Positions 1 to 64,000 of a DNA stretch of 64,000 nucleotides are shown here, piece after piece (position 1 is the stretch's first letter; each line of letters starts with the position of its first letter). The position numbers and the translations under genes are program-made. The notes beneath the pieces were generated by a model. The model had not been told where the DNA came from and ran no database searches. It worked only from the letters and a program-made list of their open reading frames with translations. Source of the DNA: an uncultured Eubacteriales bacterium (lineage in GTDB: Bacteria; Acidobacteriota; Aminicenantia; Aminicenantales; Saccharicenantaceae); contig CAZGJS010000002.1 of NCBI GenBank assembly GCA_964525875.1, positions 118,577 to 182,576 on the forward strand, in the 5' to 3' direction.

Positions 1-1274
1 GCGGCCTCCTCCCCTCTGGGCTCGTGACCCTGGTCGCCATCCTCCTTTTTATCGGGGCGACGGGAAAATCGGCCCAGATCCCCCTATACGTCTGGCTTCC
101 CGACGCCATGGAGGGCCCGACGCCGGTGAGCGCCCTCATCCACGCCGCGACCATGGTCACGGCGGGGGTCTACATGGTCTGCCGCCTGAGCGGTCTCTAT
201 GCGGCCTCCGCTCCCGCCTCGACCGTCGTTGGCGGGATCGGCGCCGCGACGGCCCTGTTGGCCGCGACCATGGCCCTCGTCCAGAACGACATCAAGAAGG
301 TCCTGGCCTACTCCACCATCTCCCAGATCGGCTACATGTTCATCGGCTGCGGCGTAGGTGCCTATGCCGCCGGGATGTTCCACCTCGTCACCCACGCTTT
401 CTTCAAGAGCCTGCTCTTCCTGGCCGCGGGCAGCGTCATCCACGCCCTGGCCGGGGAGCAGGACATGCGCCGGATGGGCGGCCTCAGGAAGCATCTCCCG
501 GTGACCTTTCCCGTATTCCTCATCGGGGCCCTGGCGATTTCCGGAGTCCCGTTCCTCTCGGGTTTTTTCTCCAAGGACGCCATCCTGACGAGCGCGTTCG
601 CCGGCGGACAATATGCCCTCTGGGGGGCCGGGCTCCTCGGCGCCGTCCTGACGGCGTTCTACATGTTCCGGCTGGTTTACCTGACATTCTATGGAGAGGA
701 ACGGATGACTCCGGAAGCCGGTCTTCACATCCATGAGTCGCCGCGCGCGATGACCATTCCTCTCGTCTTCCTTGCCGCCTTCTCCATCCTGGCCGGCTAC
801 GTCGGACTGCCTGTCCTTTTCGGCGGGAAAGCCGACCTCTTCGGCCGCTTTTTGGAAAGCTCGGTCAAGACTGTCAGCCATCATCTAGCCGCCTCTACAG
901 AGGGACTGCTCGTCGTTTCGGCGACGGCCGCGGCGCTCCTGGGCATCGCCTTGGCTCATGTTTTCTACCGCAGGACGCCCGCCCTTCCCGCCCGTCTCGC
1001 TTCTCGTTTTCCCGGTATCTACCGGCTCCTCGTCCGCAAATATTATATCGACGAGGTTTATGACGCCGTCGCCGTCCGGCCGCTGGTCAAAGGGGCCGAA
1101 AAGGTCTATGAACATTTCGACCTCAAGGTCATCGACGGCGCGCTCAACGGGTCGGCTTCTGCCGCTTCTCTCGCCGGCAAGGGCTTGAATTTCCTACAGA
1201 GCGGTCTCGTTCGCGACTACGCCCTGGCTTTTCTTATCGGGGCGATAATTTTCCTGGGGTTCCTGCTGCTATGA
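1..1274 (+). CDS. nuoL: NADH-quinone oxidoreductase subunit L (complex I), 5'-truncated by window edge
   Basis: ORF 24..1274 carries the antiporter-type motif QIPLYVWLPDAMEGPTPVSALIHAATMVTAGVY and a TM-rich C-terminus. There is no start context at the window edge. nuoM and nuoN follow directly. Confidence 0.9.
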   Translation, partial: GLLPSGLVTLVAILLFIGATGKSAQIPLYVWLPDAMEGPTPVSALIHAATMVTAGVYMVCRLSGLYAASAPASTVVGGIGAATALLAATMALVQNDIKKVLAYSTISQIGYMFIGCGVGAYAAGMFHLVTHAFFKSLLFLAAGSVIHALAGEQDMRRMGGLRKHLPVTFPVFLIGALAISGVPFLSGFFSKDAILTSAFAGGQYALWGAGLLGAVLTAFYMFRLVYLTFYGEERMTPEAGLHIHESPRAMTIPLVFLAAFSILAGYVGLPVLFGGKADLFGRFLESSVKTVSHHLAASTEGLLVVSATAAALLGIALAHVFYRRTPALPARLASRFPGIYRLLVRKYYIDEVYDAVAVRPLVKGAEKVYEHFDLKVIDGALNGSASAASLAGKGLNFLQSGLVRDYALAFLIGAIIFLGFLLL

Positions 1275-2830
1275 CCGCGAACCTGCCGCTCGTTTCCATA
1301 GTCGCGTTTCTGCCTCTCGCCGGTGCGCTTCTCCTAGTTTTTTTCCGGCGGGAGTCGGTCAAGGCCATTCGGACGGCCGCACTGGTTGTGTCGCTCCTGA
1401 CCTTCGCCTTCTCCCTGCTTCTCTTTTTTGGGTTTGACGGAAAGGCCGGCCTTCCGGAGTTCGTCGAACATGCGCCGTGGCTCGGGCGCGGCCTCGATTA
1501 TCACGTCGGGGTCGACGGCATCAGTCTCTTCCTCGTCCTTCTCGCGGCTTTCCTCACTCCCCTGGCCCTTCTGTCATCCTGGCGGGCCGTTAACGACCGG
1601 GTCAAGGAATTCTCGTTCTTCATGCTCGTCCTCGAAACGGGCATGATCGGCGTCTTCGTTTCCCTCAACCTCTTCCTGTTCTATGTTTTCTGGGAGGCCA
1701 TGCTCATCCCGATGTATTTCCTCATCGGGATCTGGGGGGGGCACCGGCGGGTCTACGCCACCACGAAGTTCGTCCTTTTCACCATGTTCGGAAGCCTGCT
1801 CATGCTCGTCGGCATCTTCGTCCTCTATTCCGCTTACCACCGGGCGACGGGGTCCTTCTCCCTGGCCATCTTTGACCTGGCCGGCGCCAGTCTCTCCCCC
1901 ACCCTCCAGACCTGGGTTTTTCTCGCCTTCGGGTTGGCTTTCGCCGTCAAGGTACCTCTTTTCCCGCTTCACACCTGGCTCCCCGACGCCCACGTCGAGG
2001 CCCCTACGGCCGGGTCCGTCCTTCTGGCCGCGGTCCTCCTTAAGATGGGGGCATACGGCTTCCTGCGCTTGGGGATCCCCTTGTTCCCCCAGGCCGCGGC
2101 GTCCTTCGCTCCGGTCCTGTCCATCCTGGCCGTCATCGGGATCATCTACGGCGGCTTGATGGCCCTCGTCCAGAAGGACATGAAGTCCCTTGTCGCCTAC
2201 TCGAGCGTCAGCCACATGGGCCTCATCATGCTGGCCGTATTCTCTCTCAACTTCGAGGCCACCGAAGGCGCCCTCTACCAGATGCTCAACCACGGCTTGA
2301 GCACAGGCGCGCTTTTCCTCTGTGTCGGGATCCTCTACGAGCGGACGCACACCCGGCTCATCAAGGATTACGGCGGCGCTGCCGCCCGGATGCCCGTCTT
2401 CGCGGCCATCTTCCTCGTCTCCGTGCTCTCGTCCGCGGGACTGCCGGGACTCAACGGCTTCGTCGGGGAGATCCTGTGCTTCTTCGGCATATTCACCTCG
2501 AACAAGCTCCTTGCCGGGTTGAGCGTTTCGACCGTCATTCTTTCGGCCGCCTATCTTCTCTGGCTCTACCGGCGGGTCATGCACGGCCCGCTCAAGGACC
2601 CGGACGGCCTTCTCCGGGACGTCGATCGGCGGGAGGTCGCCACCCTTGCCCCCATCGTCGTCCTCATCGTCCTCATGGGCCTTTTTCCCGGCGCCATCCT
2701 GAGGAAGATGGATGCTTCGGTCACCCGTTATATCGAATCCGTCAGGGCCAAGGCTCCGGCCTCGCTGACCTGGAAGGTCCCCGTCGGGCCGGCCGAGACC
2801 GGACCGCTCGTCGGGGAGAAGGAGCGCTAG
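1271..2830 (+). CDS. nuoM: NADH-quinone oxidoreductase subunit M
   Basis: 519 aa polytopic protein with HTWLPDAHVEAPTAGSVLLAAVLLKMGAYGF, the NuoM/Mrp antiporter signature. Its ATG overlaps the nuoL stop (ATGA). Confidence 0.9.
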   Translation: MTANLPLVSIVAFLPLAGALLLVFFRRESVKAIRTAALVVSLLTFAFSLLLFFGFDGKAGLPEFVEHAPWLGRGLDYHVGVDGISLFLVLLAAFLTPLALLSSWRAVNDRVKEFSFFMLVLETGMIGVFVSLNLFLFYVFWEAMLIPMYFLIGIWGGHRRVYATTKFVLFTMFGSLLMLVGIFVLYSAYHRATGSFSLAIFDLAGASLSPTLQTWVFLAFGLAFAVKVPLFPLHTWLPDAHVEAPTAGSVLLAAVLLKMGAYGFLRLGIPLFPQAAASFAPVLSILAVIGIIYGGLMALVQKDMKSLVAYSSVSHMGLIMLAVFSLNFEATEGALYQMLNHGLSTGALFLCVGILYERTHTRLIKDYGGAAARMPVFAAIFLVSVLSSAGLPGLNGFVGEILCFFGIFTSNKLLAGLSVSTVILSAAYLLWLYRRVMHGPLKDPDGLLRDVDRREVATLAPIVVLIVLMGLFPGAILRKMDASVTRYIESVRAKAPASLTWKVPVGPAETGPLVGEKER

Positions 2831-2831
2831 G

Positions 2832-4262
2832 ATGACGACGTTCCTGGCCCTCGCCCCTCTGCTCGCCGTCGTTTCGGGCGCCCTCGTCGTCCTGCTCGCG
2901 GAAGCGTTCATGAAACGGGCCAACCGGGAGCCCCTCGGCTGCCTCGCCGTCATCGCCCTCCTCGCGGCCGGTTTCTTCACGGTCCGCTCCTGGAACCAGG
3001 GTTTGAGCTTTTTCGGTGGGCGTCTCCTCCTCGACCGGTTCGCCCTGCTCCTCATCGCCGTCTTCGTCGTCATCGGCCTCATCGTCGTCCTGATGAGCCT
3101 GGAATACGCGGCCCGCCAGGGCTTGAACCTCGGCGAGCTTTGCGGCCTTGTCCTCCTGGCCGTGTCCGGGCTGATGATCATGGTCTCCTCGACGGATTGG
3201 CTGGTTGTTTTCCTGGGCCTCGAGGTCCTCTCGGTCGCTTCTTATGCCCTGTCGGGGCTTAAGAAGACCGACAGGACTTCCTCCGAGGCGGCGGCCAAGT
3301 ACTTCCTGATGGGAAGTTTCGCCGGCGCTTTCTTCGTTTTCGGCCTGGCTCTCGTTTTCGGGACGTCGGGAAGCCTCGATTTTGCCGGGATCCTCTCCCC
3401 CGGAGCGTCGCGAGCCGGCCTCTCTCCCGCTGGCGCCGTGGGCCTGGGGCTTATCCTCGCGGCCCTGGGCTTCAAGATCGCCATTGCCCCCTTTCACATG
3501 TGGGCTCCGGACGTCTACGAGGGCGCCCCGACGCCCGTGACCGTATTCCTGACCGTCGGACCCAAGGCCGCCGGACTGGCCGTCCTCTTCAGGCTCCTTG
3601 TTCCTCTCCTGAGGAACGAACCGTTCGCCGCCGTCTTCGGACCTGCTCTAACCCTCATGGCGGTCCTGACCATGTTCGCCGGCAACCTGGCCGCGCTCCG
3701 TCAAAGAAGCGTCAAGAGGATGCTGGCTTATTCGAGCATCGCCCATTCGGGCTATCTCCTCGTCGCCGTCATCGCCGGGGACGGCCCGAGCCTCGTCTTC
3801 TACCTCGTCGTCTATCTTTTCATGAACGCCGGGGCGTTCAGCGTCCTGGCGGCCATGTCGCGGAAGGGCGCGGAATACACCTCTCTCGACGACTTCGCCG
3901 GCCTCGGCCGCCGCTATCCGTGGCTCGCCGCGTGTCTCTCCGTCTTCCTTCTTTCCCTGGCCGGCTTTCCGCCCACGGCCGGTTTCCTGGCCAAGTTCCA
4001 TGTCTTCAGCGGAGCAGTCAGGGAGGGGCATGTCGCGTTGGCCGTGGCCGCCGTCCTGGCCAGCCTGATCTCGGTCGCCTACTACCTGAAGGTCATCGTT
4101 GTCATGTACATGAAAGACGAGAACGGCGAGGTCGCCATCGACCAGGAGAATCCGGCCCTCTACTTGGTCACCTTCTTGTGTTTGTTCGGGACGGTCCAAT
4201 TGGGGTTGTGGCCGGGGAACCTCCTAACGCTCATCCGCCAAGCCTTCTCTTCGGTTCTCTAG
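2832..4262 (+). CDS. nuoN: NADH-quinone oxidoreductase subunit N
   Basis: 476 aa protein with APFHMWAPDVYEGAPTPVTVFL, the NuoN signature. It starts 2 nt after the nuoM stop, preceded by GGAG. Confidence 0.9.
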   Translation: MTTFLALAPLLAVVSGALVVLLAEAFMKRANREPLGCLAVIALLAAGFFTVRSWNQGLSFFGGRLLLDRFALLLIAVFVVIGLIVVLMSLEYAARQGLNLGELCGLVLLAVSGLMIMVSSTDWLVVFLGLEVLSVASYALSGLKKTDRTSSEAAAKYFLMGSFAGAFFVFGLALVFGTSGSLDFAGILSPGASRAGLSPAGAVGLGLILAALGFKIAIAPFHMWAPDVYEGAPTPVTVFLTVGPKAAGLAVLFRLLVPLLRNEPFAAVFGPALTLMAVLTMFAGNLAALRQRSVKRMLAYSSIAHSGYLLVAVIAGDGPSLVFYLVVYLFMNAGAFSVLAAMSRKGAEYTSLDDFAGLGRRYPWLAACLSVFLLSLAGFPPTAGFLAKFHVFSGAVREGHVALAVAAVLASLISVAYYLKVIVVMYMKDENGEVAIDQENPALYLVTFLCLFGTVQLGLWPGNLLTLIRQAFSSVL

Positions 4263-4284
4263 CTTTCGAGCCCCACCTGCCCGG

Positions 4285-5514
4285 CTAATCCAGCTCTTTG
4301 CCCATCGTCTCGGGTATGCCAATCCAGAACACCGCCGCTGCCAGGAAAGCCGCGGCGATCAGGATGAACGAAAAACCGAATCCCCGCCTCTGGGCCAGGG
4401 AGCCGACGACAAAGGGCGCCGCGGCGCTGACGATCCGTCCGGTGTTGTAGGTGATGCCCTGGGCCGTGGCCCGGACAGCCGTGGGGTAGATCTCCGCCGT
4501 CAAGGCGCCGAAACCCGTGAAGTAGCCCGTGCCGAAGAAAGCGAGGAATGGCCCCAGGATGAGGAGAAGAAGCGGCCGACGCGTCTGGGAGTATAGGAGC
4601 ATGAATACAGAGGCGGCAAGAAGGAATCCCACATACGACCGCTTCCGCCCGAGCTTGTCGCTGATGAAGCCGAAAGTTATGTAGCCCAGCCACATTCCGG
4701 CCTGCATGAAGATGACCAGCCCGGACATCGTCCGGGGGCTGAGGCCAATGCCGCCCTGGTCGGGGGCCATGGACAGATAGGCCGGCAGCCAGAGGTTGAA
4801 GCCCCACCAGGCGAACATGGTGCACGCGTTCATCGCGGTCACGAGAATAGTCAAGCGAAGCCGAGCTTTCCCGAAGATCTCCCCGAATCCGGACCGGACG
4901 CTCGGCGCCGCCGCCCGGCCCGCTTTCCAGATCTCGGGTTCCCGGACTCGCCTTCGTATCCAGAGCGTGAAGAAAGCCGGGATGACGCCGACGAAGAAGA
5001 CCCCTCTCCAGCCCCAGACCGGAAGGACGAGCGCGGCGACGGCCGCCGCGGCAGCGTAGCCGACGGCCCACGAGCTCTGGACGATGCCCAGGGCCTTGCC
5101 GCGGTGCTCGGCCGGCCAGGTTTCTGAGACGAGAGCGGCGCCGCTGGCCCACTCCCCGCCCATGCCCAGGCCCAGGAAAATCCGGAAGACGGCCAGCATG
5201 ACGACGCTCGAGGCGAAGCCGCAGGCCGCGGTGAAAACCGAATAGATGAGGATGCTGCCCATCAAGGCCCGGCGGCGGCCGAAGCGGTCTGCGATGATGC
5301 CGAAAACCAGGCCGCCGACCGCGGAAGCTATGAGCGTCAGAGAGCCCAGAAGTCCGGCCGTCGCCTTGGCCATGTTCATGTCGGACATGAGGGCCGCCAG
5401 GACCATGGCGTAGAGCATGACGTCGAAGGAGTCGAGCATCCAGCCGAACGAGGCCGCGATGAGGGCCCGCCGCGCGTCCGGCGACGCGTCCTTCCACCAG
5501 TCGAAACGGGTCAT
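4285..5514 (-). CDS. MFS transporter (metabolite:H+ symporter type)
   Basis: 409 aa protein with about 12 predicted TM helices. It has MFS motifs such as GIIADRFGRRRALM (the G-x-x-x-D-R/K-x-G-R-R/K loop). Confidence 0.8.
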   Translation of the reverse strand: MTRFDWWKDASPDARRALIAASFGWMLDSFDVMLYAMVLAALMSDMNMAKATAGLLGSLTLIASAVGGLVFGIIADRFGRRRALMGSILIYSVFTAACGFASSVVMLAVFRIFLGLGMGGEWASGAALVSETWPAEHRGKALGIVQSSWAVGYAAAAAVAALVLPVWGWRGVFFVGVIPAFFTLWIRRRVREPEIWKAGRAAAPSVRSGFGEIFGKARLRLTILVTAMNACTMFAWWGFNLWLPAYLSMAPDQGGIGLSPRTMSGLVIFMQAGMWLGYITFGFISDKLGRKRSYVGFLLAASVFMLLYSQTRRPLLLLILGPFLAFFGTGYFTGFGALTAEIYPTAVRATAQGITYNTGRIVSAAAPFVVGSLAQRRGFGFSFILIAAAFLAAAVFWIGIPETMGKELD

Positions 5515-5754
5515 CGGATCGGCACGCCCTTATAGCGCAGGTAGATGATACAGCCGAGCCCGTAGATCACCCATCCTATCAGCGAGATCAGCCGGCCGAT
5601 CCGGGATGGGAAGATGACGGGGATCAGGAAAACGACGACGGGAATTCCGGCGATGACGGCTCGCTCCTCAATCGTCTCAGCAACGACAAAAGCCCAGACC
5701 CCGAAAATGACGGCAATCCCGATTCCGATGCCCGCATAGGGGATTTGGGGGATC
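5511..5754 (-). CDS. small membrane protein (2-3 TM), unknown function
   Basis: An internal ATG within ORF 5511..6827 gives an 81-aa hydrophobic protein (MIPQIPYAGIGIGIAVIFGVWAF...). Its stop overlaps the MFS start codon (ATGA), so translation is probably coupled to the MFS gene. The upstream 357 aa of the tracked ORF are a GC-frame artefact opposite nothing plausible. Confidence 0.4.
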
Positions 5755-5806
5755 ATCGACCCGTTTATAGCATAAAATCGCCGCCCGGGACAGGGCGCGA
5801 AGCCCG

Positions 5807-6799
5807 TCAGCGTGTGACGAAAAGCAGATAGAGATTGACCCCAAAAATCAGGATGATGCCGAACGAATCCCAGGCCCAGACAAAACGCTTTTTTTCGGAG
5901 TTGTAGATGAGGCCGGCGACGGCCAGCCCGGTCATGGCCATGGCCAGAAGCGTGGGGATCATATGCTGGCTTTCCACGAACGACAGGAGCGGTCCCTTGA
6001 AATAGAACAGGTCCAAGACGGCCAGGATGAACATGTTGAAGATGTTGCTGCCGAAGATGTTGCCGACGGCCATGTCCACGGCTCCGATCCTCATGGCGGC
6101 GACGCAGACCGTCAACTCCGGGAGCGAGGTCGAAATGGCCACGAAGATGTTCCCGACGAAGGTCTGCCCGAGCCCCGTCATTTCGGCGATGCCCTCGGCG
6201 ATCGAGGGAAGGAAAACGGCGGCGCCGACGACGACGGCCGCGTGGAAGGCATACCGGAGAATTGCCGCCCGCAAGGTCATCGCGGACGACTCGCGATCTT
6301 CGGCCAGACCGGCAGCTGAGGCCGAGCGCCTCCTCTCGAACTTGAAGGCCATGCGCATCGTGCCCAGGTAGCCGGCGATGAGGAGTGGAGTATAGAAGCC
6401 CACATAGCCCAGCCCGGGAAGCCTCGCTCCAAGGAAGAGGCTCAACGAGACTCCGCCGAGGAAGAGGACGGACATCCCCGCCGAAAAAATGTTCGCCTGG
6501 TTGATCTTGGACGACAGGGGCACTTTTCTCGACAGCGTATCGAGTAGCCCGAGGATGAGGACGTTGAAGACACAGCTGCCGAGAATGTTGCCGACGGCGA
6601 TATCGGGGAGGTTCGACGCAACCGCGCTCAGACCCGTGGCCAGCTCGGGAAGCGATGTGACGCCGGCCATGAGGACCAGCCCCAGCCAGAGCCCGCTGAG
6701 GCCGGTCTTCTCGGAAATGACACTGCCGTAGCGGGTCAGTTTTGTTCCCGAGAAGAGAATGAGGCCCGTCACCCCGAGGAACTCGAACCAGATAATCAT
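5807..6799 (-). CDS. Ca2+/cation antiporter (CaCA family, YrbG-like Na+/Ca2+ exchanger)
   Basis: 330 aa protein with two alpha-repeat signatures, GNILGSCVFNVLILGL and GNIFGSNIFNMFILAVLD, separated by a cytoplasmic loop. Confidence 0.8.
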   Translation of the reverse strand: MIIWFEFLGVTGLILFSGTKLTRYGSVISEKTGLSGLWLGLVLMAGVTSLPELATGLSAVASNLPDIAVGNILGSCVFNVLILGLLDTLSRKVPLSSKINQANIFSAGMSVLFLGGVSLSLFLGARLPGLGYVGFYTPLLIAGYLGTMRMAFKFERRRSASAAGLAEDRESSAMTLRAAILRYAFHAAVVVGAAVFLPSIAEGIAEMTGLGQTFVGNIFVAISTSLPELTVCVAAMRIGAVDMAVGNIFGSNIFNMFILAVLDLFYFKGPLLSFVESQHMIPTLLAMAMTGLAVAGLIYNSEKKRFVWAWDSFGIILIFGVNLYLLFVTR

Positions 6800-6842
6800 T
6801 CCTTACGCCCCTCTCGAGTTTCAACAAACAGTAAAAAGAAAC

Positions 6843-7225
6843 GGCCGGAGCGGGACGTAAGCCGGATCCTGTTCCCGCCGAAACGGGCGACGGTCATTTG
6901 ACTAGGCCCCGGGTTGCCCCGGGGCTCGAGCGGCCGACCCGCCCCCTGGGACGGGCAGTCCCAAAACGGGGCTCGTTTGGCCTTGCTCCGGATGGGGTTT
7001 GCCTTGCCCCCGTCATCGCTGACGGGGCGGTGAGCTCTTACCTCGCCATTTCACCCTTGCTCCCCGGGGAGGCTGCGCCTGCCCTGGAGGGCGGTGTGTT
7101 TTCTGTGGCACTTTCCCCCGGTCGCCCGGGGTCGCGGTTAGCGACCATCCTGCCCTTCGGAGTCCGGACTTTCCTCCCCTCCTCCCTCGCGGGAAGGAGC
7201 GGCGACCGTCTCGCCCACTCCGGCC
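6843..7225 (-). ncRNA. rnpB: RNase P RNA (bacterial type A)
   Basis: The reverse complement contains GGGAGGAGGGGAGGAAAGTCCGGACTCCGAAGGGCAGG and AGCAAGGGTGAAATGGCGAGGTAAGAGCTCACC. It also contains ACCCCATCCGGAGCAAGGCCAAA and CCTAGTCAAATGACCGTCGCC...GAACAGGATCCGGCTTACG. These align with E. coli M1 RNA conserved regions (P4, P10-12, P15-P18). The 5' GGAGTGGGCGA and 3' TCCCGCTCC can form P1. Ends are approximate to about 5 nt. Confidence 0.85.
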
Positions 7226-8592
7226 GTTATCTTTATACCGTATTGTTCGAGTTTTTTATAGAGGTTGCTCCGCGGCGTGTCGATCTCCCGGGCCGTCTGG
7301 GAGATGTTCCAGCCGTTGGCTTCGAGCTTGGCCAAAAGGAAATCCCGCTCGGCCAGGTCCCGGAATTCGCGGAGCGTCTTGACCCCGGCCGCTTCGGGCA
7401 GCGACGCCTCCGGCTTCTCCCGCAGCGGTTCGGGGAGATCCCTTCTCTCGATCGTGTCCCGGTCGGTCATGATCATCAGCCGCTCGACGATGTTTTTGAG
7501 CTCGCGAACGTTGCCCTTCCAGGCGTAGCGGGACATGGCTTCGAGGGCCTCAGCAGAGAACTTCCGCGGCCGAAAGTTATTCTCCTCGGCGAACGTCCGC
7601 GAAAAATAGTCGACGAGGAGCGGGATGTCCTCCGGCCTCTCGCGCAGGGGCGGCGAATAGAGGGGAACGACGTTGAGCCGGAAATAGAGGTCTTCCCTGA
7701 ACCTCCCTTCCTGAATCTCCTTGCGGAGGTCCTTGTTCGTCGCGGCGATGACGCGGACGTCGACCTTGGCGATACGGTTCGACCCGACTTTCTGGACCTC
7801 GCCCTCTTCGAGCACACGGAGGACTTTGGACTGCGTCCGGAGGCTCATATCGCCGATCTCGTCGAGAAAAATGGTGCCGCCCTCGGCCTGCTCGAACTTG
7901 CCCGTCTTCTTCTCCGTGGCCCCGGTGAAGGCGCCCTTCTCGTGGCCGAAAAGCTCGCTCTCGATGAGCTCCTCGGGGATGGCTGCGCAGTTGACCTGGA
8001 CGAACGTCTCCCGGGCCCGCAGGCTGTGGGTGTGGATGGAACGGGCGATGAGCTCTTTCCCCGTGCCGCTTTCGCCGTAGATCAGGACCGTGGCGTTGGT
8101 CGGCGCGATCTTGAGGATCTCCTTCCAGAGGTTCTGGATGGCGGGGTGGTTGCCGACAATCTCGTAGTGTTTCTCCGCCTTCTTCTTGAGGTCCTGGCAC
8201 TCGCGGGCGAGGCTCGTCTGCTTGAGGGCGTTGCGGATGCTGATGAGGACGCGCTCCCTGTGTAGCGGCTTCTCCAGGAAATCGAAAGCGCCCAGCTTGG
8301 TGGCCTCGACGGCCGCATGAATCGTGCCCTGTCCCGAGATCATGATGACGTCCGGGACGAAGGGCCTCTGCTTGAGCTCGGCCAGGACATCGAGGCCGCT
8401 CTTCCCCGGCATCTTGATGTCGAGAAGGACGAGGTCGATGCCGACGGTCCCACGAAGCGCTTCCAGGCCATCCTCGCCGGTCCCGGCCTCGAAAAAGTCG
8501 TATCCCTCGTACTCGAGGATCATCTTCAGGGATTTACGGATGTTCTCCTCGTCGTCGATGACGAGGATCCTCGCCTTCCTCTCTGGTTTCAT
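7138..8592 (-). CDS. sigma-54-dependent response regulator (NtrC/AtoC family)
   Basis: N-terminal receiver domain (ILVIDDEENIR...LVLLDIKMPG) and a sigma-54 AAA+ domain (VLIYGESGTGKELIARSIH, GAFTGA, ESELFGHEKGAF). A C-terminal Fis-type HTH ends at ...LYKKLEQYGIK. The ORF then runs on about 30 codons into rnpB before the first stop. Confidence 0.85.
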   Translation of the reverse strand: MKPERKARILVIDDEENIRKSLKMILEYEGYDFFEAGTGEDGLEALRGTVGIDLVLLDIKMPGKSGLDVLAELKQRPFVPDVIMISGQGTIHAAVEATKLGAFDFLEKPLHRERVLISIRNALKQTSLARECQDLKKKAEKHYEIVGNHPAIQNLWKEILKIAPTNATVLIYGESGTGKELIARSIHTHSLRARETFVQVNCAAIPEELIESELFGHEKGAFTGATEKKTGKFEQAEGGTIFLDEIGDMSLRTQSKVLRVLEEGEVQKVGSNRIAKVDVRVIAATNKDLRKEIQEGRFREDLYFRLNVVPLYSPPLRERPEDIPLLVDYFSRTFAEENNFRPRKFSAEALEAMSRYAWKGNVRELKNIVERLMIMTDRDTIERRDLPEPLREKPEASLPEAAGVKTLREFRDLAERDFLLAKLEANGWNISQTAREIDTPRSNLYKKLEQYGIKITAGVGETVAAPSREGGGEESPDSEGQDGR

Positions 8593-8773
8593 GGATCTCT
8601 TGTCCTCTTATTCTGATTCTAGCACACTCCCCCGCCCCGAGCAAAAGCGGCCAATCCCGATAACAAGGGAGAAGTAAAGATATTTTACAGGCGGGACACG
8701 TTTCTCCGTGACCCGGCCCCGTTGGAGGAGGTTCGGGGTTTATGATAAGCTAGCAAGGGATTTGCTGGAAAGA

Positions 8774-10156
8774 ATGATGGTGGCTAGGAATCTTCGGAAC
8801 GCGTCAGGACTTTCGGGCGGGCTCCTGTTTTTCTGCCTGATGGCCTCCCTCGTGTCTGCCCGGAGCGTGGAGAATCCCGGCAAATTCTTCGTCCTCGACA
8901 ACGGCATGCGCGTTTTCCTCTATGAAAAACGCGACCTGCCCCTCCTCCACGTCGTCACCGGCTTCGACGTCGGCTCCAAGAACGAAACCGACGAAACGAG
9001 CGGCCTGGTCCACCTCCTCGAGCACTGCATTCTCTTCCGGGGGACATCCTTCCGTTCCGGAGCCGAGGTCAGCGCCGATATCCGCCGTCATGGGGCCTAT
9101 TTCAACGCCAACACGGGACAGGACCTGTCCCTTTTCGAGATCTCTCTTCCCGCCGAGCACGCCGAATTCGCGCTCCGGAACCAGAAGGACATCCTCTTCG
9201 GGCTCGACTTGAGCCAGATCGAACTCGACGAGGAGAAGGAAGTCCTCCTCGAAGAGTACAACCAGATGGAGGACGATCCGCAGCGGAACGCGGTGGACCT
9301 CGTCCTCCAGGCCCTTTTCCCCGGACATCCCTATGGACGTTCGGTTTACGGACGGCGGGAGGTCATCCGAACGGCCACGGTCGAGGGGGTGCTCGGCTTT
9401 TACCGGAAATATTTCGTCGCCGATAACTGCGCGCTGGCCGTCGTCGGCGATTTCGCGACAGCCGACATGGAGCGGTTGGTCCGGGATGTCTTCGGCCCGC
9501 TGCCGAAAACGGGTCTCTCGCCCGAGACGTTTCCTGGCGCCCTCCCCTTGAAAAAAGCCGTCGTCCAGCGCTTCGAGCGCGATGTCGAGGACGCCTATCT
9601 TTTTATCGGCTTTGTGGCCCCGGACTACAACCACGCCGACCAGTACGCCATGAACGTGCTGGCGGAGGTGCTGGGCCGGGGGGTCAACCCCCTTCTCCCC
9701 GCCCAGCTCCAAAGAGAACGGGATTCGGTCCAGACCGTCTCCATGGCCTACCTCGCCTTGCGCTTCGGCGGAGCGGCGATCGTCTCCATTAAAATGACTC
9801 CCGGGGACATGCCGGCCATCTATCGCGCGGCCGTGGGATATCTCAAGCAGGCTCATAACGAAGCTTATTCGAAAAAGGATTTCATGGGCGAGGCCGAAAT
9901 GTCCGCCTTCGACTACCTAGAGAGCGCCAAAAATCAGATCCGGTTCGCCGTGGGGCGAGCCGAAGAATCCGGGCTGCAGCTGGCCGGATCGCTGGCCAGG
10001 CACCTCCTCCTCAACACGCGCGATAAAACCGGGCGATACCTGGATGAGATCGGGAGGGTCGATTCGAGCGACCTCAGAAAAACGGCGGCCAGGTACCTCG
10101 GCAAGGGCGAATACGTCGCCGTTTCCATCGTCCCGCGGAAGGGCGGAAAAGGATGA
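8774..10156 (+). CDS. M16 family zinc peptidase (insulinase/pitrilysin-like), catalytic subunit, secreted
   Basis: Inverted zinc-binding motif HLLEHCILFRGT (HxxEH) plus an N-terminal signal-like segment. The start at the internal ATG (MMVARNL...) is preferred. The tracked ORF begins at 8708. Confidence 0.8.
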   Translation: MMVARNLRNASGLSGGLLFFCLMASLVSARSVENPGKFFVLDNGMRVFLYEKRDLPLLHVVTGFDVGSKNETDETSGLVHLLEHCILFRGTSFRSGAEVSADIRRHGAYFNANTGQDLSLFEISLPAEHAEFALRNQKDILFGLDLSQIELDEEKEVLLEEYNQMEDDPQRNAVDLVLQALFPGHPYGRSVYGRREVIRTATVEGVLGFYRKYFVADNCALAVVGDFATADMERLVRDVFGPLPKTGLSPETFPGALPLKKAVVQRFERDVEDAYLFIGFVAPDYNHADQYAMNVLAEVLGRGVNPLLPAQLQRERDSVQTVSMAYLALRFGGAAIVSIKMTPGDMPAIYRAAVGYLKQAHNEAYSKKDFMGEAEMSAFDYLESAKNQIRFAVGRAEESGLQLAGSLARHLLLNTRDKTGRYLDEIGRVDSSDLRKTAARYLGKGEYVAVSIVPRKGGKG

Positions 10157-11478
10157 AACGCGCTCCGGCAACGCTTTTGTGCACGGCCCTCATGATGACG
10201 GGCTGGTCGGCCGGCCCTCGTGAGCTGCCCTGGAAGGAGCGCCCCGAAAAATTCACGCTGACGACCGGCCTCCCCTGCGTTTACCAGAAGGACAAGAGCT
10301 CGCCGACGACGGTCGTTGGGCTGTTCGCTCCAGGGGGCAAGTCGGCCGTGCCCAAGGCGCTCGACGGGTTGGCCTACCTCGCGACGCGCCTGACCCTCGA
10401 GATCCCCGACGAGGGCAAGGTCCAGGACCTCATGTCCCAGGCGACGCGGTTGAGCGTCCTCTGCTCGGAGGACTTCTCGGCTGTCCTCATCGAGTGCCTG
10501 TCTGAAAACCTCGAAGAGGCCCTCCGGGTGGCCGGCAAGATCATCCAGGACCCCCTCATCACAAGTCTCCGGATCGGCCGGACCAAAGAGATGATGAAGC
10601 TCTACGGGCGGTCCGAGGAGGACGAATCCACCATCGCCGCCCATAACGCCGTCATGAAGGCCTTTTTCGACGGAAACGGCTGCGGGACCGCCGTTTACGG
10701 GACGGAAGAGAGCCTCAGGGCCATCGACCGGAAGGACGCCCTCGCCTTTTACCGCCGCTTTTTCACCAAGCCGAACCTCTTTTTTTGTGTCGGGACGGAC
10801 CTCGAGAAGGAGCCGGTCCGGGCCCTCCTCGAGAAGTATTTCGCCAAGTTTCCGGATGGTGAAGCCGGGGGCATCGCTCCGGCCCCGCCGGCCCTTCCAT
10901 CCAACCGCAAGATCGTCCTTCCCAAGGACACGAAACAAACCTATATCAGCCGCGCCTTCGCGCTTCCGGCTCCGGACGCGCCCAACCAGGCCAAGGGATA
11001 CCTGCTCGAGACCCTTCTCGGGAAGGGCCCCGGATCGCGGCTCTGGGGATTGCGGATGACCGAAAAGCTGGCCTACAACGTCGACGCCCATGTGACGTGG
11101 ACGAAAAGCTCGGGAATCCTCGAGGCCTACCTGGAGACCGAGAACGCCAAGAGCCCCCGGGCGTCAGAGGCGCTCGACCGGACTCTCGCCGGCCTCCAGG
11201 ACAAAGGGATCACGGAGGAAGAACTCCGGACGACCAGGACGATGGCCAAGGCCCAGCTCCTTCGCGCGACGGAAGGCAAGGCCCCCCGGGTGCGAATTCT
11301 CGGGCTTTTCGAGGTCCTCGGGCTGGGCCATGGACATCTCGCGGGGCTCTTCGAAGCCATCGATGACGTCACGCTCGAGGACATGAACGCCTACATACGC
11401 GAGGCCCTCGCCCCCGAGAGGGCGCTCAAGGTGACCATCGGACCGGCTGGGACCGGTCAAACGCAAGGAGGCCGTTGA
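10153..11478 (+). CDS. M16 family peptidase, second (probably non-catalytic) subunit
   Basis: 441 aa protein with M16 fold features but no HxxEH motif. Its ATG overlaps the upstream M16 stop (ATGA) and it has a signal-like N-terminus. Confidence 0.7.
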   Translation: MKRAPATLLCTALMMTGWSAGPRELPWKERPEKFTLTTGLPCVYQKDKSSPTTVVGLFAPGGKSAVPKALDGLAYLATRLTLEIPDEGKVQDLMSQATRLSVLCSEDFSAVLIECLSENLEEALRVAGKIIQDPLITSLRIGRTKEMMKLYGRSEEDESTIAAHNAVMKAFFDGNGCGTAVYGTEESLRAIDRKDALAFYRRFFTKPNLFFCVGTDLEKEPVRALLEKYFAKFPDGEAGGIAPAPPALPSNRKIVLPKDTKQTYISRAFALPAPDAPNQAKGYLLETLLGKGPGSRLWGLRMTEKLAYNVDAHVTWTKSSGILEAYLETENAKSPRASEALDRTLAGLQDKGITEEELRTTRTMAKAQLLRATEGKAPRVRILGLFEVLGLGHGHLAGLFEAIDDVTLEDMNAYIREALAPERALKVTIGPAGTGQTQGGR

Positions 11479-12626
11479 TGCCGGGCTTAAGCGAAAAAGA
11501 CCTTGTTGACCTCGTACGCTCCGTGTTCCCCGGGGACACCGGAGACCGCGCCCTCGGGATCCTCGTCGACATCCCGCGCGACCCCGCCCGCGACAACCCG
11601 GATTGGAAGGCTCGAAGGGCCATGGCCGAAGATTGGCACGCTCGCCTCAAAGCCGGAGCGGCGGCCGTTCCCCTGGAGACCGTTCTGCTCGTCGCCTACC
11701 CCGACGTCGGCTCCAACAACGCCGACCTGCCGGCCGAAGCCATGATCATGAACGCCGGCCTTCCGGGCGACGCCTCCGGGCTCGCCGGCCGCGGTGTGCT
11801 CCTTCCCTTTGAAAGGATCTTCCGGGAAACGCAGCTGTTTCTCGCCCCGACCGAGTACTCGACGACGGCCCCGCTCAAGAACGCCGCCGGACGCCACCTC
11901 TTCCGCGCCGCCACGATGCCCGGCTTCTCCGATCGGATGATCCCGGCCTTGCGCATCGACTACGGCGAGGTCGGTCGCCGCGTCGGTCTCCTCAAGGCCA
12001 AGCTGGACAGGGCGGAAGCGGCCGAGGTCGAGTTCCTGGTCGACGGCGAGCGGATCTGCGTCATGGTTTTCGACCTTCGGCACCGCACGGCCCATGAAAG
12101 CAGCGGACGTTTCCCGGTAAAAGGCACGGCCGGAAACCTCCCCAGCGGAGAAGCCTATATCGTCCCCTACGAGGGCGAAATGAAGGAAGCCAGCCTGACG
12201 GAGGGCATCCTCCCCGTCGAGATCGATGATGAGATCGTCATGTTCACGGTCGAAGGCAACAGGGCCGTCGCCGTTCGAGGTTCCGGAGCAGCCCGGGAAG
12301 CCGAGGCCGCCCATCTCGAAAGAGAGCCCGCCTACGGGAACATGGCCGAGCTCGGTTTCGGCGTCTTGGGCGATTTCGGGCTGCTTCCGGTCGGCGAGAT
12401 CCTCCTCGACGAAAAGCTGGGGCTGCATATCGCTTTCGGCCGGAGCGACCACTTCGGAGGCCGGGTGGGCCCGGCCGACTTCTCTTCCGCCGCCGAGGTC
12501 ATCCATCTTGACCGCATCTACATCCCGGCGACCCAGCCGAGGATCCTCGTCCGCTCCGTCGTCCTCCGCCACCCGGACTCCACCCTGGAGGTCCTCATGG
12601 AAAATGGCCGGTATACGGTCTTCTAG
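11478..12626 (+). CDS. M29 family aminopeptidase (AmpS/aminopeptidase T-like)
   Basis: Motifs GNLPSGEAYIVP, NMAELGFGVLGD and LHIAFGRSDHFGG resemble M29 signatures. AGGAGG lies 6 nt upstream of the ATG, which overlaps the M16 stop (TGATG). Confidence 0.6.
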   Translation: MPGLSEKDLVDLVRSVFPGDTGDRALGILVDIPRDPARDNPDWKARRAMAEDWHARLKAGAAAVPLETVLLVAYPDVGSNNADLPAEAMIMNAGLPGDASGLAGRGVLLPFERIFRETQLFLAPTEYSTTAPLKNAAGRHLFRAATMPGFSDRMIPALRIDYGEVGRRVGLLKAKLDRAEAAEVEFLVDGERICVMVFDLRHRTAHESSGRFPVKGTAGNLPSGEAYIVPYEGEMKEASLTEGILPVEIDDEIVMFTVEGNRAVAVRGSGAAREAEAAHLEREPAYGNMAELGFGVLGDFGLLPVGEILLDEKLGLHIAFGRSDHFGGRVGPADFSSAAEVIHLDRIYIPATQPRILVRSVVLRHPDSTLEVLMENGRYTVF

Positions 12627-12656
12627 GCCTCAGCGAAATTCTTTGCTGCGGATTCG

Positions 12657-15600
12657 CTACTCCGCCATTTTCTTGTAAGACGCGAAGCGCTTCTTGGCCT
12701 CCTCGGCGGCGCGGGCGAAGAGCTCCGTGGCGATTTCCGGGTTCTGCTGGACGAGCGTCCGGTAGCGGACCTCATTCTTGAGGAACGCGTCGTATTCGAG
12801 CTTGGGTTCCCGGGAGTCGAGCTGTAGCGGGTTTTTGCCTTCCTTGGCCAACAACGGGTTGAAACGATAGAGGATCCAGTAGCCCGTGTCCACGGCCAGC
12901 TTCATCTCGGCTTGGGCCTTGCTCATGTCGATACCGTGGTTGATGCACGGCGAGTAGGCGATGATGATCGCCGGGCCGGGAAAGGCCTCGGCCTCGAGGA
13001 AGGCCTTGAGGCACTGGTTCATGTTCGCGCCCATGGCCACGGACGCGACGTAGACGTAGCCGTAGCTCATGACCATCCGGCCGAGATCCTTCTTGGCCGT
13101 CTTCTTGCCCGAGGTGGCGAACTTGGCCACCGAGCCGAGCGGCGTGGCCTTGGAGGCCTGGCCGCCGGTGTTGGAATAGACTTCGGTGTCGAGGACAAGC
13201 ACGTTGATCTTGCGGTTCATGGCCAGGACGTGGTCGAGGCCGCCGTAGCCGATATCGTAGGCCCAGCCGTCGCCGCCGATGCACCAGACGCTTTTCTCGA
13301 CGAGGAAATCCTTGAGCTCGTCGACCTTCGTGAGATAGGGCTTGGCCCCGTTGGCCTTGGCCAGCGCCGCGGGCAGCGCGGCCCTGACCGCCTTGGCGGC
13401 GGCCTTGGCTTCCTCGCCCGTCGAAGTCCAGGCGCCCTTCATCTTGGCCAAAGCGTCCGTGAGCTCGGGCAGCGTTCCCGCGGCCAGGGCGCCTTCGATC
13501 GAAGCCGCCAGCAGACGGCGGTTGGCGTCAACGGCCAGGCGCATGCCGAAACCGTATTCGGCGTTGTCCTCGAAAAGGGAGTTGGCCCAGGCCGGCCCCT
13601 TGCCTTCGGCGTTCACGCAGTAGGGCGAGGTCGGGAACGTGCCGCCGTAGATCGACGAGCAGCCCGTGGCGTTGGCAATGATCATCCGGTCGCCGAAGAG
13701 CTGGGTGGCCAGCTTGACGTAGGGCGTTTCGCCGCAGCCGGCGCAGGCGCCGCTGAATTCGAACAGGGGCCTCAGGAACTGGCTGCCCTTGAGCGTGTCG
13801 GGCCTGATGCCGTCGACGACGTTGTCGGGGAGCCTGTCGAAGAATTCGGCCTTCTGGGTCTCGCCCGCAGCCCGCAGCTCCGCGATGGATGTCATGACCA
13901 GGGCCTTGTTCTTGGCCGGGCAAACCTGGGCGCACGAGCCGCACCCGACGCAGTCCTCGATGTAGCACTGGACGCGGTACTGGAGGACCCTGTCGTTCTT
14001 GGTGTTGGATTTGAGGGCGGTGAAACCCTGGGGAGCGCCCAGAAGGTCGGCCGGGGCGATCTGCTTGGCCCGGATCGAGGCGTGGGGGCAGACGAAGGAG
14101 CACTGGTTGCATTGGGTGCAGTTCTCGGGGATCCACTTCGGGCATTCGACGGCAATGCCGCGTTTTTCCAGACGGGAAGTCGCCGTGGGCACGGCTCCGT
14201 CGAGGGGCATCTTGGAGACGGGCAGGCTGTCGCCCTTGAACCGGGTGACGGGATCGATGACCTCCCGGGCGAAGGTGCCGGCGTCGTCGGGGACGATCTT
14301 GGTGACAGGGGCCGACTTGGTGATCTTGGCCGGGATGGGGATTTCTTCAAGGGCGGCGGCGGACCGGTCGACGGCGTCCCAGTTCATCTGGACGACTTCT
14401 TGGCCCTTGCGGACGTAAGTCTTTTCGATGGCCTTCTTGATGAGCTTGATGGCCTCGTCCCCGGGGAGGACTCCGGAGAGTTTGAAGAAGCAGGCCTGCA
14501 TGATCGAGTTGATACGCAGGCCCAGGCCGAGCTCGCCGGCGATCTTCAGGGCATCGATATTGTAGACCTTGACCTTCTTGGCGATGATCGTCTTCTGCAT
14601 GTCCTCGGTCAGGTTCTCGAAGACCTCGTCGGTCTTCCAGTTGGAGTTGATGAGGAACGTCCCGCCCTCGCGGATACCCTCGAGGATGTCCAGCCGCCCG
14701 ATATAAGACGGTTTGTGAAGGGCGACGAAATCGACCGTGCTGAGGAAGTACTGCGATTGGATGGGGCTTTTCCCGAAGCGGAGATGGGAGATGGTGACGC
14801 CGCCCGATTTTTTCGAGTCGTACTGGAAATAGCCCTGGCCGTACATGTCCGTGCTATCGGCGATGATCTTGATCGAGTTTTTGTTGGCGCCGACCGTCCC
14901 GTCCGAGCCGTAGCCGTAGAACTTGCAGCGGACCGTGCCGGGGAGCTCGGCGTCGATGGCCGGGCCGACGGGGATCGAAGTGTGGGCGACGTCGTCCGTG
15001 ATGCCTACGGTGAAGCCGTGCGTCGCCTGCCCGTCGAGATGGTCGTAGACGGCCTTGACCATGCTGGGGGTGAACTCCTTCGAGGAGAGGCCGTAGCGGC
15101 CGCCGATCGTCTTGACCGGCCGGCCGGAGAGGGCCAGGGCGACGTCGAGGTAGAGCGGCTCGCCGATCGAGCCGGGCTCCTTGGTCCTGTCGAGGACGGC
15201 GATCTTTTTCACCGAGGCCGGGATGGCCGCGAGGAGGGCGGCCGTATCGAAGGGGCGGTAGAGCCGGACCTTGACCAGCCCCAGCTTGGCCCCGCGCACG
15301 TTGAGGTAATTAATCGTTTCCTCGGCCGTTTCAGCGCCCGAACCCATCATGACGATGACCTTGTCGGCGTCGGGCGCCCCGAAATAGTCGAAGAGGTGGT
15401 ATTGACGGCCGATGACCTTGGCCACCTTGTCCATGTAATGCTGGACGAGGCCCGGGCACTCGGCGTAGTACTTGTTGACGGTCTCCCGTCCCTGGAAGTA
15501 TACGTCCGGGTTCTGCTGGCCGACCTTGAGCATGGGGCGCTCGGGGTTGAGGGAGCGTTTCCGGAATGCCTCGAGGTGCTCCGGCTCGAAGAGACCGGCC

Positions 15601-16187
15601 AGCGTCTCGTAGGAAACGAGGTCAACCTTCTCGACGACGTTCGAGGTCCGGAAGCCGTCGAAGAAGTGGAGGAAAGGGATCGTGCTCCGCAGGGTCGTCA
15701 AATAGGAGACGATGGCCAGGTCCTGGGCCTCCTGGACCGAGCCGGCGCAGGTCAGGGCGAAACCCGTGTTGCGGGCGGCCATGACATCGCTGTGGTCGCC
15801 GAAGATCGATAGCGACTGGCAGGCCAGCGACCGGGCCGAGACCAGGAAGAGCGTCGGCAGCATTTCGCCTGCGATCTTGTGCATGTTGGGGAGCATGAGC
15901 ATCAGGCCCTGGGACGCCGTGAAGGTCGTGGTCAGGGCGCCGGCCGAGAGAGCGCCGTGGACCGCGCCGGAGGCGCCGCCTTCGGACTGCATCTCGATGA
16001 CGTCCACCTGCTGGCCGAAAATGTTCTTCCGGCCTTCGGCGGACCACTCGTCGGCCAGTTCCCCCATCGTCGAGGACGGGGTGATCGGGTAGATGGCGGC
16101 TATCTCGGAATACGCGTAGGCGACGTGCGTCGCCGCCGTGTTCCCGTCGATCGTCTGCATATTCTTTTTCAAGTCGGACTCCTTCAA
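12657..16187 (-). CDS. nifJ: pyruvate:ferredoxin (flavodoxin) oxidoreductase, single-chain PFOR
   Basis: 1176 aa. N-terminus TIDGNTAATHVAYAYSEIAAIYPITPSS. Two ferredoxin-type 4Fe-4S motifs (CTQCNQCSFVCPHA, CVGCGSCAQVCP). TPP domain GGDGWAYDIGYGG. Confidence 0.95.
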   Translation of the reverse strand: MKESDLKKNMQTIDGNTAATHVAYAYSEIAAIYPITPSSTMGELADEWSAEGRKNIFGQQVDVIEMQSEGGASGAVHGALSAGALTTTFTASQGLMLMLPNMHKIAGEMLPTLFLVSARSLACQSLSIFGDHSDVMAARNTGFALTCAGSVQEAQDLAIVSYLTTLRSTIPFLHFFDGFRTSNVVEKVDLVSYETLAGLFEPEHLEAFRKRSLNPERPMLKVGQQNPDVYFQGRETVNKYYAECPGLVQHYMDKVAKVIGRQYHLFDYFGAPDADKVIVMMGSGAETAEETINYLNVRGAKLGLVKVRLYRPFDTAALLAAIPASVKKIAVLDRTKEPGSIGEPLYLDVALALSGRPVKTIGGRYGLSSKEFTPSMVKAVYDHLDGQATHGFTVGITDDVAHTSIPVGPAIDAELPGTVRCKFYGYGSDGTVGANKNSIKIIADSTDMYGQGYFQYDSKKSGGVTISHLRFGKSPIQSQYFLSTVDFVALHKPSYIGRLDILEGIREGGTFLINSNWKTDEVFENLTEDMQKTIIAKKVKVYNIDALKIAGELGLGLRINSIMQACFFKLSGVLPGDEAIKLIKKAIEKTYVRKGQEVVQMNWDAVDRSAAALEEIPIPAKITKSAPVTKIVPDDAGTFAREVIDPVTRFKGDSLPVSKMPLDGAVPTATSRLEKRGIAVECPKWIPENCTQCNQCSFVCPHASIRAKQIAPADLLGAPQGFTALKSNTKNDRVLQYRVQCYIEDCVGCGSCAQVCPAKNKALVMTSIAELRAAGETQKAEFFDRLPDNVVDGIRPDTLKGSQFLRPLFEFSGACAGCGETPYVKLATQLFGDRMIIANATGCSSIYGGTFPTSPYCVNAEGKGPAWANSLFEDNAEYGFGMRLAVDANRRLLAASIEGALAAGTLPELTDALAKMKGAWTSTGEEAKAAAKAVRAALPAALAKANGAKPYLTKVDELKDFLVEKSVWCIGGDGWAYDIGYGGLDHVLAMNRKINVLVLDTEVYSNTGGQASKATPLGSVAKFATSGKKTAKKDLGRMVMSYGYVYVASVAMGANMNQCLKAFLEAEAFPGPAIIIAYSPCINHGIDMSKAQAEMKLAVDTGYWILYRFNPLLAKEGKNPLQLDSREPKLEYDAFLKNEVRYRTLVQQNPEIATELFARAAEEAKKRFASYKKMAE

Positions 16188-16218
16188 TATGTTCGAACGC
16201 CATTCGCGGCGTGTCGTG

Positions 16219-16824
16219 TCAATCCTTGAGCTCCGTCCTGCCCTCCAGGGCTTTCTTGATGGTCACCTGGTCGGCGAAATCGAGGTCGGAGCCGACCGGA
16301 AGCCCCATGGCCAGCCGAGTGATCCGGATGCCGAACTCCTTGAGCACCCGGTGAAGGTAGAGGGCCGTGGCCTCCCCTTCCACCGTCGGATTGGTGGCGA
16401 CGATGATCTCCTTGAAGGCCCCCCCTTCGATCCTCTTGACGAGTTTCCCCAGCCGGAGCTCGTCGGGCCCGCGGCCCTTGAGCGGAGAGAGGGCGCCCAG
16501 GAGGACGTGGTAACGCCCGCTGTAGGCGCCCGTCTTCTCGATCGAGGAAATGTTGAACGGTTCCTCGACTATGCACAATGACTCGTCGGACCGTTGGGGG
16601 TCGGTACAGATCAGGCACGGGTCGACGTGGGTGATGTTGTTGCAGCGCCCGCAGTAAAAGATCTTCCTCTTGGCCTCCCGGATGGCCTCGGCCAGCCGGT
16701 CGGCGTCCTCGGTCGGGAGCCCGAGGAAATAAAAGGCGATACGCTGGGCGGTCTTGGCTCCGATGCCGGGGATCCGCCGCAGCTCCTCGATGAGCTCGTG
16801 CAGGGGCTGGGCGTATTCGAACAT
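16219..16824 (-). CDS. recR: recombination protein RecR
   Basis: 201 aa with a helix-hairpin-helix (IPGIGAKTAQRIAF), C4 zinc finger (CGRCNNITHVDPCLIC) and Toprim region. Confidence 0.9.
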   Translation of the reverse strand: MFEYAQPLHELIEELRRIPGIGAKTAQRIAFYFLGLPTEDADRLAEAIREAKRKIFYCGRCNNITHVDPCLICTDPQRSDESLCIVEEPFNISSIEKTGAYSGRYHVLLGALSPLKGRGPDELRLGKLVKRIEGGAFKEIIVATNPTVEGEATALYLHRVLKEFGIRITRLAMGLPVGSDLDFADQVTIKKALEGRTELKD

Positions 16825-17135
16825 CAGAACAATCCCGGGATCTTGAGCCCGCCGCCGAGGCCGCCCAGCTTCTGGGCCAACGCCTCGTCGACCTTGGCCG
16901 CCGCGTCGTTGAAGGCGGCCACGATCAGGTCCTGGAGCATCTCAACCTCGTTCTTGTCGGCGACTTCCGGCTCGATGCGTATGGACTGCAGGGCCTTGTG
17001 GCCGTCGAGGACGAGACTGACCATGCCGCCGCCGCTCGATCCCTCGACGCGCAGGGCCGCGAACTCCTGCTGGAGCCGGTCCTGCATCTCCTTGGCCGCT
17101 TTCATCATTTTCTGAAGGTCCATGACGTTTTTCAT
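16824..17135 (-). CDS. ybaB: nucleoid-associated protein YbaB/EbfC
   Basis: 103 aa: MKNVMDLQKMMKAAKEMQDRLQQE...GGGMVSLVLDG, the canonical YbaB family. It sits between dnaX and recR. Confidence 0.9.
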   Translation of the reverse strand: MKNVMDLQKMMKAAKEMQDRLQQEFAALRVEGSSGGGMVSLVLDGHKALQSIRIEPEVADKNEVEMLQDLIVAAFNDAAAKVDEALAQKLGGLGGGLKIPGLF

Positions 17136-18853
17136 GTTCCGTTCTCCGTTGGACCAGGTCCCTTGGGCGGGACGTCGCGCGTGGACTGGATGGGGTCCGC
17201 CGAGAGAACCGAAGCCTTGAACGTGTTCATGAAGAACTGCACGGCCGGGTCCTTGAGGGCCGCCTCGAGCTCCCGGCCCGGGCGGATGGGGCCGCCGTCG
17301 GTGGCGTTCTCCTCGGCAAAGCGGACCTTCGTTTCATGGCCCAGGACTTCCGAGGCCGCCCGCTCGACCGCCCGGATGTCCTTCTCCTGGATGCTCGTGA
17401 CGAAAAAGCCCCGGCCGCTTGCGAAAAAGACTTCGAGGACGTTGTCCTTGACCATGATCGATGAGTACTGGGCCAGGAGGGCGGCCAGCGGGGCCCTGTC
17501 CGTCGCCAGTTTTTCGAGGACACGCTTGAAGACGTCTTTCTGGACCGGAGGGGCGGTTTTGGCGACCGAAGCGGGGCCGGGCGGCGGTTCTCCGGCCGGG
17601 ATAGGACGTCCCGTCCCTCCGGCGGAGGGGGCGCCGGCAGGCGAAGTCCCCGGGGGTTTTGGGAGCGTCCGTTGGGGCTCCTTCTTGAGCGACTCCACGT
17701 CCCGGATGAGTTCCTGGAGTGGCACGATCTTGCGAAAGTGGCAGAGTTTAATGAGGAAGGCTTCGAGGTAGATCCGGGGCATGGCCGAGTACTTCAAGCC
17801 GGCTTCGGCCTGCTGGAGCGCGAGCAGGTAGCGGAGGAGGTCCTCGGCCGTGGCCTTCGAGGCCTGGCCGCGCAGGGCCTGGAGTTCTTCCGCGCTGGCG
17901 AGGAGCAGGTCCTCCGGCTTTTCGACGGAACGGACGAGGAGGAGGGCCCGAAAATGCTCGATGAGCTTGCCGAAGACGAAACGGAGGTCGTAGCCGGCGG
18001 CGGCAACGCTTTCGACCAGGGGGAAAACGTCCGCGGGCTTTTCGTCGAGGACGGCCGTCGAAAACTGGAAGACGACCTCCGGGCCGATCGCCCCGAGGAT
18101 CGTCTTGAGGTCCTCGTCGCCGATGTTCTCGCCGCTGAAGGCCACGGCCTGGTCGAGCAGGCTCTGGGCGTCCCGCATGCTGCCGTCGGCGGCCTCAGCG
18201 ATCATGGCCAGGCCGACGGGGGTGATGGTGATCGCTTCCTTCCTGGCGATCTCCACGAGGTGGTTGATGATGTCCTTGTGGGAGATCTTGCGGAACTCGA
18301 AGTGCTGGCACCGCGAAACGATCGTCGCCGGGACCTTGTTGAACTCCGTCGTCGCGAAGATGAAGACCGTGTTCGGCGGCGGCTCTTCGAGGGTCTTGAG
18401 AAGGGCGTTGAAGCCTTCCTTGGTGATCTGGTGGACCTCGTCGATGATGACGACCTTGTAGCGGGTGTAGATCGCCTTGTACTTCAGCGACTCGCGAAGG
18501 GCCCGGATCTCGTCGATACCCCGGTTGGAGGCGCCGTCGATCTCCAGGACGTCGATCGCCCTGTCCTCGCTGATGGCCGCGCAATATTCGCAGGGCTTGT
18601 TCTTTTCGTCCGCGCCGTCCTTGTCCTCGATCTTGCAGGGGCTCGCTGTCGGGCCGTTGGTGCAGTTCAGGGCCCTGGCCAAGATGCGGGCGACCGAGGT
18701 CTTTCCCGTCCCCCTCATCCCCGAGAAGAGGTAGGCTTGGGAGATCCGGCCCATTTGGATGGCGTTCTGGATCGTTCGGACGACGGACTTCTGCCCGATG
18801 ACCTCTTCGAAGGCTTGCGGCCTGTATTTCCTGGCGAATATCTTGTAGGACAT
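17132..18853 (-). CDS. dnaX: DNA polymerase III subunit gamma/tau
   Basis: N-terminus YRPQAFEEVIGQKSVVRTIQNAI, Walker A GMRGTGKTSVARILA, and zinc module CEYCAAI. It has a Pro/Ala-rich linker and tau C-terminal region. Confidence 0.9.
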   Translation of the reverse strand: MSYKIFARKYRPQAFEEVIGQKSVVRTIQNAIQMGRISQAYLFSGMRGTGKTSVARILARALNCTNGPTASPCKIEDKDGADEKNKPCEYCAAISEDRAIDVLEIDGASNRGIDEIRALRESLKYKAIYTRYKVVIIDEVHQITKEGFNALLKTLEEPPPNTVFIFATTEFNKVPATIVSRCQHFEFRKISHKDIINHLVEIARKEAITITPVGLAMIAEAADGSMRDAQSLLDQAVAFSGENIGDEDLKTILGAIGPEVVFQFSTAVLDEKPADVFPLVESVAAAGYDLRFVFGKLIEHFRALLLVRSVEKPEDLLLASAEELQALRGQASKATAEDLLRYLLALQQAEAGLKYSAMPRIYLEAFLIKLCHFRKIVPLQELIRDVESLKKEPQRTLPKPPGTSPAGAPSAGGTGRPIPAGEPPPGPASVAKTAPPVQKDVFKRVLEKLATDRAPLAALLAQYSSIMVKDNVLEVFFASGRGFFVTSIQEKDIRAVERAASEVLGHETKVRFAEENATDGGPIRPGRELEAALKDPAVQFFMNTFKASVLSADPIQSTRDVPPKGPGPTENGT

Positions 18854-18964
18854 GGGTTTCGGCCGTCCGCAGACGGAAGGGAAAACCGATCGTTTCCCTT
18901 AAAAAGTAAAGTTTATTTTAGCACAAACCGGCCAAAATTCAAGGAAAAGGAATATAATGAGCCC

Positions 18965-19825
18965 GTGCGAGCGCGCTCCCGCAGCCTTCTCGAGATCCAC
19001 CTGGCCGTCTTCCTGTTCGGCTTCCCGGGGCTCTTCGGGAAGTGGCTCGCCCTCTCCCCTCCCGTCATTGTTTTTGGCCGGGTCCTTTTTGCTTCCCTGG
19101 CGCTTTTCGCGGTCCTGGGCTTCGGGCGGCGTTCGTTCCGGATCGTCCCGCGGCGGGACCTGGTCCTCCTTGCCGTCTGCGGGCTCGCCCTGGCCGCCCA
19201 CTGGACGATGTTCTTCAAGGCCGTCCAGGTCTCCTCGGTGGCCGTCGGCCTCCTCGCTTATGCGAGCTTCCCGGTTTTCACGGTCTTCCTGGAACCGCTT
19301 CTGACGAGGGAACGCTGGGATCCGGCCAGCCTCGGCTACGCCTTCCTCTGCGTCCTGGGCCTATACCTGATCATCCCGGGCTTCGACCCTTCCGACGCCA
19401 TCGTTCGCGGCGTCCTCTGGGGGCTTGGGTCGGGACTGACATTTTCCATACTGTCGATCCTCAACCGGGTCCTGGCCTCGCGGCAATCGAGCCTGGCCGT
19501 GGCTTTCTACCAGGACCTCTTCGCCGCCATCTTCCTGGTCCCGGCCGTCGTCCGGGCCGACTTCGCACTATCGCTTCGGGACTGGGGGCTCATTGCCGTA
19601 CTCGGCGTTCTCTTCACGGCTGGGGCCCATACCCTGTTCATCGACGGAATGAGGGAGGTCCGGGCCAGGACGGCGAGCATCCTGAGCTCGCTCGAGCCGG
19701 TTTACGGCATCCTCCTCGCCCTGCTCTTCCTTAAAGAAAGCCCCTCCCTGAGAACGGTCTCGGGAGGGGCTGTCGTTCTGGCTGCCGCGCTCGTGGCCAC
19801 GGTCCGGGCGCGGCGGACGTCCTAG
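18965..19825 (+). CDS. EamA/DMT family transporter
   Basis: This is the C-terminal, real part of long ORF 17672..19825. It has about 10 TM helices. It starts at a GTG about 10 nt after AGGAA. The upstream 430 aa of that ORF are antisense to dnaX and rejected. Confidence 0.7.
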   Translation: MRARSRSLLEIHLAVFLFGFPGLFGKWLALSPPVIVFGRVLFASLALFAVLGFGRRSFRIVPRRDLVLLAVCGLALAAHWTMFFKAVQVSSVAVGLLAYASFPVFTVFLEPLLTRERWDPASLGYAFLCVLGLYLIIPGFDPSDAIVRGVLWGLGSGLTFSILSILNRVLASRQSSLAVAFYQDLFAAIFLVPAVVRADFALSLRDWGLIAVLGVLFTAGAHTLFIDGMREVRARTASILSSLEPVYGILLALLFLKESPSLRTVSGGAVVLAAALVATVRARRTS

Positions 19826-20994
19826 TTCTTGTCGATCTTCTTCCTGACCGGCGCTTTCTTCGTCTTCGCTTCCTCCGCCTTCTGCCGCTCCGTCATCTCG
19901 GCCTTCTCTTCTTCGTGTTTTTTCTTCAGCTCGGCGATCTTAGACTTGACTTGGCCGTCCACCTTCTGCTTCTCGGCCGGGTTTTGGATCTTCGCCTTTT
20001 CGTCATCGGCCTTGCGCCGAATCTCGTTGACCTCGGACTCCTGGCTCTCCTTCATGAGCGTCGCTTCCTGGTCGTGGGCTTGCCGCAGCGCGGTGCTCTC
20101 GGCGCGGGGAACACGGCGGAAAATACTGACACCCTGCTCGTTGTCGACCTGTTCCGCGGCCCTTTCCTGATCGATGACCTGCTTCGGCTTGGACGCTTCG
20201 TTTCGGGAGACTTTGGGTTTGTAGATGATCACGTCGTTGCCCTCGACCCGTTCTTCTCCCGCCCGCGACGCTTCTTTCAGCGCGTACTTGTCGACGGTGC
20301 TGTTGGTCCACCGGCGGACCTGGTCGACATCCACGCCGTCATTGACCACCCTGTTGTCGCGAACGTTGACGTTGACGTTGATGATGGTATTGTTGATGAT
20401 GGTGACGTTCCTCTCGACCGGCAGGATCCAGTGGTCGAGCGACCGGTCCATGAAATCACGGCCGCGGACGAAATTCCAGTGGTGACCGGGGATGTTCCAA
20501 TCGCGCCTGCCGAAACCGCGTCCGGGGTGGAAGTCCACGCCGGGCGGAAGAGGCGCCCATCCGATATGCGTGTCACCCCATCTCCAAGCCACCCAGGCCG
20601 GGCCCCAAACGACGTCGGGGACCCAGAACCAGCCCATCCGCCGGTCCCAACCCCAACGGCCGTAATGATAGGCGATCCAGCCCCAGCGCTCGAGGGAAAC
20701 CCACGTCCACCCGTAATCCGTCCAGGCCCAGTGCCCCCTCGAATAGGGACGCCACTTGTAGCCTACGTCCCGGGGGATCCAGACGTAACCAAAAGGAGAA
20801 TTGGACACCCAAATTCCATACGGCTGAAGCTGGTCATAAAAGTACGAGGTGTCCAGGTCGCCGTAAGGGGCCCTGTCGGCCTGGTACGGGTTTTCTTGAG
20901 GCGGTCTCGGCTGGGATTCGTCGTAGGGAACGTAGACTAAACAGCCCGCGCTCATCAGAATGACGAGAATCAGGAAGCCCAGGATCTTTTTCAT
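19822..20994 (-). CDS. Trp-rich repeat lipoprotein with Lys/Glu-rich C-terminal tail, unknown function
   Basis: Lipoprotein signal (LILVILMSAGC) with AGGAGG 7 nt upstream. Residues about 60-150 carry degenerate repeats: GYVWIP, GYKWRP, GHWAWTDYGWTWV, GWIAYHYGRWGW, MGWFWVP, WGPAWVAWRWG. A middle Asn/Val-rich segment is followed by a charged K/E-rich C-terminus. Confidence 0.6.
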   Translation of the reverse strand: MKKILGFLILVILMSAGCLVYVPYDESQPRPPQENPYQADRAPYGDLDTSYFYDQLQPYGIWVSNSPFGYVWIPRDVGYKWRPYSRGHWAWTDYGWTWVSLERWGWIAYHYGRWGWDRRMGWFWVPDVVWGPAWVAWRWGDTHIGWAPLPPGVDFHPGRGFGRRDWNIPGHHWNFVRGRDFMDRSLDHWILPVERNVTIINNTIINVNVNVRDNRVVNDGVDVDQVRRWTNSTVDKYALKEASRAGEERVEGNDVIIYKPKVSRNEASKPKQVIDQERAAEQVDNEQGVSIFRRVPRAESTALRQAHDQEATLMKESQESEVNEIRRKADDEKAKIQNPAEKQKVDGQVKSKIAELKKKHEEEKAEMTERQKAEEAKTKKAPVRKKIDKN

Positions 20995-21103
20995 CTCGCT
21001 CCTCCTAAACCGCTAATTTGCAAGGAATATGCCAAAACACATTTCAGGCTGCTCAAAAGGCCTTGGAGAGCCCGTTTGTCCTAAAAAATGGACAACGTCG
21101 CCC

Positions 21104-21126
21104 CCGAAAACCGGATTTTCCGGTTC
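21104..21126 (-). terminator. weak hairpin plus short U-run downstream of rocD
   Basis: Minus-strand AACCGG-AAAAT-CCGGTT followed by TTCGG. The stem is short and the U-tract only 4 nt. Confidence 0.25.
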
Positions 21127-21149
21127 CCGGCATTATACGGTCGCCCGGC

Positions 21150-22385
21150 TCAGGCCAGCCTCTTGAAGACGGTCTTGATGCGCTTGAGGGCCCAGTTGAG
21201 ATCCTTCTCCCGGATGATGAGCGGAGGCGCCAAGCGGATGACGTTGTCGTGGGTTTCCTTGCAGAGGAGGCCTTCCTTCATCAGCTCCTCGCAGAATCGC
21301 CGGGCGCCCCCGGCCCCCGGATGAAGCTCGATGCCGATGAGAAGCCCGCGGCCGCGGACCTCCCTGATGTGCCGGCTGCGGACCTTGCGCAGCTTTTCCA
21401 TGAAGGACCGGCCACGCTCGGCCGCGTTCTCGACGAGCTTCTCCTCCCGGATGACGCGCAGGCTTTCCCGGGCCACGGCGCAGCCGAGGGGGTTTCCCCC
21501 GAAGGTCGAGCCGTGCTCGCCGGGCTTGAAGACGCCGAGGATCTCCCGGTCGGCCAGGACCGCGGAAATGGGGTAGCAGCCTCCGCCCAAGGACTTGCCG
21601 ATGACGACCATGTCGGGCCTCACGTCCTCGAATTCACAAGCGAACAGCTTGCCCACCCGGCCGAGACCGGTCTGGATCTCGTCGGCGATGAAGAGGACGT
21701 TGTTTCTCTTGCAGATCTCGGCGGCTCTCTTGAGGAACCCGGCGGGGGGGATGAGGATCCCCGCTTCGGCCTGGATCGGTTCGACGATGAAGGCGGCCGT
21801 GTTAGGGGTGATGGCCTTCTCCAAAGCATCCGCGTCGCCGAAGGGGACGATGGTGAAACCCGGCGTGAAGGGGCCGAAATCCTTGCGGTAGAGGGGTTCG
21901 GTCGAGAAACTGATGACCGTGACAGTACGGCCATGGAAGTTGTTGGCGCAGGCGATGATCTCGGCCCTGTCCTGGGGAACGCCCTTGGTCACATAAGCCC
22001 ACTTGCGCGCCGTCTTGACGGCGGTTTCGACGGCTTCGGCCCCTGAATTCATGGGCAGGACCATGGAGTAGCCGGTCATTTCGCAAAGTTCCTTGGCCAG
22101 CATCGGCCACTGGTCGTTGCGGAACGCCCGGGAGGTCAGGGTCAGCTTGCGGGTCTGTTCGACGAGAGCCCGGACGATCCGGGGATGGCGGTGGCCCTGA
22201 TTGACGGCGGAGTAGGCGCTCAGGCAATCGAGGTACTTGCGGCCTTCGACGTCATACATCCAGATCCCCTGGGCTTTGGCGATAACGACATCGAGCGGAT
22301 GGTAGTTGTGGGCCCCGTAGAGGTCTTCCACCACGATGAGGTCTTTGCTGTCCATGTCATGTCTCCTTAAGGTTTTTTCTACCAC
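21150..22385 (-). CDS. rocD: ornithine--oxo-acid aminotransferase (class III PLP aminotransferase)
   Basis: 411 aa with DLYGAHNYHPLDVV, the OAT N-terminal signature. Also FIADEIQTGLGRVGK and GKSLGGG, with the PLP lysine region. Confidence 0.85.
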   Translation of the reverse strand: MVEKTLRRHDMDSKDLIVVEDLYGAHNYHPLDVVIAKAQGIWMYDVEGRKYLDCLSAYSAVNQGHRHPRIVRALVEQTRKLTLTSRAFRNDQWPMLAKELCEMTGYSMVLPMNSGAEAVETAVKTARKWAYVTKGVPQDRAEIIACANNFHGRTVTVISFSTEPLYRKDFGPFTPGFTIVPFGDADALEKAITPNTAAFIVEPIQAEAGILIPPAGFLKRAAEICKRNNVLFIADEIQTGLGRVGKLFACEFEDVRPDMVVIGKSLGGGCYPISAVLADREILGVFKPGEHGSTFGGNPLGCAVARESLRVIREEKLVENAAERGRSFMEKLRKVRSRHIREVRGRGLLIGIELHPGAGGARRFCEELMKEGLLCKETHDNVIRLAPPLIIREKDLNWALKRIKTVFKRLA

Positions 22386-22406
22386 TTATTCTTGTCGCCG
22401 CGTGAA

Positions 22407-22498
<92 letters not shown>

Positions 22499-22618
22499 GT
22501 TCCTCCGATCCAAAGGTCAGCGGGCCCGGATATCGATAACGTTATCAAAAAAACTTAGATTGGTCAACGCACCATGCGGTCAGCTGCAGAGGCGCCTCAG
22601 GAATCTCCTCCGTCCGCT

Positions 22619-22698
22619 GCGGTGATTTCATACGCCTTCCCGGTCCGGATCCGATGGGAGGTCGCCGCGTATCCGTCCCGGGAAGACTAAATCACCGC
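22619..22698 (-). repeat. 80-nt nested inverted-repeat (long hairpin) element in the tRNA-Ser spacer
   Basis: Outer stem GCGGTGATTT/AAATCACCGC (10 bp), middle stem CTTCCCGG/CCGGGAAG (8 bp), inner stem CGGAT/ATCCG around GGGAGGTCGCCGCG. Strand is assigned only by the flanking minus-strand tRNAs. Confidence 0.4.
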
Positions 22699-22755
22699 TT
22701 TATGCTCCCTCCGGTGATCCCCTCGGCCCCGGATTCAGTTGGGCGATGGGTACCT

Positions 22756-22908
22756 CTAGAACGGCGGACGGTAGATGTTGATGATGTCTTTGAGGAGGGC
22801 GGCCGCGGCGCCGCGCGGGCTGGACCTCCCGCCCGTCACCGTCACCGTGCCTATGGAGTCGGTGAGGAAGGTGATGCCCTTTTCCGTCCCGTTGACATGG
22901 GCGAGCTT
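22756..22908 (-). pseudogene. short gene remnant (about 50 codons, no usable start) between the two tRNA-Ser genes
   Basis: Minus-strand frame KLAHVNGTEKGITFLTDSIGTVTVTGGRSSPRGAAAALLKDIINIYRPPF* reads like a protein C-terminus. A TAA lies immediately upstream and there is no ATG. Confidence 0.25.
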
Positions 22909-22948
22909 TTATTTTCCATGAGGACGACCCCTCAAGGCCGGATTTTCA

Positions 22949-23040
22949 TGGCGGAGAGGGCGGGATTCGAACCCGCGATCCCAATCGCTCGAGATAACGG
23001 TTTTCGAGACCGTCGCCTTCAACCACTCGGCCACCTCTCC
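22949..23040 (-). tRNA. tRNA-Ser (anticodon CGA)
   Basis: Reverse complement GGAGAGGTGGCCGAGTGGTTGAAGGCGACGGTCTCGAAAACCGT...CGCGGGTTCGAATCCCGCCCTCTCCGCCA. Anticodon loop CTCGAAA, long variable arm. The 3' 29 nt are identical to the other tRNA-Ser. Confidence 0.9.
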
Positions 23041-23084
23041 GCAATAACGGGACACGAGAAGAGCCAAGATTATAGCCGAAATCC

Positions 23085-23534
23085 CTATTTCTTTCTACGG
23101 GCGCGGAAGAAGTCGCGGAGGAGCTTGGCGCACTCGTCGGCGAGGACGCCGCCGACGATTTCGGGCCGGTGATTGGTCCGCTCGAAGGGGAACTTCATGA
23201 TCGAGGAAACGGCGCCGGCCTTTGGATCGAGCGCGCCGAAGACCAGGCGGCGGATGCGGGCTTGGACGAGGGCGCCAAGGCACATCGCGCAAGGTTCGAC
23301 CGTCACGTAGATGTCACAGTCCGGGAGGCGGTAGTTCCCTGCCTTCCGGCAGGCGCTTCGAAGGGCGACGATTTCGGCGTGGGCCGTGGGGTCGGAGCTC
23401 TTGACAGGCTTGTTCGAACCGCGGGAGACGATGCGGCCGTCCCGGACGACGACGGCGCCAATTGGGACCTCTCCTGCCGTCGCGGCCTTGGCCGCTTCTT
23501 GAAGGGCCGTTTTCATGAAAACGACGTCGTCCAT
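23085..23534 (-). CDS. tadA: tRNA-specific adenosine deaminase
   Basis: 149 aa with a CDA zinc motif HAEIVAL ... PCAMCLGAL and typical TadA length. It lies 45 nt upstream of tRNA-Ser(CGA). Confidence 0.9.
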   Translation of the reverse strand: MDDVVFMKTALQEAAKAATAGEVPIGAVVVRDGRIVSRGSNKPVKSSDPTAHAEIVALRSACRKAGNYRLPDCDIYVTVEPCAMCLGALVQARIRRLVFGALDPKAGAVSSIMKFPFERTNHRPEIVGGVLADECAKLLRDFFRARRKK

Positions 23535-23671
23535 CGCAGCGTGATTCTACTTGGAAAAGTTCTTCCTGGCAATCAACCCATTCGACTCCTCGAATCCGTC
23601 CTCGTGGAAATCCACAAGATTCCCCTGTCCGGGCTCGAGTCGTGCCTCTCGCGATTGACTTAGCCGATTTG

Positions 23672-23680
23672 TGTTATAAT
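23672..23680 (+). promoter_or_regulatory. extended -10 promoter element (TGTTATAAT) upstream of hflK
   Basis: TGnTATAAT match in the 200-bp divergent intergenic region between tadA and hflK. TTGACT lies 14 nt upstream, which is too close for a canonical -35. Confidence 0.4.
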
Positions 23681-23737
23681 TAGGGTCAGCCAACCCGGAT
23701 TCGCGCCGGGAAGTGCATCCTTTCAAGGGAGGTCGAC

Positions 23738-24718
23738 ATGCCCTATGACTTTCAATCCATCCCGCGGCCCGAATGGCCGAAAATCCCGCCCAAGGTCGTG
23801 AAGGGGGTCCTCCTGGGACTCGCCGCAATCACTCTCCTCTGGGGGACCTTCTACCAGGTCAGCCCCGAGGAGATGGGCGTCATCCTCCGTTTCGGCAAGT
23901 TCGTAAGGTCTTCCGAGCCGGGCCTTCACATGAAGCTCCCCCTGGGGATCGAACGGCTGACCCGTGTCCCGGTTCAGCGTCAGCTCAAGGAAGAGTTCGG
24001 CTTCCGGACCGTCCGGTCGGGTATCCAGTCCGAGTTCATCACCACCGCCGAAACCCAGGGCGAATCGGTGATGCTCACCGGCGACCTCAACGTCGTCGAC
24101 GCCGAGTGGGTCGTCCAGTTCAAGATCCGGGACCCGTATCTCTTCCTGTTCAAGATGCGGGAAGCCAGGGCGACCTTCCGCAACATGACCGAGGCCGTCG
24201 TCCGGCGCGTCGTCGGCGACAGCGCCGTCGATGAGGTCATCACCGTCGGCCGGACCCGCATCGCCGATGAAGCCAAATCCCTCCTCCAGCAGCTCTGCGA
24301 CTCCTACGAGATCGGCATCGAAGTCAACCAGCTCATCTTCCAGGACGTCAACCCGCCCGAAACCGTCAAGCCCTCATTCAACGACGTCAACGAGGCCCTC
24401 CAGGAGAAAGAGAAGAAGATCAACGAATCCTGGGCCGAGTACAACCAGGTGATCCCCAGGGCGTCGGGCGAGGCCGAGCAGGTGCTTCGCGGCGCCGAGG
24501 GATACGCCACGGAAAGGGTCAACAACGCCGCCGGCGACGCCAGCCGGTTCTCTGCGGTTTACAGAGAATACGCCAAGGCTCCCGCGGTCACCCGAAAACG
24601 GCTTTACCTCGAGGCCCTCAACGACATCCTGCCTAAGATCACAAAAAAAATCGTCGTCGACCAGAACCAGAGGAATGTCCTGCCCCTCCTGAACCTGGGC
24701 GAGGAGGTGAAGAAGTGA
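23738..24718 (+). CDS. hflK: protease modulator HflK (SPFH/band-7)
   Basis: N-terminal TM then an SPFH domain (VSPEEMGVILRFGKFV...). Followed by overlapping hflC. Confidence 0.85.
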   Translation: MPYDFQSIPRPEWPKIPPKVVKGVLLGLAAITLLWGTFYQVSPEEMGVILRFGKFVRSSEPGLHMKLPLGIERLTRVPVQRQLKEEFGFRTVRSGIQSEFITTAETQGESVMLTGDLNVVDAEWVVQFKIRDPYLFLFKMREARATFRNMTEAVVRRVVGDSAVDEVITVGRTRIADEAKSLLQQLCDSYEIGIEVNQLIFQDVNPPETVKPSFNDVNEALQEKEKKINESWAEYNQVIPRASGEAEQVLRGAEGYATERVNNAAGDASRFSAVYREYAKAPAVTRKRLYLEALNDILPKITKKIVVDQNQRNVLPLLNLGEEVKK

Positions 24719-25665
24719 ACACCAAGAACACGACCCTCATCGTCGTCATCATCGGGGCGCTTCTCCTCGGGCTCCTCGTCCTCCTGGACGCCGTCTATGT
24801 CGTTTCCGAAACGGACCAGGTCATCGTCACCCAGTTCGGCGAGCCGAAGGGCGGGGCGGTCACGACCGCCGGCCTGCATTTCAAAATTCCGTTCATCCAG
24901 AAAACCCACTTCTTCGACAAGCGCTGGCTCGAATGGGACGGCGACCCCAACCAGATCCCGACCAAGGACAAGAAGTACATCTGGATCGACACCTATTGCC
25001 GCTGGAGGATCAGCAACCCCCTGGTTTTCTTCCAGCGTGTCCGGGATGAGCGGGGCGCCCACAGCCGCCTCGACGACATCGTCGACGGCGAGACCCGCAA
25101 CACCATCGCCAACTACGATCTCATCGAGATCATCCGGAGTTCGAATCGCGCCTTCGAGCTGACCGAGGACGCCGCGCTGCTCGATTTCTCCGAGGTCGTC
25201 GGCAAGATCGGTACGGGCCGCGACAAGCTGTCCAAGATCATCCTCGAGAACGCTGCCAAGATCACCCAAGAGTTCGGCGTCGAGCTCAAGGACGTCCAGG
25301 TCAAGCGCGTGAACTACGTCGACGAAGTCCAGCGGAAGGTCTTCGACAGGATGATAGCCGAGCGGAAGAGGATCGCCTCCAAGTACAGATCGGAGGGCGA
25401 TGGCAAGAGCGCCGAGATCAGCGGCCAGAAGGAGCGGGAGCTGAAGCGGATCGTCTCCGAGGCCTACCGGAAAGCCCAGGAGATCAAGGGCAAGGCCGAC
25501 GCCGAGGCGACCAAGATCTACGCTCAGGCCTACAACCTCGACCCCGAGTTCTACCAGTTCCTCAAAACCCTCGAAACCTACCGGGCGGCGCTTGAAAAGG
25601 ACACCTGGCTCATCCTGTCGACGGACAGCGAGTTCTTTAAATACTTGAAAAGCGCGGGTCGATAG
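24715..25665 (+). CDS. hflC: protease modulator HflC (SPFH/band-7)
   Basis: N-terminal TM plus SPFH domain (VVSETDQVIVTQFGEPKG). The start overlaps the hflK stop (GTGA). Confidence 0.85.
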   Translation: MNTKNTTLIVVIIGALLLGLLVLLDAVYVVSETDQVIVTQFGEPKGGAVTTAGLHFKIPFIQKTHFFDKRWLEWDGDPNQIPTKDKKYIWIDTYCRWRISNPLVFFQRVRDERGAHSRLDDIVDGETRNTIANYDLIEIIRSSNRAFELTEDAALLDFSEVVGKIGTGRDKLSKIILENAAKITQEFGVELKDVQVKRVNYVDEVQRKVFDRMIAERKRIASKYRSEGDGKSAEISGQKERELKRIVSEAYRKAQEIKGKADAEATKIYAQAYNLDPEFYQFLKTLETYRAALEKDTWLILSTDSEFFKYLKSAGR

Positions 25666-25684
25666 GGCTGGGAACGTCCGCCGT

Positions 25685-26767
25685 TCAGGATTTTCCGGCC
25701 AGGAAGCTGACGATCTTCTCCCGGTTGGGGAAGAGGGCCGGCGTTCCGCCCGTGTGGAGGAAGACGATCCTGTCCGTCTTCTTGAAAAAGCCCGTCCTGA
25801 CGAGGTCGATAAAGCCCATCATGGCCTTGGCCGTGTAGACCGGGTCGAGGACGATGCCTTCCGTCTGGAAGACCAGCCGGATCGTTTCGGCTACTCCCTT
25901 GTCGACGACGCCGTAGCCTTCACCCAGATACTCGTCGAAGACGACGACGTCCTCCGGCCTGACGTCCAGGCCGAGCCCGAGCGCTTCATCCGTGGCCCGG
26001 GCTATTTCGAGCACGTCGTCGGCGAAAGGCCCCTTCGGGTCGGAAACGCTGATGCCGATGACCCGACAGCCGTCGGTGAGGGCCCGGGCGCCGACGACGA
26101 GCCCCGCCTGCGTCCCGCCGGACCCGGTGGAATGGACGACATAATCGGGCTCAGCCCCGCCTGCCCTCATCTCGTCCACGAGTTCGGCAAAGGCGGCGAC
26201 ATAGCTCACCCCGCCCAGGGGCTTGTCCATGTCGCCACGGACAAGGGACCCTCCCACGGGCACGAGGTAGGGGCGGTGTCCCTGTCCCTTGACTTCCCTG
26301 GCCGCTTCTTCGAGGACGGACATCGCCTGGGCCGACTTGACGACTTTGCCTTTCTCCGCCTCCAGGATGCGGATATCGGCGCCGAGGATGACGTCGAGGA
26401 GCAGGTTGCCGTCGACCGCCGCCGGCAGGGCGTGGGTCTTGAAAAGGACGAGCACCGGCTTGATGCCGAAGGTCCGGGCGGCCGCCGCGGTCTGCATGCA
26501 CCAATTGGACTGGAGGCTGCCCCAGGTGATGACAACATCGGCCCTTTTTTCGAGCATGTCCCGGATGATGAATTCGAGCTTGCGTGATTTATTTCCTCCG
26601 AAAGCGAGGCCCGTCAAGTCGTCGCGCTTGATATAGATCTCCGGACCGCCGAGACGGGCGGTCAACCGCTCGAGCTTCCGCAGCGGTGTCGGGCGGTGGA
26701 TGAGGTCGACCCGGGGGAAGCGGCCGACCCGGCCGAGGACATCGTGGGTCTTGTAGGGCATGATCAC
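25685..26767 (-). CDS. PLP-dependent ACC deaminase / D-cysteine desulfhydrase family enzyme
   Basis: IKRDDLTGLAFGGNKSRKLEF (PLP-lysine motif of the fold-type II ACCD/DcyD family). 360 aa. Confidence 0.75.
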   Translation of the reverse strand: MIMPYKTHDVLGRVGRFPRVDLIHRPTPLRKLERLTARLGGPEIYIKRDDLTGLAFGGNKSRKLEFIIRDMLEKRADVVITWGSLQSNWCMQTAAAARTFGIKPVLVLFKTHALPAAVDGNLLLDVILGADIRILEAEKGKVVKSAQAMSVLEEAAREVKGQGHRPYLVPVGGSLVRGDMDKPLGGVSYVAAFAELVDEMRAGGAEPDYVVHSTGSGGTQAGLVVGARALTDGCRVIGISVSDPKGPFADDVLEIARATDEALGLGLDVRPEDVVVFDEYLGEGYGVVDKGVAETIRLVFQTEGIVLDPVYTAKAMMGFIDLVRTGFFKKTDRIVFLHTGGTPALFPNREKIVSFLAGKS

Positions 26768-26863
26768 GCCTCCGGAAAGCAGGGTAGCATGAACGGGGCA
26801 GGAAAAAAAGTGCCGCCCCCCCTTATGGAGGGGACGGCCCGTTGAAAGTGGTTTGTTTTAGGC

Positions 26864-29587
26864 CTAGTACCGCGGATCCTTGAGAACGGAGGCGGACGCG
26901 GTCTGCGTCTTGCCGTCGACCGAGAGGACGAACCTGTATTCGCCGGGTTGAACGGGGAACGAAGCGGAGGCCGTCTGTTCGCGCCGGCCGGTCATGTTCC
27001 AGAAGGCCTTGTTCAGCCCGACGTCGGCCGTGCCCTTGATCTCGTTGAGCAGCATGTTGCCGGCGTAGACCTGGAGCTTCACTTCGCCCTTCGGCTTGGC
27101 CTTGAGGCTGTAATAAACGACCATTCCCGCGGGCTCGCTCTCGCCGGCGAAGTTCGAAGAGCCCGATTCACGCCGGTTCGTGCCGACCCAGCGGACCTTG
27201 GATTCGATCGCGAAAAGGTGGACGTCCTCGGCCAGAACCTCGGATGTGAGCTCCTGGAGCGGCTTGATGTCGGCGATATAAGCGCCCCGGCCGTGCGTCG
27301 CGACGATGAGGTCGGCCTCCCTCGGATGGACCTTGAGATCATGGACGGGTTGAGTCGGCAAGTCGTTTTTCATCTTCATCCACGACTTGCCGCCGTCGAT
27401 CGAGACATACACGCCGAAGTCCGTCCCCGCGAAGAGGAGGTTCGGATTCTTGACGTCTTCCCGGACGACGTTGACCGGCCCCTCGGCGAGTCCCCCGGCG
27501 AGGGACGTCCAGGTGGCGCCGTAGTCTGTCGTCTTGTAGAGGAACGGGCGGAAATCGTCGTTGCGGAGACCCGTATAGCTAACGTAAGCCGTCCCCGGGT
27601 CGAAGTTCGAGGCCGCGACGCGACTGACCCAGTAGCCCGGATTTCCCGCGATCTTGTCGTTGAGCTTGGTCCAGGCCTTGCCGTTGTCCCGGCTGACCCA
27701 GACGTTTCCGTCGTCCGTGCCGGCCCAGAGCAGGCCGGGGACGAGCGGCGACTCATCGAAGGTCGTGATCGTGCAGTATTGGATATTCCCGTCGCCGCCC
27801 TTGCCCTCGACCGTGAGCTTGGCCGGGTCGTTCGTCGTCAGGTCGGGGCTGATCTCCGTCCAGGACTCGCCGCGGTTCAAGGACATGACGACGATGTTGC
27901 CGCAGTGATAGACCGTATCGCTGTTATGGTAGGAGACATGGATGGGGGCGCACCAGTTCCAGCGCGTTTCGGGTTTCAGCCGCTGGTAGGCAATGCCCTT
28001 GGCCTCCCCCGTCACGAGGTCGATCCGGGTGAGGGGCCCGAACTGGGACTCGTTGTAAAGGTAACGGTTCGTGGCCCGGTCGAAGACGTTGTACATTCCG
28101 TCTCCGCCGCCGACGCTGAACCAATCCTCGAGGCGGATGGGCGGCCCGGGCGGGATGCCGCCGCCGGTCACGCCCCGCCTGCCGGAGGGACCGGCGCCGG
28201 GCTTGGTGCTCGGCCCCAAAAGAGAGCCGTTGTCCTGGAGGCCGCCGGCCACCCTGTAGGGATAGGACATGTCGAAGTCGATGGCGTAGAACTGGGCCAG
28301 GGAAAGGAAATCCGGATGATACCAGTTCTTGCCGCCGTCCCAGGTCACGCCCAGCCCGTGGTCGTAGCCGAGGAGCATGTGGTTGCTGTCCTCGGGGTCG
28401 ATCCAGAGGGCGTGGTTGTCGCCGCCGAACTGGAAAGGCGCGATCCACGTCTTCCCGCCGTCACGGCTGGCCAGGACGCCGACGCTCAGGATGAAGACGT
28501 TATCGTCGTTCGTCGGGTCGATGATGATCTGCCCGTAGTAATAACCCGGCGCGCCGCCGATGCTTCGCTTGTCCGGGCTGACTTTGCGCCAGGTCGATCC
28601 GGCGTCGTCGGTGCGATAGATCTCCCCGTCGATCATGCCCTGGCTCGTCTTGCCGTCGACGATTTCCTTCCAGCGGTCCTCGGGAGACATGCCCGGCTTG
28701 TTGGCGTTCTCGACCATGGCGTAGAGGACCTTCGGGTTCTTCGGGGAAATGGCCAGGCCGATGCGGCCGAGGATGCCGCCGGGAAGGCCGTTCGTGAGCT
28801 TTGTCCAAGTCCTGCCGCCGTCGGCCGTCTTATGGACGCCGGAGCCCGGCCCGCCGAGCTGGAACGTCCAGGGCTTGCGGAGCCGGTCATAGGAGGCGGC
28901 ATAGAGCGTCTCCGGGTCGGCCGGGTCCATGACCAAATCGACGACTCCGATCGTCCGCCCGGCGGCGGCGACGTCGAGGACCTTGGTCCACATGATGCCA
29001 CCGTCGGTCGTCTTGTAAACGCCGCGCTCGGCGTTTTCCGAGTAGAGGTGGCCCAGGGCGGCCACGTAGACGATGTCGGCGTTGGCCGGGCTGATGACGA
29101 CCCGCCCGATATGATGGGATTCCTTGAGACCCATGTTGCGCCAGGTCTTGCCGGCGTCGGCGGACTTGTAGACGCCGTCCCCCCAGTAGGTCGAGCGCGA
29201 GTTGTTGGCCTCGCCCGACCCCAGCCAGAGGATGTCGGGGTTGGACGGGGCCACGGCGACGTCGCCGATCGAGAAGACCTTCTCGTTCTCGAAAAGCGGT
29301 TCGAACGTCTGACCGTTATTCTCCGTCTTCCACAGCCCGCCCGAAGCCGCGGCCGCGTAGAACGTGTTCGGCCGCTGGAGCGGGACGGCGAAATCGACGA
29401 ATCGGCCGCTCTGCTGGGTCGGCCCGATGGAACGATAATCAAGAGTTTTCAGGATCTCCGCGACGTTGAGAGGAGCCGCGACCGGTGTCCTGGCCTTGAC
29501 CACGACCCGCCCCTGGGACAGGACGCCCGACGGAGCGATCATGAGAAGAGCCATGACCAGAGCTGCGATAGTGAGCTTGCGTATCAT
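26864..29587 (-). CDS. secreted BNR/Asp-box repeat beta-propeller protein (sortilin/VPS10-like)
   Basis: Signal peptide plus at least 9 Asp-box motifs (SADAGKTW, TTDGGIMW, TADGGRTW, TDDAGSTW, SRDGGKTW, WDGGKNW, SRDNGKAW, TTDYGATW, SIDGGKSW). 907 aa. Confidence 0.75.
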   Translation of the reverse strand: MIRKLTIAALVMALLMIAPSGVLSQGRVVVKARTPVAAPLNVAEILKTLDYRSIGPTQQSGRFVDFAVPLQRPNTFYAAAASGGLWKTENNGQTFEPLFENEKVFSIGDVAVAPSNPDILWLGSGEANNSRSTYWGDGVYKSADAGKTWRNMGLKESHHIGRVVISPANADIVYVAALGHLYSENAERGVYKTTDGGIMWTKVLDVAAAGRTIGVVDLVMDPADPETLYAASYDRLRKPWTFQLGGPGSGVHKTADGGRTWTKLTNGLPGGILGRIGLAISPKNPKVLYAMVENANKPGMSPEDRWKEIVDGKTSQGMIDGEIYRTDDAGSTWRKVSPDKRSIGGAPGYYYGQIIIDPTNDDNVFILSVGVLASRDGGKTWIAPFQFGGDNHALWIDPEDSNHMLLGYDHGLGVTWDGGKNWYHPDFLSLAQFYAIDFDMSYPYRVAGGLQDNGSLLGPSTKPGAGPSGRRGVTGGGIPPGPPIRLEDWFSVGGGDGMYNVFDRATNRYLYNESQFGPLTRIDLVTGEAKGIAYQRLKPETRWNWCAPIHVSYHNSDTVYHCGNIVVMSLNRGESWTEISPDLTTNDPAKLTVEGKGGDGNIQYCTITTFDESPLVPGLLWAGTDDGNVWVSRDNGKAWTKLNDKIAGNPGYWVSRVAASNFDPGTAYVSYTGLRNDDFRPFLYKTTDYGATWTSLAGGLAEGPVNVVREDVKNPNLLFAGTDFGVYVSIDGGKSWMKMKNDLPTQPVHDLKVHPREADLIVATHGRGAYIADIKPLQELTSEVLAEDVHLFAIESKVRWVGTNRRESGSSNFAGESEPAGMVVYYSLKAKPKGEVKLQVYAGNMLLNEIKGTADVGLNKAFWNMTGRREQTASASFPVQPGEYRFVLSVDGKTQTASASVLKDPRY

Positions 29588-29622
29588 CGAAGGACCTCCT
29601 TAGGGTTTTGTATGGGTTACGG

Positions 29623-30744
29623 CTAATTGTCCGCAAGTTTATAAACGACGTTCTTGACGGCGAGCTCGGCCAGGACCGCTCGGAACGACGCTTCGTCGTC
29701 CCCGACGAATTCGGGCGGGCAGACGCCCTTGCGGCCGAATTTCCCGGCCAGGACGAGGCGCGCAACCGCCGTCGCCGGAAAACCCGTCGTCCGGGCCATC
29801 GAGGAGAATCCGGTCGTTCTGTCCCGCCGGTCGAAAAGGCCGTAGGTGTACCGCTTCGGACGACCGTCCTCCTCGCCCTCGACGATGATCCGCATGATCG
29901 TGAACTCGTCGTCCTCTTCATGGAGCCGCCAGTGCTTGAAGAGGACGGCCGAGGTGACGTCGAGAGGCCGGACGCTGCGGCCGCGGACCTCGATCTCCTC
30001 CCCGCCGAAGAAGCCGCTGTCGCGCAGCGCCCTGATGTGCCCGACGTGACCGGGATAGCGGAGGGTCTTCTCGATCATGTTCGGGACTTTCATGGTCGCG
30101 AGGAGCGAGCGGAGGCCGTCGGAGTTGAACGCCTCGAGCGTGCCGATCTCGGAGAAATCCATGTTCTCGACGTCCGAGAGGGCGGGCTTGACGACCACAT
30201 GGCCGTTCTCGACGTAGCGGGCCGGCCGGGTGTATTCCTCGATGACGTCGGCCGGCGAAAAAGGCGCCTTGTATTCGAACGGGAATTCCCTCAGGAACGG
30301 CAGCCCCCCGACATAGCATTGGAAGCGTCCGACCGACATCCGGGCGGCGTGATAACCGAGGATCATGTTGCTCATCCCCGGAGCGACCCCGCAATCGACG
30401 ACGGCGGTCACCCCGGCCTTCCTGGCGGCGTCGTCGAGGAGGAAGGCGTCCTCGGGGAAAAAGGAGATGTCCACGATGTCCTTCCCGACAGCAATGACCT
30501 CCCGCAGGGTGGCGAAGCCCATGGACCCGGGCACGGCCCCGACGACGAGATCGCATTCGCGGACGACGTTCCGGACGGCGGCGGCGTCCGATAAGTCCGC
30601 CTGCAGCCGTTTGACCGGGGTTTTTTTGAGCCCGTCCAGGTTGGCCGGACTGACATCGACGGCGGTGACCTCGAAGTCCGCGGCGAGGTCGGCGGCCATG
30701 ACCCGGCCGACCATTCCCGAACCCAGGACGACGATCTTCTTCAT
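29623..30744 (-). CDS. saccharopine dehydrogenase family oxidoreductase (NAD(P)-binding)
   Basis: N-terminal Rossmann motif KKIVVLGSGMVGR. Length and C-terminal region typical of the saccharopine dehydrogenase / carboxynorspermidine dehydrogenase family. Confidence 0.7.
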   Translation of the reverse strand: MKKIVVLGSGMVGRVMAADLAADFEVTAVDVSPANLDGLKKTPVKRLQADLSDAAAVRNVVRECDLVVGAVPGSMGFATLREVIAVGKDIVDISFFPEDAFLLDDAARKAGVTAVVDCGVAPGMSNMILGYHAARMSVGRFQCYVGGLPFLREFPFEYKAPFSPADVIEEYTRPARYVENGHVVVKPALSDVENMDFSEIGTLEAFNSDGLRSLLATMKVPNMIEKTLRYPGHVGHIRALRDSGFFGGEEIEVRGRSVRPLDVTSAVLFKHWRLHEEDDEFTIMRIIVEGEEDGRPKRYTYGLFDRRDRTTGFSSMARTTGFPATAVARLVLAGKFGRKGVCPPEFVGDDEASFRAVLAELAVKNVVYKLADN

Positions 30745-30849
30745 GGGATCTCCTCGAGAAGTCCTTGAGTGGAATACTATATATCAGGAGAGTCGCGTAT
30801 TCAATCCCCTTCGTGGGATTCGATGGACGTAAGTCCGTGGAGCTTCATC

Positions 30850-31983
30850 TCAATAAGCGCCGCCCGCCTCGGCGGCCTCGCCGAGGACGAGGACGTTCTC
30901 GCGGGGCGTCCGGGGGGCGATCGAGCAGGCCGTGCTGAGAATGTAGCCCCCGCCCGGCTTCCCCGTCGCGACACGGCGGAGGGCGTCCGAGCGGACGAGT
31001 TCCGTCGATCCGGAAAGGAGGACGTTGACGGGGTCGATATTTCCCTTGATGAAGACCTTCCCCCCGATGCGCCTCTTGGCGTCGGCGAGGTCCACGCGGC
31101 CGAGGGGCGGCGGGTCGAGACACTCGATCCCCGAAGTCCCGGAGCCGGCCATGAGCTCGAGCCGGTCATGGATGTCGCCGCAGGTGTGGATGTAAGCGCG
31201 GGCGCCGCGGGCTTCGATGGCCCGGACGATGCGCCCCTCATAAGGAAGGACGAAGGCCCGGTAGAAGGCCGCCGACAGGAAGCCCGCGCCGGCGAACGGT
31301 GAGGAGATCTTGACGGCATCCGCCCCTTCATCGACCAGCCCTTCGGCGACGGCGACGATCCCATCGGTGAATCTCCCAAGAACCTGGGCGGCTCGACCGG
31401 GGTCCTCGAGGAACCCGATCATGGCCTGTTCGAAGCCGAAGAGGTCGAGGAAGTAATCGAGGGGCGAAGTCACCTCGCCGTGGATGGAGAAATCCCCTCC
31501 AGCCTTGCCCCGGACGATGGAGATGGCGTCGAAAAGATGCTCCGGATCGAGGGCGAACCGGAGCCCCTGAGAAACGGGGATGTAGGCGGCTTCGGCCGGC
31601 AGGGATTCGGGATCGAACCGGCCGAACTCCGGCCGGACGGGCGGCCTGGCGGGTTGGACGACGGGGAGGTCGTCGAACGGGAAGAACGTCGTGTCCCCGT
31701 TTTTCCAGCGAACGCGCTCTCCGCCCGGCTCCTGTTCCACGGCCGCGACGCGGCGTTCCCAGCCGGCGTCATGGCCGTGAAGGCTGACCAGGATACCGTC
31801 GAAGCCGTAGAGCGACCTCATCTTGACGAGACCGTCGGCGAAGGCGTCTGCCGCGTGCCAGAAGCGGGACGGCTCGGTCCCTGTCTGCAAGAGCATGTGC
31901 CCGATGCTCATTTGGCACATCACCGGCACGCGGTCGGGAACGGACCCGGCCATGGCCGCAGCCATTCTCTCTTTCGGCGTCAT
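30850..31983 (-). CDS. uroporphyrinogen decarboxylase (URO-D) family protein (MtaA/CmuA-like)
   Basis: URO-D-like fold features (RVPVMCQMSIGHM, YIHTCGDI). Start chosen at the internal ATG (MTPKERM) with GGAGGA upstream. The tracked ORF extends to 32076. Confidence 0.6.
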   Translation of the reverse strand: MTPKERMAAAMAGSVPDRVPVMCQMSIGHMLLQTGTEPSRFWHAADAFADGLVKMRSLYGFDGILVSLHGHDAGWERRVAAVEQEPGGERVRWKNGDTTFFPFDDLPVVQPARPPVRPEFGRFDPESLPAEAAYIPVSQGLRFALDPEHLFDAISIVRGKAGGDFSIHGEVTSPLDYFLDLFGFEQAMIGFLEDPGRAAQVLGRFTDGIVAVAEGLVDEGADAVKISSPFAGAGFLSAAFYRAFVLPYEGRIVRAIEARGARAYIHTCGDIHDRLELMAGSGTSGIECLDPPPLGRVDLADAKRRIGGKVFIKGNIDPVNVLLSGSTELVRSDALRRVATGKPGGGYILSTACSIAPRTPRENVLVLGEAAEAGGAY

Positions 31984-32093
31984 CGGTCCTCCCGCGCCGG
32001 GGAGGATAGCCCCGTTTCCGGCGCCGGTCAAGGGCCGGGGTTTACATTTCGCGGCCCGGACGCTATCATAACCCAAACGACCAAAGGTAAAAG

Positions 32094-33224
32094 ATGATCA
32101 GACGCTCGTCCTTCCCCTCCGTCCTGATGATATGCGCCTGTGTCCTCGCGCCGTATCGCGCGTCCGCCCAAGACGTCCAGCCCGGGGGTGCCGAAAAAGA
32201 GACCAAAAACTCCAAGGACGCCTTCAAGGCCCACCTCATCGCCATCCCCTTTATCTATTACTCCCCCGAGACGAAACTCGCGTTCGGCGGCGGCGGCGTC
32301 CTCAATTTCCGGGCGGGACGCAACAAGGAGCAGACCCGAGCCTCCACCGTCTGGGCCTTCGGCAGCTACAACCTGGCCAGGCAGTTCCAGGTCGTGGTCA
32401 AGCCCGAGATCTACTTCGAGCGCAACCGTTTCTTCCTGAGCGGCAACATCCGTTACGAGAGGACTCCCCAGATATTTTTCGGCGTCGGCAACGACATGCC
32501 GTCGACCGCCGAGGAATCCTACACGCCGCGGATCATGACCGTTCAAATGGGCGTGAAAAAGAAATTCCTGGGGCACCTATTCGCCGGCGTCCAATATGAT
32601 TTCGAGCAGATGACGATGGAAAGCGTCGAGCCCGGCGGCATCCTCAGTTCGGGGAGCATCACGGGAAGCCGCGGCGGCCTGCTCTCCGGCTTCGGGGTCA
32701 GTCTGGACTGGGACACCCGCGACGGCGTCCTCTACCCCCGCAAGGGTGTCTTTTTCCAGCTCACGGCCGACACTTACGGCGCCATGACCGGGAGCGACTT
32801 CGCGTTCACCAGCCTCAAGCTCGATTGCCGCGAGTATTTCCTCGTCGCGCCCGACCAAGTCCTGGCTCTCCAGGCGTACTTCAGGTCGAACTCCGGAGAG
32901 GTCCCGTTCCATAAACTCGCCTTGCTCGGCGGGGAGTCCCTCATGCGCGGCTATTACAAGGGCCGTTTCCGGGACAAGGACATCCTGGCCGTCCAGGCCG
33001 AATACCGGGTCATGGTGACGAAAAGGATCGGCGTCGTCGGGTTCGCCGGTCTGGCCGACGTCTTTCCCGACTTCTCGGAATTCGATCTCAAGACGATCAA
33101 GTATTCCGTGGGCACCGGCGTCCGCTACATGGTCAACAAACGCGAGGGCACGACCCTGCGTATGGACATGGCCTGGGGCAAAGCGAACTTCGGTCTCTAC
33201 TTCACCGCCCAGGAAGCCTTTTAG
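32094..33224 (+). CDS. outer-membrane beta-barrel protein (Omp85/surface-antigen D15-like barrel only)
   Basis: Signal peptide, alternating-hydrophobic beta-strand pattern and C-terminal aromatic residue (ends ...YFTAQEAF). Motifs resemble the Omp85 barrel (GVRYMVN, RMDMAWG). Confidence 0.6.
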   Translation: MIRRSSFPSVLMICACVLAPYRASAQDVQPGGAEKETKNSKDAFKAHLIAIPFIYYSPETKLAFGGGGVLNFRAGRNKEQTRASTVWAFGSYNLARQFQVVVKPEIYFERNRFFLSGNIRYERTPQIFFGVGNDMPSTAEESYTPRIMTVQMGVKKKFLGHLFAGVQYDFEQMTMESVEPGGILSSGSITGSRGGLLSGFGVSLDWDTRDGVLYPRKGVFFQLTADTYGAMTGSDFAFTSLKLDCREYFLVAPDQVLALQAYFRSNSGEVPFHKLALLGGESLMRGYYKGRFRDKDILAVQAEYRVMVTKRIGVVGFAGLADVFPDFSEFDLKTIKYSVGTGVRYMVNKREGTTLRMDMAWGKANFGLYFTAQEAF

Positions 33225-33239
33225 CCGGAAACGACGCGG

Positions 33240-33692
33240 CTATTTCGGGAGTTCCGACGTGCAATGCGGGCAGCGGACCGCCTTGAGCGGGACGGCCGTG
33301 GCGCAGAACGGGCACTCTTTCGTCGTCGGGGCCGTGGCGGGGGCCTCGGCTTTCCTCTTCATCCGGTTCATGCTCCGGATCATCATGAAGAGAGAAAAGG
33401 CGACGATGATGAAGCTGATGATCTTATTGATGAAGGCGCCGTAGTTCAGCGTGACCGCGCCGGCCTGCTGGGCGGCGGCGAGCGAGGCGTAGGGGCCCGG
33501 TGTTAGCCCGGCCGTCAGGAGCACGTAGAGGTTGGCGAAATCGACTTTGCCGAGGAGCAGTCCGATCGGCGGCATGAGGACGTCGGCGACGAGCGACGTG
33601 ACGATGGCCCCGAAGGCGGCGCCGACGATGATGCCCACGGCCATGTCCAGGACCGAGCCGCGCATGGCGAATTCGCGGAATTCTTTGAACAT
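33240..33692 (-). CDS. mscL: large-conductance mechanosensitive channel MscL with C-terminal zinc-ribbon-like tail
   Basis: [25 protein letters not shown] (MscL TM1 signature). A C-terminal extension has CPFC...CPHC. Confidence 0.85.
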
Positions 33693-33747
33693 TCTTCCCT
33701 CCTCACCAAATATTTCTACCCATTTTTAACGAAATCTGCGATGCCTG

Positions 33748-34327
33748 TCAATCTTTGACGACCGGGAACGTGGAGATCCGCAGGCGGGCACAGCCCATGG
33801 GGATGAGCTCGACCTCCTCGATCGGGCCTTCCCCAGCGGCGGGGCTCGGCGGAAGCCCATGGCGATGTTGACGCCGTGGTAAAACGAGCTCTCGACTCCG
33901 TCCTTGTCCCGTGCGGGCGTGAGGATGGGCGAGGTCGAGGAGGAATCTCTCTCCCGTCCGGTTATAGAGCCAATAGACGCTCTCCAGGTTCTCCCCTCCC
34001 CTAAGCTTCTGCCAGCTTTCCGGCAGGAGGTCTTCGGCGGCGAGATGGAATTCGAACTGGAAATAGCGGCTCATGTGGGACAGAACGCGGCTGGAGCTGG
34101 GCCATGAGCCAGCCGCGCGGCTCGACCGCTCCGACCGGCAGCTTGACCAGAGGGCTCACGGCCAGGGGGGATCTGTTGGAGGGATAGTGGACGTTCGGCG
34201 CGGCGGACGGGGGGACGTCCACGGTCGTCGCTTCTTGGAGTCCCGTTTCAGGCGCGGCCGGAGAGCCGAGCCGTGATTGGAGGAATACGAGCGCCAGGAG
34301 GAGCGCCGGGATGAACAGATGTTTCAT
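33748..34327 (-). pseudogene. decayed gene for a secreted protein (signal-peptide N-terminus plus frameshifted and truncated body)
   Basis: ORF 34001..34327 starts with a signal peptide (MKHLFIPALLLALVFLQS). Its body continues in another frame (ORF 33748..34074). A third frame then reads DKDGVESSFYHGVNIAMGF before returning to ...PIEEVELIPMGCARLRISTFPVVKD*. That makes at least two frame changes, and the total length is only about 190 codons. Confidence 0.4.
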
Positions 34328-34360
34328 GGAAGCCCTCCGCCGGGCCCTTTCTCGGAGCTC

Positions 34361-36217
34361 TTACCAAGCAATGCCGTAGTCCTCGCCGTAGTTGCTGCTG
34401 CCTCCCCAGAACGTGCCGTGGGCGCGGTCGAAGAAAATGGCGTTGATCGGGCCCGAGGTGTATTTCTTGACGGACAAAATATACCCCATGGCCCGGAGCT
34501 TTTCCCGGACCTCACTCGAGACTGTTTCGTTGACGTCGAGCTTCCCTGGAAAGGTCTTATGGTCGTTGAAGGAATCATGCATCTGGTAGCTCGTGATGTT
34601 GGCCGCCTCGCAGGCCTGCTGGACGTTCATCCCGAACTCGACCATGTCGAGGAAGAATTGGAGGAGGTTCTGGTCCTGGGTGTCCCCGCCCTGGACGGCG
34701 AAGGAGAGAAAAGGCCGGCCGTCTTTGAGGGCCAGCCCCGGCGTCAGCGTCGCCCGCGGCCTTTTCCCGGGCGCGATGACGTTGAAAGGGTTCTTCCACT
34801 CGTCGAGGACGAAGCTTTGGGCCCGCTGACTCATTCCGACTCCCGTCCTGCCGGCGATGACGCACGGGATCCAACCTCCGCTGGGGGTCACGGAGACGAC
34901 CCATCCTTCCTTGTCGGCGGCCTGGATGGACGTCGTCCCCGTTCGAAAGGCCTCCTCGACGGCGGCCGCCTCATCGGGGCCGAGCGCCCCGGCCTCTCCC
35001 CTGCCCCACTCGGGCCAGCGGTCGAGAAAGCCTAGATAGGGGTTGCTTTTCCCCTCGTAAGGGTAAGGATCACCGGGTTTGATATCGGGGTCGTTCTTGT
35101 CGCCCTGGATGAGCTTGGCCCGGTCTTTAGCGTAGGATTTTGACAGCAGGCCGCGGAGGGGCTCCTGCGGCGGAAAATAAGGGTCGCCATAATAGAAATC
35201 CCGGTCGGCGAAGGCCAGGCTCATGACCTGGTAGAGGGTATGGATGTAAGCGGCGCTGTTGTAGCCCATGGACTTGAGGTCGAACGTCTCGAGCATGTTG
35301 AGGGCCTGGAGCATGACCGGACCCTGCACCCAGCTCGTGAGTTTGAAGACTTCGATGCCTTTGTAATCGGTCGACACGGGCTCTTCGAGATGGACCTTCC
35401 AGGCGTCGAGGTCCGCCATGGTGATGAGGCCGCCCTGCTCGGCCGAGCCGCGGACGAATTCGCGGCCGATGTCACCCTTGTAGAAGCGGTCATAAGCGGC
35501 ATAGATCGCCTCTTTCCGGTTCTTGCCGGCGGCCCGGGCCCGCCGCTCGGCGGCGATGAGTTTTTTCAGGGTGTCGAGGAGGTCCGGCTGGCGGAAGAGC
35601 TCCCCGGGATGTGGCGCTTCGCGCGCCTTGCCGGGATGGGGCAGGAGAACGGCCCGGGAATAGGGCCACAACTTGATCTTGTCCTTGTCTTTTTCTATCC
35701 GGTCGCCGGTTTCCTTGTCCATGGGATAGCCTTCGGCCATCCGGAGAGCGGGTTCGAGGACCTCTTCGAGGCTCATCGTCCCGAATTCGGCCAGCATCGT
35801 AAAGAGGCCGCCGGGAGTGCCGGGAGTCACGGCCGAGAGGACGCCGTCGACGGGCGGGTACTCGAAGCCCTTGGCCTTGTAGAACTCGGCCGTCGCGGCC
35901 GCGGGGGCGACGCCCAGGGCGTTCAGACCGATGACCTTCTTCGTCTTGGGGTTGTAGATGAGGGCCTGGGTCTCGCCGCCCCAGCTCAGGACGTCGTACA
36001 TGGTGCAGACGGCGCCGAGCATGGCGCAGGCCGCGTCGACGGCGTTGCCGCCCTTGGCGAAGACGAGCGCCCCCGCCGTCGCGGCCAGCGGCTTTCCGGT
36101 GATGGCCACCCAGTTTTGGCCGTGGAGGACGGGTTTCTCCGTCCTCTGGCCGGATGATAGCCCGACCCAGAGCAAGAGACACGCGATGAGAACGACCGTC
36201 ACAGCATGCTTTTTCAT
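34361..36217 (-). CDS. ggt: gamma-glutamyltransferase family protein (Ntn hydrolase)
   Basis: Signal peptide, then the catalytic-Thr region FRTGTTSIQAADKEGWVVSVTPSGG and conserved GGS-like motifs. Start at the second ATG (MKKHAV) with AAGGA upstream. The tracked ORF starts at 36238. Confidence 0.8.
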   Translation of the reverse strand: MKKHAVTVVLIACLLLWVGLSSGQRTEKPVLHGQNWVAITGKPLAATAGALVFAKGGNAVDAACAMLGAVCTMYDVLSWGGETQALIYNPKTKKVIGLNALGVAPAAATAEFYKAKGFEYPPVDGVLSAVTPGTPGGLFTMLAEFGTMSLEEVLEPALRMAEGYPMDKETGDRIEKDKDKIKLWPYSRAVLLPHPGKAREAPHPGELFRQPDLLDTLKKLIAAERRARAAGKNRKEAIYAAYDRFYKGDIGREFVRGSAEQGGLITMADLDAWKVHLEEPVSTDYKGIEVFKLTSWVQGPVMLQALNMLETFDLKSMGYNSAAYIHTLYQVMSLAFADRDFYYGDPYFPPQEPLRGLLSKSYAKDRAKLIQGDKNDPDIKPGDPYPYEGKSNPYLGFLDRWPEWGRGEAGALGPDEAAAVEEAFRTGTTSIQAADKEGWVVSVTPSGGWIPCVIAGRTGVGMSQRAQSFVLDEWKNPFNVIAPGKRPRATLTPGLALKDGRPFLSFAVQGGDTQDQNLLQFFLDMVEFGMNVQQACEAANITSYQMHDSFNDHKTFPGKLDVNETVSSEVREKLRAMGYILSVKKYTSGPINAIFFDRAHGTFWGGSSNYGEDYGIAW

Positions 36218-36262
36218 TTGCCCATCCTTTTTACACATTGGGGTTTGGCGCCATCGAACGTA

Positions 36263-37207
36263 TTAATAGACCCGGTCGAGGTTATAATGGAAGCCCACAG
36301 TGATGCCCCTTCCGGAACAGCCGAGGACCGGGACCAGGCGCTGTCTCCGGGTGTGGCTGCGCACGACCAACCGGGCGACGAGGTGGCCGATGACCGCCCC
36401 GACGAAGACATCGGACATCCAATGACAGTCCTCGGTCACGCGCGACAGCCCCACTCCGGCGGCGATGGCGTAGGCGAGGACCGGCACCCAGGGCCGGTGG
36501 CGATACTGTAGGGCTACGACTGTCGCCACGCTGAAGGCCGTGGCCGAGTGGCCGGACGGGAAGGAGTCGTAGAAGCCTTCGTAGTCCGGGTCGTAACGTT
36601 TGAAAAACCCGGCCGGCCCGGCCCAATGGTCTTCCCCGTCGGCGGCGAAGGGGCGCTGCCGTCCGCTCATCCCCTTGATGAAGTGGTCGACGAGAAACGT
36701 CTGAACGATCGCGCTGGCCGCGAGGTACCCCGTGTCTCTCGCCCGCTCGTCCTTGAAGATGAGCCCGGCCCCGAAGAAAATCCCCGCTGTCGCCGCCGCG
36801 CCCAAAGCCCCCATCCGCGTGATGACCGGGCCGACGTCCTGCACCCAGACGTGCCCGTCGGCGTAGCCCTTGAAGCCATCGCGGATGTCCTCGTCGGCGG
36901 CGATGAGAAAGCCGGCGGCCGCGGTCAGGAGGATGAGCGGGGCCACGTGCCGCTCCTTGATGCGGAAGGGCGAGCTCCAGATCCGGCCCGCGTCTTCGAC
37001 GAAATCCCGCGCGGGCTTTTTTAGAACGGGAGAATTTTTTGTTTCGCCGGGACGGCCGGCAGTCTCATTCGCGGCCGGCGGGTCTTTTCCGGGCGTCTCC
37101 TGAGCGGCCAGATGAACGGCGAGAAGGAACAGGATGAGCAGCGCCACCATCGCCGAGCGGATATTTTCTCTCGACCTCATCGTCTTCGGCCCGATTATAC
37201 ACCACAT
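36263..37207 (-). CDS. PAP2 family phosphatase (phosphatidic acid phosphatase type 2 / haloperoxidase fold)
   Basis: Three PAP2 motifs: KGMSGRQRP (KxxxxxxRP), PSGHS, SRVTEDCHWMSDV (SRxxxxxHxxxD). Signal/TM N-terminus. An alternative start 27 nt downstream is possible. Confidence 0.75.
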   Translation of the reverse strand: MWCIIGPKTMRSRENIRSAMVALLILFLLAVHLAAQETPGKDPPAANETAGRPGETKNSPVLKKPARDFVEDAGRIWSSPFRIKERHVAPLILLTAAAGFLIAADEDIRDGFKGYADGHVWVQDVGPVITRMGALGAAATAGIFFGAGLIFKDERARDTGYLAASAIVQTFLVDHFIKGMSGRQRPFAADGEDHWAGPAGFFKRYDPDYEGFYDSFPSGHSATAFSVATVVALQYRHRPWVPVLAYAIAAGVGLSRVTEDCHWMSDVFVGAVIGHLVARLVVRSHTRRQRLVPVLGCSGRGITVGFHYNLDRVY

Positions 37208-37296
37208 CAGATCTTTCTACCCGCAAAAAATGCGTTATGCTATAATACGCGTCTTTGCCGGGGCCGCTGTCGAAGGCGGAAGGAGAATGGTCGCCC

Positions 37297-39411
37297 GTGT
37301 ACCGCATTGAGCAACACCCCATCCTGCCCATCCCTCCCCGCAAGTCCATCTCCTTGACATGGAAGGGCCGCTCGCTGGAGGCCTTCGAAGGAGAGACCTT
37401 GTCTTCCGCCCTTTTCGCGGCCGGGGTCCGCGTTTTCGGACACCACGCCAAGGACGGGGCGGCCCAGGGCATTTTCTGCGCCAACGGCCAGTGCGCCCAG
37501 TGTCTCGTCCTGGCCAACGGCATCCCCGTCAAGTCCTGCATGGAGATCGTCAGGCCCGGTATGCGGGTCGAACCCGCCGAGGGCCTGCCCGAGCTGCCCC
37601 GTATCGACGCCGCCGCCCTCGGCGCCGCGAAGACCCACCCTGTCGAAACTCTCCACGTGCCCGTCCTTGTCATCGGCGGCGGCCCGGCCGGCCTCTCGGC
37701 CGGGATCGAGCTCGGCAAACGCGGCATCGAGACCCTCATCATCGACGACAAGCACCGGCTCGGCGGCAAGCTCGTCCTCCAGACGCACCGCTTCTTTGGC
37801 TCGATCGAGGCCGTCTATGCCGGCACGCGCGGCATCGATATCGCCACACGCCTCGAACACGAGGTCCGCGCGTTTCCGCACGTCCGCGTCTGGCTCCAGA
37901 GCGCCGCTCTAGCCGTCTACAGCGACAAGACCGTCGGCGTCATCGTCGAGGGCCGGCGGTACGTCATGGTGAAACCGGATGTCCTTCTCACAACCGCCGG
38001 GGCGAGAGAGAAGAACCTGGCCTTTCCGGGCAGCACCCTGCCCGGGGTCTACGGCGCGGGCGCCTTCCAAACCCTCGTCAACCGGGACCTGGTCAAGCCG
38101 ACGGGCCGGCTGTTCATCGTCGGCGGCGGCAACGTCGGACTCATCGCCGGCTACCATGCCCTGCAGGCCGGCATATCCGTCGTCGGGCTGATCGAGATCC
38201 TGGCCGAGTGCAGCGGCTACAAGGTCCACCGGGACAAGCTGGCCCGCCTCGGCGTGCCCATCTACACGTCGCACACCGTCCTCGGCGCCAACGGGACGGA
38301 CGCCGTCGAATCCGTGACCATCGCCCGCGTCGATGCGCACTTCAAACCCGTTTCGGGGACGGAGCGCTCCTTCGACTGCGATACCGTGCTCATCGCCGTC
38401 GGTCTCGACCCGGTCAACGAATTCCACGAGAAAGCCCGCGAGTTCGGGCTCCCCGCGTTCGCCGCCGGAGACGCCGAGGAGATCGCCGAAGCCTCCGCGG
38501 CCATATTTTCGGGCAAGATCCGCGGCTTGGAAGTCGCCCGGGCCCTCGGCCACGACGTCGGCGAGATCTCGCCGGATTGGTACCGGACCGCCGACATCCT
38601 CAAGTCCCATCCCGGAAAGACGACGCTCGAAATTACGCCTGCGGAGGCGGCGGGCGTTTTCCCGGTCCTCCACTGTCACCAAGAGATCCCTTGCGACCCG
38701 TGCACGGGCGTCTGCCCGAACGACCTCATCGAAATGGACGAGACGGACATCCGTCTTCTCCCGTCGTTCGTCGGCGAGAAGGGCGGCAAGGGCTGCACGG
38801 GCTGCGAAAAATGCGTCGCCATCTGCCCCGGTCTGGCCATCACTCTTGTCGACTACCGCAAGGACCTGGACTTCCCGACCGTAGCCGTTCCGTTCGAGTT
38901 CCTCAAGGACGCCTTGAAGGCCGGCGACACCGTAACCGTCGAAGACACACAAGGAAACGCCCTGGGCCGGGTCGAGGTCGGGGCGGTCAAGGCCCTCAAG
39001 GCCAACGACCGGACCGTGATCGTCAAGGTCCGGGCGCCCCGGGAATATGCCAATAAGATCGCCGGGATCCAGGTTCAGCCGGCCGAGGTCGGCCAGGCCC
39101 TGGGCGGTAACGTCGAGCGCACGGCCGAGGACACCGTCATCTGCCGTTGCGAGCGGGTCACGGCCGGGGCCATCCGGAAACTCATCCGGGACGGCGTCCG
39201 GGACATCAACGAGATCAAATCGGTGACCCGGGCGAGCATGGGCTCCTGCGGCGCCAAGACCTGCACGCCCCTCATCCACCAGCTCTTCCGCGAGGAGGGC
39301 GTCCCCGAGTCCGAGATCGTCGACCAGCCGAAACGGCCCCTGTTCCTGGAGGTGTCCCTGGGGGTGTTCGCGGGCCTTGACGAGGAGGAAGACAGCCGTG
39401 GCACCGGATAG
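37297..39411 (+). CDS. multidomain FAD/NAD(P)-binding oxidoreductase alpha subunit (SoxA/HcnB/PDH1-alpha-like) with 2Fe-2S and ferredoxin-like domains
   Basis: N-terminal Cys cluster (CANGQCAQC), two Rossmann motifs (VLVIGGGPAGLSAG and LFIVGGGNVGLIAGY), ferredoxin-like CDPCTGVCP / CTGCEKCVAICP, and a BFD-like C-terminus (CRCERVTAGAIRK...SCGAKTC). Start set at the GTG 9 nt after GGAAGGAG. The tracked TTG start is 37255. Confidence 0.7.
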   Translation: MYRIEQHPILPIPPRKSISLTWKGRSLEAFEGETLSSALFAAGVRVFGHHAKDGAAQGIFCANGQCAQCLVLANGIPVKSCMEIVRPGMRVEPAEGLPELPRIDAAALGAAKTHPVETLHVPVLVIGGGPAGLSAGIELGKRGIETLIIDDKHRLGGKLVLQTHRFFGSIEAVYAGTRGIDIATRLEHEVRAFPHVRVWLQSAALAVYSDKTVGVIVEGRRYVMVKPDVLLTTAGAREKNLAFPGSTLPGVYGAGAFQTLVNRDLVKPTGRLFIVGGGNVGLIAGYHALQAGISVVGLIEILAECSGYKVHRDKLARLGVPIYTSHTVLGANGTDAVESVTIARVDAHFKPVSGTERSFDCDTVLIAVGLDPVNEFHEKAREFGLPAFAAGDAEEIAEASAAIFSGKIRGLEVARALGHDVGEISPDWYRTADILKSHPGKTTLEITPAEAAGVFPVLHCHQEIPCDPCTGVCPNDLIEMDETDIRLLPSFVGEKGGKGCTGCEKCVAICPGLAITLVDYRKDLDFPTVAVPFEFLKDALKAGDTVTVEDTQGNALGRVEVGAVKALKANDRTVIVKVRAPREYANKIAGIQVQPAEVGQALGGNVERTAEDTVICRCERVTAGAIRKLIRDGVRDINEIKSVTRASMGSCGAKTCTPLIHQLFREEGVPESEIVDQPKRPLFLEVSLGVFAGLDEEEDSRGTG

Positions 39412-40558
39412 GTCCTGCGACGTCGTCATAGTCGGGGCCGGCAGCGTCGGCGCGCCCGCCGCGCTCTCCCTGGCCGAAGCCGGGCTCCGCGTCCTGGTCA
39501 TCGACCAGTATCCGAGCGTCGGACAGGGCTCGAACAAGCGGGCCATCGGCGGCCTCCGGGCCACCCATTCCGACCCGGCCAAGATCCGCATCTGCCTGCG
39601 CAGCCTCGAGGTCTTCTCGACCTGGCAGGAGCGCTTCGGGGACAAGATCGAATGGCGCAAGGGCGGCTACTCGTTCGTCGCCTACCGCGGCGAAGAGGAG
39701 CGGACCCTCAAGGAGCTCCTCGTCATCCAGAAAAAATTCGGCTTGAACATCGACTGGCTGGATGCCAAGGCCCTCCTGGGCGTCATCCCCGACCTCAACC
39801 CCGGAGGCCTCATCGGCGGGACGTTCTCCCCCGACGACGGCCACGCCTCTCCCCTGCTGGCGATCCATGCTTTCTACAGCCGGGCGAAAAAACTGGGCGC
39901 CGAGTTCCTGTTCAATGAAAAAGTCACGGGATACGTCATCGACGGCGGCCGGATCCGGGGCGTTCGGACCGACAAGGGCGAATACGGGGCCGCGGTCGTC
40001 GTCAACGCCGCCGGGCCCTGGGGAGCGGAGATGGCGGCGCTGGCCGGGATCGACGTCCCCGTCCGGCCCGACTCGCACGAGGGCGCAGTGACCGAGGCGG
40101 TCGGCCGTTTTCTCGAGCCCATGGTCGTCGACATCCGCCCCGTCGCCGGCTCGGCCAACCACTATTTTTATCAGCACGACACGGGCCAGGTCATCTTTTG
40201 TATCACCCCCAGCCCCAGCATCTGGGGGATGGACGTCCGCGAGACAAGCTCGTTCCTGCCCATGGTCGCCCGGCGGATGGTCAACCTCATCCCCCGGCTC
40301 AAGAACCTCCGGGTCCGGCGGACCTGGCGGGGCCTCTACCCCATGACGCCTGACGGATTTCCGGTCGTCGGCTGGACACGCGAGCTCGAAGGCTACATGC
40401 TGGCGGTCGGCATGTGCGGCCAGGGTTTCATGCTCGGACCCGGGCTCGGTGAGCTCATGGCCCGCATGGTCCTGGGCACGACCGACGAAAAGGACCGGGA
40501 GACGCTTTCCTACCTCAGCCCCTACCGGGAGTTCAAGGGCCAGGAAAAGCTGAAATAG
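39395..40558 (+). CDS. FAD-dependent oxidoreductase beta subunit (DAO family; sarcosine oxidase beta/HcnC/PDH1-beta-like)
   Basis: DVVIVGAGSVGAPAALSLAEAGLRVLVID (GxGxxG dinucleotide fold) with DAO family length. Its start overlaps the alpha subunit stop. The tracked TTG start is 39377. Confidence 0.75.
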   Translation, partial: AVAPDRSCDVVIVGAGSVGAPAALSLAEAGLRVLVIDQYPSVGQGSNKRAIGGLRATHSDPAKIRICLRSLEVFSTWQERFGDKIEWRKGGYSFVAYRGEEERTLKELLVIQKKFGLNIDWLDAKALLGVIPDLNPGGLIGGTFSPDDGHASPLLAIHAFYSRAKKLGAEFLFNEKVTGYVIDGGRIRGVRTDKGEYGAAVVVNAAGPWGAEMAALAGIDVPVRPDSHEGAVTEAVGRFLEPMVVDIRPVAGSANHYFYQHDTGQVIFCITPSPSIWGMDVRETSSFLPMVARRMVNLIPRLKNLRVRRTWRGLYPMTPDGFPVVGWTRELEGYMLAVGMCGQGFMLGPGLGELMARMVLGTTDEKDRETLSYLSPYREFKGQEKLK

Positions 40559-40620
40559 GCCTCGCCCCTCTATCCCTGACCTGGTTTTTCATCGAGTGAG
40601 CTGGGTCCCGGACCCGGTCG

Positions 40621-41379
40621 TCAGCGGACGATGAGCTGCCTCCCGTCCACGGTCATGATGCTCATCTCGATGTCATAGACGGCCTTGAGGAGGGCCTCGC
40701 TCAGGATGTCGCCGGGCCGACCGGCGGCCACGATCCCGCCGCCCTTCATGAACACCATTTCATCGGAGTACTTCACCGCCATGTCCAGGGTGTGCAGGGT
40801 GACGATGACGGTTTTTCCCATCTCCCTGGCCAGTCGCCGGATGAGCTCCAGGATCTCGATCTCGTGGCGGGGGTCGAGGAATGTGGTCGGCTCGTCGAGG
40901 AGCAGGATGTCGGGTTCCTGGGCCAGCGTCCGGGCGATGAGGACGAGCCGCCTCTCCCCCGAACTGAGCTCGAAAAACGGCCGGGCCGGGTAGTCGGCAA
41001 GTCCGACATAGCCCAGGGCCGCTTTGGCGGCCGCGACATCGTGGCGCGAAGGCGATGAGAAGACCGGGATGGAGGCGGCCCGGCCCGTCAGGACGAAATC
41101 CAGGACGGAATAGTTGAAGGTGAAGGCGGGCTCCTGGGGCACGTAGCCGACGAGTCGGGCCCGGCTCTTCCCGCTGAGGCCGGCCAGGTCTTTTCCGTCC
41201 ACGAAGACCGAGCCCCGGGACGCCGGGAGGACGGCGGCGAGGCACTTGAGGAAGGTCGACTTGCCTGCGCCGTTGGGGCCGACGATGGATGTCACCCGGG
41301 CCTCGGCGAACGTCTGGCCGGCGACCCGGAGCGAAAACTCCCCGTAGGAGAAATGCAGATACTCGACACGGACCTTCAT
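40621..41379 (-). CDS. ABC transporter ATP-binding protein (FecE/BtuD-type)
   Basis: Walker A GPNGAGKST, signature LSSGERRLVLIARTL, Walker B ILLLDEPTTFLD. Start at the internal ATG (MKVRVEYL) overlapping the permease stop (ATGA). Confidence 0.85.
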   Translation of the reverse strand: MKVRVEYLHFSYGEFSLRVAGQTFAEARVTSIVGPNGAGKSTFLKCLAAVLPASRGSVFVDGKDLAGLSGKSRARLVGYVPQEPAFTFNYSVLDFVLTGRAASIPVFSSPSRHDVAAAKAALGYVGLADYPARPFFELSSGERRLVLIARTLAQEPDILLLDEPTTFLDPRHEIEILELIRRLAREMGKTVIVTLHTLDMAVKYSDEMVFMKGGGIVAAGRPGDILSEALLKAVYDIEMSIMTVDGRQLIVR

Positions 41380-42395
41380 AGCCAGATCTTGCCCGATTTT
41401 TTCAGAAGGACGATGAAAAAGGGGATCCCGACGACACTCGTCAGGATGCCTATGGGAATTTCGAAGGAGGCCGCGCTCCGGGCGATGTCGTCGGCGACGA
41501 TGAGGAGCGAGGCCCCGCAAGCGGCCGAAAGCGGGATGACCTTCCGGTTGTCGGCGCCGACGGCCATGCGGACGAGGTGGGGGACGATGAGTCCGACCCA
41601 GCTGATGACGCCCGTGACGGCCGTGGCGGCGGCCGTCGTCAGAGCGGCCAGGACGACGACGGCGATCTTCTCCCGCTTGATGTTGACGCCCAGGGCGCGG
41701 GCTTCGTCGTCGCCGAGCGAAAGGACGTTCATCCGCCAGCGGAGGAGGATCAGCACGGTCACGCCGACGCCGATGACGGGCAGGGTCACACCGAGGTCCT
41801 TCCAGTCGGCCTGGGCCAGGCTGCCCATGAGCCAGAAGATCAGGGATTGAAGGGCATAGGGGTTGGCGAAGAACTCGACGAGAGACAGAAGGGCCTGGAA
41901 AAGGGCCGAGACGATGACGCCGCTGAGAAGGATGGTCACGACCTGCGAGGCGGCCTTGCCGGCGATGAACAGAACGGCCAGGACGGCGATGATGGCGAAT
42001 AAGAAGGCCGCGGCCTGGGCCGGGACCTTGCGACCGAGGAAAACGAGAGACAGGGCGGCGCCGAAGGCCGCGCCGTAGGATATTCCAAGACTGAATTCGA
42101 AGACCAGAGGATTCTTGAAGATGGCCTGGAGGGAAGCGCCGGACACCGCGAGAGCAGCGCCGGCGAAAAGCGCCAGGAGGAGCCGCGGCAGGCGGATACG
42201 GAAGAGGATGTCCGCATAGGGCGAGGGGCCGCCCGAGGCGCCGCCGGGAAAAATCGCGCCGACGATGGTTGTGAAGACAGCCTTGGGCGGAATGCGGTAG
42301 GCGCCGATGTTCAAGGACAGCAGGAGAAGGACGATAGGCAGCACGGCGGCCAGGACGAAAGCCGCCGTCGCTCTTTTATTCCGGTTTCCACTCAT
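41376..42395 (-). CDS. FecCD-family ABC permease (iron-siderophore/cobalamin-type importer)
   Basis: Polytopic membrane protein with the FecCD C-terminal region ...LTTAAATAVTGVISWVGLIVPHLVRM...IPIGILTSVVGIPFFIVLL. Start at the internal ATG (MSGNRNK). Confidence 0.8.
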   Translation of the reverse strand: MSGNRNKRATAAFVLAAVLPIVLLLLSLNIGAYRIPPKAVFTTIVGAIFPGGASGGPSPYADILFRIRLPRLLLALFAGAALAVSGASLQAIFKNPLVFEFSLGISYGAAFGAALSLVFLGRKVPAQAAAFLFAIIAVLAVLFIAGKAASQVVTILLSGVIVSALFQALLSLVEFFANPYALQSLIFWLMGSLAQADWKDLGVTLPVIGVGVTVLILLRWRMNVLSLGDDEARALGVNIKREKIAVVVLAALTTAAATAVTGVISWVGLIVPHLVRMAVGADNRKVIPLSAACGASLLIVADDIARSAASFEIPIGILTSVVGIPFFIVLLKKSGKIWL

Positions 42396-43455
42396 GGCAG
42401 TCGAGGATGCCGCAGAGGGCGCTGAAGAGGCCCTCCACTCCATAGAATTCCTTGAAAATGGCATCGCCTTCCCGGGTCAGGTCGAAGTTCGGGAAGCTTC
42501 CCGGATGAAAAAGCCGGGCGAGGTAGGCCGTTTCGACGAGGACGAGGGCCGGATCCCACCAGTACCAGAACCCGAACGTGTAATGGACGCGTCCATCCCG
42601 CACCGCCCGGACCGAGGCGATCCGGGGGTCCCCGAGGATACCCTCGACGGTCACCAGTCTCTCGGCCGGAGGATAATTGCCCTGGACGAGGATGACCTCC
42701 GGGTCCCAGAGCAGGATCTGTTCGAGGGATACGGTCGCGCCGGCCGTGCCGAGATAGGAAGGGAGGAGACGGGAGGCCAGGTTTCTTCCGCCGGCCGCTT
42801 CGACGGGCTCATAGGAGACCGGGGTCCGGAGGAGAGAGCCCCAAAAGGACAGGTAAACCGAGGGTCCGGCATCCGCTGCCCGGGGAGGGCCGATTCCGCG
42901 CACCAATTCCATGCGGCTTCCGAAGAAGGAAACGAGCTCCGCCGCGCGCTCCTCTCTGCCGAGGATCCGGCCGAGCGTTTCGATCTCCGCAAGGAGGTTC
43001 CGGAACTTGCCCATCGAGGCCAGCGCCACCACCGGCCGCTTCATTTTCCGCTCGATCGACTCGGTCATCCGGAATTCCGAAGGCGATGAAAAAATGATGT
43101 CGGGCCGCAGCCGGATGGCTTCCTCGTAGTTGAGTTCCTGGCCCTGGTTCGAAACGACCGGAAGGCGTTCGGAGGGAGGAAAAACGAGAGGAAAAAGCCG
43201 GTCGTGGTTGCGAAGAAAGAAGTCAACCCCCACCAGCCTCTTCCCCTCCCCCAGGGCGACGATGATCCGGGTGATCTCCGGCTCGAGCGAGATGATCCGC
43301 TCGACCCTGGCGGGGATGGCGACCGTCCGCCTCAGGCTGTCGACGACATTAATGGGACCTCCGGCCTGTCCGGCAACGCCGGCCGGCGCAGCCAGCATAA
43401 TCAGTACGGCCCCGCAGAGGAGACGATTTTTTCCGGCGCGGCCAAGGCATCTCAT
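42376..43455 (-). CDS. periplasmic substrate-binding protein, TroA-like/cluster-A (FecB/BtuF-type)
   Basis: Signal peptide and the class III PBP layout (RIISLEPEITRIIVALGEGKRLVGVD ... RPDIIFSS). Its start overlaps the upstream gene stop (ATGA). Confidence 0.75.
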   Translation of the reverse strand: MRCLGRAGKNRLLCGAVLIMLAAPAGVAGQAGGPINVVDSLRRTVAIPARVERIISLEPEITRIIVALGEGKRLVGVDFFLRNHDRLFPLVFPPSERLPVVSNQGQELNYEEAIRLRPDIIFSSPSEFRMTESIERKMKRPVVALASMGKFRNLLAEIETLGRILGREERAAELVSFFGSRMELVRGIGPPRAADAGPSVYLSFWGSLLRTPVSYEPVEAAGGRNLASRLLPSYLGTAGATVSLEQILLWDPEVILVQGNYPPAERLVTVEGILGDPRIASVRAVRDGRVHYTFGFWYWWDPALVLVETAYLARLFHPGSFPNFDLTREGDAIFKEFYGVEGLFSALCGILDCHEWKPE

Positions 43456-44123
43456 CGAAACCCGAAGACGACTTCGCCGAAGAATTCGGGCCGGTGGAAG
43501 TCGGGAGAAGGCGTGTCGACCGGGTTCCAGGCCCCATAGTGGGGGACTTCCGTCTCGTCACCGCACTTGTAGAAATTCGCTCTGGCCCGATGTCCGGGAA
43601 GGATATCCTGACCGTAGATCTTCCGGAAAAGGACGAGCGGCACCCTATACTCGAGGGTCCACGTGTCGCCGCCGTGCTCGCCGTCGCAGGGCCCGCCGAT
43701 CGACGAGGCGACGTCGAAGCCGGAAAGGTCTTCGGGCCAGAGCGGTTTTCGGTTGTTACGGTCGGGACCGAAGGCGGCCAATAGGATTCCCGCGGCGTTG
43801 GTCTCGAAATTGACGTATCCCTGCCGGCTCTCCGGGAAAGCGTCGATGAAGAACTCGACGCAGCTGTCCTTGTAGACGGGGTCCTGGAATTTCACGTATT
43901 TGACGCGAACCCGGCGCTCCCCCACCAGGAACCTGACATGGAGGGAACTGCGGGAATAACACAGCTTGACCTCGACAGGAGGGCGGTAGCCGTTGTCGAG
44001 CCAGAGATAGTGATCGATCCCGAGCGACGGGATCCCCGGCCAGGGCCCGGAGGCATCGCCGGGCAGGAACTCGGCGTCGACCGGCAGGATCGTGTACGAG
44101 CGTCGCGGTGCAGAGAGCGTCAT
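43452..44123 (-). CDS. cytoplasmic CBM9-like / DOMON-like domain protein
   Basis: 223 aa from the internal ATG (MTLSAPRR). The C-terminal PSPDFHRPEFFGEVVF resembles the family-9 carbohydrate-binding-module-like fold. No signal peptide. ATGA overlaps on both sides. Confidence 0.5.
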   Translation of the reverse strand: MTLSAPRRSYTILPVDAEFLPGDASGPWPGIPSLGIDHYLWLDNGYRPPVEVKLCYSRSSLHVRFLVGERRVRVKYVKFQDPVYKDSCVEFFIDAFPESRQGYVNFETNAAGILLAAFGPDRNNRKPLWPEDLSGFDVASSIGGPCDGEHGGDTWTLEYRVPLVLFRKIYGQDILPGHRARANFYKCGDETEVPHYGAWNPVDTPSPDFHRPEFFGEVVFGFR

Positions 44124-46249
44124 TTGACCGGCCCCGCACAGGCCTTGACCAACTTGGTCACGGCCGAGAGAACAGCGAGCTCGGCGTGGGCCGCCGGTTT
44201 GGCAGCTTCGGCCAGGATCGTCCCCTTTTCCTCCGCCCAGGCCGCCGGCTGGCTCTGCCCCTTCATGAGCCGGTCGAGCGCCTCGAGTCCGACCTCGCAG
44301 GCACGGGCCAGGCCGAGAGACAGAGGCTCGATCTCTCTCAAGGCCGGCGAAGCCGCGATGACCGGCAGGACCAGGACATGGTTGGCCTTCCATAGCGCCA
44401 GGGTCGCGCCGATCTCCCGGCCGAGCATCGGGTCTTTTCCAGCCAGGAATTGGTCGACTTTCTTCCTGAAGACCCGCGCGGCGAGGGATTCGGGCGCGCA
44501 GGCGTCGACGAAGCGCGTGAAGGGGGAAAGGCTGGTGTAGGCGGCCTGGCCGTGCCGCTGGTAATTCTTGAGCGGCTCGACGGCTTCCGCCAGGACCTGC
44601 AGCGGCTCGATCTGCGCGTCACCGGCGAGGCGTCTGAGCAGCATGTCCGGGTTCTTGAGATGCAGGAGGCCCAGCTCCTCGAGCTCGATGCTGACCGGAC
44701 CAAGCCGGCGGTACATTTCGTCGACGTTCGTCACCGAAGCCGGGGACCAGAGCCGCTCGGCGATGGCCGCCGTCCGCGGCCAGATCCGCGAGTCGATCGT
44801 TTCCGGCGTCACCAGCTCGGACCACATCGTCGCTTCGCCGCCCAGGATGAGCGCTTTCTGACGGTCGTCGAGCGGCGAATCCGGAGGCAGGGGGTCGTTC
44901 AGATAATGGACCTCGGCCGGCAGGCAGAGGTCGATGTAATAGCCGTTCGAGAGGATCCCCTGATATCCTTTTTGGGCGGCTTCGACGAGGGCCTTCGGGC
45001 CGCGCCACGAATGAATGACGATGTCGTTCGGCAGCCCGGGCTGAAAGACCTCGTCCCAGCCGACCATCTTCTTGCCGTACTTGGTCAGGATCTTGAGAAG
45101 ACGCTTGTTGAAATAGGCCTGGAGGGCGCCGTTGTCCACGAGGCCGTTCTTTTTCTTGAAGGCCTGGATGGCCGGGTTGGCGTCCCACTGATGGCCTTCG
45201 ACCTCGTCCCCACCGATGTGCAGGTACGGGTCGGGGAATAGGGCGCTCATCTCCTTGAGGAACGCGTCGAAGAAGGGATAGATCCGCTCGTCGGCCGGGT
45301 TGAAGGCCGGGCCGAAGACGCCGAACTTCCTTTCGATCCCGTAAGGGCCCGGCGCGCTCGAGAATTCGGGGTAGGCGACGAACCAGCTCGTCGAATGGCC
45401 GGGGATGTCGAACTCGGGCATGACCCGGATGCCGCGTTCGGCCGCGTAATCGATGACATCCCGGATCTGGGCCTGGGTGTAGAACATCCCATCGGAGCCG
45501 AGCTGGTGGAGCTTGGGAAACACCTTGGATTCGACCCGGAAGCCCTGGTCCTCGGTCAGATGCCAGTGGAAGACGTTCATCTTGACGGCGGCCATAGCGT
45601 CGAGGTTCCGCTTGATCACGTCGACGGGTTGGAAGTGCCGGCCGACGTCGATGAGCAGCCCGCGCCAGGTGAAGCGGGGCCTGTCGGCGATGTCGACGCA
45701 GGGAAAATAATAGCCTGCCTCGTCCGCGCTGAGAAGCTGGAGCAGGGTCTCGAGGCCGCGCAGGATGCCGATGTCGGTTTTCGCGCTCAGGACGACCTTC
45801 GCCGTATCGATTGAGAGAATGTAAGACTCGTCTTCGTTGGGCACGAGCGTGCCCGTCTTGTCGAAGCTGTAGAGGATTCCGCCTTCACCGGCCGGCTTTT
45901 GGACGGCCAGGAAATCCTGCTTCAGGAAGAGGCCCGTCCGGCCGGCCAACCGGGACATGAAACGGGCAGCGGCCCTGAAGGCACGGTCAGACGGAGCGAT
46001 GGGCAGGCGCTGGATGACGGAATCCCCGGACGGGAAACTGAGAATCTCGGGCTTCGTGCCGCCGATGACCAAGTTTTCATCGACCCTGAAGCGGCCCTCC
46101 CGGACGGTCACGCTCGCGGGAGCGGGCATGAGCTTGAGGACGCCGTCGACGGAAGCAGCGGCGGGCGCGTGTATCGCAAGGACGCTCCCGAGTGTCAAGA
46201 AGGTCAAGATGAAGAGAACCAGGGGTTTCGCCGACTGGTGTCCGGTCAT
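44120..46249 (-). CDS. beta-N-acetylhexosaminidase (GH20), secreted
   Basis: Signal peptide and GH20 catalytic region HIGGDEV (D-E pair), with RGLLIDVGRHF and the N-terminal chitobiase/zincin-like domain. 709 aa. Confidence 0.85.
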   Translation of the reverse strand: MTGHQSAKPLVLFILTFLTLGSVLAIHAPAAASVDGVLKLMPAPASVTVREGRFRVDENLVIGGTKPEILSFPSGDSVIQRLPIAPSDRAFRAAARFMSRLAGRTGLFLKQDFLAVQKPAGEGGILYSFDKTGTLVPNEDESYILSIDTAKVVLSAKTDIGILRGLETLLQLLSADEAGYYFPCVDIADRPRFTWRGLLIDVGRHFQPVDVIKRNLDAMAAVKMNVFHWHLTEDQGFRVESKVFPKLHQLGSDGMFYTQAQIRDVIDYAAERGIRVMPEFDIPGHSTSWFVAYPEFSSAPGPYGIERKFGVFGPAFNPADERIYPFFDAFLKEMSALFPDPYLHIGGDEVEGHQWDANPAIQAFKKKNGLVDNGALQAYFNKRLLKILTKYGKKMVGWDEVFQPGLPNDIVIHSWRGPKALVEAAQKGYQGILSNGYYIDLCLPAEVHYLNDPLPPDSPLDDRQKALILGGEATMWSELVTPETIDSRIWPRTAAIAERLWSPASVTNVDEMYRRLGPVSIELEELGLLHLKNPDMLLRRLAGDAQIEPLQVLAEAVEPLKNYQRHGQAAYTSLSPFTRFVDACAPESLAARVFRKKVDQFLAGKDPMLGREIGATLALWKANHVLVLPVIAASPALREIEPLSLGLARACEVGLEALDRLMKGQSQPAAWAEEKGTILAEAAKPAAHAELAVLSAVTKLVKACAGPVK

Positions 46250-46329
46250 GATCGCTCCTCCATCCTTCGGAATCCGAGGGACCAGTTATAGCACGGAGGA
46301 GCGCCGAAGAAAAGCGACAGGCGGGAAGG

Positions 46330-46596
46330 TCAGTCTTCGGTCTTCTCGACGACGATGGTCAGGTTCGATGCGAGCGCGGCGATCGCCCCGACGGCGGCCA
46401 GAATAGGAGCGACGATGGCGCCGACGACGCCGACGGTGAGCGGGATCTCCATGAACGTCTTGCCGTGCTCGTCCTTGAGGATGATCCGGCGGACGTTGCC
46501 CTGGTGGATGATCTCCTTGACCTTGTTGATGATCTCCCCGCCGTTCAGCCGGAATTCCTCATACCTCGTTTTGCCTTGTTTTTTTTCATCGTCCAT
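46330..46596 (-). CDS. DUF4342 family small protein
   Basis: YEEFRLNGGEIINKVKEIIHQGNVRRIILKDEHGKTFMEIPLTVGVVGAIVAPILAAVGAIAAL matches the DUF4342 pattern. Start set at the ATG 6 nt after GGAGG (MDDEKK). The tracked ORF starts at 46656. Confidence 0.55.
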   Translation of the reverse strand: MDDEKKQGKTRYEEFRLNGGEIINKVKEIIHQGNVRRIILKDEHGKTFMEIPLTVGVVGAIVAPILAAVGAIAALASNLTIVVEKTED

Positions 46597-46667
46597 GTTC
46601 ATCCTCCAAACGTCGATGAGGAGCGACCCGACCTGCGGCCGGAAACGTTCCTTCATTCAGGGATACG

Positions 46668-47192
46668 CTAAAGGTCTGGAAAAAGTTTCTTCAGGATCTC
46701 CAGGGATTCCGGGAAGAGGTCGGTGAGCGAGACGGACTGCCAATCCGCAAAGGCGAAACGCCACTCCCCTTTCCCGGTTTTATCCAGGTCGAACCGGAAA
46801 CGGTAAAACTCGCCCGTGTAGCGGATGAGCTTTCTCAGGACCTCGGCCGCTCCGTGCGAGAAGGACATCTCGCACTCGACGACGGCCCGTCCGTCCGGGC
46901 CGGGGACGTCCACGCGCACGCTCAGGAGATGGATGACGATCCCCCGGAACCTCCCCAGGTAATCACCGATGAGACGCTCCGCGTCCGCCTTGTCCCTCCC
47001 CTCGAAATCGGAATAATCCGGCGAAAAACGCTCCATCAGGGCGCCGATCTGCTTTTCTTCGGCCAGGGCCACGGACTTTTTCAGGAACTCCTTGATGCGG
47101 GCCTCTTCGGACGGCGTCCCGCACCCGCCCGGGAAAAAGCAGACCGCGGCGAGGACCAGAGCCCCGAAGGACGACTTCTTCACGCCCTTCAT
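46668..47192 (-). CDS. lipoprotein, unknown function (NTF2/SnoaL-like size)
   Basis: Internal ATG gives MKGVKKSSFGALVLAAVCFFPGGC (lipobox). 174 aa. Its start overlaps the DUF2207 stop (ATGA). The upstream 125 Arg/Gly-rich codons of the tracked ORF are an out-of-frame reading of the Gly-rich tail. Confidence 0.5.
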   Translation of the reverse strand: MKGVKKSSFGALVLAAVCFFPGGCGTPSEEARIKEFLKKSVALAEEKQIGALMERFSPDYSDFEGRDKADAERLIGDYLGRFRGIVIHLLSVRVDVPGPDGRAVVECEMSFSHGAAEVLRKLIRYTGEFYRFRFDLDKTGKGEWRFAFADWQSVSLTDLFPESLEILKKLFPDL

Positions 47193-49063
47193 CAGCCCGC
47201 GCCTCCGCCGCCTCCGCCCCTGCCGCCGCCTCCTCCTCCGCCGCTGAAGCCCCCGCCTCCCCCCGAAGAATAGTGGGCGGCCGAGGTGCTGGCCTGATGA
47301 ATGGCCGTCGCCGTATGCTCGATACTGCTGATCACGCTCTGGAGCCCGCCGCCGGCCAGGAAATTCGCCTGGTTGAACCCGGCGTACCACATGGGGACGG
47401 CGGCCCGTTCGTCCTGGAGGATGACCGGCAGCATCTTGAGGATCTTCTTGGCGTTTCCGAAGAGGATGCCGAAGACGAGGTAGTGTTCCCAGAGCTTGTA
47501 GGCTTCCGCGGGGATCTCCTTGAATTCCGAGAAATCGTCGAGGAAGCGCTTCAGGCCATTCCAAGCCTCGTTCTCGCGCGCCCAGCTCATCGTCCTTCTT
47601 TTAAAAGTCGGGATCAGGACCAATGCGAGGATGAGCAGGACGGGACTGAGCGTCAGGACGGCCACGGGCATGGAAACGGCGTAGAAGATATTCCTCGTCT
47701 TAAGCCCCTCGGGCTCGAGGAAGCCCAGGGACTTCGCTTCTTCCCGGATCCCTTTGGTCCACTTCAAGTACCAGGTCTGGAATTTCTGGGGTTTTTTCTT
47801 CATGAAGCTCTGGAGCTCGTCGACGCTGAAGGCGGCTCCCGGGCTAGTCCCCACGGGCACGGCTTCCTTAAAGAGAAAATCGAGGAGCACTTTCTCGAAG
47901 GACCGCAGGTCCGCGGACCGGGAAATGTCTTTTTTCAGGGTGATGACCGTCTCCACCGCTTCTTTGGAGCCGAACATCCTTTTTTTCAGGACGTTCCGGT
48001 CCTCCATCTCCAGGACGCCCCGCCGCGCCAGGTCGAAGAGGGTCGCCGTGAAGGCCGCCGAGGTCACGGTCCGTCCTTCGCGCATGAGCGTCTGGACCTG
48101 GGCGGGCGGCTTGTCGGAGGGAAGCTCGCGGACATAATCCGGCAGGCCCTCGAAACGATAATCCTTGCCCACGGCGGACCAGGCCCGGAAGAACAGGAGG
48201 AGCCAGATGAGCGGGCCTGCGACCTGCCAGGTCCCCCAAACGCCCAAGCCCTTGAGGAAATTCCGCTTGTTCGCCGCGGACCTCTGCCGGCCGAGTTCCT
48301 TTTCCCTCTGGGCCCTGCGGACACGCTCGATCGTGTCTCGGACATAGCCCGCCTCCTCGGCCTTGATCGAGGCGAGGGCGTACCTGTCCGACGGGACTCC
48401 GGCGACGATCCCGGCCGGCCAGACGACGCGGATCTCGAAAAACCGGCGAGAGGCCAGGTCCGGAGCGGAAAAACGGGCCGTGCGCTCGTCGACGACCTCG
48501 GCCCAGCCGGCGAGAGGGCCGTGGCCCCAGACGTTGAGCTCCTCCTTCTTCGCGACCGGGCCGGGCAGAGTGACGGTGACCCGGATGTTCCTGGCCGGCT
48601 TATCCCAACCGTCACCTATCGCCTTCCAGTAGAGCTCGGTGACGTCTTGATGGCTGGCGATCCCTCCCGCGACGCGGTAGCGAATGTGGAACGTCCGCCG
48701 CTCGTCGCGGGCGGAATAAAACCATTTGGCCGTGAGCCGCCCGCCCTCTTCGGCGAGCTCCGTCCTCAAGGTCTGGTCCTTCTCGTCTGTCACCGCGAGT
48801 TCGGTCACCGAAACCTCGCGCCGGAGGCCCGAGCGTTCGACGCGCAGGGGAATGACGACGTAAGCGTAGCTGAAACTCCCCTGGAATTCGAACGTCCTGT
48901 ATTCATCGACGAGGAAAGTGCCGTCGCTCTTGATCGAAATGTCCACCCGGACTTCGGGGAAATAGTAGTCCTTGGGCGCGGTGGCCGCGGTTGCGGGAAA
49001 AAGCAAGACGGCCAGGGCCGCGGCGGCGAGGGCCAGGGCTGCTTTCGAGGTTCGCATGTTCAT
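47192..49063 (-). CDS. DUF2207 family membrane protein with Gly-rich C-terminal tail
   Basis: Signal peptide, YYFPEVRVDISI N-terminal domain, and central TM helices (GPLIWLLLFF, VLTLSPVLLILALVLIP). The C-terminus is SSGGGGGFSGGGGGGGRGGGGGGAG. 623 aa. Confidence 0.6.
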   Translation of the reverse strand: MNMRTSKAALALAAAALAVLLFPATAATAPKDYYFPEVRVDISIKSDGTFLVDEYRTFEFQGSFSYAYVVIPLRVERSGLRREVSVTELAVTDEKDQTLRTELAEEGGRLTAKWFYSARDERRTFHIRYRVAGGIASHQDVTELYWKAIGDGWDKPARNIRVTVTLPGPVAKKEELNVWGHGPLAGWAEVVDERTARFSAPDLASRRFFEIRVVWPAGIVAGVPSDRYALASIKAEEAGYVRDTIERVRRAQREKELGRQRSAANKRNFLKGLGVWGTWQVAGPLIWLLLFFRAWSAVGKDYRFEGLPDYVRELPSDKPPAQVQTLMREGRTVTSAAFTATLFDLARRGVLEMEDRNVLKKRMFGSKEAVETVITLKKDISRSADLRSFEKVLLDFLFKEAVPVGTSPGAAFSVDELQSFMKKKPQKFQTWYLKWTKGIREEAKSLGFLEPEGLKTRNIFYAVSMPVAVLTLSPVLLILALVLIPTFKRRTMSWARENEAWNGLKRFLDDFSEFKEIPAEAYKLWEHYLVFGILFGNAKKILKMLPVILQDERAAVPMWYAGFNQANFLAGGGLQSVISSIEHTATAIHQASTSAAHYSSGGGGGFSGGGGGGGRGGGGGGAG

Positions 49064-49145
49064 GGCGAGTCTCCGTCTGTCATTTCCGGGACAGGTTTCT
49101 TTTTTAACTTAGGACAGGGAGAAAAGCAAGCCCGGTAGGGAGGGG

Positions 49146-49508
49146 TCAGGCCCCGCTGTCGTCCTTGGCCCCGAAAATGTGGTCGATCAACGCGAACTCG
49201 GCGTTGGGTTCCAGGCCGACGAACTGGAGCCCGGCCTCGAAGACCTCCTTGCCGTAGAGCTCCCTGGCCCAGCGGACCTCGCCGATGGCCCGTATCCGCT
49301 TGCGGGAGCGGCCCAGGGTGATGTCCAGACGGACGCGCGCGCCCATTTCGAGCGGGGCCACGGTCATGATGCGGACTCCGCCCATGGAAATATCGCGGGT
49401 GAGGGAATAGTAGACCGCCGGAGTGCCGGGGTGGATCTCGCCGGTCATCAACGAAACGACGACCTTGTTTTCCTCGACGATACGGACGTCCCGGCGCTTG
49501 TCCTTCAT
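49146..49508 (-). CDS. PilZ domain protein (c-di-GMP receptor-like)
   Basis: RRDVR (RxxxR) and DISMGG (DxSxGG) motifs in a 120-aa protein. Confidence 0.7.
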   Translation of the reverse strand: MKDKRRDVRIVEENKVVVSLMTGEIHPGTPAVYYSLTRDISMGGVRIMTVAPLEMGARVRLDITLGRSRKRIRAIGEVRWARELYGKEVFEAGLQFVGLEPNAEFALIDHIFGAKDDSGA

Positions 49509-49625
49509 GGCCGCGTGTTCGTCCCAGGAGTCAACGTCCGCAAACGGGTGCCTCCGGATACATAATGTCCCGCGTTGGGTTAGTCGGCTCGGGCCGGTCG
49601 AGAATGAATTTTGACATTTGAGAAA

Positions 49626-49655
49626 TTGACAATCCGTCGATTTTTAAGGTATGTA
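49626..49655 (+). promoter_or_regulatory. candidate sigma-70 promoter (TTGACA-17/18-TATGTA) for the Gfo/Idh/MocA gene
   Basis: Two TTGACA hexamers (49611 and 49626) in the divergent PilZ/Gfo intergenic region. The second is followed after 17-18 nt by GTATGT/TATGTA. Confidence 0.3.
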
Positions 49656-49741
49656 GAGTCCTAAAAAAAAGTGGCCCCTCTGAGGGACCATATGGGGACA
49701 TGAACTTCTTAACCGTGTCCCCGATGCGGGAGATTCAAGAC

Positions 49742-50998
49742 ATGACAAAGAAAGCACAGGTCCTCGGCGTTGGAATCGTCGGCGGCGGGTTCATCGCCCG
49801 CTTCCACATCAAGTCCTGGGTCGGCGTCCGCGACGCCGACATCTTGGGCGTCTTCGACCCCGACGCGAAACGGGCACGGGAGGCCTGCGCCCTGGCCAAG
49901 TCGCTCGGCGTCGGCGAGGCCAGGCCCTACGCCTCGATCACGGACATGGCCGCCGATCCGCGCATCGGAGCCCTCTGGATCTGCGCCCCGAACTACACGC
50001 GGGGCGAGGTCATGGAGGAGATCAGTCAGGCCGTGATCAAGGGGAAGGCCGAGCTCGTCGGCGTGGCCTGCGAGAAGCCGCTCGGCCGCAACGTCCGCGA
50101 AGCGAAGAAGATGCTCGAGCTCGCGAGGAAGGCCGGCCTCCTCGACGGCTACCTGGAGAACCAGGTCTTCTCCCCGGCCGTCGTCCGGGGCAAGGAGATC
50201 GTCTGGGCCCGCGGCGCCGCTCTCTCCGGGCCGCCCTACCTGGCCCGCGCGGCTGAGGAGCACAGCGGACCCCACATGCCCTGGTTCTGGGAAGGCACGC
50301 TCCAGGGCGGCGGCGTCCTCAACGATATGATGTGCCACTCGGTCGAAGAGGCCCGGTTCATGCTGACCCCGCCCGGCGCCCGCCGCGACGTCCTGACCCC
50401 GGTGAACGTCACCGCCTATACCAACTGCCTCAAGTGGCAGGAGCCCAGATACGCCGCCATCCTGGCCAAAAACAGCGGCGGCAAGACGGACTACCTCAAG
50501 CGGCCGTCCGAGGACTTCGCCCGGGCGCTCGTCGAATTCAAGGACAGGGCCGGCAAGATCCTCGTCGTCGAGACGACGACGAGCTGGTGCTACGTGGGAG
50601 CGGGTCTCCGCCTGAGCATGGAGCTTCTCGGTCCCGAGTACGCCCTCCAGATCAACTCGCTCGACGCCGGACTCAAGGTCTTCTTCAGCCGCGAGGTCAA
50701 GGGCAAGGCCGGCGAGGACCTCGTCGAGAAACAAAACGCCGAGATCGGGCTGATGCCCATCGTCGCCGACGAAGCCGGCGAATACGGCTACATCGCCGAG
50801 AACCGACACATGGTCCAGTCCTTCATCCGCGGCGTCCGGCCGGAGGAGAATTTCACCGACGGCGTCGCCGTCGCCGAACTTCTCATGGCCGCCTATCGGA
50901 GCGCCGAGCTGGGCAAGACCCTGGCCTTCCCGTTCAAAGGCATGGATGATTACGTCCCGCCCGTAGCCCGTGGGAAATGGAACCCGAAGTCGAAGTGA
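49742..50998 (+). CDS. Gfo/Idh/MocA family NAD(P)-dependent oxidoreductase
   Basis: N-terminal Rossmann motif KAQVLGVGIVGGGFIARFH and the conserved EKP motif (ACEKPLGRN). Start set at MTKKAQ. The tracked ORF starts at 49700. Confidence 0.8.
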   Translation: MTKKAQVLGVGIVGGGFIARFHIKSWVGVRDADILGVFDPDAKRAREACALAKSLGVGEARPYASITDMAADPRIGALWICAPNYTRGEVMEEISQAVIKGKAELVGVACEKPLGRNVREAKKMLELARKAGLLDGYLENQVFSPAVVRGKEIVWARGAALSGPPYLARAAEEHSGPHMPWFWEGTLQGGGVLNDMMCHSVEEARFMLTPPGARRDVLTPVNVTAYTNCLKWQEPRYAAILAKNSGGKTDYLKRPSEDFARALVEFKDRAGKILVVETTTSWCYVGAGLRLSMELLGPEYALQINSLDAGLKVFFSREVKGKAGEDLVEKQNAEIGLMPIVADEAGEYGYIAENRHMVQSFIRGVRPEENFTDGVAVAELLMAAYRSAELGKTLAFPFKGMDDYVPPVARGKWNPKSK

Positions 50999-51018
50999 GA
51001 ACGAACGAAGGAGAACTC

Positions 51019-52500
51019 ATGAAACGCATTCCCGCCATCCTCGCCCTCGCCGTCTTCCTCGCCGCAGCGGCCGCCCCGGCCCTCGCGGCGGGCACGCCGG
51101 CCGCACCGCAGATCCGGCACATCTCGCCCGAGCTCCAGAAAGCCGTCGCTTCGACGGACTATGCGGGCGTGCGGATCAAGAAATTCCCCTTCGCCTCGGA
51201 GGCCTGGACGTTCCGCAATTTCACCTTTGTCGAGACCCTCCGGATGCTCAAGGAGCTGGGTGTCGCCGCCGTTGAGGCCTTCCCCGGCCAGGCCCTCGCG
51301 GCCGAGCTCCCCGGCGCACGCTTCGACGAGACGATGACGGCCGAACAGGTCGCCTTCGCCAAGGAGGCCCTCAAGGAGGCCGGCGTCACGCTCTACGGCT
51401 ACGGCGTCGTCGACATCGGCAAGACCGAAGAAAGCATGCGCAAGGTCTTCGACTTCGCCCGCAAGATGGGCATCCGCGTCGTCGTCTGCGAGCCGGCCGA
51501 CGACGACTTCACCCTGCTCGAGAAGCTGGTCAAGGAATACGACATCAAAATCGCCATCCACAACCACCCTGCGCCCTCGAAGTACAACCTGCCCGAGACC
51601 GTCTTCAGCCATATCGACGGCAAGGACCCGCGCATCGGCTCCTGCGCCGACAGCGGCCACTGGATGCGGGGCCTGAACGACCCGCGCGAGGCCTTCAAGC
51701 TCCTCCAGGGCCGTATCCTCGACGTCCACCTCAAGGATCGCAGCGATTTCGGCACGGCCAAGGGCGTCGACGACGTCTCTTGGGGCGCGGGCAAGGGGAT
51801 GATCCGCGACCTCCTGGCCGAGCTGACCCTCCAGGACTACGACGGCTACCTGACTATGGAATACGAGAACGAATCCGAGGTCGGCGACCCCCGGCCCGCC
51901 TTCCGCAAGAGCATCGCCTACGTCAAGAGCGTCACCTATTTCGAGGGCTACACCCAGATCCTCCGGCGTTCCGGCGGCCGCTACGAGAAACACGGCTGGA
52001 ACCACTATGGGCCGGGCTACTTCGAGGTCGACGAGAGGACGGGCGTCCTCAAGGGCCAGAGCGGCATGGGCCTCCTCTGGTACTCGAAAAAAGTCAGGGA
52101 CTTCGTCCTCGAGTTCGATTTCAAGTGTTCGACCGAGGCCACGAACTCGGGCATCTTCCTCCGCGTGCCCTCCGTCCCCGTGAGCGACGACTATATTTAT
52201 CATTCGATCGAGATCCAGATCGACGATAAGTCGACGGGCATCCATCACACCGGGGCCGCCTACGACATCGAGGCGCCCAAGGCCCTGGCCTCGCTCCCCA
52301 CGGGCGAATGGAACCACTTCAAGATCGAATTCAAGGGCATGCGCCTCAAGATCGAGCTCAACGGCAAGCCGGTCATGGACTGGGAGGCCAGGCCGGGCGG
52401 CAAGGTCAAGGACATCTCTCCCGAGGGCTACATCGGCCTCCAGAACCACGACAGCCAGTCCCCTCCCTACTTCCGGAACGTCTTTCTTAAAGAGCTCTGA
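51019..52500 (+). CDS. secreted fusion of a xylose-isomerase-like TIM-barrel (sugar phosphate isomerase/epimerase family) and a DUF1080 (3-keto-disaccharide hydrolase-like) domain
   Basis: GAAGGAGAA RBS, then signal peptide MKRIPAILALAVFLAAAAAPALAAG. The TIM-barrel part carries IAIHNHP...EYEN metal-site-like motifs. The C-terminal about 200 aa (WNHYGPGYFEV...GYIGLQNHDS...FRNVFLKEL) fits the DUF1080 jelly-roll pattern. Confidence 0.65.
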   Translation: MKRIPAILALAVFLAAAAAPALAAGTPAAPQIRHISPELQKAVASTDYAGVRIKKFPFASEAWTFRNFTFVETLRMLKELGVAAVEAFPGQALAAELPGARFDETMTAEQVAFAKEALKEAGVTLYGYGVVDIGKTEESMRKVFDFARKMGIRVVVCEPADDDFTLLEKLVKEYDIKIAIHNHPAPSKYNLPETVFSHIDGKDPRIGSCADSGHWMRGLNDPREAFKLLQGRILDVHLKDRSDFGTAKGVDDVSWGAGKGMIRDLLAELTLQDYDGYLTMEYENESEVGDPRPAFRKSIAYVKSVTYFEGYTQILRRSGGRYEKHGWNHYGPGYFEVDERTGVLKGQSGMGLLWYSKKVRDFVLEFDFKCSTEATNSGIFLRVPSVPVSDDYIYHSIEIQIDDKSTGIHHTGAAYDIEAPKALASLPTGEWNHFKIEFKGMRLKIELNGKPVMDWEARPGGKVKDISPEGYIGLQNHDSQSPPYFRNVFLKEL

Positions 52501-52549
52501 TCGGCCATCAGGCGCCTGGGAGAGCTGTTAGATAAAAGGAGAAGTGAGC

Positions 52550-53878
52550 ATGACAGCGGTAAAGAGTACGCGCAGCAGACTGTTTATCATGATGGTGATG
52601 GAGTTCTTCATCTGGGGCGCATGGCTTCCGCTGATATTCAGCTATTTGCCGAGTCTCGGATTCACCACGACCCAGCAAGCCTGGATCCTGAATGCCTTCC
52701 CCCTCTCGGCCATCGTCGGCATGTTTTTCAGCAACCAGTTCGCGGATCGACGTTTCGCCGCCGAGAAGTTCCTGGGTTTGAGTCACCTCATCGGCGGACT
52801 CGCGATACTCGGGCTGGGGTTCACCCGCGAGTTCTGGCCCTTTTTTGTCCTGATGTTCGTGCATTGCCTTTTCTACGTCCCGACCATCTCGATCGCCAAC
52901 TCGATCGCCTTCACCCACATGAAGGACGCGCAGAAGGAGTTCGGTTTTGTCCGCATGGGGGGCACCATAGGCTGGATTCTCGCCGCCTGGCCATTCACGT
53001 TCATCCTTGTGGATTGGGCCAGAGTTAAGGCAGCGGCGCCGCATGGAGTGGTCGCTTGGCTCGGAACAGTGCTCGGCTCGGGACTCTCCGGCCAAGCGTT
53101 GAAACAAGCGACGCGCTGGACATTCATCGTAGCGGGCGTCGTCTCTCTGGGCCTGGCCGCCTACAGCCTGCTTCTCCCGCACACGCCGCCAAAGAAAAAA
53201 AAGCTGGATGCTTCCGCTGCCGAACGCTTCGCGTGGCTTGAAGCGGTGAGGTTGCTCAAGCACCCGTTCGTACTGGTCCTTTGGTTCTTGACGTTCGTCG
53301 ACGCTTTCGTTCATAACTCGTATTTCAACTGGACCGCTTCGTTCCTCGGCGCTAGGCCGGAGGCCGGAGGAGTCGGCATTCCCGGCAACTGGATCATGCC
53401 CGTCATGAGTTTGGGCCAGGTCTCGGAGATCCTGACCATGCTCGCCCTGGGAGCCGTGTTGAAAAAACTCGGCTGGCGGATGACGATGCTCATAGGCATT
53501 CTTGGGCATGCCGGCCGGTTCGCGGTATACGCCTTTTTCCCCTCCCAGCCTTGGATGATCGTGGCTATCCAGGTCTTGCATGGCATCTGCTATGCTTTCT
53601 TCTTCGCCACGGTTTACATTTTTGTGGACGCGTATTTCCCTAAGGACGTTCGTTCGAGCGCGCAGGGGCTGTTCAATGTGATGATTCTCGGCCTCGGAGT
53701 GCTGGCGGCCAACTCGCTGTGCCCGTGGCTGATACAATCGGTCTTCACCGTCAACGGCGTTACAGACTTCCGCTCGATGTTCTTGCTGCCGTGCCTGACC
53801 GCGCTGGGAGCCGCTATCTTGCTGGCTGTGGCCTTCCGGCCTCCGGCAAGGGTCGAGACGGGCCAAGGCCTATCTTAG
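52550..53878 (+). CDS. MFS transporter, nucleoside:H+ symporter (NHS/NupG-like) family
   Basis: N-terminus [23 protein letters not shown], the NHS family hallmark, with 12 TM helices. AGGAG lies 8 nt upstream of the ATG. Confidence 0.7.
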
Positions 53879-53891
53879 GGTTCACTCGGAT

Positions 53892-54107
53892 TTGCGGGCT
53901 GCGATGAAGATCCGCTACCTCGACGGCAACAGACTGTACTACGCCTTCCTCGCCGGCGGACAGGCGGTCATCCGCGTCCCAACGTTTCTTCTTGTCCGGG
54001 TCTCCGGCATCCCGATGCTCGAGAAAAAATACGCCGGGAACGCGGAGTTCCAAGCCTACGCCCGCAGGACGAACGCCTTCGTCCCCTGGTTCCCGAAAAA
54101 GCCTTAG
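53892..54107 (+). pseudogene. C-terminal fragment of an ICMT/PEMT/DUF1295-like membrane methyltransferase
   Basis: The 71-aa ORF ends ...[32 protein letters not shown]. This matches the conserved C-terminal EE..L...FG..Y..Y...VP.FIP tail of that family. It lacks the TM/SAM-binding body. Confidence 0.3.
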
Positions 54108-57100
54108 AAGCCCGGGCTGATGCTCAACTGCAGATGCCAGCCGCGGACCGGCCGGTCGATCGGGTAGACGTAGTTCAACCCGAGGATGAGGTAGCCGAAG
54201 AGGTTCGTCCTCAGGCCGATACCGGCGCTGCTGATGGGCTTCCGGTTGCCGCCCAAGAACGTGGGTTTGACGTCCTCCGGGGTCTCCCCGCCCCACCAAT
54301 AACCGGGGTTCTGGGCGTAGGCGATGCCCCAGTCGAAGAAACCGAAGAATTCGAGGGGCCAGGCGCCGAAGTAGCCCTTGCCGATGCCCAGGACACCGAG
54401 CAGGGGAAAGCGCAATTCCACGTTGCCCATTAGCATCTTGCTACCGTAGAGCCGGTTGGGATCGAAGGCGTTGTCCGGATCCTGTTGGTACACGCTCAAC
54501 TCAGCGCTGGAGAACGACTCGTAGCCGCGGACGAGGTCCCAGTAGGCGATATAAAGGGGATAGAACCGATCGTCCTCGGCGTCCTTCCCATAGCGCCCCA
54601 CGTGAAGAGCCCGGAAGGCCAGCGTGAAAGGCCTCAACGGCATGAAGTACTTACGGAAATCCGCCGAGGCCGTTATAAAGTTTATGCTTCCGATGGCCGG
54701 AGACACGGACAGGCCGATATTCTGTCCGAGGATGGGGCTCGTCGCCCCGAATATCCCGCTGTCATAATAATAGCCCGCTGTCAGGTAGCCGAAGGACATC
54801 GCCGGGGGCGTCGGCACTCTCTCTTTTTCGTAGGCGATCAGGCCGCCGCTGACCAAGGAATAGATCCGGGTGTAAAGCGTCCGTTGGAAATCCTGGATGC
54901 GGAAACCCGCGCTCAGCGAGAACCGGCTGACCTGGCTGAAGGGATAGGAGCCGAAGACGGAGAAGTCGTAGTTGATGAGCCGGTAGATATCCCGCACCTC
55001 GAAGATCGCGGGTTCTCCCGCGAATTCGTCCTCGAACAGATAGTAATAGGGATAAGGATAGACGATCCGCTGGGCCGCCGAGCCCCAGTTGAAGCGTCCT
55101 TTGTTGTTGAGGTAGGCCAGGACGCCGGAGGTGTCGACGATTTGCGACCCGGTGAACGCGGTCGTGATGATCGTCTGGGTGCCGAGCATGTCGCTCCAGA
55201 ACGCGGAGACGCCGCCTGCGGCGTAGGTCCCATAGCGGTCGGCGCCGATGCCGATGGAAGCCGGCGAAACATAGTCCAGGGCGAGCTTGGGCTTGTATGC
55301 GGAAATCGCGAAGTTCGTGTCCTTGGGCAGGCCGAAGAGCGGGTTCTTGAGGAGGCCAAGGAGTGCGCCCTCGGCTTCCGCGCGCGGCGGCAGGAGGGCC
55401 GGGTTGCGGTCGAACTGAGCCAGGAAAGCCTGCCCCTCGAGGACCTTCGCGTCGTCGATCGAATAGACCGTGTAGTAACTGTCCTGGTAGCCGGAGAAGA
55501 CGACCCGGCCGGTGTTCAGGGCGACCGAAATGGCGGGACTGAGCTCGGTGATGCCGCTGATACCCGTGTACAGGTTCGTGACCTGGAAAAGTTGGCCCGA
55601 GGCGATATCGATCCGGTAGAGGTCGGTCTTGCCGTTCTGGTCGGAGAGGAAATAGAGCCCCTTCGAGTCCGCGGTCCATTGGGGGTTGATGTTCTTGCCG
55701 TTGGGGAAGCCCAGGAGCTTCTGGATCCGGCCCGACTCGACGTCGAGCAGGGCCAGCTCGTAGTTCCCGATATCGACCCAGTCGAGGTTGGTCGAGAACC
55801 GCTCGGTAACGAAGGCGATGGTCTTGCCGTCGGGCGACCAGACCGGCTGGAGGTCGGCGAAGACGTCCCTTGTCATCTGTTTGAGGACGTTGTCTTTGAG
55901 GTCGTAGATGAAGAGGTCCGAGACCCCGCCGGTCAGGGCGGTGAAGGTGACGTAGCGGCCGTCGGGCGACCAGGCCGGGCTGAGGATCTCGGCCAGTTCG
56001 CCGAAGGGGATCTCCCGCTCGATCTTGTCCTTCTTCATGTCGAGGATGATCAAGACCGGGCGGCCCTTGGCCACGCCGCCGAAGACAAATTTCTCGCCCG
56101 TGGCGTCCCAGGAGCCGGCGGACTTGATGAATTGGATGCTCTCGAAATGGGGGTCCACGGCGGTCGAGATGATCTTCCGCCTGATCTTGCCGGCGTCGGC
56201 ATCCGCCAGGTAAAGGTCGATCGAGAACATGTCCCGGGTCGAAAGAAACACGAGTTCTTTGCCGTCGGGGCTGATGGACGGCGCGATATTGTAGGGATTG
56301 GATTCCACGCCTTTGAACAACGCCTTGGCGAACTTGTCGGGCGCCTGGGTTTTTTCGATGAGCCCGTTGTAGGCGTCCTGCATCGATTTATGCCAATCGG
56401 CCGAAAGCTGCTTCAGCTTGATGCCGAGCACGCCCTCGAGGATGATCTCGTAGTCCCCGGCGCGGCCGACGGACTTCATCATCTTGCCGATGACTTCGTC
56501 CCCCCATCGTCCGGTGATGTACGCCCACACGGCCTGGCCCCAGCGGTAGGGGAAATACTTGTAGGAGTTTCCAAGCTTGCTGATCTGCGGCAGTTCCTTG
56601 CGGCGGACGGCGTCCCGCATCCACATCGAGGTGTTCTGATCGACCGGCCCGATGGACAGATACTCGGCCATGCCCTCGATGAACCAGAGGGGAATGCGGA
56701 GGCCCATCTCGTTCCCCCGGGCCTGGTCGGAATGGCCCTGGGCCATGATATCGTACTGGAAGGCGTGGACGAGCTCGTGTCCGATGACGTGGTCGGTTTC
56801 GGAGAGCGAGGCGCCATAGGGCAGGACGATCCGGCGCTTGAACGACTCGGTGACGCCGCCGGTGCCTTCGCCCAGGATCTCGCTGATGACGGTCGTCTGC
56901 TGGAATTCCGGGCCGCTCCCGTAGAGGATGAGCGGCTGACGGCCCTTGAGCTCATGGTTGAACATCCGGGAGAGACGCGCATACCAGCGCTCGGCCATGA
57001 GGGCGGCCAGCTTGACCGTCTGTTCGTCCTGGAGATAGAAGTAGATGTCGTAGTGCCGGGTCTTCATGATCTTGAAATCGAACTTCTGGTACTGAACCTT

Positions 57101-57205
57101 GTTCCGGCCGTAATACTGGGCCTGGAGGCCCGGCGCGCCCACGCCGGCCAGGAAGCCCACGAGGCTCAACGCAATTAGGACTCTGGAAAGAGCGGTATGC
57201 CGCAT
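54104..57205 (-). CDS. multidomain surface protein: HExxH metallopeptidase (MA-clan-like) + TolB-like PD40 beta-propeller repeats + C-terminal Omp85/BamA-type beta-barrel
   Basis: Start at [21 protein letters not shown] with GAGGAGG 7 nt upstream, followed by a signal peptide. [10 protein letters not shown]...[11 protein letters not shown] (HExxH...E zincin). PD40-like repeats [56 protein letters not shown]. The C-terminal about 400 aa is a beta-strand-rich barrel ending ...[12 protein letters not shown]. The tracked ORF starts at 57295. Confidence 0.65.
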
Positions 57206-57553
57206 GGATGTCCTCCTCTGAATACGGACGTATTGTAGCGGAAAAAGACCAAAGCGGGAAATGCCCTCCCGAACGGGAGGCTTTGATGCGAGCATAGGTC
57301 GAAACTCCTTTCGACCCCTTTCCGCCGATATCTTACCGGAAACATCGGGTTTTGTCTATAACGCACTAGGATGCAGCTAAGTTGCTGGCACATGACGCCA
57401 CCCGGGCTGTGATGGGGACCATCCAGAGCCCCCGTAGCGGAGGGGGACCCATCGGCTTGCCGATGGGGGAACCGCCGGGACTGGTTCCCGGGGGGGCCGG
57501 GGGATATGGGTGGTCCCCGTCGCAGCCAAAAGGGGTGGCGTCAAAGGGGCGTG

Positions 57554-57583
57554 TTGACCGAACTGTCCGAATTCCTGTAAGAT
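57554..57583 (+). promoter_or_regulatory. candidate sigma-70 promoter TTGACC-18-TAAGAT upstream of the transporter gene
   Basis: TTGACC at 57554-57559 and TAAGAT at 57578-57583, 14 nt before the ATG at 57598. This implies a very short leader with no clear SD. Confidence 0.35.
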
Positions 57584-57597
57584 GCTGGGCGTTAGGC

Positions 57598-58905
57598 ATG
57601 ACGACACAGATCCTAATCATTCTCGTGGTCATGGTCGCCGCTTATGTCGCGGCCAAGGCCGCCAAGCTGTCCGTCGAGCTGAGCATCTTCGCCTCGGCCC
57701 TGGCCGGCGGCGTCGCCGGCGCTTTCCTCAAGACACCGCCTGTCGCCGACTTGGGGCGCCACCTCGTCGAGGGCTCTTTCACCTACCTCGACGTCATCCT
57801 CGTCTTCTTCACGGCGACGCTCTTCATGACCATCGTCAACGAATCGGGCGGGGTCGTCTACGTCGTCCGAGCGACGCTCCGCGTCTTCGGCGGCAAGAGG
57901 GCCCTCGTCCTGCTCGTCCTGATGGTCATCGTCCTCATCCCCGGCGCCCTGACCGGGGCCGGGAGCGTGTCGCTTCTCGTCGTCGGCGCCCCGGTGGCTA
58001 TGGCTCTCGGCCGCCTCGGCGTCTCCCGCAAGAAGGCGGCCGCCATCCTCTTCATCGTGGCCGGCCTGAGCGCGGCGGCGCCCCCGGTCAACATCTGGGC
58101 CATGATCCTCTGCGCGGGAACGGCCATCCCCTACGTCGGCTTCGAGTTCACCCTGGGCATCCCCGTCCTCATCCTGGGCACGTTCACCGTCCTCGTCCTT
58201 GGCTGGAAGAAGGACCCGGGCGCCGCGGCGGGACCCCTCGAACTGCCGGAGCCGCCGAAGGGCATGACCTGGTGGCGGGTCCTCCTGCCTTTCGCCGTCT
58301 TTTTCGGGCTGGTCATCGCCTACCGGGCCTGGCCCTTCGCGACGCCCATCTTCGGCCTGTCCCTCGAGTTCGCCGTCGCCGGTGCGGCAGCCCTGCTCCT
58401 CAGCCCGAAAAAGATCGCTTTCCTGACGCTGGCCCGGGACACGCTGAAAAGGCTTCTGCCCCTTCTCGCCACCATGGTCGTCGTCGGCATGCTCCAGCAG
58501 GTCATGACCGTGACCGGCGTCCGCGGCCTCGTGTCGTTCGCCGTCATCTCGACGCCCCTCGTCCTCCTCTTCTTTCTTCTTCCGGTCATCATCCCCTTCT
58601 CCGAAGGGATCCTGACCTATGGCGCGGCGGCGATCATCGGCATTCCGCTGATCTGGTTTCTGGATTCGATCGGTTTTCACGCGACCGTCGTCATCGCCGG
58701 GCTGAGCCTCCTCTGGCCCCTCGGCGACGGCCTGCCGCCGACGGCCCTCATCGGCCGGCTGAGCAACATGGTTTCCGGGTACGACGGCTCCTATAAGGAC
58801 TTTCTTAAGGCGACCTGGCTCCCCTGGCTGGTCATCACCGCCGCGGGCATGGCCATGATCATCTTCAGTTCGAAACTGGCCTTCCTGGTCAAATGGAGCA
58901 TGTAG
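57598..58905 (+). CDS. polytopic membrane transporter, ion-transporter-superfamily-like (DctM/YfcC/NhaC-type), family unresolved
   Basis: About 435 aa from the internal ATG (MTTQILIILVVMV). 11-13 hydrophobic helices and Gly/Ala-rich re-entrant-like segments (GAGSVSLLVVGAPVAMALG). The upstream 72 codons of the tracked ORF are GC-rich non-coding sequence. Confidence 0.6.
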   Translation: MTTQILIILVVMVAAYVAAKAAKLSVELSIFASALAGGVAGAFLKTPPVADLGRHLVEGSFTYLDVILVFFTATLFMTIVNESGGVVYVVRATLRVFGGKRALVLLVLMVIVLIPGALTGAGSVSLLVVGAPVAMALGRLGVSRKKAAAILFIVAGLSAAAPPVNIWAMILCAGTAIPYVGFEFTLGIPVLILGTFTVLVLGWKKDPGAAAGPLELPEPPKGMTWWRVLLPFAVFFGLVIAYRAWPFATPIFGLSLEFAVAGAAALLLSPKKIAFLTLARDTLKRLLPLLATMVVVGMLQQVMTVTGVRGLVSFAVISTPLVLLFFLLPVIIPFSEGILTYGAAAIIGIPLIWFLDSIGFHATVVIAGLSLLWPLGDGLPPTALIGRLSNMVSGYDGSYKDFLKATWLPWLVITAAGMAMIIFSSKLAFLVKWSM

Positions 58906-58924
58906 CGAGGCGAAGGACGCACCG

Positions 58925-59074
58925 ATGATCATGATCGCCTATTACGTCATCACGGCCTTCATCCTCTTCCTCACTGGCTGGAACTTCGTCCGGGAGAAGA
59001 AGAGCCGTGACGACCTCGTCCTCTACATCCTGGTCATGATTCCCCTCCTCCTGAGGCTCCTGAGGATGAAATGA
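58925..59074 (+). CDS. 49-aa single-TM micro-protein (not in ORF track)
   Basis: MIMIAYYVITAFILFLTGWNFVREKKSRDDLVLYILVMIPLLLRLLRMK. Its stop overlaps the ATG of the next gene (ATGA). It lies 20 nt after the transporter stop. Confidence 0.35.
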   Translation: MIMIAYYVITAFILFLTGWNFVREKKSRDDLVLYILVMIPLLLRLLRMK

Positions 59075-60249
59075 AAGACGACGGCATGAAACGGGAAGTT
59101 CTGTTCAAAGCCATTCTGGCAGGCGCTTTCCTCGGCCTCGTGCTCTGGGGCGGCCTGCCGCTTTTCCGTCACAGGCATTACGATGTCCCCATCATCAAAG
59201 GCCCTGGCGTTACCGCGGTCCTCCGCCTGAGCGATTTCTCTCCGAGGCTCAAGGGGACAGAGGGCGACACGTATGTTTTCGTCCTTCAGGGAAAAGAGCC
59301 CGGCGGCAAGGCCCTGATCATGGGCAACACCCACTCGAACGAACCCGAGGGCATGCTCACCGCCCTCGTCTTCATCGAGAACGCCGTCGTCGATAAAGGA
59401 ACTCTCTACGTCATCCCCTTCTTCAACAACAGCGGCAGCCGCAACACGCGCCCGGGCGACGGCTACCCGCTTTACTTCGACGTCCCGACGGACTGGGGCT
59501 CGCGGCGGTTCCGTTACGGCAACCGCGACGCCTCCCCGCTCGACCAGTGGCCCGACCCGGACGCCTACATCCACTACCCTGACCGGCAGCTCCTCTCGTT
59601 CATCGACGTCCGCAACACCAACCGGACCTGGCCGGGACGGCCGGACGGCCCCCTCATGGAACGGGTGACCTACGGGGCCATGGAGCTCATGCGCCGCGAC
59701 AAGATCGACGTGGCTGTCGACATCCACGGCGCGGAGACGATGTTCCCGGTGACGAACTGCATCGTCGCCCCGGAAAGATCGGTCAAGATCGCGACCCTGG
59801 CCTCAATGACCGTCAAGGCCATGGAGGGGTTCGAGAACCACGTCGAGCCGTCGCCGGCCGGTTTCCGCGGCCTCTCCCACCGGGAGATCGGTGACCACTC
59901 GGACGCCATGCCCTTCCTTCTCGAGGCTCCCATCCCCTTCCTCGACCAGCCCACCGGGCCGAAGACGACGAAGTTCCTTCTCGATGGCAAGGACCCGTTC
60001 CTGCTCAGCCTGTCCAGGAAGAAAAAACTCTTCGTCCCCTATGACGAGAGCGGCTGGCCGCTCGAAAAAAGGGTCGGCCAGAACCTGTCGGTGACCCTCG
60101 AGATATTCCGTCAATTTTCCAAGAAGACGGCTGACCGGCCCATCGTCCTCCGGGGCGTCCCCCGCTACGCCGACGTCGTCAAGAACGGCGTCGGCCGCTA
60201 TCTCGGCGACCCGGCTAAGGCCGCGGCGGGCACCGTCGTCATGAATTGA
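59071..60249 (+). CDS. membrane-anchored succinylglutamate desuccinylase/aspartoacylase (AstE/AspA) family zinc hydrolase
   Basis: N-terminal TM (VLFKAILAGAFLGLVLWGGL), then LIMGNTHSNEPEG (H-x-x-E zinc site of the AstE/AspA/M14-like fold) and a later DIHGAE motif. Confidence 0.65.
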   Translation: MKDDGMKREVLFKAILAGAFLGLVLWGGLPLFRHRHYDVPIIKGPGVTAVLRLSDFSPRLKGTEGDTYVFVLQGKEPGGKALIMGNTHSNEPEGMLTALVFIENAVVDKGTLYVIPFFNNSGSRNTRPGDGYPLYFDVPTDWGSRRFRYGNRDASPLDQWPDPDAYIHYPDRQLLSFIDVRNTNRTWPGRPDGPLMERVTYGAMELMRRDKIDVAVDIHGAETMFPVTNCIVAPERSVKIATLASMTVKAMEGFENHVEPSPAGFRGLSHREIGDHSDAMPFLLEAPIPFLDQPTGPKTTKFLLDGKDPFLLSLSRKKKLFVPYDESGWPLEKRVGQNLSVTLEIFRQFSKKTADRPIVLRGVPRYADVVKNGVGRYLGDPAKAAAGTVVMN

Positions 60250-60283
60250 GCGGGATCGGCTGCTCTCCAAGCCGCCCCGAGAG

Positions 60284-62017
60284 GTGTTCAAGATGTTCGA
60301 CAAGAAAAGGATTCACGGCGTCCTGGCCCTCGCCGCCGTCCTCTTGTTCGCAGGCGGGCTGAGCCTGGACCTCGGCCATAACCCGGCTTCCGGCCCCGCC
60401 CTCGACAAGACGGCGGAAGCCTGCACGGTCATCATGGTCGGCCGCGAGGCCTCGACCGACGGCTCGGTCATGAGCACGCACGCCGCCGACTGCGGCGTCT
60501 GTGACTTCACCTGGAGGCATGTCCCGGCCGCCGCCCATAAGCCGGGCTCCACGAGAAAGCTCTACCACATCGACCAGATCCGGACCTGGCCGCCCTCCGA
60601 GGGTCTCAAGTGGGACATGGTCCTCAAGGACTTCACCGGAGTCGAGATCCCGCAGGTGTCGCACACCTACGGCTACCACCACTCCGTCTTCGGCTACATG
60701 AATGACCAGCAGCTGGCCATTGCCGAATCGACCATCAGCAACGTCCGCAAGCTCTCAAACCCCACGCCGACCCCTGCTCTGAACATCTCCATGCTGACCC
60801 TCCTGGCCATGGAACGGGGCCGGACGGCCCGCGAGGCCATCACGCTCATGGGCGCGCTGGCCGAGGAGTACGGTTATGGCTACCACGACGGCGGCGAGAT
60901 GCTGGCCGTCTCCGATGCGAAGGAGATCTGGGTTTTCGAGATCATGCCGGTCGGCCCGCTGTGGACGCCTAAGTCGGGAAAGCCAGGGGCGGTCTGGGCG
61001 GCCCAACGGGTTCCGGACGACCACGTCTCCGTCTGTCCTAACGAGGCGCGCATCGGGGAAATGGACCTCGCCAATTCAGACTATTTCATGTCCTCGGCGC
61101 ACGTTGTGACTTACGCCGTCGAGGCCGGGCTCTACGACCCGAAAATTGGTAAACCCTTCAGCTGGAAGAAAGCGTATTCGCCTGCCGAGGGGAGTGCGCT
61201 CAGCACCGAGGGCCGCCGCTCCCGCATGTGGCGTTTCTTCGACCTCGTCGCCCCCTCCCAGAAGTTCAAGGTCGAATTGCCCAACATGGACTTCCCCTTC
61301 TCCGTCAAACCCGACGCCAAGCTCTCGGTCCGGGACGTCATGGCCCTGACCCGCGATAAATCCCAGGGCTCGGTTTTCGATCCCGTCCGGGGGCTCCGAG
61401 GCGGCCCCTTCAAGAACCCGAACTATTACAAGGGCACGCGCCTCATCAGCGTCCCCAACGTCGAGTATACGACCCTGACCCAGTGCCGCTCGTGGCTTCC
61501 CGACCCGGTCGGAGGCATCGTCTGGGTCGCCCTCGGCGCCCAGGACACGTCCTGCTACGTCCCGTTCTACGCCGGGGCGACCGAGATCCCCAAGTCCTTC
61601 GGCATCGGCGACCACTTCGTCCTCAACCGGGACTCCGCCCGCTGGGCCTTCGACTACGTCGACTTCCACGTCCAGGTCGCCTACAACGCCGCCGTCGAGG
61701 ACGTCAAGGCGGCCCGGAAAACCTGGGAGGACGGCGCTCTCGACCGCGTCCCCGAGATCGACGCCCGGGCGGCCGAGCTCTACAAGAAGAATCCCAAGGA
61801 GGCCGTCCGCTTTCTCACCGACTTCAGCCTGAGCAACGCGACGAGCGTGGTCGGCGCCTGGTGGAAGCTCGGCGACGACCTCTGGGTGAAATACAACCAC
61901 CTCGGCCTCTACGACGCCGAGAAGCGGTCGAGCGGCCGCATCCCCACGGCCAACCCGGAGTGGTGGAACAGGGCCGTCAAGGCCTTCGACGTCCTGACGG
62001 AACCGGAAAAGAAGTAG
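60284..62017 (+). CDS. peptidase C69 family dipeptidase (Ntn-hydrolase, secreted), copy 1
   Basis: Signal peptide then AEACTVIMVGREASTDGSVM (nucleophile Cys exposed after processing). 577 aa. Shares about 75% identity with the next gene. Confidence 0.8.
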   Translation: MFKMFDKKRIHGVLALAAVLLFAGGLSLDLGHNPASGPALDKTAEACTVIMVGREASTDGSVMSTHAADCGVCDFTWRHVPAAAHKPGSTRKLYHIDQIRTWPPSEGLKWDMVLKDFTGVEIPQVSHTYGYHHSVFGYMNDQQLAIAESTISNVRKLSNPTPTPALNISMLTLLAMERGRTAREAITLMGALAEEYGYGYHDGGEMLAVSDAKEIWVFEIMPVGPLWTPKSGKPGAVWAAQRVPDDHVSVCPNEARIGEMDLANSDYFMSSAHVVTYAVEAGLYDPKIGKPFSWKKAYSPAEGSALSTEGRRSRMWRFFDLVAPSQKFKVELPNMDFPFSVKPDAKLSVRDVMALTRDKSQGSVFDPVRGLRGGPFKNPNYYKGTRLISVPNVEYTTLTQCRSWLPDPVGGIVWVALGAQDTSCYVPFYAGATEIPKSFGIGDHFVLNRDSARWAFDYVDFHVQVAYNAAVEDVKAARKTWEDGALDRVPEIDARAAELYKKNPKEAVRFLTDFSLSNATSVVGAWWKLGDDLWVKYNHLGLYDAEKRSSGRIPTANPEWWNRAVKAFDVLTEPEKK

Positions 62018-62045
62018 CGGTATTCTTGAAAGATAGGAGGGCATC

Positions 62046-63770
62046 ATGAACAGGAAACGACTCATCGCCGTCGGCGGGACACTCGTCCTGGCCGTCGTCC
62101 TGGCCGGCCTCATTTCGACGGCCGGGAGCCAGGCCCTGGCCGGCCTCGACGACATCGTCCTCGCCGGCGAAGCGTGCACGTCCATCCTCGTCGGCAAGGA
62201 CGCCTCGACGGACGGCTCCGTCATGACGACGCACACCTGCGACTGCGGCACGTGCGACTGGACCTGGCGTCACGTCCCGGCCGCCGACCACAAGCCCGGC
62301 TCGACCCGAAAGATCTACCATATCTCGCAGTACAAGACCTGGCCGCCGTCGGAGGGCCTCAAGTGGGACCTCTACAAGAAGGACTTCGCCGGTCTCGAGA
62401 TCCCCGAAGTCCCCCGAACCTACGCCTACCACCACGGCATGTTCGGCTACATGAACGAGAAGCAGGTTTCGATCGGCGAATCGACCATCGGCTGTCAGCG
62501 CAAGATGCAAAACCCAACGCCGGCGGCCAAGCTCGACCTGACCATGCTGACGCTGCTGGGGATGGAACGAGGCGGCACGGCTCGCGAGGCCATCCAGGTC
62601 ATGGGCTCTCTCGCCGAAAAGTACGGCTACGGCTTCCATGACGACGGCGAGATGCTGGCCGTGGCCGATACGAAGGAGGCCTGGATCTTTGAGATCATGC
62701 CCGCGGGACCCCTGTGGACCCCGGAGAGCGGCAAGCCCGGCGCCGTCTGGTGCGCCCAGCGCGTCCCCGACGATCACGTCAGCGTCTGCCCCAACGAATC
62801 GCGCATCGGCGAGATCGACCTCGACAACAAGGACTTCTTCATGGCCTCGTCGAATGTCGTCTCGCTGGCCGTCGACATGGGCTACTACGACCCGAAGGGC
62901 GGCAAGCCCTTCAACTGGAAGAGGGCCTACTCCCCGGTCGAGGGCAGCGCGGCCGGCACCAACGGCCGGATCCAGAGGCTGTGGCGCTTCTTCGATATCG
63001 TCGCCCCGTCCAAGAAGTTCAAGCCCGAGACGCCTAACATGGACCTGCCGTTCTCGGTGAAACCCGACGCCAAGGTTTCCGTCCAGGACGTCATGAACAT
63101 GACCCGGGACCGGAGTTACGGGACGCCCTTCGACCCGGTCATGGGCATCCGCGGCGGGCCGTTCAAGAACCCCAACTACTACCGCGGGACGCGGGTCATC
63201 GACCACGGCCTGGCCGAGTACTCAACGGTCACCCAAAGCAGGACCGGCCTGCCCGACGCGATCGGCGGCATCGTCTGGATCGCCTTCGGCTCCCAGGACA
63301 CATCCTGCTACATGCCGCTTTACGCCGGAATGACCGAGATGCCCAAGTCCTTCATGGTCGGAGACCATTGGACCTTCAGTCGGGATTCGGTCCGCTGGGC
63401 CTTCGACTACACCGATTTCCACGTCCAGGTCGCCTACTCCGAGGCCATCAAGGACGTCATGGCGGCCCAGGCCAAATACGAAGGGGAAACGATCGCCCGC
63501 ATCCCGGAGATCGACCAGCAGGCCCTGGCCCTCTACAAAAAGAAACCGGCCAAGGCAGCCGAGTTCCTGACAGGGTTCGCGCTCAATAACGTCACGACGG
63601 TCGTCAACGCCTGGTGGAAGCTCGGCGACGACCTCCTCGTCAAGTACAACCGGCTCTACCTCTACAACGCCGAGAAACGGGGCTTCTCCCGCGGCCAGCC
63701 GGCGACTCCCGACTGGTGGAAGAAGGCCGTTCGGGCGTTCGACATTCTCATGGAACCCGAGAAGAAGTAG
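62046..63770 (+). CDS. peptidase C69 family dipeptidase, copy 2 (tandem paralog)
   Basis: AGGAGG RBS, signal peptide, then GEACTSILVGKDASTDGSVM. Colinear with copy 1 over the full length. Confidence 0.8.
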   Translation: MNRKRLIAVGGTLVLAVVLAGLISTAGSQALAGLDDIVLAGEACTSILVGKDASTDGSVMTTHTCDCGTCDWTWRHVPAADHKPGSTRKIYHISQYKTWPPSEGLKWDLYKKDFAGLEIPEVPRTYAYHHGMFGYMNEKQVSIGESTIGCQRKMQNPTPAAKLDLTMLTLLGMERGGTAREAIQVMGSLAEKYGYGFHDDGEMLAVADTKEAWIFEIMPAGPLWTPESGKPGAVWCAQRVPDDHVSVCPNESRIGEIDLDNKDFFMASSNVVSLAVDMGYYDPKGGKPFNWKRAYSPVEGSAAGTNGRIQRLWRFFDIVAPSKKFKPETPNMDLPFSVKPDAKVSVQDVMNMTRDRSYGTPFDPVMGIRGGPFKNPNYYRGTRVIDHGLAEYSTVTQSRTGLPDAIGGIVWIAFGSQDTSCYMPLYAGMTEMPKSFMVGDHWTFSRDSVRWAFDYTDFHVQVAYSEAIKDVMAAQAKYEGETIARIPEIDQQALALYKKKPAKAAEFLTGFALNNVTTVVNAWWKLGDDLLVKYNRLYLYNAEKRGFSRGQPATPDWWKKAVRAFDILMEPEKK

Positions 63771-63797
63771 CGGAAATCGATCGGAAGGAGACCGAAT

Positions 63798-64000
63798 ATG
63801 AAAACGAAAACCCTATTGGGCCTGGCCGCGGGCGCGGTCCTCGGCTTGTCCCTGCTCATCGCCGCACAAACGATCCCCAAGGCCGGCCTGCCCGTGCTGA
63901 CAACCTCGGCCGGCCAGAGCACGGACGTCACGACCCTCAACATCGTCCTCGACGAAGCGGCCATCGCCTACGACTACTGCGATGTCCCGACCTCCGAGAT
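63798..64000 (+). CDS. secreted hypothetical protein, 3'-truncated by window edge
   Basis: GGAAGGAG RBS, ATG, then signal peptide MKTKTLLGLAAGAVLGLSLLIAAQT. Only 67 codons are visible. Confidence 0.4.
   Translation, partial: MKTKTLLGLAAGAVLGLSLLIAAQTIPKAGLPVLTTSAGQSTDVTTLNIVLDEAAIAYDYCDVPTSE

Follow-up and report, generated by a model that had tools for sequence, protein, structure and literature searches.

A gluzincin-like domain and a TolB-type propeller fused to an Omp85-type barrel in one predicted secreted protein of an uncultured Eubacteriales bacterium

The gene and its product

The window, a stretch of 64,000 nucleotides from the genome of an uncultured Eubacteriales bacterium, encodes on its minus strand a secreted protein of 1033 amino acids (positions 54104-57205). 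All features described below are located on this strand. The full extent of the open reading frame runs from 57295 to 54104, but a start at 57295 was rejected, since the longer product has no signal peptide at its N-terminus and the homologs begin at the downstream methionine. Instead, the start was placed at 57205 because of a strong Shine-Dalgarno sequence and an exact match to a database entry: the motif GGAGG (57212-57216), read from the sequence as part of AGAGGAGG, lies six nucleotides upstream of this ATG, and the resulting product of 1033 residues is identical to the database protein P0001.

The N-terminal 29 residues (57119-57205) constitute a putative signal peptide with a hydrophobic helix at residues 5-22 in the AF2 model and a predicted AxA site of the signal peptidase I type. 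Cleavage would occur after LQA and directly before QYYGRNKV. A comparable arrangement, namely a variable hydrophobic leader ending with a small-x-small pattern right before a conserved QYFGRNKV, was found in all twelve relatives inspected. The gene is monocistronic and is flanked by one convergent and one divergent gene.

An earlier note on the same DNA had described the gene product as a single secreted polypeptide combining a metalloprotease, a propeller and a barrel. This description is upheld by the open reading frame, the signal peptide and the identity with P0001, and each of the three modules was recovered in the analysis presented here.

Three modules and a conserved linker

Residues 30-290 (56336-57118) form a metallopeptidase domain of the gluzincin type (clan MA). 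Its motif HELVH at residues 143-147 (56765-56779), located in a helix modeled from 134 to 155, would supply two zinc-binding histidines and the catalytic glutamate. The second motif, EGMAE at residues 177-181 (56663-56677), is part of a helix spanning residues 173-185 and provides the putative third zinc ligand. An (N/E)EG motif is a feature of M1 and M9 peptidases and, by analogy, this ligand would be E177 rather than E181. The earlier note had quoted HELVH and the segment WFIEGMAEY (174-182) as evidence of an HExxH...E metalloprotease; both are present, and the fold bears out the assignment. In an alignment of 47 relatives with identities of 30-61%, H143, E144 and E177 are invariant, while H147 and E181 are conserved in at least 90% of the sequences. 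A further conserved element is the loop GGVTES at residues 116-121 (56843-56860), which precedes an edge strand (126-130) and in which G117 is invariant and G116, T119 and E120 reach at least 90% conservation in the same alignment. This loop is possibly a counterpart of the substrate-binding motif GxMEN of M1 peptidases; the AF2 confidence is low around it.

As matches to the propeller swamped the Foldseek search with the whole chain and thereby hid the zincin, the structure of this domain was predicted separately. All of its 50 best Foldseek matches are gluzincins. The nearest in fold are M30 peptidases (lugdulysin and hyicolysin), M9 collagenases and aminopeptidases of M1 and M61, with sequence identities of just 9-15%. 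The domain shows the thermolysin-like catalytic fold and the combination of HExxH with a glutamate ligand in a downstream helix that defines gluzincins. At the sequence level, a zincin-only profile detected no solved relative in the PDB, so that the comparison of folds was needed, and no peptidase family exceeded its threshold when the full-length protein was compared with Pfam. The M9 model PF01752 scored 22.7 bits with the full-length protein and 26.3 bits with the isolated domain (gathering score 26), the match spanning only model positions 163-272 of 289. Peptidase_M1 was matched neither by the full-length protein nor by the isolated domain. Two further features set the domain apart from M1: GGVTES takes the place of the strict GxMEN motif, and 29 residues separate H147 from E177, a spacing resembling that of M9, as compared to 18 residues between HExxH and the glutamate in M1. 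The zincin is thus probably a representative of an unassigned clan-MA family. Since H143, E144 and E177 do not vary even in relatives with 30% identity, we rejected the possibility of a dead domain; carrying all catalytic residues, the zincin is predicted from its sequence to be catalytically competent.

The zincin is followed by a TolB-type PD40 beta-propeller at residues 291-590 (55436-56335), as proposed in the earlier note. Pfam PD40 was matched with four repeats above the gathering score (82 bits, E = 2e-23), and crystal structures of TolB are the best PDB matches both by sequence (E = 6e-16) and by Foldseek (about 5e-11; 4.7e-11). The propeller is modeled with a pLDDT of about 80-92, and its approximately 23 strands are consistent with six blades, the number found in the PD40 propeller of TolB. 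In contrast to TolB, the protein lacks the N-terminal TolA-binding domain, and its propeller shares a polypeptide chain with a protease and a barrel. The TolB equivalog model TIGR02800 aligns with the propeller region alone and yields 104 bits, below the cut-off of 343.15.

Propeller and barrel are connected by a linker of 73 residues (591-663; 55217-55435) which shows 47% identity across phyla despite a pLDDT below 50. Ten of its residues (L605, R608, G613, L618, N621, L623, G625, P627, Y637 and L643) are invariant among relatives from Aminicenantes. In the model, the segment contains short helices only, among them one at residues 611-620, and lacks the beta-alpha-alpha-beta-beta unit; likewise, no match to the POTRA model PF07244 was found in the protein or in the 47 relatives.

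The C-terminal 370 residues (664-1033; 54107-55216) fold as a transmembrane beta-barrel of the Omp85 type with a pLDDT of 80-93 for residues 664-1031, the full-length model having a pTM of only 0.47. Foldseek matched the barrel to the BamA structures 9hg5_A (2.7e-8) and 9ccg_D (4.1e-8) with a probability of 1.00. Counted by DSSP from residue 650 onward and anchored on the motifs, it comprises 16 strands without a low-confidence element at 650-655 and 17 with it. Two sequence hallmarks of the Omp85 superfamily are found in this module. The loop-6 motif (V/I)RG(Y/F) occurs as VRGY at residues 892-895 (54521-54532), in a long loop between the strands 860-872 and 923-934, with R893 and G894 conserved in at least 90% of the 47 relatives. 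The motif (F/G)xDxG occurs as FFDWG at residues 956-960 (54326-54340), in the strand 951-963 after loop 6, with F956 and D958 invariant in these relatives. The chain ends with Gly-Phe (1032-1033; 54104-54112 including the stop codon) as part of the beta-signal, and the last residue is aromatic in all 47 relatives (F in 26, W in 20 and Y in one). Barrel fold, loop-6 VRGY/F, (F/G)xDxG and aromatic C-terminus are shared with BamA and TamA; the differences are the absence of POTRA domains, of which BamA has five, and the enzymatic nature of the N-terminal modules.

The protein itself gave no match to the Pfam Omp85 model PF01103 at E <= 1, and the NCBIfam model for BamA (TIGR03303) was matched weakly at residues 740-965 (23.8 bits, cut-off 297.15). 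Because the protein is below the thresholds of both models, the assignment to Omp85 rests on the fold, the motifs and the end-to-end relatives, of which 21 of 47 distant ones match PF01103 (best E-value 5.2e-16). A comparison by hhalign of the family profile with a bona fide stand-alone Omp85 protein encoded in the window resulted in an E-value of 3.8e-4 at a probability of 36% and aligned VRGY with LMRGY of that protein. Of the checks that had been suggested, the Pfam search speaks for the propeller and the AlphaFold model for a barrel. The C-terminal region is modeled as a barrel instead of a soluble domain, and the zincin lacks neither the putative third ligand nor the fold, these being the two outcomes named beforehand as contrary to the proposal.

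Family membership, distribution and naming

The architecture is not new. Heinz & Lithgow (2014) defined a WD40-Omp85 (“WD40-like”) subfamily of the Omp85/TpsB superfamily, classed as non-POTRA, with PF07676 repeats and PF01103 as architectures in their Table S2 and with structure matches to BamA/TamA, TolB and aminopeptidases (M1/M9) in their Table S3 (PMC4104836). By its architecture and the listed structure types, the gene belongs to this subfamily: a PD40/TolB-like propeller is located directly N-terminal to the Omp85 barrel, an additional aminopeptidase-like (zincin) region precedes it, and the fold matches fall into the PDB families of Table S3, namely M1 (F3, ERAP1), 4fgm and clostridial collagenase. 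The listed members include H1XQ58, D0MEQ5 and A9FGN9 (PMC4104836). Full-length relatives with 47-49% identity were detected in genomes of Caldithrix and Calditrichaceae (L053, L065). In the main text of that study, the propeller is considered only as a BamB-like fusion, the zincin is left undiscussed, and neither a function nor a topology is given (PMC4104836). Our literature search found no experimental work on any member of the family, which has been catalogued by bioinformatics only (2014). The earlier claim that the architecture is “not a textbook family” therefore holds only in part, as the subfamily had already been defined. The protein described here is one ordinary member of a known, experimentally unstudied family.

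The distribution of the fusion, proposed for examination as well, turned out to be broad. At least 586 species genomes carry the architecture, the best 80 of these with full-length relatives of 45-93% identity from several phyla, and for the best 150 representatives (clusters at 50% identity), every match has an E-value under 1e-135. The family is present in Aminicenantes, Gemmatimonadota, Calditrichota, Ignavibacteriales, Bacteroidota, Chitinivibrionales and other lineages. Conservation from end to end spans Acidobacteriota/Aminicenantes, Gemmatimonadota, Calditrichota, Bacteroidota/Ignavibacteria and Fibrobacterota-related lineages, and the family is large and old. Four variants of 1068-1097 residues match residues 10-590 only; Pfam Omp85 is found in two of them (P0136 and P0172), and a scan of the four for an alternative C-terminal anchor (T9SS sorting domain or OmpA) was negative. 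Shorter representatives that match only residues 10-590 carry no additional domain, and they probably represent fragments.

No curated model exists for the family, and its members appear in public databases as “Tol biopolymer transport system component”, “peptidase S9” or “BamA/TamA family”. The first of these names, which is also the source annotation of the present gene, is a naming artefact. The second, found in some NCBI records, is a misannotation driven by the propeller, since only the N-terminal propeller models DPPIV_N and Peptidase_S9_N are matched; the catalytic alpha/beta-hydrolase domain of S9 with its Ser-Asp-His residues is absent from the Pfam matches of the protein and of the 47 relatives.

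Orientation and putative role at the outer membrane

With a zincin carrying all catalytic residues, a propeller and an Omp85-type barrel in one secreted polypeptide, “outer-membrane-anchored protease”, the term used in the earlier note, is a fair description. We propose, at a probability only slightly better than even (about 0.55), that the protein is a periplasm-facing, propeller-gated metallopeptidase anchored in the outer membrane that serves housekeeping in the envelope. The domain identities, the motifs of zincin and barrel, the lack of POTRA domains and the broad, conserved distribution are results of the analysis, whereas orientation, substrates and what the propeller does are inferred. 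Export across the inner membrane would follow the Sec pathway, the leader then being cut off by signal peptidase. Omp85 proteins are usually seen as insertases or translocases equipped with POTRA domains. In the present protein, the linker would replace these domains and tether the zincin and the propeller under the barrel in the periplasm. Propellers are known to bind or gate substrates in S9 peptidases and Tricorn. By analogy, the six-bladed propeller would probably bind or gate unfolded polypeptides or peptides, and cleavage would be performed by the N-terminal gluzincin with its fold closest to M30, M9 and M1. Most likely, the enzyme would act constitutively on the inner side of the outer membrane and cut polypeptides that are periplasmic or associated with this membrane. 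A housekeeping character is suggested by the presence in so many species genomes, by the end-to-end conservation and by a monocistronic gene without a conserved partner: among 80 related loci, no neighbor beyond the synteny of close relatives recurs, and none is found in more than 24.

A periplasmic location of the protease, as opposed to one at the cell surface, is the most likely for several reasons. In Omp85 barrels, the first strand begins on the periplasmic side, TolB-type propellers are periplasmic and, to our knowledge, N-terminal modules are located in the periplasm in every Omp85 protein of known topology. Furthermore, the N-terminal modules are the most conserved (identities of 0.60 and 0.54, the zincin ranking first), whereas variation is greatest in the segments that correspond by homology to the extracellular loops 6 and 7 (0.23 and 0.10), although this argument is weakened by the fact that a conserved enzyme domain is expected at any location. 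Experimentally, the anchoring of a periplasmic enzyme by an Omp85 scaffold has its best precedent in PlpD (PlpD/FplA, formerly “type Vd secretion”), in which an enzyme is likewise fused N-terminally to a 16-stranded Omp85 barrel. Its enzyme domain, previously claimed to be self-exporting, was shown in 2024 to reside exclusively in the periplasm, and the passage of folded domains through an Omp85 barrel was judged energetically unfavourable (PMC11116518). PlpD differs in being a dimeric patatin phospholipase instead of a zincin and in having a single POTRA domain but no propeller; neither patatin nor POTRA was matched by the protein or the 47 relatives, which places them outside the type Vd group. 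We know of no dimer or lipid link in the family described here.

These observations bear directly on the earlier suggestion of a surface protease whose barrel exports its own N-terminal passenger. According to this reading, zincin and propeller would be translocated in a type V-like manner for extracellular foraging. The export of polypeptides by TpsB-type Omp85 proteins is established, the closest relatives in fold include the secreted endopeptidases M30 lugdulysin and M9 collagenases, and the mature protein contains no cysteines, as is common for type V passengers. In FhaC, helix H1 threads the barrel; by analogy, the conserved linker with its helix at 611-620 could in principle do the same and span the pore. 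However, the passengers of type V systems are secreted unfolded and are typically beta-helical, quite unlike a helical zincin and a closed six-bladed propeller, a POTRA domain was not found, and PlpD/FplA, the sole Omp85 system for which self-export had been claimed, is periplasmic (PMC11116518). An identity of 50-60% in the N-terminal modules across phyla next to variable loops would also be unusual for surface-exposed foraging enzymes. The peptidase genes of the window, which had been taken as a sign of protein foraging, lend little weight to this idea. An M16 pair, a GGT gene and a C69 pair are indeed present, but the M29 candidate gave no Pfam match. The C69 pair is located 3-6.5 kb from the gene, most of the peptidase genes are 18-45 kb away, and this neighborhood is conserved among close relatives only. 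The sequence offers no argument for export, and we regard a self-exported surface protease as unlikely.

The hallmarks of the barrel could also be read in favor of an assembly factor for outer membrane proteins, with the propeller as a fused BamB-like platform, the barrel as a BamA/TamA-like insertase and the zincin in an accessory or regulatory role. The features of insertases are retained (the VRGY lid-lock, FxDxG and the BamA-like fold), the wide distribution resembles that of housekeeping genes, and the analogy to a BamA-BamB fusion was explicitly proposed by Heinz & Lithgow (PMC4104836). However, POTRA domains, the substrate- and partner-handling part of BamA and TamA, are absent, and the propeller is of the PD40/TolB type instead of the BamB type. 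Moreover, the zincin is the most conserved module and its catalytic residues are invariant, which argues for proteolysis as the core activity, and reuse of the Omp85 scaffold in evolution for functions other than assembly was suggested in the PlpD study (PMC11116518). Such a role in assembly appears unlikely.

A periplasmic zincin beneath the barrel would also fit a transport process in the opposite direction, in which unfolded extracellular polypeptides are conducted inward to the propeller-gated enzyme. This is the direction used by Toc75, an Omp85 protein of the chloroplast, and the enzyme is attached directly to a barrel of a polypeptide-conducting type. Members of the family are common in lineages that are organotrophic or proteolytic (those from Aminicenantes to Chitinivibrionales named above), and other peptidases are encoded within the window. 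Nevertheless, the idea is based purely on analogy, we know of no bacterial Omp85 protein that imports polypeptides, and neither an energy source nor a partner gene became apparent at the 80 related loci. In addition, BamA-like barrels are closed on their extracellular side (PMC4104836), and we consider such uptake and degradation very improbable. A broader version, in which the barrel serves as an inward conduit or as a receptor of beta-signals and feeds unfolded extracellular or stalled outer membrane proteins to the zincin beneath it, is speculative and seems rather improbable; if true, one polypeptide would form an outer-membrane machine for capture and degradation, and the Omp85 proteins would gain a new functional class.

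If the preferred reading as a periplasm-facing peptidase applies, the family would be the second and far more widespread case, after PlpD, of periplasmic enzymes held by an Omp85 scaffold. It would be distinct in joining a zincin predicted to be catalytically intact with a TolB-type propeller in the absence of POTRA domains. Knowledge of its substrates and orientation would close a gap in the understanding of envelope proteostasis in phyla that lack the factors of the E. coli type. BepA, a periplasmic M48 peptidase acting at the BAM complex, differs in that it belongs to another zincin family, carries a TPR domain and is a protein of its own, either soluble or peripheral, and homology is not claimed; as a functional analogy, however, it is likewise an HExxH protease that works beside an Omp85 machine, on the side of the outer membrane facing the periplasm.

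Gene start and mature N-terminus

The gene for the 1033-aa protein (54104-57205, minus strand) is contained in a minus-strand ORF reaching from 57295 to 54104. Its start at 57205, as proposed in an earlier sequence-based note, is upheld, since AGAGGAGG precedes it by six nt, the product opens with a hydrophobic signal peptide (ending in LQA, followed by QYYGRNKV), and this product is identical to the database protein P0001. It has zero cysteines. The gene, which is monocistronic, lies between two plus-strand genes: one for a nucleoside/H+ symporter (52544-53878), convergent with its 3′ end, and one for a 507-aa polytopic membrane protein (57382-58905) with no Pfam match at 1e-3, divergent from its 5′ end. 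The latter accompanies it in only some 24 of 80 related loci.

Directly after the predicted signal-peptidase site, the mature N-terminus (aa 30-71; 56993-57118, minus strand) reads QY(F/Y)GRNKVQY..FDF and is near-invariant across phyla (Q30, Y31, F32, G33, N35 and Y39 at 90% or more). AF2 pLDDT is below 50 at aa 23-43, and this conserved unstructured stretch is reminiscent of TolB's regulatory N-terminus.

Gluzincin, propeller and Omp85 barrel

In Pfam, clan-MA families were matched by the full-length protein only below threshold (Peptidase_M9 with 22.7 bits; DUF6055; BSP), and the isolated zincin domain reached 26.3 bits for M9 (cut-off 26). BSP, DUF6055, M9 or Peptidase_MA_2 were matched in Pfam by 25-29 of 29 cross-phylum homologs, at best with 3.3e-9. 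A profile of the domain found no match among solved structures by sequence. The AF2 model of residues 31-300 (pLDDT 78.8, pTM 0.79) retrieved only gluzincins with Foldseek, the top 50 matches all being M61, M9 or M1 peptidases. AF2 models place HExxH on helix 134-155 and E177/E181 on the following helix 173-185; the two motif stretches quoted in the earlier note were found at aa 143-152 and 174-184. H143, E144 and E177 are invariant among 47 distant end-to-end relatives (30-61% identity), and H147, E181 and the upstream G116-G117-x-T119-E120 are conserved at 90% or more in the same set. At 29 residues, the His-to-Glu spacing resembles that of M9, and the domain lacks the strict GxMEN motif of M1. 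From the Pfam matches, the gluzincin-only fold matches and the conserved HExxH/E177, the domain is therefore predicted to be a catalytically competent gluzincin, and it fits no established MEROPS family. Both a probable third zinc ligand (the invariant E177) and a zincin fold, here that of gluzincins, are thus in place.

The claimed PD40 TolB-type blades were recovered by Pfam (PD40, 82 bits, 2e-23, four repeats), and the best PDB matches of this region are to TolB (6e-16 by sequence, 4.7e-11 by fold). Residues 294-583 were modelled with about 23 strands, which fits a six-bladed TolB-like propeller. With 104 bits, the score for the TolB model TIGR02800 stays well below the cut-off of 343; the protein is not TolB.

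A beta-barrel is modelled with confidence at residues 664-1031 (pLDDT 80-93), matching BamA of E. coli and Fusobacterium in Foldseek (2.7e-8 and 4.1e-8, probability 1.00). Strands 860-872 and 923-934 flank a long loop, at the loop-6 position, that contains VRGY (892); the next strand carries FFDWG (956). Both Omp85 hallmarks are kept in distant relatives, and the C-terminal residue is aromatic in 47 of 47. Motif-anchored numbering gives 16 strands, preceded by an extra low-confidence element at 650-655. With these hallmarks and the BamA fold matches, the C-terminal 400 aa present themselves as a membrane barrel, as the earlier note had held. PF01103 is not reached by the protein itself and is matched by 21 of the 47 relatives (best 5.2e-16). 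No POTRA domain was found by Pfam in the protein or these relatives; in its place stands a well-conserved 73-residue linker (591-663) with a low-confidence model.

A stand-alone Omp85 protein is encoded about 21 kb away (32094-33224, plus strand; 376 aa, secreted, barrel only; PF01103 with 51.6 bits at aa 101-346). This "noNterm" paralog lacks POTRA or any other N-terminal domain, and hhalign with the family profile pairs LVRGY with its LMRGY (E 3.8e-4).

Orientation and proposed role

Strand 1 of Omp85 barrels begins at the periplasmic face, and TolB-type propellers are periplasmic. Among relatives less than 60% identical overall, conservation is highest in the zincin and propeller modules (identity 0.60 and 0.54) and lowest in the segments homologous to extracellular loops 6 and 7 (0.23 and 0.10). 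For these reasons, a periplasmic location is favoured. To our knowledge, PlpD ("type Vd secretion"), a patatin-like enzyme fusion, was the sole claimed precedent for a self-exporting Omp85 barrel. Its enzyme domain was later shown to be periplasmic, and passage of a domain in its folded state through a likewise folded Omp85 barrel was argued to be strongly disfavoured on both energetic and structural grounds (Hanson et al. 2024, PMC11116518). Surface display or self-export is accordingly unlikely: from the outer-membrane surface protease of the earlier note, the three-module architecture and the anchoring persist, and surface exposure and self-export are disfavoured by PlpD and the conservation pattern.

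We consider the protein, with a probability of roughly 0.55, to be a propeller-gated gluzincin that is anchored in the outer membrane, faces the periplasm and serves a housekeeping role in the turnover of envelope proteins or peptides. Zincin and propeller would lie on the periplasmic side, the propeller may gate the gluzincin, and envelope proteins or peptides would be the substrates turned over. Such a role parallels the logic of BepA at BAM as well as PlpD as an anchored enzyme. That the barrel conducts polypeptides inward to feed the protease seems very improbable; the remaining probability falls to roles beyond those considered here.

One of the ten subfamilies into which the Omp85/TpsB superfamily has been split is "WD40-Omp85", which lacks POTRA and carries a TolB-like propeller on the N-terminal side of its barrel (Heinz & Lithgow 2014, PMC4104836). 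Its architecture is listed there as PF07676 repeats plus PF01103 (Table S2), and Table S3 reports BamA/TamA barrel matches, TolB matches and, in a column "best aminopeptidase hit", 1z5h F3, 4kxd, 4fgm, 3qnf ERAP1 and 4ar1 collagenase (about 99%), for members from Caldithrix, Rhodothermus, Sorangium, Anaeromyxobacter, Cloacimonas and others. The structural neighbours obtained independently here are the same, so the three-module layout was already recorded in 2014; the protein is a new member of a described kind, and its architecture is not novel. For this subfamily, the main text of that study was limited to the idea of a BamA-BamB-like fusion (PMC4104836). That the protein is an assembly platform in the manner of BamB, with the protease as an accessory, is in our estimate doubtful. 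A literature search found no experimental follow-up on WD40-Omp85.

Family distribution and gene neighbourhood

The family is widespread and a worthwhile target, more interesting since the PlpD result. In a word-indexed search, the best 120 of at least 8000 matches share 64-100% identity, nearly all over full length, and named entries among them are Candidatus Aminicenantes. With one genome scanned per GTDB species, a relative turned up in at least 586 of them; the best 80 matches, mostly full length with 45-93% identity, come from Aminicenantes, Vicinamibacterales, Gemmatimonadota, Calditrichota, Ignavibacteriales, Bacteroidota and others. An exhaustive search of representatives at 50% identity (E<=1e-30) gave 1629 matches, the top 150 all below 1e-135 and mostly proteins of about 1000 aa aligning end to end at 32-62% identity. 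The names in the source records are either generic or incorrect ("Tol biopolymer transport system component", "peptidase S9", "BamA/TamA family", "hypothetical"). In four variants of 1068-1097 aa no alternative C-terminal anchor or domain was detected, and two of them matched Pfam Omp85. These analyses establish the domain identities, motifs and distribution; orientation, substrates, propeller gating and hence function are inferred. This locus adds nothing past membership.

The distant representative P0164 (1284 aa) carries an N-terminal Peptidase_M50 (site-2 protease) region before zincin, PD40 and Omp85. Probably an upstream gene for an inner-membrane protease was merged into this gene call; the adjacency, if real, would hint at a link to envelope proteolysis. 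Six gene calls of 290-450 aa (P0356, P0372, P0308, P0336, P0374, P0362) comprise the zincin alone or with a partial propeller. Since these calls lie on very long contigs (260 kb to 960 kb), truncation at a contig end does not explain them; they may be frameshifted copies or genuine barrel-less enzymes.

The peptidase-rich neighbourhood invoked for extracellular foraging was confirmed by Pfam for an M16 pair (8708-11478), a GGT (34361-36238) and a tandem Peptidase_C69 (dipeptidase) pair (60284-62017 and 62046-63770, plus strand), and the M29 candidate had no Pfam match. Most of these genes lie 18-45 kb from the protease gene, and no neighbour is conserved beyond close relatives, any one occurring in at most 24 of 80 loci. 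The neighbourhood is therefore little functional evidence, and the foraging argument built on it is weak. The C69 pair, both with signal-peptide-like N-termini, lies 3-6.5 kb upstream on the opposite strand. A secreted 907-aa protein with Sortilin/Vps10 and BNR/Asp-box repeats (26864-29587, minus strand) is likely another large propeller-type exported protein.

Follow-up and report, generated by a model that had tools for sequence, protein, structure and literature searches.

A four-gene module linking a DctM-like permease, a micro-protein, an AstE/AspA-type hydrolase and DUF6305 in Candidatus Aminicenantes and other phyla

Results

A conserved four-gene core

The 64-kb stretch of DNA analyzed here (the window) belongs to a genome of Candidatus Aminicenantes. 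Comparison of related loci indicates that the conserved unit within it is a four-gene core, which encodes a DUF6305 protein, a permease, a micro-protein of 47-54 aa and an AstE/AspA-type hydrolase. This four-gene module has not been described before. It occurs in 51 Aminicenantes loci, in other lineages including Bacteroidota and Thermotogota (L053-L066) and in 80 metagenome loci; the core is conserved in at least three phyla. With a probability of about 0.6, we read the locus as a periplasmic-hydrolysis-coupled uptake system built on this core, in which the micro-protein would be a subunit of the permease and glutamate the likely imported product. The features of the locus are the following.

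54104..57295, minus strand: divergently transcribed 1063-aa protein with Pfam and NCBIfam hits (context only)
57554..57583, plus strand: sigma-70-like promoter candidate from a pattern scan (TTGACC, 18-nt spacer, TAAGAT)
57598..58905, plus strand: permease, 435 aa (the ORF opens at 57382; conserved ATG start at 57598)
58925..59074, plus strand: micro-protein, 49 aa, with a GAAGGA Shine-Dalgarno-like motif 8 nt upstream
59071..60249, plus strand: hydrolase, 392 aa (alternative conserved start at 59086)
60284..62017, plus strand: C69a, C69-family cysteine Ntn-hydrolase ('dipeptidase'; Pfam Peptidase_C69, 1.7e-57)
62046..63770, plus strand: C69b, tandem paralogue of C69a (Pfam Peptidase_C69, 1.1e-58)
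63798..64000, plus strand: gene for a secreted DUF6305-family protein, cut by the window edge after its first 67 codons

Gene layout and promoter

An earlier sequence-only reading had proposed a single operon-like unit of five genes behind a promoter. All five ORFs and the promoter-like site were recovered on the plus strand, and the gaps between successive genes from the permease through C69b are 19, -4, 34 and 28 nt. The genes assigned to that unit are present, but it does not end with C69b: a sixth gene, the DUF6305 member, lies past 63770. Its start lies 27 nt past the stop of C69b and is preceded by a GGAAGGAG motif, and its 67 codons in the window match those of orthologues nearly residue for residue. 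The full-length orthologue L002:10700-11350 belongs to the family, with 134.4 bits on PF19823 against a cut-off of 25. The DUF6305 gene was found in nearly all related loci, and its product is the sole conserved secreted non-enzyme partner in them. A profile search detected no PDB relative of DUF6305, and a full-text literature search found no paper mentioning it.

The TTGACC-18-TAAGAT pattern is statistically weak, with two sites seen against 0.8 expected in the pattern scan. Among 11 Aminicenantes relatives neither hexamer varies, and the promoter proposed at 57554 holds as a conserved sequence feature; the spacer and flanks are variable and the upstream DNA carries large indels. The same promoter-like site is present in L002. 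The -10 element ends only 14 nt before the permease ATG; hence the leader, which has no Shine-Dalgarno motif, is very short. A single conserved promoter appears to serve all six genes from the permease through DUF6305 in the window's clade, with hardly any leader on the first cistron. The divergent 1063-aa protein combines an HExxH zincin-like domain, PD40 beta-propeller repeats and a BamA/Omp85-like C-terminus. Synteny of the gene holds across most loci in the window's clade; the gene has a promoter-like site of its own with invariant hexamers (57358-57330).

The permease resembles TRAP large subunits

The window permease has no Pfam, NCBIfam or PDB match by sequence; on Pfam DctM (PF06808) it reaches 7.6 bits against a cut-off of 23.8. 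Its family is small (324 matching cluster representatives among 1.84 billion). Relatives at 28-37% identity score 19-40 bits on the same profile, one of them above the cut-off, and several distant members bear PF06808 in precomputed annotations.

Structure prediction gave a clearer picture. The AF2 model of the family (pLDDT 88.6, pTM 0.85) yielded 42 PDB matches in Foldseek at E <= 0.001, all from the ion-transporter superfamily; the superfamily members named for comparison were the elevator carriers DctM, DASS, AbgT, ArsB and CitMHS. TRAP M subunits ranked at the top, closely followed by ArsB and DASS, and the best matches of this high-confidence model were IseQM (9pym) and SiaM (7qha_B), with TM scores of 0.63-0.71. 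The model of the window protein itself (pLDDT 70) gave the same hit list. The predicted fold shares the scaffold and transport domains and the two helical hairpins of the solved members. On the strength of these models, the permease belongs to the ion-transporter superfamily and is, by its likeness to TRAP large subunits, probably a divergent DctM-like secondary transporter of the elevator type. DctM had been among the families suggested for an HMM check of the transporter. A DctQ-family gene was found neither in the window region nor in the gene list of any related locus, and no locus gene list contains a DctP or TAXI binding-protein gene.

The micro-protein is a conserved gene that goes with the permease

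The substitution pattern indicates that purifying selection acts on the micro-ORF and that this gene is translated. It is intact and free of gaps and stops in 49/49 sequences, down to 39% amino acid identity. The dN/dS ratio is ~0.27 in frame vs 0.85 and 2.1 off frame, and diversity over the codon positions (17.7/8.2/25.4) follows the order 3 > 1 > 2. The stop codon varies (TGA, TAA, TAG) at a fixed position, and distant relatives carry GGAGG 6-9 nt upstream of the start. The small ORF is kept where the flanking genes are, which supports the earlier suggestion of a real accessory gene. It is not overlooked by standard annotation, as had been supposed: 136 database proteins match it, several of them listed as 'hypothetical protein' at NCBI and JGI, and the gene calls of a Logan contig with the identical permease include it. 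Nor is it a single-TM protein; it shows two hydrophobic helices with a basic loop between them and a conserved C-terminal (I/V)P-x-x-LR-L-L-x-x-K motif. The family spans phyla and has no Pfam entry, and neither sequence nor profile comparison linked the micro-protein to DctQ or to a chain of solved structure.

Gene order ties the micro-protein to the permease. Its homologues follow the permease gene in other lineages except at L063, where the distant permease is without a micro ORF. Among the 80 metagenome loci the element accompanies 78/78 assessable permease genes, 76 times as a separate ORF and twice as a fusion. The order in the Thermotogota loci L061/L062 is hydrolase-GGT-DUF6305-hydrolase-permease-micro (GGT, gamma-glutamyltransferase); there the micro gene begins in overlap with the permease stop, and the following gene is on the opposite strand. 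Three diverged variants of a single clade (P0272/L059, L067 and L071; 82-88% identical to each other) carry the micro-domain fused in frame to the permease C-terminus. A separate micro ORF is absent from these loci, and 7 nt further on the hydrolase begins. The fusion tail scores 22-24 bits on the micro-protein HMM, a value that none of 2000 composition-preserving shuffles reached (maximum 14.1). In the AF2 model of a natural fusion, the position of the micro-domain is of low confidence (pLDDT 43-58).

Two other explanations of the small ORF were weighed against these data. It could be untranslated, its conservation being that of an RNA or DNA element between two genes. The small size of the ORF would suit this idea, which we nevertheless consider next to impossible given the frame-specific substitutions, the lack of indels and stops in 49 sequences, the changing stop codon at a fixed position, the Shine-Dalgarno motifs and the protein-level fusion; an Rfam scan was empty. 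The micro-protein could also help to assemble, anchor or regulate the membrane-anchored hydrolase, to which it would be translationally coupled in the window. The micro gene does lie between the permease and hydrolase genes in most loci, and the stop/start overlap noticed earlier exists as ATGA in the window (micro TGA, hydrolase ATG). However, this overlap is kept in only 16/33 scored relatives; most of the others begin the hydrolase at the Met that corresponds to window 59086, and their gaps reach 61 nt. Furthermore, the Thermotogota hydrolase genes lie upstream while the micro gene still follows the permease, and 3/3 fusions involve the permease, so that such a role at the hydrolase is very improbable. 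Since the gene directly follows the permease even where the hydrolase is elsewhere, and since there are three permease fusions, we regard the micro-protein as a permease subunit. The earlier choice between an accessory of the transporter and one of the hydrolase is thereby settled towards the transporter.

The hydrolase is a membrane-anchored AstE/AspA-type enzyme

The hydrolase has an N-terminal signal-anchor helix, and residues 14-32 are its sole hydrophobic segment. It scores 19.5 bits on Pfam AstE_AspA_cat (PF24827), below the cut-off of 25; its module orthologues at L053 and L055 reach 36.2 and 28.3 bits. In the PDB the sequence matches DoeB (6twl and 3na6) with the HxxE, RN-x-NR-x-x-PG and D-x-H motifs aligned: GNTHSNEPEG with GANHGDEYEG, IDVRNTNRTWPGRPDG with IDRGNLNRSFPGRPDG, and VDIHG with VDFHS. 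Residues H88, E91, R181, N182, N184, R185, H219 and E285 are invariant in 19 orthologues. The motif set of the AstE/AspA family, i.e. the His-x-x-Glu ... His zinc ligands, the Arg/Asn carboxylate-binding motif and a distal Glu, is therefore present; E285, at a position that was not aligned, is the putative catalytic Glu. The anchor helix and the aligned active-site motifs uphold the earlier description of a membrane-anchored AstE/AspA-type zinc hydrolase. The hydrolase domain is periplasmic and of carboxypeptidase fold. There was no detectable sequence match to the PghP family, and AstE_AspA_cat is the only Pfam match. Characterized enzymes of the AstE/AspA family are N-acyl-amino-acid amidohydrolases and are not known as general carboxypeptidases.

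Accessory enzymes differ between lineages

Both C69 proteins belong to the Peptidase_C69 family (195.7 and 199.6 bits on PF03577, cut-off 23). On the NCBIfam equivalog NF033678 they score 177-184 bits, under the cut-off of 250, and hence they are divergent members. Their DNA is 73.5% identical; the proteins reach 65%, below the approximately 75% estimated before. The gene callers probably start C69a at ATG 60293, which gives 574 aa. In alignment with dipeptidase 5iau, the segment ACTSILVGK of C69b falls on the N-terminal nucleophile segment, and ACTSILVGKDASTDGS was aligned to SCTSILVGKKASIDGS, the N-terminus of the same enzyme, with hydrophobic leaders upstream, as expected of a nucleophile Cys that becomes N-terminal when a leader is cleaved off. 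These signal-like N-terminal segments agree with the earlier prediction that the two enzymes are secreted.

GGT is found in 60/80 metagenome loci as well as in L053, L061, L063, L065 and L066. Comparison of the loci suggests that the C69 pair is a lineage-specific accessory of the module and that GGT has this role in most other lineages. In L031, L037, L053-L056, L058 and four metagenome loci the module has genes for PgsB (TIGR04012), PgsC (TIGR04011) and TIGR04332 next to it; all of these matches exceed the NCBIfam cut-offs. L031 and L037, in which these poly-gamma-glutamate (PGA) synthetase genes adjoin the module, belong to the window's orthologous group. A tblastn search of the 64-kb window found no pgsB, pgsC or TIGR04332 gene, and the only GGT homologue in it is 20 kb away from the module. 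The window's clade has no adjacent pgs or GGT genes; its core adjoins two or three secreted C69 enzymes.

Discussion

The module is probably used for the release and import of glutamate from gamma-glutamyl or peptide substrates, as its gene content suggests. The membrane-anchored hydrolase would face outward and, together with the secreted Ntn-hydrolases (C69 here, GGT in most other lineages), would free an acidic amino acid in the periplasm. The product would most likely be glutamate, derived from gamma-glutamyl peptides, PGA or peptides. The permease would import it, and DUF6305 may be a periplasmic partner of the permease.

The micro-protein would be a membrane subunit that joins the permease in stoichiometric amount. 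The static scaffold domain probably gains one or two helices from it, and in this way it would partly replace the four-helix DctQ, which canonical TRAP permeases need and which is absent here; DctQ has been described as a scaffold extender (PMC9971032). The likely topology has the N-terminus outside and the basic loop and C-terminus inside, which agrees with the Pro-rich, uncharged linker of the fusion. Other members of the ion-transporter superfamily function as homodimers without a small subunit; the fold therefore does not demand a scaffold role.

What the system does can be read in other ways. The earlier suggestion of generic peptide scavenging at the envelope holds that C69 enzymes and an M14-like carboxypeptidase trim alpha-peptides, that the transporter imports amino acids or dipeptides and that the micro-protein is an accessory of either. 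In the window's clade the core adjoins the C69 enzymes and the divergent HExxH/PD40/Omp85-like protein, without adjoining PGA or GGT genes; C69 dipeptidases and a protease-like outer-membrane protein as neighbors suit ordinary alpha-peptide degradation. Aminicenantes genomes are also rich in oligopeptide-degrading peptidases, M14 and C69 among them (PMC4897734). The generic version is, however, probably too broad, and we think it has perhaps one chance in a few. The core is paired with GGT, not C69, in the 60 metagenome loci and in L053, L061, L065 and L066, PGA synthetase genes adjoin it even in the window's own orthologous group, and the known activity of AstE/AspA enzymes also speaks against it. 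Because the accessories elsewhere are mostly GGT and, in several lineages, PGA synthetase genes, turnover of gamma-glutamyl compounds or glutamate is favored over generic scavenging.

The same synthetase genes could mean that the module serves PGA biosynthesis, export or anchoring, e.g. periplasmic processing or attachment of the polymer in diderms. L053/L054 show an apparent same-strand array pgsB-pgsC-TIGR04332-DUF6305-GGT-permease-micro-hydrolase, and CapD of Bacillus anthracis, which belongs to the GGT family, serves to anchor PGA. Nevertheless, most module loci have no pgs genes within 6 kb (they occur in 4/80 metagenome loci and not at all in the window's clade), and an elevator-type carrier of small solutes is poorly suited to polymer export. 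In Bacillus the degradative genes pgdS and capD adjoin the synthesis genes, so that pgs adjacency does not imply synthesis. A biosynthetic role is thus improbable. A bolder version of the uptake reading, which we advance only tentatively, is that the module represents an unrecognized multicomponent uptake class related to TRAP: the micro-protein would be a minimal replacement of the DctQ scaffold, DUF6305 a new kind of periplasmic protein that binds or delivers the substrate, and the hydrolase would make glutamate at the transporter, giving a 'hydrolase-coupled' recycling of PGA or gamma-glutamyl compounds in several phyla.

The module resembles TRAP transporters (DctPQM/SiaPQM, TC 2.A.56) in the predicted DctM-type elevator fold of its large membrane protein and in having a small membrane partner, separate or sometimes fused, and a secreted partner, comparable to the Q/M fusions and P components. 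In canonical TRAP systems the Q gene is 5' of M and fuses at the N-terminus. The module, in contrast, is without DctQ (four helices, ~160 aa) and DctP/TAXI; its small partner is a protein of 47-54 aa whose gene lies 3' of that for the permease and whose fusions are at the permease C-terminus, its secreted partner is DUF6305 (~190 aa mature), and it includes a dedicated membrane-anchored hydrolase. Small membrane-protein subunits are known from the transporters KdpFABC (KdpF) and AcrAB-TolC (AcrZ), and like them the micro-protein is hydrophobic, shorter than 55 aa, encoded in a transporter operon and a putative part of the complex (PMC12648545). Unlike these it is unrelated in sequence, has two helices, partners a secondary elevator carrier and is conserved across phyla, and the natural fusion proves its pairing with the permease. 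Its function may be stabilizing, scaffolding or regulatory.

AbgT-AbgAB loci combine a carrier of the ion-transporter superfamily with hydrolases that free glutamate from N-acyl glutamate. The module likewise couples a superfamily permease genetically to a metallo-amidohydrolase that would act on a glutamate conjugate, and the AbgT-family structures YdaH and MtrF are among the fold matches of the permease. However, the Abg hydrolases are M20 enzymes and that of the module is AstE/AspA-type, the micro-protein and DUF6305 have no Abg counterpart, and, because the hydrolase faces the periplasm, cleavage would precede import, unlike in Abg. Enzymes of PGA turnover (GGT/CapD, PgdS, PghP/PghL) are comparable through the genetic linkage of the module to pgsB/pgsC/TIGR04332 and GGT. 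PghP and PghL are His/Glu/His zinc enzymes of carboxypeptidase fold that can hydrolyze gamma-glutamyl bonds (PMC6506827); the module differs in that its hydrolase has no match to their family and that pgs and GGT genes are not adjacent to it in the window's clade.

Together, these results give a phylum-spanning micro-protein family without a Pfam entry a concrete proposed role and DUF6305 its first functional context. They indicate that DctM-like elevator permeases can lack DctQ and DctP and have a 49-aa partner, sometimes fused. Such a small partner bears on the need of TRAP transporters for added scaffold and on the minimum size of a scaffold helper. An unstudied route of gamma-glutamyl, poly-gamma-glutamate or glutamate turnover is indicated in uncultivated anaerobes of the Aminicenantes, Thermotogota and Bacteroidota, and such a route would be relevant to models of organic-nitrogen recycling in sediments and digesters.

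Organization and transcription of the locus

The genes and promoter-like sites of the locus and of its divergent neighbour are as follows.

54104-57295, - strand: 1063-aa protein with a HExxH zincin-like N-terminal region, PD40/TolB-type beta-propeller repeats and a BamA/Omp85-like C-terminal region
57358-57330, - strand: promoter-like site of the 1063-aa gene, TAGACA-17-TAAGAT, hexamers invariant in relatives
57554-57583, + strand: promoter-like site TTGACC-18-TAAGAT (pattern scan and 11-relative alignment)
57598-58905, + strand: permease; the ORF is open from 57382, with ATG 57598 as the conserved start
58925-59074, + strand: micro-ORF, 49 codons
59071-60249, + strand: hydrolase
60284-62017, + strand: C69a
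62046-63770, + strand: C69b
63798 onward, + strand: DUF6305 gene, sixth same-strand gene of the locus; begins 27 nt past C69b and runs off the window

All of the ORFs claimed in the sequence-only reading were present on the + strand. The gaps along the five-gene array are 19, -4, 34 and 28 nt; the second of these bears out the proposed overlap between the micro-ORF stop and the hydrolase start. The figure of about 75% identity given for the two C69 genes holds approximately for the DNA (73.5%) but not for the proteins (65%). A terminator scan of the operon gave terminator-like sites within the array at no more than chance frequency, and an Rfam scan for a leader or riboswitch at 57100-59200 produced only chance-level eukaryotic matches.

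The promoter that had been proposed at 57554 is weak as a pattern alone, with 2 sites observed against 0.8 expected. The argument for it comes from the alignment of 11 relatives, in which both hexamers, TTGACC and TAAGAT, are invariant against a variable background of spacer, flanks and upstream DNA in which large indels occur. The permease ATG lies 14 nt past the end of the -10 element (57583-57600), so that the leader of the first cistron is only ~7 nt, and there is no Shine-Dalgarno motif between the two. This short spacing is kept in relatives and is 2 nt shorter in three of them. The permease cistron would be translated from a near-leaderless mRNA; the downstream cistrons, unlike the first, have clear Shine-Dalgarno motifs.

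Between the two divergent promoters, at 57400-57545, is a G+C-rich stretch of ~150 nt with palindromic runs (gggggaccc...gggtcccc-like arms). In the ten closest relatives it is missing or other sequence stands in its place, which indicates a lineage-specific insertion; this stretch also explains the long spurious extension of the permease ORF from 57382. Synteny of the gene for the 1063-aa protein with the permease and its partners extends to Saccharicenans-like loci and to the majority of loci in the window's clade, and the product could be a surface protease that feeds the system. Beyond it (44120-53878) are genes for a GH20 hexosaminidase, a DUF2207 protein, a GFO/IDH/MocA oxidoreductase, a xylose-isomerase-like/3-keto-disaccharide hydrolase fusion and a nucleoside:H+ symporter. 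Since these are unrelated carbohydrate and nucleoside genes, the module ends at the divergent promoter region.

The micro-ORF is a conserved gene

The closest matches to the window are MAGs of Candidatus Aminicenantes (OP8, Acidobacteriota), where the hydrolase occurs at 56-95% identity in 51 genome loci. Using tblastn we found the micro-ORF at full length between permease and hydrolase in 48 of these loci as well as in the window; the 48 comprise every locus in which the stretch is present and in frame, the others being affected by a contig end (L011), a frameshifted assembly (L050) or a missing region (L051). The small ORF is hence conserved at the same position in relatives that have the flanking genes, contrary to what would have refuted the sequence-only reading. 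The 49 sequences fall to 39% identity, and the stop codon varies between TGA, TAA and TAG at a fixed position. Nucleotide diversity at codon positions 1, 2 and 3 is 17.7, 8.2 and 25.4. Judged from this alignment, the 49-codon ORF is a gene; the view that it is non-coding was rejected and is contradicted by frame-specific selection (median dN/dS 0.27 in frame versus 0.85 and 2.1 in the two other frames), by zero indels and zero internal stops in the 49 sequences and by the fixed stop position. The start in the window is preceded by GAAGGA, 8 nt upstream. Distant relatives have GGAGG 6-9 nt ahead of an ATG that is itself 1-4 codons upstream of the aligned start, and their micro-proteins are therefore 50-53 aa long.

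Two expectations about this gene did not survive. Standard annotation would not miss it, because 136 database proteins match, several of them entered as 'hypothetical protein' at NCBI and JGI, and a Logan contig with an identical permease has the 49-aa gene already called. Nor is the protein 'single-TM': it contains two hydrophobic segments separated by a basic loop, REKKSRDD, and carries the C-terminal motif (I/V)P-x-x-LRLL-x-x-K. Y6 and R44 are invariant; W19, P40 and L43 are nearly so. Sequence and profile searches found no relatives in Pfam, NCBIfam or the PDB, a Pfam scan of 16 micro-proteins gave only noise, and neither Pfam nor NCBIfam has a model for the family.

A four-gene module across lineages

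Comparison of the related loci indicates that the conserved unit is a module of four genes: DUF6305, permease, micro-protein and hydrolase. Two patterns occur among the 51 Aminicenantes loci, permease-micro-hydrolase-C69(x1-3)-DUF6305 and C69-DUF6305-permease-micro-hydrolase; in other variants DUF6305 comes right after the hydrolase or one C69 gene later. Permease relatives at 28-49% identity are found in a Bacteroidota MAG, in Thermotogota MAGs, in an Aminicenantes paralogue and in metagenome bins. All but one of the distant loci with enough flanking DNA have DUF6305, the permease, an ORF of 47-54 aa and an AstE/AspA-like hydrolase. Against a micro-protein HMM from which they had been left out, the small ORFs of five more permease genes reach 21-46 bits. 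A metagenome scan with the closer alignment set A10, a different subfamily, returned 80 loci, most commonly in the order GGT-DUF6305-permease-micro-hydrolase, and a micro element is present for 78 of the 78 assessable permease genes. L063 is the sole exception without it among all loci examined.

A DctM-like permease

The window permease had no significant sequence match in Pfam, NCBIfam or the PDB, even with a 20-sequence profile. Its family is small: of 1.84 billion cluster representatives searched exhaustively with phmmer, no more than 324 are related at E <= 0.001. Scores of 19-40 bits on Pfam DctM, over the full length of the model, were obtained for members at 28-37% identity, and PF06808 appears in the precomputed annotation of several. 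The AF2 model of the window permease, made from an alignment of 84-100% identical homologues, reached pLDDT 70; that of P0272, a relative in which permease and micro-domain are naturally fused, was made from a diverse alignment and reached pLDDT 88.6 and pTM 0.85. TRAP M subunits ranked first in Foldseek with both. For P0272 the top matches were IseQM 9pym (E 4.8e-9) and SiaM 7qha_B (TM 0.71), followed by ArsB, AbgT and DASS carriers. On the basis of this ranking and the DctM scores of family members, we place the permease among the elevator-type carriers of the ion-transporter superfamily, with DctM as its probable nearest relative. Of the transporter families named beforehand, DctM is thus favoured through distant members, while YfcC, NhaC and AbgT were rejected for want of Pfam matches, AbgT being only a distant fold match. 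No DctQ or DctP/TAXI gene was found in any related locus examined.

The micro-protein is a partner of the permease

The micro-protein had been suggested as an accessory of either the transporter or the hydrolase. The gene order in two Thermotogota loci (L061/L062) is hydrolase-GGT-DUF6305-hydrolase-permease-micro; here the micro gene is 3' of the permease, overlaps its stop by 4 nt and is followed by a gene on the opposite strand. P0272 (497 aa; four contigs) joins a permease to a micro-domain through a Pro-rich linker of ~27 aa, and in its loci L059 and L060, which come from separate sequencing runs, a separate micro ORF is missing and the hydrolase begins after a further 7 nt. The P0272 tail scores 22-24 bits on positions 4-48 of the micro HMM; default hmmsearch missed it through its composition correction, and this score, from a run without null2, was reached by 0 of 2000 composition-preserving shuffles (mean 3.1, maximum 14.1). 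The fusion is likewise in frame in two diverged variants (L067, L071) that share 82-88% identity with P0272, which means that it is inherited and not an assembly error. The Thermotogota order and the fusion to the permease assign the micro-protein to the transporter and contradict a role specific to the hydrolase. An extra C-terminal helix in some more distant members (the P0288 and P0303 clusters and P0344) resembles the micro-protein too weakly to be assigned to it. The core of the AF2 fusion model is excellent; placement of the micro-domain is of low confidence (pLDDT 43-58), and we therefore claim no docking geometry from it. The micro gene follows the permease rather than pgsBC, which makes it seem unlikely that the micro-protein is homologous to CapE/PgsE from the PGA operons of Bacillus.

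Hydrolase, secreted proteins and gamma-glutamyl context

The hydrolase has a single, N-terminal hydrophobic segment (residues 14-32), which would suit a signal anchor that leaves the catalytic domain on the periplasmic side. It scores 19.5 on Pfam AstE_AspA_cat against a cut-off of 25; module orthologues score 36.2 and 28.3 bits. The HxxE, RN-x-NR-x-x-PG (carboxylate-binding) and D-x-H motifs align with DoeB 6twl and 3na6, and the 19 orthologues compared all have H88, E91, R181, N182, N184, R185, H219 and E285. The anchor and the motifs shared with DoeB agree with the proposed membrane-anchored AstE/AspA-type enzyme. By sequence C69a and C69b are clear C69 family members, and their hydrophobic leaders, each followed by a Cys aligning with the N-terminal nucleophile of dipeptidase 5iau, uphold the claim of secretion. 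The gene at 63798 encodes a secreted DUF6305 protein, whose orthologue L002:10700-11350 matches PF19823 with 134 bits; in the PDB nothing meaningful turned up for DUF6305 by sequence or profile search.

Close relatives have three C69 genes (L013, L023, L048) or one (L021, L032, L034, L042), and in two metagenome lineages (L066, L139) the whole permease-micro-hydrolase unit is duplicated in tandem. Such variation suggests ongoing diversification of substrate range.

The accessory genes adjoining the core differ among lineages. C69 genes accompany it in the window's clade, L055 and L058, and GGT (TIGR00066, above cut-off) in L053, L061, L063, L065, L066 and 60 of the 80 metagenome loci. The sole GGT homologue in the 64-kb window (~34.4-36.2 kb) is a 625-aa ORF at 34361-36238 (- strand), 20 kb away, that shares 28% identity with the L053 module's GGT across ~590 aa (tblastn E 7e-53). 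PgsB (TIGR04012), PgsC (TIGR04011) and TIGR04332 'poly-gamma-glutamate system protein', all above cut-offs, adjoin the module in four metagenome loci, in L053-L056 and L058, and also in L031 and L037, which belong to the same orthologous group as the window; there are none within the 64-kb window. A PgsC-TIGR04332 fusion of 424 aa in a Bacteroidota MAG (L055:3046-4320) implies that PgsC and TIGR04332 work together, the latter in association with the membrane. Full-text searches found no paper mentioning DUF6305 and none linking PgsB/PgsC with TRAP transporters.

Proposed function

All functional assignments at the locus are computational. We infer the substrate from comparative context, which is strongest outside the window's own clade. 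Within that clade generic scavenging of alpha-peptides is possible: the neighbours are C69 enzymes and the divergent HExxH/PD40/Omp85-like protein, and Aminicenantes have been described as peptide scavengers (PMC4897734). It is less probable that the module serves to make or anchor PGA, as most module loci are without the pgs genes that adjoin it in some.

The hydrolase, the C69 proteins and DUF6305 bear leader or anchor sequences. In the mechanism we propose, the outward-facing hydrolase and secreted Ntn-hydrolases (C69 or GGT) would free an acidic amino acid in the periplasm. N-acyl-Glu/Asp is what the characterised members of the AstE/AspA family cleave, and N-succinyl-glutamate is similar to gamma-Glu-Glu. 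PghL shows that zinc enzymes of the carboxypeptidase fold are able to cut gamma-glutamyl bonds (PMC6506827). The permease would take up the released product, and DUF6305 may be its periplasmic partner. The micro-protein is probably a stoichiometric permease subunit; its charge distribution and the uncharged fusion linker suggest that the N-terminus is outside and the loop and C-terminus inside. In TRAP carriers DctQ extends the scaffold, and the carrier then works as a monomer (PMC9971032). Because this DctM-like family is without Q, a minimal form of the Q scaffold function may come from the micro-protein. Compared with TRAP transporters, the system would be a DctM-like carrier in which the small subunit and the secreted partner differ and to which a dedicated hydrolase is added.
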